This document shows positions 1-32,000 of a DNA stretch of 32,000 bases, in pieces; position 1 is the first letter of the stretch, and every line of letters starts with the position of its first letter. Below the pieces are notes generated by a model that saw nothing but the letters and a program-made list of their open reading frames with translations, was not told the DNA's origin and did not search any database. The stretch lies in NCBI RefSeq assembly GCF_014396165.1, contig NZ_CP060715.1:1110001-1142000 (forward strand). Direction: 5' to 3'. The position numbers and the translations under genes were made by a program. Source of the stretch: Erysipelothrix inopinata (lineage in GTDB: Bacteria > Bacillota_I > Bacilli_A > Erysipelotrichales > Erysipelotrichaceae).

Positions 1-69
1 ATCTCTTATGAGACAAAATATAACGACTCCCATTAATACAAAAATGATTTTTGTTGTTTTATTTTTCAT
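1..69 (-). CDS. 5' end of an unidentified gene running off the left edge (MKNKTTKIIFVLMGVVIFCLIRD..., signal/TM-like N-terminus)
   Basis: ATG at 69-67 on the minus strand, preceded by AGGAGGA (reverse complement of 74-80). The frame is open to the window edge, but only 23 codons are visible. Confidence 0.35.
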   Translation of the reverse strand, partial: MKNKTTKIIFVLMGVVIFCLIRD

Positions 70-223
70 GGTTTCCTCCTGATATTAAGATAAGCGATAA
101 TGATATATAACCATACTAAAATACGTGGAAATAACACTGAGAATTATAAAAGGATGAAAGGACATGCTAAGTGGTATTAAAAAGAAGAACAGTTGATTCA
201 TTGGTCACACCATATTGTGAATT

Positions 224-239
224 GACACAGTGAGACACA
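224..239 (+). promoter_or_regulatory. Putative upstream activating sequence: tandem GACACA repeats 10 bp apart (224-229, 234-239), with a degenerate GTCACAC at 204-210
   Basis: The same tandem repeat recurs at 4152-4168. Both copies start 86-87 bp upstream of a -24 TGGCA element. Confidence 0.5.
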
Positions 240-263
240 CATTCAAGAATCAATAAAAATAAC

Positions 264-294
264 GCGCTCACACTTACTGTTGAGTGCTTTTTTT
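264..294 (+). terminator. Terminator-like hairpin (GCGCTCA / TGAGTGC, 10-nt loop) followed by T7
   Basis: 7-bp stem including one G-U pair (264-270 with 281-287), then a T run at 288-294. No plus-strand gene lies upstream that it would terminate. Confidence 0.35.
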
Positions 295-309
295 GTATTG
301 TCGAAAAAA

Positions 310-325
310 TGGCACAAAACTTGCA
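310..325 (+). promoter_or_regulatory. Sigma-54 (-24/-12) promoter TGGCAC-N5-TTGCA
   Basis: Exact match to the TGGCAC-N5-TTGCW consensus at 310-315 and 321-325, about 70 bp upstream of the EamA start codon. Confidence 0.75.
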
Positions 326-397
326 CTATAGGAGAGAAGGAAGATTTTTTTGTGGAATTTAAGAGTGTATTCTTAAAATTTCAGTAAAGGAGGAAAA

Positions 398-1327
398 ATG
401 TTTAGAGGGATAATATTTACACTTATTGCAGGAATCGCTTTTGGGTTTTCGCCTGTTATATCAACACTCGTTTATAACAATGGTGGTGATCCAATGACAC
501 TCGTTTTTTTACGCTATGCGTATATGATACCTGCATCATTGAGTATCGTTTTGTTTAAGAAAAAAGAATTACGGTTACCTGCAGAACAAATGCTCAAGCT
601 TGTATTTGTTGCGGTAGGATGTTCTTTGGTTTCAAGTCTTACACTATACATGAGTTATCAGTGGATTGATCCAGGCGTAAGTACGGCGATTCACTTCATG
701 TATCCCGTTATCTTGGTAGTATTATCGTTAATCATCTTTAAAGATAAAATAGATAAGAAAACAATCATTGCTCTAGCATTCTCTATTGGCGGAACACTTT
801 CGATTGTCGAGTTTGGACAATCTGGAAGTATACTTGGAGTCGTATTTGCAATCGTAAGTTCTTTTGCATATTCTATGTATCTATTATTAAATGAAAAATG
901 GCGCTTAGCAGAACTTGATAGTATGGTATTTCTCTTTTATGTTTCAGTTTTCTGTACCTTGACCATGCTTGTAATGATGCCATTGGGATTTAAAATTAAT
1001 CTAAATCAACCTATCGAAAATCATTTAGTGATGATCGTCGTAGCATTACTAACTTCATGCGTAGGACTTCTCTTTATGAAGGAGGGTGTTCGTCTCCTTG
1101 GAAGCAGGATAGCAAGTGTGATTAGTATGTCTGAACCAATTTCTGCACTAGTGTTCAGTGCGTTACTCTTACATTCAGAAGTAACGATATCTACAGTTAT
1201 CGGAGCGGTATTTATTATCACAGCAATACTGATTCTTTTATATAAGCCAAAAAGAAAAAGAGTAAAAGTATCTGATACTACTCATGAAAAGATGACTACA
1301 AACGAACTCAATGAGAGCAAAATCTGA
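398..1327 (+). CDS. DMT superfamily (EamA-like) 10-TM permease
   Basis: 309 aa, very hydrophobic, with the two-halves pattern typical of EamA/RhaT-type transporters. AGGAGG lies 6 nt upstream of the ATG. Confidence 0.75.
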   Translation: MFRGIIFTLIAGIAFGFSPVISTLVYNNGGDPMTLVFLRYAYMIPASLSIVLFKKKELRLPAEQMLKLVFVAVGCSLVSSLTLYMSYQWIDPGVSTAIHFMYPVILVVLSLIIFKDKIDKKTIIALAFSIGGTLSIVEFGQSGSILGVVFAIVSSFAYSMYLLLNEKWRLAELDSMVFLFYVSVFCTLTMLVMMPLGFKINLNQPIENHLVMIVVALLTSCVGLLFMKEGVRLLGSRIASVISMSEPISALVFSALLLHSEVTISTVIGAVFIITAILILLYKPKRKRVKVSDTTHEKMTTNELNESKI

Positions 1328-1424
1328 GAGCACAAAATAAAATGATTCTAAGCTATAAATTTAAATCCTTTAAATTAAGGTTAGTGTACTATATACTTTA
1401 GGCAAGGATTTGAAGGAGGGTGTC

Positions 1425-4163
1425 ATGTTACGAAAAGAAGTTGTATTAGAATCCCTTAACAATTATACGAAAACTATAAATCTTGAGATGATTCGAGATG
1501 GTTATAATGGTGCCACAACTCAAGAGCTTGTAGATAAGTTAGATATAGACCGTACTAACTGTAGTCGCGAACTCAATAACTTAGTAAATGATGGGCTTGT
1601 CATTAAGATTACAGGAAAACCAGTCAGATATTTTCCTGTGGAACATCTTGAATCGCTTATTTTTGCGAAAATAATAATTGGAGAAGGAACTTCGTTGCGA
1701 GAAATTGTTGAGAACAGTGTACAAAAACTGAGTGACTTTGACTCAATTATTGGTGCTGGAGGAAGTTTAAGTATGGCCATAGATCAGGCCAAGGCTGCCA
1801 TGATTTATCCTCCATTTGGTCTCCATACACTTATCACAGGTGAAACAGGTATTGGTAAAACAATGTTTGTGGAACTGATGTATAACTATGCAAAAGAATT
1901 TGGTGTTTTAGATAATAGGGCTGAATTGGTAACTTTTAACTGTGCAGAGTATGCAGATAATCCGCAACTCCTGGTATCAGAACTCTTCGGCTACACTAAA
2001 GGTTCATTCACTGGAGCTGATACAAACAAACCTGGGTTAATTGATCGCGCTAATAAAGGAATACTGTTCTTAGATGAGATTCATCGTCTTCCTTCTGAAG
2101 GACAAGAGATGTTATTTCAACTAATGGATAGTGGTAAATATCGAAAAATGGGAGATTCAACCCAAGAGTGGAGAGCGGATGTACTCATCGTTGGAGCTAC
2201 AACTGAAAGTATTGAATCCAACTTACTCCTTACATTTATTCGTCGGATTCCGATGTTAATAACATTGCCAAGCCTTGAACAGCGTCCTTTAAAAGAACAC
2301 CTGGATCTCATCAATCTGTTTTTTGAAATGGAACAAAGCAAAATAAAAAAGAATATCCATGTTGATCGTAAAGTATTGGAATCATTGTTGAGATATCGTT
2401 ATCCTGGTAATATTGGTCAATTAAAAACTGATATTCAGCTTATCTGTGCGAGAGCGTTCCTTGATTCAATGAAAAATAAAAATACTGATTTGAAAGTAAC
2501 ACAAGAATTTCTGCCTCAATATTTATTAGAGAATAGCTATGGTGGAAATGATCAATATATAGCTGTTGATACATTATTAAAATCGTATGACAAGGGCGCT
2601 CACTATGATGGTAACCAAATCGTGCGAACACCTCTTGCTGAAGTGAACACTTATAATGGTATTGATGAAACAATGGGAATTGATGAGATTAAACACTATA
2701 TTCAAAATATGATTCTCGGTTCCTATGAAAATCGGGGAGAACTGAAACACAATCCTGACGAAATATTTAAAATTATAAAGCCAGAGATCTATTATAGTGT
2801 AGCGGAATCATTATCATTAGCTCAATCACGACTTAAATGTACATTTTCGAGTCAAACATATATCGCTTTTGGACTTCATATTCAGTCAATTATTGAAAGA
2901 GGACTCGAAGCAAAAGTATTTTATAATGTGAGTGAAGATATAAAAGTTCATCATCCCGAAGAATATCAAGCTGCGAAGCTCGTGATGTCCTATCTTGCAG
3001 ATGAACTTAAGTATGATTTTGCTCCCGAAGAAGCATATCTTGCGACCTTATTTCTAACAACACATCATGAAAAAGATGAAGAGCGTGTTGGATTAATGGT
3101 AATTGCTCACGGAAATGGTGTTGCGAAAAATATTGTGAATGTAGCAAATACGTTACTTGAAACTGACCATGCTGAATATTTGGATATGGGACTTGAAGAG
3201 AATGTTGATACTTTTTACGACAAATTTAAGGCGAAAGCTAAACTTGTCAATGAAGGTAAGGGTGTATTGATTATTGCCGATATGGGATCACTTATGAACT
3301 TCGGAGAACGTTTCACGAAGGAAACAGGAATTCCTACTAAAACCGTAAACTTTGTTTCGACACCTTTAGTCTTAGAAAGTTTACGAAAGGTTCTGTTCAG
3401 TACGACATCTTTGGGTCAAATTCACTATGAATTACTAATGACTTTGAATGCGATGTCTAGTGAACCCGAAGTAACACGAAGAAAAAGACTTGATGATACC
3501 CAACATGGTAAACCTAAGGCTATTGTTGTGACATGTATGACTGGAGAAGGTGCAGCAATTGCTCTTAAAAACTATATTCAAGATTCCTTATCTTCTATCG
3601 GTCATTTGAATCTGAACATTGTTACTACAAATAAACAAAATTATGATCCAAGTCTTGAAGATGAGTATGAGGTTACGGCAGTTATAGGTGCCGTCGATCT
3701 TAAACTCGATTCAATTCCTTATATTTCAACCGAAGAAGTACTGTTGGGAAACGGACTGAAAACACTAGAATTTCTATTATTAAAACGGAATAGTCAAAGA
3801 GAATATCTGACAAACCAAAGAATTGATACAATTCTTAGAATTCTTGAAGATACTTTGGGTTTCTTAAATCCAGAGAAAACTTTAAATCTTGTGATGGATA
3901 CCTTTATGCAAATTAGTGATAATTATGAAATTTCTGAATTTGAAAGATTGAATATCAATTATTCATTACATCTTCCAAATATGATTGAGAGAGTTATCCG
4001 CAATGAAAAGATACCTTACGATGAGATTGAATCAAGAATAAAACAAAATCAGAAGTTGTACGATGTGATTAAAGAAGCGCTCAAAACAATTGAGGAGGCT
4101 TATCGTATTCAGATCCCTGACACAGAGATTGGTTATATCATGGACATGTTCGACACAGTTTGA
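1425..4163 (+). CDS. LevR-type sigma-54-dependent transcriptional activator (HTH, AAA+, PRD, EIIA-Man-like, EIIB-Gat-like, PRD)
   Basis: Walker A GETGIGKT, sigma-54 contact loop GSFTGA, Walker B ILFLDEIHRL. PRD-like FGLHIQSIIER and SLHLPNMIERV, EIIA-like MVIAHGNG, EIIB-like VVTCMTGEGAA. The ATG at 1425 with GAAGGAGGG upstream is preferred over the TTG at 1410 in the ORF track. Confidence 0.9.
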   Translation: MLRKEVVLESLNNYTKTINLEMIRDGYNGATTQELVDKLDIDRTNCSRELNNLVNDGLVIKITGKPVRYFPVEHLESLIFAKIIIGEGTSLREIVENSVQKLSDFDSIIGAGGSLSMAIDQAKAAMIYPPFGLHTLITGETGIGKTMFVELMYNYAKEFGVLDNRAELVTFNCAEYADNPQLLVSELFGYTKGSFTGADTNKPGLIDRANKGILFLDEIHRLPSEGQEMLFQLMDSGKYRKMGDSTQEWRADVLIVGATTESIESNLLLTFIRRIPMLITLPSLEQRPLKEHLDLINLFFEMEQSKIKKNIHVDRKVLESLLRYRYPGNIGQLKTDIQLICARAFLDSMKNKNTDLKVTQEFLPQYLLENSYGGNDQYIAVDTLLKSYDKGAHYDGNQIVRTPLAEVNTYNGIDETMGIDEIKHYIQNMILGSYENRGELKHNPDEIFKIIKPEIYYSVAESLSLAQSRLKCTFSSQTYIAFGLHIQSIIERGLEAKVFYNVSEDIKVHHPEEYQAAKLVMSYLADELKYDFAPEEAYLATLFLTTHHEKDEERVGLMVIAHGNGVAKNIVNVANTLLETDHAEYLDMGLEENVDTFYDKFKAKAKLVNEGKGVLIIADMGSLMNFGERFTKETGIPTKTVNFVSTPLVLESLRKVLFSTTSLGQIHYELLMTLNAMSSEPEVTRRKRLDDTQHGKPKAIVVTCMTGEGAAIALKNYIQDSLSSIGHLNLNIVTTNKQNYDPSLEDEYEVTAVIGAVDLKLDSIPYISTEEVLLGNGLKTLEFLLLKRNSQREYLTNQRIDTILRILEDTLGFLNPEKTLNLVMDTFMQISDNYEISEFERLNINYSLHLPNMIERVIRNEKIPYDEIESRIKQNQKLYDVIKEALKTIEEAYRIQIPDTEIGYIMDMFDTV

Positions 4164-4168
4164 CACAG
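4152..4168 (+). promoter_or_regulatory. Putative upstream activating sequence: tandem GACACAG repeats 10 bp apart (4152-4158, 4162-4168), plus a third copy at 4119-4125
   Basis: Three copies of (T)GACACAG fall within 50 bp, overlapping the 3' end and stop codon of the activator gene. They sit 87 bp upstream of the -24 element at 4239. Confidence 0.5.
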
Positions 4169-4190
4169 ATTAAGTTAGTACGTTTAAAAA

Positions 4191-4222
4191 GGTGCTGAGA
4201 GATAAATCTCAGTACCTTTTTT
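4191..4222 (+). terminator. Rho-independent terminator after the activator gene
   Basis: Stem GGTGCTGAGA (4191-4200) pairs with TCTCAGTACC (4207-4216) with one mismatch, followed by T6 at 4217-4222. Confidence 0.7.
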
Positions 4223-4238
4223 AGTGTTTTTGTAAAGT

Positions 4239-4254
4239 TGGCATGAAACTTGCT
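4239..4254 (+). promoter_or_regulatory. Sigma-54 (-24/-12) promoter TGGCAT-N5-TTGCT
   Basis: GG and GC dinucleotides have the correct spacing. The element lies between the terminator and the PTS EIIA start, where LevR-type regulons carry their promoter. Confidence 0.75.
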
Positions 4255-4279
4255 GTATATGAGTGAAAGGAGATTGTTC

Positions 4280-4687
4280 GTGGAAAAACATTTACTCATA
4301 TTAACACATGGTAGATTTGGTGAAGAGATTTTAAAATCAGTAGAGATGATTGTAGGACCGGTAGAAAATGCATCTACAATATCCCTAATGCCAGGTATGC
4401 CACCAGAAGTATTTCAAGCAGAAGTTGAGAAGCTTGTAGGAACTATTGACAAAGATAAAGAAATTTTATGTCTTGTCGACTTATTTGGAGGAAGTCCATG
4501 TAATATCGCATTACGTGTTAATTACGATCGTCCTTTAAAAATCGTTTCAGGTTTAAGTCTCCCACTGCTTATCGAAGCAGTATCGCAAAGAGATTTCCTA
4601 GAAATGAATGAACTGGTTGAGATCATGGTCGACTCAGCACAAACGGGTTGCTTTGATGTCTTAAGAACAAAGAAAATGGAGGGCTAA
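4280..4687 (+). CDS. PTS mannose/fructose/sorbose-family EIIA component
   Basis: LILTHGRFGEE phospho-His motif. GTG at 4280 lies 7 nt after AAAGGAG (4266-4272). The ORF-track ATG at 4250 would sit inside the sigma-54 promoter. Confidence 0.85.
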   Translation: MEKHLLILTHGRFGEEILKSVEMIVGPVENASTISLMPGMPPEVFQAEVEKLVGTIDKDKEILCLVDLFGGSPCNIALRVNYDRPLKIVSGLSLPLLIEAVSQRDFLEMNELVEIMVDSAQTGCFDVLRTKKMEG

Positions 4688-4691
4688 TATA

Positions 4692-5186
4692 ATGGCTGAA
4701 ATTAAATTAATACGAGCTGATTTTCGCTTGATTCATGGTCAAGTTATTACAAAGTGGCTCAAACAAACAGGAGCAAATAAGATCCTGATTATCGATGATG
4801 AGTTATCTAAGGATGTGTTTATGGCAGAAATATACACAATGTCAGCGCCTCCAGGAATTGACGTTATCATCAAATCTGTAGATGAAGCTGTACAAAGTTA
4901 TAAAGAAGAAAATCTCGGAGAAGGAAAACTCTTTGTCTTATTCAAAAATGTTCCAACAATCTATGATTCATATCAAAAAGGATTCCCATTTACAGAATTA
5001 CAAATTGGTGGATTGGGTGCAGAACCAGGACGTAAAGTTGTCTATGGACCGATCACTTTTAATAAAAGTGATGCAGATAAATTAACTGAAATGGAACAAA
5101 ATGGTGTGAAAGTGTACCTTCATCAAGTACCTCAAGAACCAAGTATCTTATTAAAAGATGCATTAGCAAAAGTCACATTAGACTAG
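4692..5186 (+). CDS. PTS mannose-family EIIB component
   Basis: N-terminal IRADFRLIHGQV matches the phospho-His motif of EIIB-Man/Sor. 164 aa. Confidence 0.9.
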   Translation: MAEIKLIRADFRLIHGQVITKWLKQTGANKILIIDDELSKDVFMAEIYTMSAPPGIDVIIKSVDEAVQSYKEENLGEGKLFVLFKNVPTIYDSYQKGFPFTELQIGGLGAEPGRKVVYGPITFNKSDADKLTEMEQNGVKVYLHQVPQEPSILLKDALAKVTLD

Positions 5187-5208
5187 AAAACTATAAAGGA
5201 GAAGAACT

Positions 5209-5952
5209 ATGAACCAACTATTATTGGCTACATTGTGTGGAATCTTATATTGGATTGGTACAAACCGTATCGGATACGGTTTAACAACTGCGACTGGCTC
5301 ACCAATCTTTTACGGATTAATCTTAGGCGCTATTTATGGACAAGTTCAACAAGGATTAATCATTGGTGGAACAATTCAACTTGTATACCTTGGAATGATT
5401 GCAACTGGAGGAAATATTCCAGCTGATCAAGCTCTTGCAGGAATTGTTGCGATTCCAATTGCCTTAGAAACTGGCTTAAGTCCAGAAATGGCAGTAGGTG
5501 TTGCAGTGCCGTTTGGAGTTCTTGGTGTTTTCTTAGACCAACTTCGTCGAACATCAAACTCATTTTGGATCCACCGTGCAGATAAAGATGCACTTGAGGG
5601 AGACCGTAAAGGAATCTTCCATAATGCATTTACACTCCCAGCAATTGTCAGCTTTGTACTAAGATTTATTCCAGTGTTTATCATTACAATGTTTGGTGCT
5701 GAGGCTGTAACATATCTCTTAACAGTGTTACCACAATGGATTATTACAGGATTAAGCGTTGCTGGAGGAATTCTACCTGCTATGGGATTCGCAATTATTA
5801 TCCTAACAATTGGTAAAAAAGAACTCATGCCTTACTTTGTACTTGGATTCTTTGCAGTTGCTTACCTACAAATTAATGTTATGGCAGCAGCTATCTTTGG
5901 TGGATGTATCGCACTTCTCATTATGTTCAGAGAAGGTAAGAAGGAGGCGTAA
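5209..5952 (+). CDS. PTS mannose-family EIIC membrane component
   Basis: 247-aa hydrophobic protein in the EIIC position between EIIB and EIID. AAAGGAG RBS. Confidence 0.85.
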   Translation: MNQLLLATLCGILYWIGTNRIGYGLTTATGSPIFYGLILGAIYGQVQQGLIIGGTIQLVYLGMIATGGNIPADQALAGIVAIPIALETGLSPEMAVGVAVPFGVLGVFLDQLRRTSNSFWIHRADKDALEGDRKGIFHNAFTLPAIVSFVLRFIPVFIITMFGAEAVTYLLTVLPQWIITGLSVAGGILPAMGFAIIILTIGKKELMPYFVLGFFAVAYLQINVMAAAIFGGCIALLIMFREGKKEA

Positions 5953-5954
5953 TC

Positions 5955-6800
5955 ATGGAACAAAAAGTAAATATGACGAGTGATAAAACACAACTCTTGA
6001 CCAAAAAAGATTTAAGAGGCACTTTCTCAATGTGGTTTTTTACCACAGAACTCAGTAATTCATATGAACGTCTTCAAGCATTAGCATTCTGTAATGCAAT
6101 TTCAAAGAACTTAGAGAAGCTATATAAAGATGATCATGAAGCTTATGTAGAAGCACTAACACGCCACTTACAATTCTATAACTCAGAAGGAACAATTGGG
6201 TGTATCATCCTGGGTGTTGCATTATCAATGGAAGAAGAAAAAGCACTTGGTAGTGATGTACCACCAGAAATGATTACAGGTATTAAAACTGGATTGATGG
6301 GACCTATCGCAGGTATTGGTGACACGATTATTTGGGGAACTATTAAACCAATTATTATGGGTCTTGGATCATCCTTTGCATTAGCAGGAAATCCACTTGG
6401 AGCCTTCATTATTTTCTTATATCCATTAGTGATTGTAATTGTTGGTTACAATATGCTGAACTTTGGTTACAAAGTGGGTAAAGAATCGGTCATGAGCCTC
6501 TTAAAATCTGGTATGATTAACAAAATTATTACGGGAGCAAGTATTCTAGGTCTCTTTATGATGGGTGCTTTATCATCAACATACGTTAAAGTTTCTACAC
6601 CATTAGCATGGGAAATTGCTGGAGCTAAACCTATTGTTCTCCAAGAAATTTTAGATGCAATCTTACCTGGAATGTTACCACTTATCGCAATCTTCGGTAT
6701 TGTATGGTACTTCAAAAATAAAGGTGGAAACTATAACCGTGTACTCTTCTTTGTAATTATCCTATCACTTGTAGGAGCATTCTTTGGAGTCTTAGCATAA
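5955..6800 (+). CDS. PTS mannose-family EIID membrane component
   Basis: 281 aa with a hydrophilic N-terminus (LTKKDLRGTFSMWFF..SNSYERLQALAF, typical of EIID) followed by TM segments. It starts 2 nt after the EIIC stop. Confidence 0.9.
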   Translation: MEQKVNMTSDKTQLLTKKDLRGTFSMWFFTTELSNSYERLQALAFCNAISKNLEKLYKDDHEAYVEALTRHLQFYNSEGTIGCIILGVALSMEEEKALGSDVPPEMITGIKTGLMGPIAGIGDTIIWGTIKPIIMGLGSSFALAGNPLGAFIIFLYPLVIVIVGYNMLNFGYKVGKESVMSLLKSGMINKIITGASILGLFMMGALSSTYVKVSTPLAWEIAGAKPIVLQEILDAILPGMLPLIAIFGIVWYFKNKGGNYNRVLFFVIILSLVGAFFGVLA

Positions 6801-6816
6801 ACGTAATGAGGTAAAT

Positions 6817-8049
6817 ATGAAACAAAAATTCGAAGCCAAACTAAAACAAAAACAACAACAAACGTTAAGCACTCGGCAAATTCAAATGCTCGATTTCATG
6901 ATGCTAAACCAAAGTCGATTGGATCAATCGATTTTGGAAGCATTTGAAAGTAATCCAACACTTGAAATTGAGGATGGCTATTTTAAAAGTGGAACGTTAG
7001 TATTTGATGATGTTTTAGCTGCATATGTTAAAGGACCTTCATTAAAAGATGACCTCTACATGCAATTGTTGGAACGAAGGGATTTGAATCATGATTTGAT
7101 GAGCTATCTTATTGAATCATTGAATGATCAAGGTCTTCTTCCGACTTCGAATTCTGTTTTAGCACAAGAACTCGATAAATCGGAGTGCGAAATTGAGCGT
7201 CATCGTTTCGCACTTCAACATTTTGATCCCATTGGTATTGGTAGTGAGTCAGTTAAAGAATCTATCATCGTTCAATTGAGAGCATTGAATCATCCTTTAG
7301 CAGAACTTGGAATAAAGATATTGAATAATTTTCTAAGTGTGAACGATTATTCTGAGTCAAAGATAATAGAAACCTATCAGATTGATGAAGAAACACTCAA
7401 TGATGTATTGAATGTTATCCATAAATGTAAACCAACATTTGACTTTGATTCTGACGATTCAAAGAACTTATACCCAGACCTAATCATCAACGTCAATCAT
7501 CAAGAATTGGAATGTACTTCCACACGTGATTATTCAAAAATAAAAATCAACTATGATTACAAACAGGAAGCGAGTGAAGAGATTAAAACTTGGTATCAAG
7601 AGAGTGAAATTTTACTTGAGAAAATTCAGTTTAGAAATCACACGCTTACCAATGTCGTGCAAATTATTCTTGATAGACAAAAAGAATTCTTTATGAATCA
7701 AAAACCGTTGAATATTTTGACACAGTCAGATGTCGCGGAATTGTTAGATATCAATCCATCAACAGTCTCTCGGAGTATTGCCAATAAATCGGTGCTTTTT
7801 AATGGCGATATTTATGAACTTTCTGACTTCTTTGTCAGTGCAACTAAAGGTGGTAGCAGTGCGGACACGATTAAACGCAAGATTTTAAGAATTGTGAAAA
7901 ATGAAACCAAACCGTATTCGGATCAAAAAATATTAGAACTACTACATGATGAAGGAATTAAGGTTGAACGAAGAACAGTTTCTAAATATAGAAAAGAATT
8001 GAATATTCCGTCTTCATCAGAAAGGAGACGTATTAAGAAATGGTATTAA
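6817..8049 (+). CDS. rpoN: RNA polymerase sigma-54 factor
   Basis: Region I Q/L-rich N-terminus (LKQKQQQTLSTRQIQMLDFMMLN...NPTLE). C-terminal HTH (LTQSDVAELLDINPSTVSRSIANK) and RpoN box (ERRTVSKYRKEL). 410 aa. Confidence 0.9.
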   Translation: MKQKFEAKLKQKQQQTLSTRQIQMLDFMMLNQSRLDQSILEAFESNPTLEIEDGYFKSGTLVFDDVLAAYVKGPSLKDDLYMQLLERRDLNHDLMSYLIESLNDQGLLPTSNSVLAQELDKSECEIERHRFALQHFDPIGIGSESVKESIIVQLRALNHPLAELGIKILNNFLSVNDYSESKIIETYQIDEETLNDVLNVIHKCKPTFDFDSDDSKNLYPDLIINVNHQELECTSTRDYSKIKINYDYKQEASEEIKTWYQESEILLEKIQFRNHTLTNVVQIILDRQKEFFMNQKPLNILTQSDVAELLDINPSTVSRSIANKSVLFNGDIYELSDFFVSATKGGSSADTIKRKILRIVKNETKPYSDQKILELLHDEGIKVERRTVSKYRKELNIPSSSERRRIKKWY

Positions 8050-9422
8050 ATCAAATAGGAGTGATCGGACTTGGCGTTATGGGTTCAAATTTAACATATA
8101 ACTTGTCTGATCATGACAATTTCGTATCGGTGTACGATCGAAATAGTAATGCGGTCAATTCGGTATCACATCATAAAAATATTACAGGATATCAAAATTT
8201 ACAAGAATTTGTAGCATCCTTAGAACTCCCAAGAAAAATAATACTGATGGTTAATGCCGGAAGGCCAGTTGATGCAGTGATCTCAGAACTTCAGGAATAT
8301 CTTGATGAAGGAGATATCATTGTCGATGGCGGTAACTCATACTATCGCGATACTTTGCAACGTCAAAATAAGTGTAATGAAAAGAATATCAATTTTGTCG
8401 GAATGGGAATTTCTGGAGGTGCTGAAGGAGCTCGTTACGGAGCAAGTCTCATGCCATCTGGAGATGAGTCATCGATTAGTATTCTTATGCCTTTTTTAGA
8501 AGATATTGCGGCTGTCACAGAAAAGGGTGATAGTTGTGTCGATTATATTGGTAAGGAAGGTTCAGGACATTTTATTAAGATGGTTCACAATGGTATTGAA
8601 TACGCTGATTTGCAAATACTTTGTGATGCCTATGCAATCATGAAGTATGGCTTACGAATGTCAAATACTGAAATATCAGAAGTATTTGAAGGATGGCAAC
8701 AAACAGAGTTACAATCTTATCTTACAAATATTGCATCAATCGTCTTGAAAGAAAAAGATGAAATTACTGGTAAAGACCTCATTGATCTTATTTCTGATAG
8801 AGCAGGAAGCAAGGGTACTGGGAAATGGACCATTCAATATGCTATTGAAGAAAACATCCCTTGTAACACGTTATTCTCAGCTGTAGATATACGTAATATT
8901 TCGCAACGAGATAGAAATACTCATCAAAGTGAAGTTAAAGAATTATCACAAGAATTAAACTTAGAGATACTTAAACAAGCAGTATATGCATCAAGAGTAT
9001 TTGCATATATGCAAGGTTTCTCAATTATGGAGGAAGCATCTTCACAATATAATTGGAATCTTAATTTTGAAAGTATCTCCAAAATTTGGGGAGCAGGATG
9101 CATCATTCAAGGACAATTGATTAATGACATCCATGAAGATTATGAGAACAATTCGATTAGTTCCTTAATGCATTCACCCAACATGCAAACAATTCTAAAC
9201 GATAGGACCAATGCAATGAGAGATACACTCATTTTTTCGATGAGTAAAAATGTATGTTGCCCAGTAATATCAGCTGCATACAGTGATATTATGGCAACGA
9301 ATACACCGAAGTTATCAACGAATCTCCTTCAAGGGATGCGCGATTATTTTGGGGGACATACATACGAAAGAATCGACCTTGAAGGAAATTATCATACCAA
9401 CTGGAATACAGAAAATAGATAA
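8040..9422 (+). CDS. gnd: 6-phosphogluconate dehydrogenase (decarboxylating)
   Basis: N-terminal IGVIGLGVMGSNL Rossmann motif and the 6PGD signature ISDRAGSKGTGKW. It overlaps the rpoN stop by 10 nt. Confidence 0.85.
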   Translation: MVLNQIGVIGLGVMGSNLTYNLSDHDNFVSVYDRNSNAVNSVSHHKNITGYQNLQEFVASLELPRKIILMVNAGRPVDAVISELQEYLDEGDIIVDGGNSYYRDTLQRQNKCNEKNINFVGMGISGGAEGARYGASLMPSGDESSISILMPFLEDIAAVTEKGDSCVDYIGKEGSGHFIKMVHNGIEYADLQILCDAYAIMKYGLRMSNTEISEVFEGWQQTELQSYLTNIASIVLKEKDEITGKDLIDLISDRAGSKGTGKWTIQYAIEENIPCNTLFSAVDIRNISQRDRNTHQSEVKELSQELNLEILKQAVYASRVFAYMQGFSIMEEASSQYNWNLNFESISKIWGAGCIIQGQLINDIHEDYENNSISSLMHSPNMQTILNDRTNAMRDTLIFSMSKNVCCPVISAAYSDIMATNTPKLSTNLLQGMRDYFGGHTYERIDLEGNYHTNWNTENR

Positions 9423-9432
9423 GGAGAAATGA

Positions 9433-10992
9433 ATGAATAGGAAAATAGTTAAAACACAAAAAGGACAGCTTTCTGGTCTTGTAGAATCAGGCGTTGAGAA
9501 GTATTTAGGGATTCCTTTTGCAAAACCACCAGTAGGTGAATTAAGATTTTTACCACCTGTTGAAAATGAAGCATGGGTTGGAGTTCGTGATGCTATCACA
9601 CTACCAAACAGCCCAATGCAACCGATTAAAGAAAATGGCAAACCATCACGTCAATTGACAAGAATCAGTGAAGATTGTCTTTATTTAAATGTATACGCAC
9701 CTGAAAATTCAGAAGGACGTAATTTACCGGTTATGTATTGGATTTATGGTGGTGGCTATACCGTAGGAAGTTCCGCAATGCCTCTTTACGATGGTGAGAA
9801 TTTTGTAAAGAACAATGATGTCATTTTAGTTACTGCAAACTATCGCGTAGGTATCTTTGGATTTATGAGTCATCCTGCTCTTAGCAAACGAGCAGAACAT
9901 CACACGAATGCGGGAGTTGCAGATGCCATTGCTGGTTTAACGTGGGTAAAACATAATATTGAAGCATTTGGTGGAAATCCAAATAATGTCACTGTTTTTG
10001 GACAATCAGCAGGTTCTTCATTGATAAATATATTATTGTTGTCTCCTGTAGCAAAAGGACTATTCCATGCTGCAATTACTCAAAGTGGTTCGCCGTTTAA
10101 TCATGACGAATGGGATATTGATACAGAACAAACTTATGAAAAATGTCGTAAGTATATGGAATCTGTTGGAATTATGAACGAAGAGGACCTTTACAGCGCT
10201 CCTGCAGAACAATTCCTTCAAGATAAAGATAATTACGCTAGAGCAGAGTTCTGCCCGTATGTGGATGGTTACATCCTACCAGACCGACTTGAACAATGTT
10301 TCTTGAAAGGGTTATTCCATGACGTTCCAGTAATGCTTGGATGTACATCTGATGAGGCTTCATCTCTAGTCAACGGAGGCGATGCACACGGAAGTCGTTC
10401 AAAGACTACAAAAGAATCATTTGGTAAAACAGTAGATATAAAATATCCAATCAAAGAGCACAACGAATTCATTTGGGAAAAATATGGTCCCTATGCTGAA
10501 TATGACGCAGGTTATGCACTCTATCGCTTTAGATCCGATAACACTGCAGCGAATATGAGATACTTTGCATCTTGCCTCAAAGACTACAACGAGAGTCCAG
10601 TTTACTACTACATTTTCCAACATGTACCACCTACCCATAATCCATCTTTCCTAGGTGCACATCATGGTTGTGAAGTTAACTATATCTTCCAAAACTTCGA
10701 TGCAGACAAAGAAATCATTGCATACGGAAGTTACGATGAAAAGATTGGAAATGATGTGTCAGCATACTGGACAAACTTTGCACGTAATCATCATCCAAAT
10801 AGTGAATCACTACCACACTGGGAAGAATTCACTCCTGAGAACAATATGATTATGTACTTAGATGGACCTTGCGAATGTAGAGAAATAAAGAACAAAGCAA
10901 TTACAGATACATTCGAAAGATTTCTTGCAGAAAGAACAGAAGCCAACAACCCCGGGTTGATGGTTAAATCAAAGAAAGCAGCAGATTTCTAA
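9433..10992 (+). CDS. Type-B carboxylesterase (para-nitrobenzyl-esterase-like)
   Basis: FGGNPNNVTVFGQSAGS matches the type-B carboxylesterase serine signature. N-terminal GIPFAKPPVGELRF and EDCLYLNVY motifs. AAGGAG RBS. Confidence 0.9.
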   Translation: MNRKIVKTQKGQLSGLVESGVEKYLGIPFAKPPVGELRFLPPVENEAWVGVRDAITLPNSPMQPIKENGKPSRQLTRISEDCLYLNVYAPENSEGRNLPVMYWIYGGGYTVGSSAMPLYDGENFVKNNDVILVTANYRVGIFGFMSHPALSKRAEHHTNAGVADAIAGLTWVKHNIEAFGGNPNNVTVFGQSAGSSLINILLLSPVAKGLFHAAITQSGSPFNHDEWDIDTEQTYEKCRKYMESVGIMNEEDLYSAPAEQFLQDKDNYARAEFCPYVDGYILPDRLEQCFLKGLFHDVPVMLGCTSDEASSLVNGGDAHGSRSKTTKESFGKTVDIKYPIKEHNEFIWEKYGPYAEYDAGYALYRFRSDNTAANMRYFASCLKDYNESPVYYYIFQHVPPTHNPSFLGAHHGCEVNYIFQNFDADKEIIAYGSYDEKIGNDVSAYWTNFARNHHPNSESLPHWEEFTPENNMIMYLDGPCECREIKNKAITDTFERFLAERTEANNPGLMVKSKKAADF

Positions 10993-11007
10993 TAAAATTA
11001 TGAAAAA

Positions 11008-11050
11008 AATAACATTTCTCTTCAAAAATAAGATGAGAAATGTTATTTAA
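11008..11050 (+). terminator. Terminator hairpin after the esterase gene
   Basis: Perfect 13-bp stem AATAACATTTCTC (11008-11020) pairs with GAGAAATGTTATT (11035-11047). The loop is 14 nt and the T tail is weak. Confidence 0.55.
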
Positions 11051-11452
11051 ATTAGTAAATTTGAAGTTTACAATAATTAAAAAATAATAGTGCTCGTTAT
11101 GTAGGTAATTAAATATCCTGCAGTATTTAGAACTAAATAGACAGTGTTAGATATAATCCTCATTGGTTCATACTATAAAAAAATTTAATTATGTCTTGAT
11201 AAAGTGAATACTATAATTATTATAATATGTGATTAAAGAACAATAAATTATCGCGAGGTTAGAGTAAAAAAAATCAAGAAGATTAATTAGATGTTTTAAA
11301 TTTATATATGTGCTAATATGTAAGCATAGAAATTGATTTTTTTTTGCATCAATCAACACTAGTAAAAATAAGAAGTGTGTCTCTAAAATTTGTTTAAGGT
11401 TATCAAGTAATCGACAAATCTATTTTTCTGCTTAATGCATTTGTTTCCAGAA

Positions 11453-11481
11453 TTGATTGGTTATGGATTGCTTTTTATAGT
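11453..11481 (+). promoter_or_regulatory. Sigma-A-type promoter candidate TTGATT-17-TATAGT
   Basis: -35 at 11453-11458 and -10 at 11476-11481, 24 nt upstream of the PHP-ATPase ATG. The call comes from AT-rich sequence, so it is tentative. Confidence 0.4.
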
Positions 11482-11504
11482 TAATTTAAAAAGGAGATAA
11501 TTAT

Positions 11505-13886
11505 ATGTGGAATGCAATAGACTTACATATGCACACATCTGTTGGAGTTACTCGGGATGGTAAAAGTGATACAGTAAATTTCTCGTATTTAAAATTCGTT
11601 CAGGTGCTCTCAGAGTATGAATTGAAACTTTTATCAGTTACAAATCATAATATCATTGATTTTTCTAATTTTTTAGTATTAAATTATTTATCTGATATAT
11701 TAGGTTCAACAATGCTTTTGGGTGTGGAATTTGATACAGTTTTTGCTGATAAAGAGGATCAGCCTTTGCATCTCGTGGCTATATCAGAAAAAGAATTTGA
11801 AGATAATTTTGAAATGTCTAATAACATAAATATTGAGACTCAAAATAAAAAAAATAATATCGGTGAAGTAATATATTCTGCCGAAGAATTGATGTCATTA
11901 GTTAGAAATCATAATTTAGTTATGATACCTCATGGATCTAAATCGAGGGGGATTTTTGAAGACCCTTCTGAGGAAAATATTAAAAGTGCTTTAAAAATTG
12001 TTCGAGAAGGATTTATTAGAGTATTTGATAGTCCATCTAATTGGAAGTTAAGCCAGATTAAATCTTTTATGACGGAGGAAAATTACGCTGATAATATTGA
12101 TGATTTCGGAGGTGTTTTATTCTCAGATGTTCGAGATTGGGATCAATATAGTTCAAAGAATAGAAACTTCTATATGAACGCAGAACCGAGTTTTAAAGGC
12201 CTAATACACTCACTATCGAATCCAGTACATAGATTTTCTACCAAAGATCACATTAACAAAAATAATCACTATATATCCAGAATTGAAATTAAAAAAAGAG
12301 AAGAAGAAAGTACTTCCCCATTGGAACTTACCGAGAATTGTATTAATCTTGATAGGGGGTTTAACTGTATAATTGGTCGATCGGGATCAGGGAAAAGCTT
12401 ATTACTAGAAATAATTAAACAATCTTTAACTGAATCAACCAAAAGTTCTTATGATGTAATTAGCGATTATGAGTTTTCGTTCTATAATGAGAGTGACGAA
12501 AAGCTAGACAAATCCAACATAAATATAGGATTTGGAGAAAAAATTTATGATAAAATTATTCAAGCAAATATGTCTTCTGATAATGAAGAAATGTATAGTA
12601 TTGTAAGATATATCATGCCAGATTTTGTTTCCAAAAGAAATTTTCAGGCGGTGAATGAGGTTTTTGAAAAAAATGTTAATCTATATATAGATACTAAAAA
12701 AAAATACTCTGATAATTCAAAAAAAATCATTGAGGAAATTAATAAATTAAACGGTAACGAACTTAAACTTAGGGACTTGGAAGATATAAGTACTTTTCAA
12801 ATATCACTTCCTGATCCATTTAAACTAACATATACCCAAGAACAACTAAATAACTTTGCAAAATACAGTGAACATTTCGAGAGTTTAAATACAATATTAA
12901 ATATATATAAAGATAATAAAAAAATAAATATTAAGAACAAACTAGACGAAACAAATAAATTATTTAAAACAGTGTATCAAGAAATAACAGAACTACACAA
13001 GTTTGAAACATATGAAATTCGCAAATATGATCTAGTGAAAAAATGTATTAATGATGTTAATGGAATTTCGTCTACTAATGCATTGAGTAAATCAACTTTA
13101 ATAAATTCAATGTCGAGTACGCTCGATAGCATTGTTTCGAGTTTTATTGAACATAAGATAGACGAGTTTAACCTACTATCTATGGATGTAAGTTACAACT
13201 TACAAGGTTCACATCAGGAAACATTGATCAATAAAAACAATCAGATTTTAGTTGTGGAAAAGGTAAAAGAAGAGGATATAAAGCTTGTATCCGAGAGAGA
13301 GAACAAGCTTTTTAAAACATATGGACATAAGACAAAATTGAATGAAAAAAAATATGATTTAACGAGTAACAAAGACACAAAAAACCTACTAAATAAATAC
13401 ATAAAACTTGATATAATGAGAGATTCTTTTAAGATAAATGACCTATTCGACGTTGAAGTTGAAATATTCTTTGATCAAAATAATATTAAAAATTTAAATC
13501 CAGGAGACATTGCTAAAACATATCTAGAGGTTTATTTTGACAATAATATTATTAATTCTAACAACTCAGTAATTTTGTTCGACCAACTTGAAAATGATGT
13601 TGACAAGGATTTTATTAGTACCACGATAAAAGAACAGATCAATAAAACGAAGGGAAAGGTTCAATTTATTGTTGTCACTCATGATCCTATAATTGCTGTA
13701 AATGCGGACCCAACCAATTATATTGAAGCTATTAAAAATGACAAAAATATTGAATATAGAAATTTTAGGCCGGAAAGCTATGTACAAAATGAGCTAATTA
13801 CAATTGCGAATACAGTTGACGGGTCCCGAAATGTAATAAAAAATCGATACGAAATTTATAAAGGAGATAGACAACATGAAAATTGA
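11505..13886 (+). CDS. PHP-family phosphoesterase fused to an ABC/SMC-like (split Walker A/B) ATPase; probable defence protein
   Basis: PHP motifs DLHMHT (aa 6-11), VTNHN, GVEFD, IPHG. Walker A GRSGSGKS (nt 12375-12398), then about 390 aa of K/N/E-rich spacer. Walker B-like VILFDQLE (13569-13592) and VVTHDP (13671-13688). AAAGGAGA RBS. Confidence 0.8.
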   Translation: MWNAIDLHMHTSVGVTRDGKSDTVNFSYLKFVQVLSEYELKLLSVTNHNIIDFSNFLVLNYLSDILGSTMLLGVEFDTVFADKEDQPLHLVAISEKEFEDNFEMSNNINIETQNKKNNIGEVIYSAEELMSLVRNHNLVMIPHGSKSRGIFEDPSEENIKSALKIVREGFIRVFDSPSNWKLSQIKSFMTEENYADNIDDFGGVLFSDVRDWDQYSSKNRNFYMNAEPSFKGLIHSLSNPVHRFSTKDHINKNNHYISRIEIKKREEESTSPLELTENCINLDRGFNCIIGRSGSGKSLLLEIIKQSLTESTKSSYDVISDYEFSFYNESDEKLDKSNINIGFGEKIYDKIIQANMSSDNEEMYSIVRYIMPDFVSKRNFQAVNEVFEKNVNLYIDTKKKYSDNSKKIIEEINKLNGNELKLRDLEDISTFQISLPDPFKLTYTQEQLNNFAKYSEHFESLNTILNIYKDNKKINIKNKLDETNKLFKTVYQEITELHKFETYEIRKYDLVKKCINDVNGISSTNALSKSTLINSMSSTLDSIVSSFIEHKIDEFNLLSMDVSYNLQGSHQETLINKNNQILVVEKVKEEDIKLVSERENKLFKTYGHKTKLNEKKYDLTSNKDTKNLLNKYIKLDIMRDSFKINDLFDVEVEIFFDQNNIKNLNPGDIAKTYLEVYFDNNIINSNNSVILFDQLENDVDKDFISTTIKEQINKTKGKVQFIVVTHDPIIAVNADPTNYIEAIKNDKNIEYRNFRPESYVQNELITIANTVDGSRNVIKNRYEIYKGDRQHEN

Positions 13887-14166
13887 AATTGAAAAGACTG
13901 AAAGTGGTGCACATTTTAAATATTGTGATGAATCAAATTGGAGAAATGTCGGGTATAGCGAAATTAATGAATTTATTGATTATTATTTAGATAATCTCGA
14001 AACAAATGGAGATTGTGAAATTATTGGAGAAGATAATGTTGAAAACTATAAAACTTTATTTTCAAAACTGATTAGTGAAATGAATAGTGAAGACTTCATT
14101 CTTGCATATAAATTGGCTAAAGAACGCAGTAGTGAGGCTGAATCAATACAGGATGAAAGGGATTAA
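13876..14166 (+). CDS. Small acidic hypothetical protein (96 aa), apparently translationally coupled to the PHP-ATPase
   Basis: The ATG lies 11 nt inside the 3' end of the upstream gene, with AAGGAG at 13861-13866. No family was recognised. Confidence 0.6.
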   Translation: MKIEIEKTESGAHFKYCDESNWRNVGYSEINEFIDYYLDNLETNGDCEIIGEDNVENYKTLFSKLISEMNSEDFILAYKLAKERSSEAESIQDERD

Positions 14167-15360
14167 GCTAAATTTAAGTACTTAAAATGTCATCAAATTT
14201 TTGCACATGTAGTTTTAAAGTCGTTTAAATTCTGTGTTGCAAATTGATATTTAATATATCGGATGATATGGTATTTCATTCTAAATTAGCTTTAATTTTC
14301 GAAGATTGAATTAGTATTGTGATAAAGATATCTTTTAATAAGAAGCTGCTAGTTTTTCTCATTATAATTGAACTTATTCTTTGATGTTCAGTAGTCTGTA
14401 TGTATCATTGAAAACAAGTAAGAGTTCAGAAAAATTCGATTGAAATAAGGAGTTACTTTAACCATCGTATATTTATAATAGAGGTGATTAAAATGTTTGA
14501 TTCAAATTATGAAGAGTTTCCGGGTGTATTCTATATCTATGTAGGATATTGGAGAGAATATGTAGTTGATGATCAATCAGGGAAATATATTCCTTATTTT
14601 TTAATCTGGTTTCTTTAGTTTTTCAGGAGAAATAGTCCGGTTTACAACAGTAATTATGAAAATGTAAAATAATTTAGGAGCGATTGCATATTGTTTCTCT
14701 ACCTAGTTTATATTGTATCCAAAGTGAGTAAACGAACTAGCTTCACAAGTGTTGATTTTTGAATGATGTGAGGACAAAGACAAGTGAATCTAAACAATTA
14801 TTGTTGGATGTACACTTGCTACTAATGCTTTAAAGAACTGAACCATATCTTATCCAAAATATACTTTTTTTAGCAAGCCATCATTTCTAGAAACTTGAAA
14901 CGTCTTTTTGACAGATTCATATATACACACAAGAATATTCTCACTAATAATTCAAGGTCAAAATCTATTAACAGGTTCGAGTCACACAACAAAAACTCTA
15001 GGATCGGTGTGAAAGAATACTTCATAATTTCTAGAAATTTCTCAATGTGGTTATCAGCAAGCTTTCCATTATAAGTTTGCTGATAAAAATGTTACAACTA
15101 CATATGTTCCTTTGAAATTATGGTGTTAATCATACATTTTAGCTAATTCGAGTATAGTTGACGGTATAATATAAAAACCCACTTGAAAGAAATCTACATT
15201 TAGCACTATATCGTTTTTAATAAATTATTTCGACTCTATCCCGAAAATTTTTAAAATTTGCAATGATGAAAGAATTGTGAATTTTGAAATTATAAGCTAT
15301 TTTTTGATTAATAAATGATATCATAAAGAAAGAGATAGTATTCAATTCACGATCTTTTTA

Positions 15361-17062
15361 GTGTACAAAATGAATAAGGAGAAAAAGGAAACGAATATGA
15401 ATAGTGATTTTGATAATCTTAAAAATACTTTAAGCAGGGTAGAAGTTCCTATTGATAATGTAGAACATGATAAATTTAGATATAATAAAAATGCAGAAGG
15501 GTTCGCAAAATTTCTTGAAAAATGTGAAATGCCGATAACAGTATCAATTCAAGGAGATTGGGGCTCAGGAAAAACCTCATTTATGAACTTAGTTAGAAAT
15601 AATTTTCTGGACAATAATTCAAAAGAACAAAATGAATTCTATAAATTTGATGCATGGCAATTTTCGGCATTTGGTAGTGAAGAATTTCTTCCGATTTTTT
15701 TGTTAGAAGAAATCGCAGAAAATACAGGTTGTAAGTCAAAACAAGCCACAAGGTTTTTTGAGGAATTAAAAAGTATTTCCATACTAAAATTGGTTGAAAC
15801 TGGTAGTAATTATGGGATCAAGATTGACCCATCAGTGTTTGATTCAAATCATGCCCAAAAGAGAGAAAAACTAATTAATAGTATTAATGAAAAAACTTCA
15901 GGCAGAAGAATTGTTTATTTTATTGATGATTTGGATAGAGTCAAGCCCGAAGTTGCTATAGAAATGTTAGAAGTAATAAAGTCAGTACTCAATCTTAAGA
16001 ATTTTATTTTTGTTGTCGCGATAGATCTTGAGGTGATTAGAAAAGGGTTAGAAAAAAATTTAGTAATAATATGAATGCTGATAAAGCTCAAGCATTTTTT
16101 GATAAAATATCCCAGGTGAATTATGTTATACCTAATCATCAAATTGATATTTCAGATTATTTGCTTGAACTTTTAGATTTCGACTTTGTATATGAAAATG
16201 ATGTAGTTAAAAAAATGGATTATATAATATTTTTCAACAAACTATACAAGATTGTGTTTCTAATAATCCAAGACAACTCAAAAAATTAGTAAACAACTAC
16301 TATTTATATTCGACAATTGTTTTAAATGAGTTACATAAACTAGAAGATAGAGATGAAAAAAATGCTTCTAAACTTTTAATATTTATCGTAGTTGCTCTGA
16401 AAGAACATAGTTATGACTTGTATAAAGAATTCTTAAACCTACCCGCGACTTTTAATATTTATGAAGATGCAGAGGGATTAGATAATTCATTAAAAAATGC
16501 AATCCTCAATCTTGATAGAATAAAACTAAATTATATAAAAGACATCAGTAAGTATAATAGCCTAATTGTAAATATTTCAACTCAAGCACAAGTAGAAGTT
16601 TCCAAAGAAAGGGATACAGAAACGAAATCAGATGATGATAAAATATCAAGATATTCTTACAAAGGAAAGAAATATAACTCTGTACAGCTGAATGCTGAGT
16701 TACGAAATGAGTATCTCAGGACAGTTTCGAGAACTTTCTATAATAATCAAGAGCTAACGGCAGAAGAGAAAAATAAATTTATTGGAGATGGTACAGTAAA
16801 AGGTATAATGTCTTCTACAATCCAACAACTTACGGATAGGGGATTAAGTATTAAAGCAATAAGTAGCATTCAGGGTAATTTAATGATAAAAGAAGGAAAA
16901 AATCCTGATATAGACCAATGGAAAAATTCAGCTAGAATATTCGAATTTCCAATTGGTGAGGAAAAGTTTGTTTATTTTGATACTAATATTTCAATTAGGG
17001 ATGCTTATGTATTATCAATTAGAATGATAGAAGAATCAATGATAGAAGAATCTATGAAGTGA
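15361..17062 (+). pseudogene. KAP-family P-loop NTPase interrupted by two -1 frameshifts
   Basis: Walker A IQGDWGSGKTSF, Walker B VYFIDDLDRV..FVVAIDLEVI, and downstream KAP-like AQAFFDKISQVNYVIP and NNPRQLKKLVNNYYL. The reading frame moves 1 to 3 at the A7 run 16052-16058 and 3 to 2 at the A7 run 16209-16215. Adding one A at each site gives a single ORF of about 555 aa. Confidence 0.75.
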
Positions 17063-17372
17063 TTATTGGAAAACTCATGAAATTGTTATACATTCCTAAC
17101 TTGGGAATATATAATAGCAATTAGGTCCGTAATGCAAATACTTTTGCAGTAACCTTAGATGAAAGTTGTATGCATATGTGCTAAATATTACTGTATAAAT
17201 ATTTTAAGTAATTAATTTGAAAAGACTTTTCTAATTAATATGGTGGGATATAGTTTTCAAAATAATTAGTATTTGAATGAGAAATAAGTTACTCAAATTA
17301 TTTTTGAGTAAAAGTACTTTGAGATATATATTAAAATTTAAGTTTAAAATATAGTAGAAGGAGAATATGACC

Positions 17373-18062
17373 ATGTGGGGTAATGCAAAGATTCAAGATA
17401 GTAATATGTTGGAAGCACAAAGAGAAATGTACACATCAAAGAGGGGAAATAAAATAATATATAATAAGGGAGGAAAGGATAATTTCCAAGTAAGTATTAT
17501 TGAATGTGATACAAATGACGCGTATGCTATGAGAGATGTCGATTATTTTGAAGTGATTCTGAAGTATAGTAATAAATATGAGGTAGAAATTCTATCATTG
17601 ATAAGACAGATGTCCGAATTTATTGACCAAAACGCAGGTGGATTTTATGATAGTTTTATAGGGTTGATATTTGAACCAAATGAACCATTCGATATTAATA
17701 ATCGAAACACGTTCGGGTATAATGACCAGTTACATATTAATAATATTATAAATATAGTTGATACCTACGATGGAATGGAAATTGAAGATCCTGAATCTGA
17801 GCTTGAGGAAGCACTAGTAATAATCTACTTAGCAATGGTTTCTGAATGGTATTATGGATTTAGTTATGGCGGAATTGATAGTGGTAAAAGATCAAAGTGG
17901 CAACATAGAATGAAGATTCTTGGTTTGCATCAAGTAATTAATCGAGATTTAACACCTGAATGTGCTGCAAGATATTCAATTAGATTAGGTGAAGATCAAA
18001 TTTCAGATGCATTAGAAATATATGGAATCTATTCTAAGCCTTTGAAGTTTCCTAAAAAATAG
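17373..18062 (+). CDS. Hypothetical protein (229-231 aa), no recognisable family
   Basis: Long ORF with GAAGGAGA upstream. The second ATG at 17373 has better spacing than 17367. The gene has its own terminator. Confidence 0.55.
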   Translation: MWGNAKIQDSNMLEAQREMYTSKRGNKIIYNKGGKDNFQVSIIECDTNDAYAMRDVDYFEVILKYSNKYEVEILSLIRQMSEFIDQNAGGFYDSFIGLIFEPNEPFDINNRNTFGYNDQLHINNIINIVDTYDGMEIEDPESELEEALVIIYLAMVSEWYYGFSYGGIDSGKRSKWQHRMKILGLHQVINRDLTPECAARYSIRLGEDQISDALEIYGIYSKPLKFPKK

Positions 18063-18095
18063 GTTAATTATACTCGAGGACATAATTATAATTTG

Positions 18096-18122
18096 AGATG
18101 GGCTACCTTTACCCATCTTTTT
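18096..18122 (+). terminator. Rho-independent terminator
   Basis: Stem AGATGGG (18096-18102) pairs with CCCATCT (18112-18118), followed by a T run to 18122. Confidence 0.6.
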
Positions 18123-18193
18123 ACTTCCTATCTTGTAAAAGAACTTTTGTAATTAAATGGCGAGGTTATTTTTTATGAATAGCAGCATAACAC

Positions 18194-18215
18194 ATTGTGC
18201 ACTTTGATGCACAAT
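18194..18215. promoter_or_regulatory. Palindromic operator candidate ATTGTGCA-N6-TGCACAAT
   Basis: Perfect 8-bp inverted repeat (18194-18201 and 18208-18215), 27 nt upstream of the HTH-methylase ATG. It abuts a TATACT -10-like hexamer at 18220-18225. Confidence 0.5.
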
Positions 18216-18241
18216 ATGTTATACTTATAGACGGTGATAAC

Positions 18242-19312
18242 ATGGAAATACTTGAAGAGTTAGGAAATAGAATAAAAGAAATTAGAGATAAAAAAGGGAT
18301 TTCTCAAACGGTTTTAGCAGAAAGATCGGGAATCGTAAGAGAACAAATATCTAGAATTGAAAATGGGCAAATTAATGCAACAATAGAATCTGTATATAAA
18401 CTTAGTTTAGGTTTAGATGTGGAAATAGCGGAGTTGGTTAGCTTTAGTAATAACAATATATATATAAACACAAAAAAAGAAAATAGAATCAAGCCATTAG
18501 TAAAATGGGCAGGTGGGAAAACTCAATTACTTTCAGAAATAAGGAATCTTTTACCCGCCACTTACAATAATTACTTTGAACCATTCATTGGTGGTGGTGC
18601 ATTATTTTTTAGTATTATGCCAGAAAATGCTGTTATCAACGACTATAATTCAGAATTAGTCGCTGCATATAGGTGTTTTGAAAATATTAATAGCTACTTA
18701 CAACTAATTGATATATTAAAAAAACACGAAGTCAATCATAACGAAGGGTACTATTTAAGTATTAGAGAGTTGGATAGAACAGAAAATTTTGATCTACTGA
18801 GTCAAGAAGAAAAAGCTGCTCGTTTTATTTACTTGAATAAATCATGTTTTAATGGCCTATATAGGGTGAATTCAAAAGGTCAATTTAATGTTCCGTCAGG
18901 GAAAAAAAGTGCCGTTAAAGCATATGACGGAGAAAATTTTCAGAGAATATTTTCTTATTTTGATGAAAATAATATTAAAATATTGAATGAAGATTTTGAA
19001 GTAGCTGTTCAAGATGCAACTTCAGGAGATTTTGTGTATTTTGATCCGCCATATGATAGTTTTGAAGCCTCTGATTCATTCACATCATATTCTAAAAATG
19101 GTTTTGATAGAGATGATCAATTTAGGTTGATGAAATTATTTAGAAATCTAGATAAAAGGGGTGTCAATGTTATGTTATCTAATCATAATACCCCATATAT
19201 CAATGAACTTTACAAAGGATTTAATATTAAAGTAGTCAAGGCTAAAAGAATGATAAACTCCAAAGCAGATGGCCGAGGCTTTGTAGAGGAAGTTATAATT
19301 ACGAATTATTAG
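18242..19312 (+). CDS. XRE-family HTH domain fused to a Dam/DpnM-like N6-adenine (GATC) DNA methyltransferase
   Basis: N-terminal LGNRIKEIRDKKGISQTVLAERSGIVREQISRIENGQ is an XRE-type HTH. It is followed by KPLVKWAGGKTQLL, FEPFIGGGALFF and FVYFDPPY, the D12-class MTase motifs. The ATG at 18242 is preferred over the upstream GTG at 18197. Confidence 0.85.
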   Translation: MEILEELGNRIKEIRDKKGISQTVLAERSGIVREQISRIENGQINATIESVYKLSLGLDVEIAELVSFSNNNIYINTKKENRIKPLVKWAGGKTQLLSEIRNLLPATYNNYFEPFIGGGALFFSIMPENAVINDYNSELVAAYRCFENINSYLQLIDILKKHEVNHNEGYYLSIRELDRTENFDLLSQEEKAARFIYLNKSCFNGLYRVNSKGQFNVPSGKKSAVKAYDGENFQRIFSYFDENNIKILNEDFEVAVQDATSGDFVYFDPPYDSFEASDSFTSYSKNGFDRDDQFRLMKLFRNLDKRGVNVMLSNHNTPYINELYKGFNIKVVKAKRMINSKADGRGFVEEVIITNY

Positions 19313-19319
19313 GAGGACT

Positions 19320-20126
19320 ATGAAAAATATCAATTGTAATAAGAAAAAAATCATGATTGATGAAGATGATTTTGTGTTGATGCATGGTGATTCTTTAAAA
19401 TTGCTAAAAAAAATAGAACAGAATAGTGTTGATATGATTTTTGCAGACCCTCCGTATTTTCTTTCAAACGGCGGTATTACTGTTCAATCAGGAAAAATGG
19501 TTTCAGTAAATAAAGGCGAATGGGATGAAGGAATGTCTCTAGAAGAAAGACATAAATTTAATCGAAAATGGATTCGGATGTGCAAGAATGTATTAAAGGA
19601 TGATGGAACAATATGGATAAGCGGAACAATGCATAATATATATTCAATTGGTATGGCATTAGAATTAGAAGGTTTCAGTATCATCAATAATATTACTTGG
19701 GAAAAATCAAATCCTCCTCCTAATCTTGCGTGCAGGTCATTCACTCACTCAACAGAAACGATTTTATGGGCAAGAAAGCAGCTTACTAGCAAAAAGAAAG
19801 GTAAACATCAATTCAACTATAGTGTTATGAAAAAGATAAATGGTGGAAAACAAATGAAAGATGTTTGGACTTTTTCTACTACTCCTCAACGTGAAAAAAA
19901 ATGTGGTAAGCATCCCACTCAAAAACCAATAGCAGTTTTGGAAAGAATTGTTTTAGCATCAACAAATAAAAATGATGTAGTCTTAGATCCATTCAATGGG
20001 AGCGGAACGACAGGGATTGTATGTTCAATGCTTGGCAGACGTTATATTGGAATTGAACAAGAAAGTGAGTATATTGAACTGACAGTAAATAGACTAAATA
20101 GTTTAAAGGAGAACAAGGATGATTAG
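19320..20126 (+). CDS. Second DNA methyltransferase, DpnA-like (N6/N4 beta-class)
   Basis: IFADPPYF motif IV lies near the N-terminus, with DPFNGSGTTG (motif I) near the C-terminus. 268 aa, in the middle position of a DpnII-type cassette. Confidence 0.85.
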   Translation: MKNINCNKKKIMIDEDDFVLMHGDSLKLLKKIEQNSVDMIFADPPYFLSNGGITVQSGKMVSVNKGEWDEGMSLEERHKFNRKWIRMCKNVLKDDGTIWISGTMHNIYSIGMALELEGFSIINNITWEKSNPPPNLACRSFTHSTETILWARKQLTSKKKGKHQFNYSVMKKINGGKQMKDVWTFSTTPQREKKCGKHPTQKPIAVLERIVLASTNKNDVVLDPFNGSGTTGIVCSMLGRRYIGIEQESEYIELTVNRLNSLKENKDD

Positions 20127-20979
20127 AGATTTCGATGAATGGCTTATGAACTTTAAAAACACAATAGTTGATTGGGATTATTACGTTAATTTTCCCAAAG
20201 TTTATAGCAATGTAGAGAGTATAAAAGTGGAGTTAAATATTTTGAATAGCTTAATCGGATCAAAGGATATTGAAACAGAATTTAAATCACTTGCTACGAA
20301 TTACCCAGAAATTATTAAGGTAATTCCGATTCTAATAGCAAAGAGAGAAAAAGAAATTGCAATCGCAGATAATAAAGAAGAGTTTTTTTTCAACTTTAAT
20401 CAACCTAACTATTCAATTGATGAATATTGTAATTTCATGAGAAAAACTGGACTTTTTAATTTACTTGAGAATCATCTCGTAGGGGATTTGACTGACTACG
20501 TTAAGGGAATAGAAGTGGGATTGGATTCCAATGCACGTAAAAATCGTACCGGGCATCTTATGGAGGATATAGTAGAAAAATTTATAGTAGATGCAGGTTA
20601 TGAAAAAAATAATAATTATTTTAAAGAGTTAAAAAAGACCGAAATAGAAAAAAAATATGATGTTGATCTATCTGCTTTAAGTGGCAAATGGAAAACGAAC
20701 AAGCGATTTGACTTTGTCATTAAATCAGAAAAGACGATATACGTTATTGAAACCAATTACTATAGCGGAGGCGGATCAAAATTAAATGAAACTGCAAGAA
20801 GCTATGAAATGTTAGGAACTCAAGCAAAAAGTATCGAAAACTTTGAATTTATATGGATTACTGATGGTCAAGGGTGGAAATCTGCAAAAAATAATTTAAG
20901 ACAGACTTTGGAAAGCGGTGTAAACGTTCTTTCGTTAAAAGATTTAGAAGAAGGAATTCTCTCTAAAATAATAAAGTGA
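20119..20979 (+). CDS. DpnII/MboI-family type II restriction endonuclease (GATC)
   Basis: 286 aa. N-terminal FDEWL...DWDYYVNFPKVY..VELNILNSLIGSK resembles the DpnII endonuclease family from memory. Third gene after the two methylases, overlapping the preceding gene by 8 nt. Confidence 0.75.
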   Translation: MIRDFDEWLMNFKNTIVDWDYYVNFPKVYSNVESIKVELNILNSLIGSKDIETEFKSLATNYPEIIKVIPILIAKREKEIAIADNKEEFFFNFNQPNYSIDEYCNFMRKTGLFNLLENHLVGDLTDYVKGIEVGLDSNARKNRTGHLMEDIVEKFIVDAGYEKNNNYFKELKKTEIEKKYDVDLSALSGKWKTNKRFDFVIKSEKTIYVIETNYYSGGGSKLNETARSYEMLGTQAKSIENFEFIWITDGQGWKSAKNNLRQTLESGVNVLSLKDLEEGILSKIIK

Positions 20980-20987
20980 GATAAAAT

Positions 20988-21986
20988 ATGACCTCTATAG
21001 TAGTAATAGGAAATGGATTTGACTTGCACCACGGTTTGAAAACCAATTATAGCGATTTTTTCAACGAAAATATAAATAATAAAGATGTTGAGGATTACAA
21101 TAATTTAATACTACAAAGATTTCCTGATATTAGTAATGATTGGACTAAAATAGAAAACAATATATTAAAAATTAGGAAGGTATATTCTACTGCAGAAAGT
21201 CAACTAGTAATGTGCGGAAAAGTTATCGGCTATGAGAATTTCAATGAATTTATAGAATTACAAAAAAAAATAACTAAATTATTTATAGAGTACCTTAAAA
21301 ATAATACACACTTTGATAATATCCAAATGAATCCCAAAATAAATGGTTATCTAATAGCTTCACCGTTAATTGTGAATTTCAATTATACTGATACTGTTGA
21401 AAGTATTTATTGTTTGAATTGCAAGCACCCAAATGGATTCATTGACAATGGTTATGTGATATTTGGTCATATGATGGAGAGTATTCCCCATGATGGCAGC
21501 ATGAATTACGATTTGAATATTAAGCATTATCAACGGATAATAATGAGTTTTTATAATCAAATACGTTTGAAGTACGATGGAGAGACTGTTAAAAACAAAC
21601 TGAGAATTTTTGAAGATGAAGTGATTACAGAATTAGGAATCGATGGACATGGAGCAGGTATTGATGAATCATATAGTCATACAGATCCGGATATTAATTA
21701 CTTTATAAAAAATAATTATGAAAAAATATATCGACCCATTAGTTATTTTTTTAGTGATTTGGAAGCAAAATTGGACATCAACCAACTAGTTGTGATGGGA
21801 CATGGTATAGAAGCAGATACTGATTTTTATGAAATAGTGAATCAAATATATCACATAAAAGAAGTAATTATTTTTTCACACGATAGAATTAAAACAAATA
21901 AAGAAGAAATTCCACTTATAAAGAAAATTTTTAGAACTGTAAAAATCAATATTGAAGATTATACCAACACAATTAACATTAAGTAA
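20988..21986 (+). CDS. AbiH-family abortive infection protein
   Basis: N-terminal IVVIGNGFDLHHGLKTNYSDFF matches the conserved AbiH N-terminal motif. 332 aa, separated from the endonuclease stop by 8 nt. Confidence 0.75.
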   Translation: MTSIVVIGNGFDLHHGLKTNYSDFFNENINNKDVEDYNNLILQRFPDISNDWTKIENNILKIRKVYSTAESQLVMCGKVIGYENFNEFIELQKKITKLFIEYLKNNTHFDNIQMNPKINGYLIASPLIVNFNYTDTVESIYCLNCKHPNGFIDNGYVIFGHMMESIPHDGSMNYDLNIKHYQRIIMSFYNQIRLKYDGETVKNKLRIFEDEVITELGIDGHGAGIDESYSHTDPDINYFIKNNYEKIYRPISYFFSDLEAKLDINQLVVMGHGIEADTDFYEIVNQIYHIKEVIIFSHDRIKTNKEEIPLIKKIFRTVKINIEDYTNTINIK

Positions 21987-22121
21987 TATTTGATTTATTA
22001 TGCTTTTTATAGTAAATAGTATTATTTCAACTAACTTGAACCTAAAATGATTATCACTTTATTTAATAAATAATATCAGCTAATCGTGAAATACATATGG
22101 CATGGGAGAGGAAAATTAAAA

Positions 22122-22871
22122 ATGAAAAAAAAATATATATTTATATTAGCTTTGTTACTGCTTGTTTCTGGATGCAGCAGCAAGACGAAAACGATTACCC
22201 TACATCTCGATAAATTTAGTTTTCTAGATGGAACTAGGCGTAAAGATGTTACCGTAGAGAATGGAAATATTGTCGGTGCAACCCCTTCATTAAGTTCTGA
22301 GGCAACTCCATATTTTATTGAGTGGAAAGATGAGAAAAATAATTCGGTAGAATTGAATAATATCCCGAAGAATGCAAGAACACTTGTGGCTGTTTGGGAT
22401 GAAGAAAAAATTGCTGAAAAAAAACAAGAAACTGTTTCAAAGGAAGAAACAAACCAAGAAGAAAAAGATAAAAGTGATGATGAAGCTAGAAAAAAAAGCG
22501 AAGAAAAATACGAATTGGTTGACAAATATTCTAAAGAAATCGAAGAAAAACTGAATGCTGATATGGGAGATTTTTCTAATTTTAAGGTGAAGCGTAAAGT
22601 TATGCAAGGTAAAAATCTAATTTCAATCGAAATAGATATCACTAGTCAGGAAATTATAAATAATTTTACAGATAACATCACCTCAGGTAAATATAAAAGA
22701 GAGGTTGCTTCTTTTCTGGATGCTTTAAAAATTCTAGAGTTATCTATAGTGAAGGGTAATCCAACGGATCATAATATTTTTGTCACTATTTTGAATCCCG
22801 CAAATAAAAAAAATGTATTGTATGGATCTTTGGACGGAGTAACGTTGGATTCATACTTCGTCACGAATTAG
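22122..22871 (+). CDS. Lipoprotein with a Listeria/Bacteroides-repeat-like N-domain and a K/E-rich linker
   Basis: MKKKYIFILALLLLVSGC has a lipobox (LVSGC). GGGAGAGGAAAA RBS. The ATG at 22122 is preferred over 22086. The segment ITLHLD...YFIEWKDEKNN...LVAVWDE resembles that repeat type. Confidence 0.7.
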   Translation: MKKKYIFILALLLLVSGCSSKTKTITLHLDKFSFLDGTRRKDVTVENGNIVGATPSLSSEATPYFIEWKDEKNNSVELNNIPKNARTLVAVWDEEKIAEKKQETVSKEETNQEEKDKSDDEARKKSEEKYELVDKYSKEIEEKLNADMGDFSNFKVKRKVMQGKNLISIEIDITSQEIINNFTDNITSGKYKREVASFLDALKILELSIVKGNPTDHNIFVTILNPANKKNVLYGSLDGVTLDSYFVTN

Positions 22872-22884
22872 AATACTATAAAAA

Positions 22885-22927
22885 GGTCTTTAGTACTTCA
22901 AAAATTAGAAATACTAAAGCCTTTTTT
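22885..22927. terminator. Bidirectional terminator between convergent genes
   Basis: GGTCTTTAGTA (22885-22895) pairs with TACTAAAGCC (22912-22921) with a 1-nt bulge. It is flanked by an A run upstream and T6 downstream. Confidence 0.65.
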
Positions 22928-22931
22928 ATTT

Positions 22932-24473
22932 TTATTGATTTTTTTTAATATGTGCTTCGAGTCCTTCGCGAACATCTTCAACACCCATACCAATAACTAT
23001 TTGAATATGGTTTTTCTTTGAAATAATACCTGAGTTACCAAATTGATTAATGAGGTCCTTATTTACAAGAGAGTCATCAATGAGATCAATTCTTAATCGT
23101 GTAATACAGTTGTTAATTTCTTTGATGTTTTCTACACCACCTAATCCATCAACAACAAGTTGATAGTTTCTGTTTGTAGTGGAGAGTTCCGATTCATCAT
23201 CGAAGATATTGTTCTCTGCCTCATTGAAGTTATCTGTTCTACCAATAAGTTTGAGATCCCATTTCTCTATCACAAACTTGAAGACAAAGAACTCAACGGC
23301 GGTGAGTATGACAAATAGAATTGGAACAAGCCATTGTCTACCAAGTTCCATTGGAATGATGATAGAGTTCATAACTGTTTTTATGACTGTAGAGACTTCA
23401 ATATTAAGTCCTACAAGGTTGGATAGCATGAGTCCAAATCCATATACAATACCATGGAATACCCATAAGATTGGAGCGGTAAATAGGAATAGGAATTCGA
23501 TTGGTTCTGTAATTTCCGCAAACATAGCCGCGAATAGTGCTGGTAAGACGATTGCCTTAACTTTTGATTTATGTTCTGGCTTCGCAGTATGAATCAATGC
23601 AAGACAGATACCAAGTGGTAGGGCTGTAAATCCGAAGTTTGCAAGATATCCAACGGATGGATGAATTGCGGTAATTTGACTGACACTACCAATTTCTGCT
23701 AACCATATATTTAGAGCTCCTGCATATGATGCTCCAGCAACAGTTGCGGTTCCACCAAGAGGTGAGAAGAGGATTGGCATATAGAGTAATGAATGAAGAC
23801 CCATTGGTAACAGCATTCTATTTGCAAATCCGTAGATGAAGAATCCAAATGATCCCGACTTAGATATGATGTTTACAAGTCCTTCGATGAGACCGTTAAT
23901 GAATGGCCATACGTATGACAGTATAATAGCTAAGAAGATTGATACAAAGATCATGACGAAGTATACAAATCGTGTCCCTTCGTAAGGTGCAATCATCTTA
24001 TGAAGTTTCTTATCATGATATTTGTTGAATACATAACCTGCAACACAACCGAGTAGAATTCCTAAGAAGACTCCCATGTCAACGACTTGGAATCCAAGGA
24101 CCATAGCTTGACCAGTACCAGCAAGGCCATATTCTCCTGGAGTTGCAAGTTGGTTTGTTACAGTTAACCATTGGTTATTGGCTACAAGGAATAGTAAGAA
24201 TGTTACGATACCAACGATGGCAGCATCGTTTTTCTTTGTCTTCGCAATGGATGTTGTTAGCGAGACACAGAAGATGACAGCCATTTGGCTAATAAAACTA
24301 CCTGTTAAAAGGTTAAAGAGGAATGAGCCACATTGTTGAATGAATGTTGGCATAAACTCCATCTTAAGAACAGCAGAGATTGAAATTAATAAACCTGCCA
24401 GTGACATAAACATAACTGGCCTAATAATAATTCTAGAAAACTTTTGCATTGATGACATTATTTTATCTTTCAT
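22932..24473 (-). CDS. PTS glucose/maltose/alpha-glucoside-family EIICB component
   Basis: 513 aa. The multi-TM EIIC begins MQKFSRIIIRPVMF. The C-terminal EIIB domain has NCITRLRI, the phospho-Cys motif. AGGAGGAG RBS. Confidence 0.85.
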   Translation of the reverse strand: MKDKIMSSMQKFSRIIIRPVMFMSLAGLLISISAVLKMEFMPTFIQQCGSFLFNLLTGSFISQMAVIFCVSLTTSIAKTKKNDAAIVGIVTFLLFLVANNQWLTVTNQLATPGEYGLAGTGQAMVLGFQVVDMGVFLGILLGCVAGYVFNKYHDKKLHKMIAPYEGTRFVYFVMIFVSIFLAIILSYVWPFINGLIEGLVNIISKSGSFGFFIYGFANRMLLPMGLHSLLYMPILFSPLGGTATVAGASYAGALNIWLAEIGSVSQITAIHPSVGYLANFGFTALPLGICLALIHTAKPEHKSKVKAIVLPALFAAMFAEITEPIEFLFLFTAPILWVFHGIVYGFGLMLSNLVGLNIEVSTVIKTVMNSIIIPMELGRQWLVPILFVILTAVEFFVFKFVIEKWDLKLIGRTDNFNEAENNIFDDESELSTTNRNYQLVVDGLGGVENIKEINNCITRLRIDLIDDSLVNKDLINQFGNSGIISKKNHIQIVIGMGVEDVREGLEAHIKKNQ

Positions 24474-24493
24474 GTTTTCTCCTCCTAAAGTTA

Positions 24494-25249
24494 TTACTTA
24501 ATGACACTAAAATTAACGAGTTTAATTTTATCGTGATTTTTTATTTGTTTTGAAAAATCTGAATTAATAACAAAATCTAAAGTACGTGTTCTTTGATCGG
24601 TTAGTGATGAATGTTCAAGTACATAACGATCAAGATATCCTGGATGACAAATAAGTTCTAGAGATTCATAGGTTAAACAGTCATCAATAATATTATCAAG
24701 ATAGGGTTGAAGCATAGTCGGATGTATATCTCCACAAGTATCGAAGTGTAGATCGATACGTTTGGTTGAACGGATATCATCAGGAAGATTATAGTTTTTA
24801 CGAACAGGAATATCATACTTTCTTCCGAGTGCTTCAATAACTTCTCTATTTTTCCCTAATGCGTGAACGTGATGATGTGAATCGAGGTGCGTTGGTGTAA
24901 CACCAAGTTCAATGATTCTTTTTATTTGAGCATCCCATTCTTCAAATAACTCCTTGTTATCGATTGTGAATGTCTCATCTTGATAGAAAGATAGCTTGTG
25001 GAAGTTCCCTTCGGCATCCGTTAAAGTTTGGTGTGTCTTTAAGAGTGGTTTACCAGCAGTTAAAGTGAGATGAACACCAATACCTAAATCGGGATAAAGA
25101 TTGGCTAAACCTGCTGCATAAGCTGTAGCAGGCATATTAGCCATAAGTGTTGTGGATGTAACGATTCCATACCGATGAGCATCGACGATGCCATCCGTAA
25201 TACCTTTACTTAATCCGAAGTCATCAGCGTTAATAATGAGATATGTCAT
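24494..25249 (-). CDS. YdjC/ChbG-family carbohydrate deacetylase
   Basis: N-terminal LIINADDFGLSKGITDGI and HLDSHHHVH motifs are typical of YdjC. Its start overlaps the upstream stop (TAATG). Confidence 0.85.
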   Translation of the reverse strand: MTYLIINADDFGLSKGITDGIVDAHRYGIVTSTTLMANMPATAYAAGLANLYPDLGIGVHLTLTAGKPLLKTHQTLTDAEGNFHKLSFYQDETFTIDNKELFEEWDAQIKRIIELGVTPTHLDSHHHVHALGKNREVIEALGRKYDIPVRKNYNLPDDIRSTKRIDLHFDTCGDIHPTMLQPYLDNIIDDCLTYESLELICHPGYLDRYVLEHSSLTDQRTRTLDFVINSDFSKQIKNHDKIKLVNFSVIK

Positions 25250-26568
25250 TATTTTAACTCTGGCCAGTAACCTTCATTAGCTATGATCATCTCATCAAGT
25301 ACTAATTTCGCAACACGTGCTGAAGGAACTGTTTGGTTAAGAGTAAATGCTTCTAAAGCTTTTTGATAGGAACCTTCGAAGAATGCGTCAACAAGAAGTT
25401 TCTCAGCTGCAACTTGTGCTTCCATAAGGCCTTTGTGGAAATCTGGAATGTCATGACGAAGTGAGATTGGTTCAACGCCTCGTGCATTAACATACACTGG
25501 AACTTCAACAACAGCATCTGATCTTAAGTTAGGGATTGCGCCTCGGTTAGGAACAATTAATTTGAAACGACCGTTTAGGTTGTTGAGTAGGGATAATGCA
25601 ATATCGACGATATACTGACTGTGAGCTCCTTTTTCAAAGAAGTCATCATTCTCTACATCAGGATTTTCTCTAATTAAATCCGCAACTTTCGCAATGTGTT
25701 TTAAGCGTCCGTCCATGATGACATTGGCACGTGTATAGTTAGGATCTTGTTTTTCAACAAACATGTCTGGATATAAATAGTATTCTAAGTAGTTGTTGGA
25801 AATATTGTTTGGGAAGTTACTGGTAATATAACCAAGCATATCGTAAGTTTTTTGCCAGCTTGTTTCAAGACCGGGTACAGAGATCCCACCATTAATAACA
25901 CCTTCAATAAGTTCAGGCATGATATCACGTTTTTCGTTCACATCATAAATACTATCAAACCAACCGAAGTGGTTTAAGCCATAGTAATCAGCAATCCAAT
26001 TCTTACGATCGTATCCAAAGTTTTCTGCAAGTGCTTCTTCAATACCAATCGTCATATCGCAAGCGTTAATAATTTTGGCATTTGGGAACTTACGTCTCAC
26101 TGATTCTGAAATAATTGATTCAGGGTTTGTATAGTTAAGAATCCATGCATCGGGAGCGTAGTCTTGAATAAATTGAACCATTTCAAGGAAACCACCCATT
26201 GAACGCATACCGTAAGCAAATCCACCAAGTCCACATGTTTCTTGTCCAACAAGACCATGTTTAAGCGGGATTTTTTCGTCAAGTTCGCGCATCTTCATTC
26301 CGCCCACACGAATTTGTGCAAAGACAAAGTCGATGCCAGTGAATGCAAGTTTTGGATCATCGGTTGCGAGAAGGTCAATGTGAGCCATATCGTTTTGTCT
26401 TAAGATATAGTCAACAATCACATTCATGTCATCATTACGTTTAAAATCTGTGTCATATAAACGAATTTCTGAAATTGGAAATTCTTTATAGTTATCTAAT
26501 AATAGTTGTACAATCGCTGCAGTATGGGTACTACCACCACCTGCAATACATATTCTTTGTTTCTTCAT
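25249..26568 (-). CDS. Glycoside hydrolase family 4 6-phospho-glycosidase (GlvA/MalH- or CelF-like)
   Basis: ICIAGGGSTHT NAD-binding N-terminus, with internal CDM and NYTNP motifs of GH4. The ATG at 26568 lies 5 nt after GGAGG and is preferred over 26598. Confidence 0.85.
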   Translation of the reverse strand: MKKQRICIAGGGSTHTAAIVQLLLDNYKEFPISEIRLYDTDFKRNDDMNVIVDYILRQNDMAHIDLLATDDPKLAFTGIDFVFAQIRVGGMKMRELDEKIPLKHGLVGQETCGLGGFAYGMRSMGGFLEMVQFIQDYAPDAWILNYTNPESIISESVRRKFPNAKIINACDMTIGIEEALAENFGYDRKNWIADYYGLNHFGWFDSIYDVNEKRDIMPELIEGVINGGISVPGLETSWQKTYDMLGYITSNFPNNISNNYLEYYLYPDMFVEKQDPNYTRANVIMDGRLKHIAKVADLIRENPDVENDDFFEKGAHSQYIVDIALSLLNNLNGRFKLIVPNRGAIPNLRSDAVVEVPVYVNARGVEPISLRHDIPDFHKGLMEAQVAAEKLLVDAFFEGSYQKALEAFTLNQTVPSARVAKLVLDEMIIANEGYWPELK

Positions 26569-26649
26569 AGCATCCTCCATTATTTTTGTAGCTAGCACAC
26601 CTGTAATGTAACATCCTCTAACCCAAATTAATAGAACTATGGTAAAATA

Positions 26650-26663
26650 AGAAAGCGATTACA
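26650..26663. promoter_or_regulatory. cre-like CcpA operator AGAAAGCGATTACA
   Basis: 13 of 14 matches to TGWAANCGNTNWCA, in the divergent intergenic region between the GH4 operon and rpiR. Confidence 0.4.
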
Positions 26664-26716
26664 CCGTTGGTGTCAATTTACATTTTTGGTAAATATTTAC
26701 ATAGAGGAGGATACCC

Positions 26717-27481
26717 ATGAAATTAGAATCATTAATCAACGAACACTACCACAATCTGAGTGAAGTAGATCGTCATGTACTTCAGTATATTGTAGCGAAT
26801 CAAAGGGATATCGATTCCCATACAATTTCAGATATTGCGGAAGAATGTAATACCTCAACGACATCTATATATAGAGCAGTTAAAAAATTAGGATTCTCAG
26901 GTTACAGTGAGTTTCGTTTTTTTATTAAAAATCAAAACTCACAAACTGAGGTTGTTTCGGATATGAATCTAAAAGATGAAATGTCTAATAATATCAAACA
27001 AACAATGAAGCTACTTGAAGATGAAAAAGTTGAAGCGGTATGCTCATTACTTTATAATTCAAAACAAATTTATGCTTATGGTACAGGCTGGAAACAATCT
27101 GCAATTATTAAATCCATGAGTAATGACCTCAACTATTATGGTAAGCATTTACTACATCTTAGAACAATGACTGATCTAGAGAATATGAGTCACGTTATGA
27201 CACCAGATGATGTTGTCATTATTATTTCGTTAAGTGGTAATACAGAAGGGCTCAATAAGACATTAAACATATTGAATCTTAGAGAAGTTCCTATTGTTGC
27301 GATTGCTCCATCTAATGTAAATGTTTTATCCAGTCGTGCTACTTATACCTTATATCACAATCCCAATATTTTAGGAGATGTTTCGTATATCAAGCATTGG
27401 TCAACTTTTGAAGTGAATCTCATCATTGATTACTTAGTTAATAGTTATGCTAAATATTCATATACCAAAAATAATATATAA
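26717..27481 (+). CDS. RpiR/MurR-family transcriptional regulator (HTH + SIS domain)
   Basis: The N-terminal HTH_6-like ISDIAEECNTSTTSIYRAVKKLGFSGYSEFR is followed by a SIS-like IYAYGTG...IIISLSGNT. Confidence 0.85.
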   Translation: MKLESLINEHYHNLSEVDRHVLQYIVANQRDIDSHTISDIAEECNTSTTSIYRAVKKLGFSGYSEFRFFIKNQNSQTEVVSDMNLKDEMSNNIKQTMKLLEDEKVEAVCSLLYNSKQIYAYGTGWKQSAIIKSMSNDLNYYGKHLLHLRTMTDLENMSHVMTPDDVVIIISLSGNTEGLNKTLNILNLREVPIVAIAPSNVNVLSSRATYTLYHNPNILGDVSYIKHWSTFEVNLIIDYLVNSYAKYSYTKNNI

Positions 27482-27537
27482 ATTTAGGGAAAATCATATT
27501 CAGGGCATATTTATATACCTAGGGGGTATTTATTATT

Positions 27538-28032
27538 ATGTCAGATAAAACTGAATCACAGACTACATCAACTTTTACAACTAAACCTAAAAAGATGATT
27601 TTATTTGAAATTGTACTTCTTGTGATTATCTTTGTTTCGTATCACCGTTTTACAAATGCTCAAACAGGCATGCCGATTGAAAGAGAAGTTGCCTTATATC
27701 TATATATTCCCACATACTCATGTATCATTGTTTTTATAGTTCTTTCAATTCTAGATACCAATAAGAACCGACATCTAAACAAGTTAGTTGTGATGAATGG
27801 AATTCTTGCTTCACTATTCTTTGGTATAAACCTCGACAAAGAATTGCATAGCTCTTATCATGTGACACTGAGTGATATGCTTAATCCACACTTAAAAGAT
27901 TATACGATATCTATTAATGCGCTAATAATTATGTTTGGTATCGTTTTAATACTTACAGGTATCTATTTTTCAGCATTTATTAAGAAGCGGAAGTTGCAGA
28001 AGAATAATGAATGCTTACCCGCAAAATGTTAG
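27538..28032 (+). CDS. Small integral membrane protein, unknown function
   Basis: 164 aa with about 4 hydrophobic segments. No motif recognised. Confidence 0.5.
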   Translation: MSDKTESQTTSTFTTKPKKMILFEIVLLVIIFVSYHRFTNAQTGMPIEREVALYLYIPTYSCIIVFIVLSILDTNKNRHLNKLVVMNGILASLFFGINLDKELHSSYHVTLSDMLNPHLKDYTISINALIIMFGIVLILTGIYFSAFIKKRKLQKNNECLPAKC

Positions 28033-28134
28033 TTCTTCATGGTTTCAAAATTGTGATACAAGTAAGAAAAGCGTTTTTATTGTATGAAAGGAGGATAGAA
28101 AAAGTGACGCTAAGCAAATAAAGGGGGGATAAAA

Positions 28135-28683
28135 ATGGCTTCTGAATTAAATACTGGTTTTCCTATTTATGTTCTCGTATATATTTACATATATTTTAGA
28201 TACATGAAAAACATGGAGGCTAAGCAGATATTTTGGTTTACATCTTTTGTAATATATTTGTTCTTAGTTATAGATATTACAATTTTTCCGATTCCAACAT
28301 CCTTAGAAAGAATTCAATATAACTTCATTATTAGAGATGGTAATTCAGTTCTAGATTCTATCAACTTAATTCCTAACCTTAGTCTAAATAATATTCTTTC
28401 TAGGAATTTCTTTTTAAATATGGTTATGTTTGCGCCATTCGGTTTTTTGATAAATGTAATCTTTATCGAAAGCAGTCGCTTCAAGAAAACATTTTTTGGG
28501 AGTTTGATGTTTACTCTATCGATTGAGTTAACTCAACTTGCTCTTTTATTTTTTACTGGATCATTCAAAACTGTAGATATTGATGATATAGTTTCTAACA
28601 TTCTTGGGTCACTTATCGGACTATTATTTTTCTCTATTTTATTTAATCAGATAAAGGGGGATAAAGAACGAAAAGAAATATAG
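28135..28683 (+). CDS. VanZ-like membrane protein
   Basis: 182 aa. The NLIPN...FFLNMVMFAPFGFL pattern and the C-terminal DIDDIVSNILGSLIG are typical of the VanZ family. GGGGGGA RBS. Confidence 0.65.
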   Translation: MASELNTGFPIYVLVYIYIYFRYMKNMEAKQIFWFTSFVIYLFLVIDITIFPIPTSLERIQYNFIIRDGNSVLDSINLIPNLSLNNILSRNFFLNMVMFAPFGFLINVIFIESSRFKKTFFGSLMFTLSIELTQLALLFFTGSFKTVDIDDIVSNILGSLIGLLFFSILFNQIKGDKERKEI

Positions 28684-29068
28684 CAGTTTTTATATTTTCT
28701 CTATCATCATTCTTATCTCTATCCTTTCTTACTTCTTTGCGACGAATGCAAATAAATTCTTTTTTAATCTTCGATAAACAAGTCACCCTATAATGCACAA
28801 ATTCTTAAATCAGATTTTTCAAAAATATGAATAGGGTATTAGATAAAGTAAAAGAGAATGTCTGACAAAAAGGACGTGCTTTCTTTAATGTACATAGAAA
28901 CTTTACATGACGAAAATCATATGCTAAAGTAACTTTAAAGAAGGTATGCATCATAAATACCTCGTCAGTTTACTCTACATGATTTAATTTCAAATATATT
29001 ATTAGTCAAATCCTCAAAACTTATCATATTTTCTATTGTTGGTGCACTTATGAAAGGCAGGATACGCA

Positions 29069-31252
29069 ATGAAAAAGGTAAATAAAGTTTTGAATATACT
29101 CCTTGCAACCCTTTTCTGTTTTCTAGCAATTCAAAAACTAGATGGTGCGAATGATTTTTTAGGATCGTATCCTTTTTATTATGAAGACATTAATGAAGAA
29201 AATGAAATTCTTCAATTATCATTGAATACAAATATTGATCAACTTAAAACTAATTCGCTGAAGGATGTAATTTTAAAAATGTTTGAGACGTATCCTTATG
29301 ATGGATATGTTCAATCGATGAGTTCGACGACAAGAAAGTCTAAGGATGAAATGGCATATTCCATTTACGTATATCCTAGCAAAACGATTCAACCTAATGG
29401 ATCTATTTATAGTCATTTAACTTTTGATACCGTGAATCCGATACAATATCATTCACTTGAGTCCTCAGGCTACTTAACCAATGATCTTAATGATTTGAAT
29501 GCATATGCTCGCGTTAAACAACCAACCAAGATTAACAAAGAAGTTAAAGACTTTTTTGGAAACCAAAGTTATCAAATTTATCCCTGGACAAAATTTGAGG
29601 AAGTAGATATATCGGAAGTATCTTCATATACCATCCGATTCTATGTTCCAATCAGTGAAATCGAGGCCTTCAAGAAGGAAGTATATGAAGACTTTAGTCA
29701 AGAGTTCGGATGTACTACAGACATGTCTAACGAGATAATTAATGTGTGCGGACCAGGTGTGCTTGGCGTAGACAGTGGATTTACATATGTTAGTGAGACT
29801 CTAGATTTTATAAACATATCAAATTTACTATCATTTCCTACAAGCTTAGTATTTATAACTTTCGCGGCAACAATCGTCGTCTTGTTCTATCAAAGTCTTG
29901 TTCAGAGAAGAGAACTAACGGTTCGTATCATCAATGGTAATACACCCATAAAAATATATAAAGAGGTATTTTTTCCGGTTGTTGTATCGCCATTCCTTTA
30001 CTTTGCAGTTACTTCGGGGATAATATCCTTTCTCTTCGTAAATTTTGATGTGGGTTTGAGTTCAGTTCATCTGAAGAAGGTACTGACAGTAATTGCGTGC
30101 TACTTTCTAATCTCACTACTTTTAAGTATTATCTTTTTCTTAGTTTTCTACATTACGCAAGGGAGTATCGTTTTGAAGAAGGACTCCAATGCGAGAATCA
30201 GTTTGTGGATGAGTTACTTATTGAAAATTGGAATAATAGTAGCACTGCTTGTACCATTATCTAAGGATTTGGAAGCGTTGAATAATTCGAAGCAATATCT
30301 GAAACATTTTGATTCAAGTATGCTCTATAGAACAGGGAAAATAGTTTCAATTTATGAAAATTCAACTTTGAACACTGAAGATAGTGAAAAAGAAAGTAGA
30401 TATATATTTGAGCTCATGACAAGACATGGTTTAGACTACTTAAACTTTGATTTTTTTGGACACGTTGCTTCCGAAAAAAATACGAGTTTTATAGCAGTGA
30501 ATAAGAATTTCTTAAGTAAGTTTCAAATCATGAAATCAGATGGTACTCGTTTAAATACTGATGAATTGAATCATGATGTTTTAATTGGAACACAAAATAA
30601 TCTTGACTTATTCCACAACCCATCAATTCAGAGTATAGATAAAATCGCTGTAGATTATACACTCGATGCATTATTCATCGTTTCAGGATTTTATGCACAG
30701 AACCCAGTCGTATATGTACTCACATCTTATGAAAATCCAGTTCTTAGTTTGGGTAATTACTCTATTGTGACAGACCAAAATGATATTCAAGAATTCATAA
30801 CTGAAGTAAACGAGGTTGCCTCAGTATCAGAGATTATTAAAATCGAAGATATGCGTGAGTATATGAGTGATAAATATAAATCTGATCAAATAAAAGTTTA
30901 CTTAGAATTATTTAGTTTTCTAATCATGTTAATTATTTTTTCTACACTTGCTATCACAGCATTCTTTGAAATTAATCGTAAGAAACTTGCAGTAGAATAT
31001 CTTCATGGTATCGGAAGAATACAAAGGTATCGAGAATTGATTGTGTTTGAAGGAGTCAGTCTTATACTATCCTTCGTAATATTGTTTATGATCAACCAAC
31101 ATCAAAGTACAGAAATTGTTAACTATGTAGATACACAAATAATTACTTCTTTGTGTGTACTCATTGTAGTGATTGATTTTGCTATCTGTAGTATCTATAT
31201 CAGAAAGTTTGAAAAAGAACAAACATCTATGATTCTCAAAGGAAGCATCTAA
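29069..31252 (+). CDS. Large multi-pass membrane protein, DUF1430 / bacteriocin-associated (FtsX-like permease) type
   Basis: 727 aa: signal/TM, about 230-aa extracytoplasmic region, TM cluster, second soluble region, C-terminal TM cluster. The family call is from memory of this architecture only. Confidence 0.55.
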   Translation: MKKVNKVLNILLATLFCFLAIQKLDGANDFLGSYPFYYEDINEENEILQLSLNTNIDQLKTNSLKDVILKMFETYPYDGYVQSMSSTTRKSKDEMAYSIYVYPSKTIQPNGSIYSHLTFDTVNPIQYHSLESSGYLTNDLNDLNAYARVKQPTKINKEVKDFFGNQSYQIYPWTKFEEVDISEVSSYTIRFYVPISEIEAFKKEVYEDFSQEFGCTTDMSNEIINVCGPGVLGVDSGFTYVSETLDFINISNLLSFPTSLVFITFAATIVVLFYQSLVQRRELTVRIINGNTPIKIYKEVFFPVVVSPFLYFAVTSGIISFLFVNFDVGLSSVHLKKVLTVIACYFLISLLLSIIFFLVFYITQGSIVLKKDSNARISLWMSYLLKIGIIVALLVPLSKDLEALNNSKQYLKHFDSSMLYRTGKIVSIYENSTLNTEDSEKESRYIFELMTRHGLDYLNFDFFGHVASEKNTSFIAVNKNFLSKFQIMKSDGTRLNTDELNHDVLIGTQNNLDLFHNPSIQSIDKIAVDYTLDALFIVSGFYAQNPVVYVLTSYENPVLSLGNYSIVTDQNDIQEFITEVNEVASVSEIIKIEDMREYMSDKYKSDQIKVYLELFSFLIMLIIFSTLAITAFFEINRKKLAVEYLHGIGRIQRYRELIVFEGVSLILSFVILFMINQHQSTEIVNYVDTQIITSLCVLIVVIDFAICSIYIRKFEKEQTSMILKGSI

Positions 31253-31271
31253 AAATTTCTAAACTAAAAAA

Positions 31272-31305
31272 GCCAGGAGTCTCGCAAATTGAGAATCTTG
31301 GCTTT
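31272..31305. terminator. Bidirectional terminator between convergent genes
   Basis: GCCAGGAGTCTC (31272-31283) pairs with GAGAATCTTGGC (31291-31302) with two G-U pairs. It has an A run upstream and TTT downstream. Confidence 0.6.
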
Positions 31306-31311
31306 GTATTG

Positions 31312-31938
31312 TTATAGATAAACGACACGTTCAGTGGCATTAATTATTTCAGTATCATGTGTGACAATAATAACAGTCTTACCACTTTGATGAAGTTCAT
31401 GAAGTAGATTCATGACAATGTGTTTATTTTCGTCATCAAGACTTCCAGTTGGTTCGTCACAAAGAATAAGATTAGAGTCTTTAAGTAAGAGCCTTGCTAT
31501 CGCAATACGTTGTTGCTCTCCACCAGAACACGTATACACTTTCCGATTTAAATAATCAATGAGACCGACATTATCTAATGTTGCATTCAAATCAGAGTCT
31601 TTAATCTGTTTTCGTGAAAGTGCAAGTTCAAGATTATAACGAACTGTTTTGTTATCAATGAGCGCAAAGTTTTGAAAGAGATAACCGATACTATCTTTCA
31701 AAATTTTAGTAGCTTCGTTACTAAAGGGTTTGGGTGCTTTCTTCCCATAGAGTAGGTAAGTACCACCATCAAAAGTTTCGAGAAGGCCGAGTATGTTTAA
31801 GATTGTTGATTTTCCTGAACCTGACCTACCAGAAATACAGATCATCTCACCTTCATTGATTTCTAAATTGAAGTTTTCTAATACAGGGATGTTATTATAG
31901 CTTTTATTTACATCCTTTAGTTGAATTATTGGTGTCAT
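31312..31938 (-). CDS. ABC transporter ATP-binding protein (small, MacB/bacteriocin-export-like)
   Basis: Walker A GRSGSGKST, signature CSGGEQQR, Walker B LILCDEPTGSLD, H-loop VTHD. 208 aa with an AGGAGAA RBS. Confidence 0.9.
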   Translation of the reverse strand: MTPIIQLKDVNKSYNNIPVLENFNLEINEGEMICISGRSGSGKSTILNILGLLETFDGGTYLLYGKKAPKPFSNEATKILKDSIGYLFQNFALIDNKTVRYNLELALSRKQIKDSDLNATLDNVGLIDYLNRKVYTCSGGEQQRIAIARLLLKDSNLILCDEPTGSLDDENKHIVMNLLHELHQSGKTVIIVTHDTEIINATERVVYL

Positions 31939-32000
31939 GAATTTTCTCCTTTCAGAACCGTTGAGCTTGTTGATTTTTGGAATGTTCGTGCCATACTCAA

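Follow-up and report, generated by a model that had tools for sequence, protein, structure and literature searches.

The window analysed here, a stretch of 32,000 nucleotides from Erysipelothrix inopinata, contains two open reading frames on the forward strand that encode proteins of 793 and 96 residues and overlap by 11 nt (ATGAAAATTGA). A check of the open reading frames recovered both of them, together with their overlap, as they had been described in a first-pass annotation of the sequence. That annotation had the feature begin at position 11453, which proved to be the first base of a promoter-like site and not the start of a reading frame, the large gene opening with the ATG at 11505 (Table 1). 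Promoter-like matches are not enriched in this AT-rich region (36 found versus 31.5 expected from shuffles), and the site can hence be regarded only as a candidate promoter. The AAGGAG ribosome binding site previously attributed to the small gene is present within conserved C-terminal codons of the large gene (..EIYKGD/E.., reading ...YKGD in the window), and GGAG-type sites occur at the equivalent place before the small ORF in other loci.

Table 1. Features of the two-gene locus, with positions in the 32,000-nucleotide window.
Feature	Position	Strand	Basis
Candidate promoter-like site, TTGATT-17 nt-TATAGT, upstream of the operon	11453..11481	+	weak evidence
RBS of the large gene, AAGGAG, 8 nt before the ATG at 11505	11491..11496	+	read from sequence
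Large gene, 793 aa, predicted PHP phosphoesterase fused to a RecN/SMC/Rad50-like ABC ATPase	11505..13886	+	motifs, AlphaFold2, Foldseek
Predicted PHP domain, residues ~1-250	11505..12254	+	invariant residues, family PF02811 matches, Foldseek, TrlF/PDC-M49A profiles
Walker A / P-loop GRSGSGKS, residues 291-298	12375..12398	+	G291, S293, G294, G296 and K297 invariant
Predicted helical arm, residues 378-559 (helices 378-424, 445-465, 472-522, 524-559)	12636..13181	+	AlphaFold2 secondary structure
Signature-motif-like LNPGDIAK, residues 664-671	13494..13517	+	N665, P666, G667, I669 and K671 invariant
Walker B VILFDQLE, residues 689-696	13569..13592	+	D693 followed by invariant Q694; E696 nearly invariant
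H-loop region VVTHDP, residues 723-728	13671..13688	+	T725, H726 and P728 invariant; D727 nearly so
RBS of the small gene, AAGGAG, inside C-terminal codons of the large gene	13861..13866	+	read from sequence
Small partner gene, 96 aa, pI 4.29, net charge -14	13876..14166	+	annotated hypothetical protein H9L01_05395

The GC content lies between 0.26 and 0.32 over positions 11-23 kb of the window, versus 0.33-0.39 in the flanks, and the same low-GC region also harbours a KAP NTPase, a DpnII-type restriction-modification (R-M) system and AbiH. Both the GC profile and gene identification hence substantiate the AT-rich island that had been proposed from the sequence. Neither a tRNA nor an Rfam family was detected in searches for island borders and RNA elements, and none of the flanking repeats was convincing. 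The locus is best explained as a two-gene operon that forms a self-contained cassette of a chromosomal defence island.

The large protein matches, at 100% identity, an Erysipelothrix inopinata protein that carries the annotation 'AAA family ATPase', and its AlphaFold2 model has a pLDDT of 84.2. The N-terminal region presents the motifs DLHMHT (residues 6-11), VTNHN (45-49), GVEFD (73-77) and IPHG (141-144). In an alignment of 43 homologues with 34-53% identity, residues D6, H8, H10, H48, E75, D77, H89, H143, D208 and H235, which are of the PHP metal-ligand type, were invariant. The Pfam PHP profile (PF02811) did not match the window protein even at E-values up to 1, and the PHP domain by itself found no match in a sequence search of PDB. 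A profile search matched the PHP phosphoesterase 9etk_A. The assignment of a PHP domain rests on the PF02811 matches of 9 of the 43 family members (best E 1.8e-6), on the invariant ligand-type residues, on Foldseek matches of the model to the PHP structures 3e0f and 3o0f (E 1e-4 to 2e-4 over ~270 columns, 268 for 3e0f) and on N-terminal matches to the TrlF and PDC-M49A profiles, which begin at residues 2-5. Sequence and model hence concur in indicating PHP-type metal-ligand motifs and a PHP barrel fold.

The remainder of the protein showed features of an ABC-type ATPase. Pfam profiles AAA_23 (30.8 bits) and AAA_21 (29.3 bits) both scored above the gathering cut-off of 27, and Foldseek matched the model to RecN, SMC, Rad50, RecF, PtuA, AriA and JetC with E-values from about 1e-8 to 1e-4, the top fold matches being RecN (4ad8, E 7.5e-9) and Rad50 complexes (9q9h, 7yzp and 5dny). 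In the model, the LNPGDIAK motif lies at the start of a helix (residues 666-683) ahead of the Walker B strand (689-693). An arm of ~180 residues splits the ATPase head and is consistent, as modelled, with a short antiparallel coiled coil; the best explanation of this half is a head interrupted by a beta-domain and a short coiled coil. Given the Walker A, signature-like motif, Walker B Asp, H-loop His and predicted coiled-coil insertion, the protein can be assigned, from its sequence and model, to the ABC ATPases of the SMC-RecN-Rad50 type. The fusion of a PHP domain to a split ABC/SMC-type ATPase with a helical arm, as first proposed, was thus upheld by Pfam, invariant columns, the AlphaFold2 model and Foldseek, and the positions given for the PHP motifs, Walker A, VILFDQLE and VVTHDP agree with the translation. 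The description of VILFDQLE as Walker B-like stood as to its position. It did not extend to a catalytic Glu, the Asp being followed by a Gln (D693-Q694) that takes its place in 43/43 homologues and in all related clades.

The 96-aa protein is predicted to fold into a beta-hairpin (residues 2-16), a helix (27-39), a strand (48-51), two further helices (53-69 and 72-95) and an acidic tail; the pLDDT of the model is 88.9, with low confidence in the tail. It did not match any family in Pfam, NCBIfam or PADLOC or any fold in PDB or BFVD. Family and fold searches detected no HTH, RHH or AbrB-type domain and no antitoxin fold, structure searches did not find any resemblance to known DNA mimics, and the literature and databases searched contain no description of this protein. 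PADLOC models likewise gave no consistent match to 34 small partners from five clades. A sequence search with the 96-aa protein alone found only itself, and relatives were identified only once a positional alignment had been built from the genes lying behind large homologues. The profile search with this alignment returned 53 stand-alone relatives, and pairwise homology among small proteins was detected at E 2e-4. No fusions of the two proteins were found when the small-protein HMM was run against the collected large proteins of more than 300 aa. We also considered whether the small protein might be a detached domain of a longer Ppl or TrlF protein; this was ruled out, as the Ppl model runs no further than the C-terminus of the large protein, and comparisons of the small protein with two TrlF proteins, by BLASTP and by hhalign of its profile, were negative. 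The acidity of the small protein is only moderate for a protein of AT-rich Bacillota.

An overlapping small ORF was present behind the large gene in each of the 18 lineages examined whose large protein measures 766-855 aa, comprising Bacillota, a Mycoplasmatales metagenome-assembled genome, Acholeplasmataceae, Riflebacteria and a probable Bacteroidota contig. The overlap ranged from 4 to 14 nt, counted from the chosen start codon, and every small protein for which a pI was computed was acidic (pI 4.1-5.1). In TrlF and Spaf_1101 genes (873-948 aa), a small overlapping downstream ORF was found in none of six. Because the same overlapping small ORF follows 18/18 related large genes, the pairing is confirmed to be far beyond chance. 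The small gene evolves under purifying selection (dN/dS 0.18-0.54), and the two genes co-diverge (Mantel r 0.68, p 2e-4), a result that simple linkage would also give. Mean identity was lower for the small than for the large protein (0.31 vs 0.39, and 0.32 vs 0.43 in the close clade), and the small protein is not recognisable by sequence between clades. The survey of co-occurrence suggested by the first-pass annotation hence found the small ORF next to ATPase homologues throughout, and its reading of this ORF as a real, conserved and translationally coupled partner draws further support from pairwise homology, profile relatives, co-divergence and dN/dS below 1. The small gene is best explained as an obligate, translationally coupled companion of the superfamily branch with large proteins of 766-855 aa.

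A genome scan with a single protein as query found nothing, and an alignment-based scan of species-representative genomes identified 8 loci, mostly in metagenome bins. In relatives of the cassette the neighbouring genes encode a FokI R-M system with AIPR and RloB, SLFN-type helicases, ThsB-TIR and AbiTii, type I and MmeI-type R-M systems and ICE proteins. One copy of the cassette lies between PglX-like and PglZ genes, some adjoin resolvases and ICE/T4SS genes, and one is located within a dTDP-rhamnose operon. The defence-island context claimed for the window thus extends to its relatives, with variable flanking genes of defence or mobile-element type that are not conserved between loci. None of 50,697 phage genomes matched, and IMG/VR contained one weak partial match. 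Among plasmids, the search recovered distant relatives of the TrlF/Spaf_1101 type and no member of the close family. The TrlF relatives lie overwhelmingly on conjugative plasmids, adjoining Fst, CcdAB and VapBC modules.

Comparison with curated families indicated that the large protein is, by sequence, a distant and shorter relative of Ppl, TrlF and Spaf_1101. Its scores against the NCBIfam cut-offs were 34 of 1000 bits for Ppl, 111 of 350 for TrlF and 38 of 475 for Spaf_1101 (NF045781). The relation to the Ppl type that had been put forward, with membership left unconfirmed, is hence a distant one, falling short of the full-length match at 1000 bits that defines this family. Ppl is said to have been presented by Gao et al. 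in 2020 as a single-gene anti-phage protein. Later papers likewise describe it as single-gene (PMC11482910, PMC12904381), protecting against T7 and countered by Bas63 gp130 (PMC11482910). The E. coli protein is a single-stranded DNA 3'-5' exonuclease that is inhibited by NTPs bound to both its PHP and NTPase domains and activated by 3'-OH ends (review PMC12904381). Like Ppl, the window protein combines an N-terminal PHP domain and a C-terminal ABC-type NTPase in one chain, has a homologous C-terminal ATPase lobe (residues 686-783, corresponding to model positions 784-890) and belongs to a family found in defence contexts. Unlike Ppl, it is ~100 residues shorter and aligns with the model only over its last ~100 residues (residues 686-752 at 34.0 bits with NF042955; 687-783 at 31.8 bits with PADLOC PDLC02208), and its clade bears the coupled small partner in all 18 lineages. 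The Ppl model matched 37 of the 43 family members, and a staphylococcal TrlF aligned with the Ppl model end to end.

The best-scoring named family was TrlF (NF045780; 110.8 bits, E 8e-32), with residues 2-626 aligned to model positions 5-653; membership would require at least 350 bits and an alignment over the full length of the 944-position model. BLASTP aligned only residues 2-304 and 617-740 with a staphylococcal TrlF, at 25-27% identity, and the PHP domain, Walker A and C-terminal lobe come in the same order in both proteins. TrlF and Spaf_1101 also share with the window protein a Walker B of the form D-Q-P/I-E and a similar C-terminal ending (..EGG/DGS..R..Y). This Walker B reads VILFDQLEND in the window and IIDQPEDN in TrlF, Spaf_1101 and other clades, in keeping with an hhhDQPED pattern, and D-Q-P-E-D is common to TrlF, Spaf_1101 and every partner-bearing clade. 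In contrast, TrlF and Spaf_1101 are longer by ~150 residues in their middle region and occur mostly on plasmids (675 plasmid records), and the overlapping small gene follows none of their six genes examined. Among PADLOC models, the best match of the window protein was component A of PDC-M49 (37.1 bits), which was also matched by 25 of the 43 family members; the alignment (residues 5-313 of the 674-position model) takes in the PHP domain and Walker A, but involves only the N-terminal part of that model, and the small partners did not match any PDC-M49 model. Literature searches on TrlF, PDC-M49 and defence pairs of PHP and ABC ATPase proteins returned nothing relevant, and two surveys of defence systems in lactic acid bacteria contain no PHP system.

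As in Mre11-Rad50/SbcCD and RecN, its top structural matches, the window protein appears to have an ABC ATPase head split by a coiled coil, associated with a nuclease. It departs from these proteins in that the putative nuclease is a PHP domain fused in cis, instead of the calcineurin-like fold of Mre11, and in that no zinc hook is evident and no Cys is conserved in the arm, and also in its very short predicted coiled coil (~50-residue helices), the replacement of the catalytic Glu by Gln and its island-gene distribution. PARIS (AriA-AriB), Septu/retron I-A (PtuA-PtuB) and Gabija (GajA-GajB) have a related ATPase head, to judge from the PtuA, AriA and GajA model matches, and in them an ATPase scaffold holds back a nuclease until a phage cue. 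Their nuclease, however, is a separate Toprim or HNH protein or a fused Toprim domain, whereas here it would be a fused PHP domain, and they have no counterpart of the non-enzymatic second gene of ~95 aa.

The reading to which we give slightly better than even chances is that of a two-gene, Ppl-like defence cassette, made up of a PHP nuclease-ATPase clamp and a coupled small partner that gates the nuclease. The PHP domain would probably be a DNA exonuclease effector, with activity and polarity assigned by analogy with E. coli Ppl; since the scores to named families are far below the curated cut-offs, a function carried over from Ppl may not hold. The large protein would dimerise via its ATP-bound heads. 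Nucleotide binding would probably operate a slow switch or a nucleotide-level sensor and not a motor, given the Gln that replaces the catalytic Glu after the Walker B Asp. E696 might act as a substitute catalytic base, which makes the idea of a non-hydrolysing sensor uncertain. The small partner, made at ~1:1, would bind this putative complex and gate the PHP nuclease in an inhibitory or sensing role, most likely as a lid of acidic, DNA-mimic-like character that prevents the enzyme from attacking host DNA. A possible analogue of such a lid is found in retron I-A, where the complex is restrained by msDNA, likewise an acidic polymer. Infection would release the gate by lowering the NTP pool, by giving rise to free 3' DNA ends or by way of a phage factor that targets the partner, whereupon DNA would be degraded 3' to 5'. 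The defence phenotype itself is suggested by genomic context and distant homology. A more far-reaching version, which we consider possible but doubtful, would make the ~95-aa protein a new class of trans-acting guard for Ppl-like nuclease-ATPases, a host-encoded lid or decoy that mimics nucleic acid and also serves as the infection sensor; a phage factor or DNA ends would strip, modify or out-compete it. In that case the 766-855-aa clades would constitute a distinct, phylum-spanning two-component system, mechanistically separate from Ppl and TrlF.

The same proteins and defence role could also accommodate a small protein that acts as a positive subunit, either a sensor or specificity adaptor that evolves fast, or a clip akin to a kleisin or the Mre11 HLH that sits on the neck of the coiled coil. 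Such a subunit would detect a phage component or a DNA structure, and the nuclease-ATPase would depend on it for activation. The strict translational coupling suggests 1:1 assembly and not antidote excess, the faster divergence of the partner, to the point of being unrecognisable between clades, is as expected of a phage-facing surface, and small accessory subunits are common in SMC-like defence ATPases, such as LmuC in Lamassu and JetA/B in Wadjet. Partner-less sister families persist on hundreds of plasmids, which implies that the enzyme is self-restrained and needs no antitoxin. However, in the searches the small protein resembled no kleisin, KITE protein, Mre11 or sensor domain, and over the whole gene dN/dS stays below 1, with no hint of positive selection; we consider a positive subunit possible but doubtful.

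Less probable still, and in our view unlikely, is a module for addiction and stabilisation, or for competition with plasmids and other elements instead of phages, in which the nuclease-ATPase is a toxin, the labile acidic protein its antitoxin and the main role its own maintenance on islands and mobile elements. The mobility and variable contexts of the cassette, including the resolvases, ICE/T4SS genes and dTDP-rhamnose operon, fit this account, as do the toxin-antitoxin modules beside plasmid-borne TrlF relatives and the low-confidence tail of a small acidic protein, a trait of many antitoxins. Against it, the putative antitoxin is encoded downstream and lacks a DNA-binding domain or antitoxin fold, most neighbours are defence genes, the plasmid relatives are all distant, and the nearest tested relative, Ppl, is anti-phage (PMC11482910). 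Moreover, TrlF, Spaf_1101 and Ppl occur without a partner, which indicates that such enzymes do not intrinsically need an antidote. A housekeeping or accessory DNA-repair enzyme, that is, a single-chain analogue of SbcCD/Mre11-Rad50 or RecN that processes DNA ends, the PHP nuclease standing in for Mre11 and the small protein serving as accessory factor, would share the logic of a nuclease plus a Rad50-like clamp and would suit the best fold matches (RecN, SMC and Rad50 heads) and the 3'-5' exonuclease activity of PHP domains in family X polymerases (bioRxiv 10.1101/2025.09.30.679545). It appears very improbable in view of the sporadic distribution (8 loci), lack of conserved synteny, low-GC island location, missing catalytic Glu and R-M, Abi, TIR and BREX-type neighbours. 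The first-pass annotation had named an end-to-end match to a housekeeping family as an argument against a defence module, and no such match was found.

Ppl-type PHP-ATPase proteins have been treated as single-gene defences whose regulation is only starting to be described. The cassette analysed here points to a whole branch of their superfamily, spanning several phyla, that is an obligate gene pair. The second protein of the pair belongs to no known fold or family and escapes the annotation and defence-finder models now in use. This small, predicted well-folded protein may be a new regulatory or decoy module. The partner-bearing (766-855 aa) and partner-less (873-948 aa) proteins provide a natural comparison for how the nuclease spares host DNA and what it senses. 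Loci of this kind could be annotated by a two-gene signature, in which a PHP-ABC ATPase carrying the Walker B motif DQxE(D/N) overlaps a downstream acidic ORF of 85-112 aa.

The pair proposed by the first-pass annotation, from the sequence alone, as a candidate two-gene defence module (11453-14166) consists of two ORFs on the same strand (+) that share 11 nt of overlap. The start of that span does not correspond to an ORF start, which lies at the ATG at 11505, but is the first base of a promoter-like match; this match stands as a candidate, and such matches are not enriched in the AT-rich DNA here. The motifs placed in the large protein were all recovered at their positions, as was the AAGGAG assigned to the small ORF, which lies inside the coding sequence of the large ORF. 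Each protein has an Erysipelothrix inopinata entry of 100% identity, annotated 'AAA family ATPase' for the large protein and hypothetical protein H9L01_05395 for the small one.

Features of the two-gene pair and of the DNA that follows it
Feature	Position	Strand	Remarks
Promoter-like TTGATT-17-TATAGT	first base 11453	+	candidate
AAGGAG of large ORF	11491-11496	+	upstream of the ATG
Large gene	11505..13886	+	ORF, 793 aa
AAGGAG of small ORF	13861-13866	+	within final codons of large ORF
Small gene	13876..14166	+	ORF, 96 aa
KAP-family NTPase (PifA/QatA/PDC-S20-like), ORF 1	15361-16074		237 aa
KAP-family NTPase, ORF 2	16071-16289		72 aa
KAP-family NTPase, ORF 3	16418-17062		214 aa
DUF7004 protein	17367-18062		231 aa
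Methyltransferase 1	18197-19312		N-terminal HTH_3 (C-protein-like) fused to Dam-like D12 methylase
N6_N4 methylase	19320-20126		second methyltransferase of DpnII-type R-M
DpnII endonuclease	20119-20976		after N6_N4 methylase
AbiH	20988-21986		downstream of DpnII endonuclease
261-aa protein	22086-22871		no Pfam or PADLOC match

The sole Pfam matches above cut-off for the large protein were AAA_23 (30.8 bits) and AAA_21 (29.3 bits); its own sequence did not match Pfam PHP, a model matched by 9 of 43 aligned homologues. About 110 near-full-length homologues of approximately 790 aa were identified (34-53% identity), nearly all of them metagenomic. The alignment of 43 homologues revealed that D6, H8, H10, H48, E75, D77, H89, H143, D208 and H235 are invariant, as would be expected for PHP metal ligands, and that the Walker A motif (G291-K297), a signature-like N665-P666-G667, D693-Q694 and H726 are likewise invariant. 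The AlphaFold2 model (pLDDT 84.2) comprises an alpha/beta domain (1-245), the N-lobe of an ABC head (255-370), long helices (378-424, 445-465, 472-522 and 524-559), a beta-domain (571-656) and the C-lobe. Foldseek matched this model to the heads of RecN, SMC, cohesin/condensin, Rad50, RecF, retron-IA PtuA, AriA and JetC (E 7.5e-9 to 1e-4), and, at E about 1e-4, to a PHP phosphoesterase (3e0f/3o0f). Searching the PDB by sequence and by fold yielded nothing Ppl-like. Taken together, the Pfam matches, invariant residues, model and Foldseek matches identify the large protein as a fusion of a PHP phosphoesterase and an ABC ATPase of the RecN/Rad50 kind, the latter bearing a short coiled-coil arm; in function it resembles a single-chain nuclease-plus-clamp. 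All clades examined share a 'DQPED/DQxEN' Walker B, with a conserved Gln where a catalytic Glu would canonically stand. A Gln following the Walker B Asp ('LIDQIELHL'), as in the PHP-ATPase superfamily, is also seen in the deposited sequences of retron I-A PtuA (PDB 9nnk, 9nnb), where it is either natural or an engineered E-to-Q mutation.

The enzyme type is already known, and corresponds to the Ppl/TrlF superfamily. Against NCBIfam, the large protein scored 110.8 bits for TrlF (cut-off 350), 38 for Spaf_1101 (475) and 34 for Ppl (1000), and against PADLOC it scored 37 bits for PDC-M49A, component A of a PADLOC candidate system (residues 5-313), and 31.8 bits for Ppl (C-terminus only). Among the 43 family members, 37 match the Ppl model and 25 match PDC-M49A. 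Because the alignment of a staphylococcal TrlF to the Ppl model runs from end to end, TrlF and Ppl are judged to be collinear sister families. The large protein belongs to the same superfamily as Ppl, TrlF and Spaf_1101, and is a member of no named family. A full-library profile search returned 120 representatives (50%-identity clusters) at E <=1e-30 and 1,125 at E <=1e-10, with length classes of ~790-803, ~815-848, ~750-810 and ~926-949 aa. Weak tblastn matches (E up to 1) were also obtained in 675 plasmid records, mainly conjugative Enterobacteriaceae plasmids, and most of the records listed give the matched gene the annotation TrlF family ATPase; at four plasmid loci (L024, L025, L029 and L031) it adjoins toxin-antitoxin genes (Fst, CcdAB or VapBC) or restriction genes. 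A literature search for TrlF found no paper.

At every related locus with readable downstream DNA, an ORF of ~85-112 aa overlaps the end of the large gene by 4-14 nt, measured from the start codon that fits the family N-terminus, with a GGAG-type site upstream in most cases. This overlapping ORF was present behind the related large gene in 18 of 18 lineages. These comprise the close clade (the window and relatives' loci L001-3, L004, L005, L007-L010, L012/13, L014-16 and L017/18), a ~830-aa clade (L019-L023) and clades of 766 (L026), 779 (L036), 795 (L027/28) and 855 aa (L033/34). The lineages are labelled Bacilli, Clostridia, Acholeplasmataceae, Mycoplasmatales and Riflebacteria, among others, and on one partner-bearing contig lies a TonB-receptor gene, as is typical of Bacteroidota. 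Genes of the TrlF/Spaf_1101 type (873-948 aa) presented an overlapping small ORF in none of six cases. In a Mycoplasmatales MAG (L021, 6001-8849), the translation under table 11 differs from the database protein, presumably because TGA encodes Trp (code 4), and its small protein measures 112 aa in the database versus 93 aa in the present reading, probably reflecting the same code issue.

Searched alone, the small protein sequence found only itself. Within the closer clades, the small proteins are homologous (28% pairwise identity, E 2e-4), and a profile search identified 53 stand-alone proteins of ~90-105 aa, without Pfam domain or fusion. Between distant clades sequence similarity is lost, but the small proteins remain alike in size and position, in being acidic (pI 4.1-5.1) and in an N-terminus that opens with alternating hydrophobic residues. 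The small gene shows dN/dS of 0.18-0.54, and its product diverges faster than the large protein, with correlated distances (Mantel test, r 0.68, p 2e-4; r 0.89 in the close clade). Its model (pLDDT 88.9) displays a beta-hairpin (2-16), a helix (27-39), a strand (48-51) and two further helices (53-69 and 72-95), with no significant match in PDB or BFVD and none in Pfam, NCBIfam or PADLOC. The possibility that it represents a detached domain was rejected, with no match to any part of TrlF. From its pairing, homology, selection, model and absent matches, the small protein is therefore a genuine, conserved partner with an orphan fold.

In the window, the pair stands at the start of a block of low GC (0.26-0.32 over 11-23 kb versus 0.33-0.39 in the flanks), which is set between genes for a carboxylesterase and a PTS EIIBC and contains an apparently fragmented KAP NTPase, a DUF7004 protein, AbiH and a DpnII-type R-M system (18197-20979) that has two methylases. 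Of the three ORFs into which the KAP NTPase appears to be broken, only the first matches the KAP_NTPase model (positions 1-203 of 293); this defence gene has probably been frameshifted or is decaying. The ~1.2 kb after the small gene (14167-15360) contain no ORF of at least 60 aa, tRNA, Rfam family or terminator-like site. The ORF of the 261-aa protein is overlapped by an antisense 188-aa ORF (22076-22642).

In relatives the flanks differ at each locus, with many defence genes and mobile-element genes among them. Individual relatives neighbour FokI R-M, AIPR and RloB; SLFN/AlbA and resolvases; an ICE coupling protein/Toprim and a methylase; AAA_21-RloB and type I R-M; or MmeI-type R-M. At L017 and L018, next to ThsB-TIR and AbiTii, the cassette is inserted in a dTDP-rhamnose operon, and at L033 (3001-5840) and L034 a relative of 855 aa, together with its 91-aa partner, lies between a 1188-aa PglX-like (MmeI_Mtase/Eco57I) gene and PglZ, nested in a BREX-type locus. 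The close-clade locus L001 neighbours DUF4145 and an SLFN-type helicase; a PLD-helicase is also seen among relatives. No homologue was found in 50,697 phage genomes. Such a context is what marks a mobile defence cassette of two genes, and not a housekeeping repair gene. Among the individual loci, the L017 cassette (7374-11762), like that of L018, lies between dTDP-sugar isomerase and epimerase/dehydratase genes of the dTDP-rhamnose/polysaccharide operon, with gaps of 10-70 nt. At L001 (5522-10674), a 629-aa SLFN-g3-type helicase gene overlaps the large-gene start by 8 nt, with the DUF4145 gene upstream; this may constitute a larger four-gene operon, an arrangement absent from other lineages. 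Directly downstream of the Riflebacteria cassette (L007, 8802-10130), a 442-aa ABC/AAA_21-like ATPase with a canonical Walker B ('IFDEPDNHLHP') is probably a separate defence gene.

The one-gene Ppl system, which has ATPase and PHP domains, impairs T7, and Bas63 gp130 counteracts it (PMC11482910). A 2026 review describes the E. coli protein as an exonuclease that acts 3'-5' on ssDNA; according to it, NTPs bound at both domains inhibit the enzyme, which becomes active at 3'-OH ends once nucleotide pools drop (PMC12904381). By analogy, the enzyme in the window is proposed to be a nucleotide-gated DNA-end exonuclease. Several points have direct support: the PHP active site of the large protein looks intact, its ABC head can bind nucleotide but has no canonical catalytic Glu, its coiled-coil arm is short, and an acidic partner is coupled to it. 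A binding switch or sensor, more than a motor, would suit the conserved D-Q Walker B. The partner would be a 1:1 regulatory subunit, its most likely, putative role being that of an acidic lid keeping the nuclease off DNA until infection. Alternatively, it could be a positive sensor or adaptor, or a toxin-antitoxin-like antidote; against an obligatory antidote stands the existence of sister families without partner.

The obligate pairing of large and small proteins is absent from Pfam, NCBIfam and PADLOC v2, and no paper describing the pair was found. The new element would be this obligate, phylum-spanning association of a PHP-ATPase with an orphan small protein, and the pair is directly testable.
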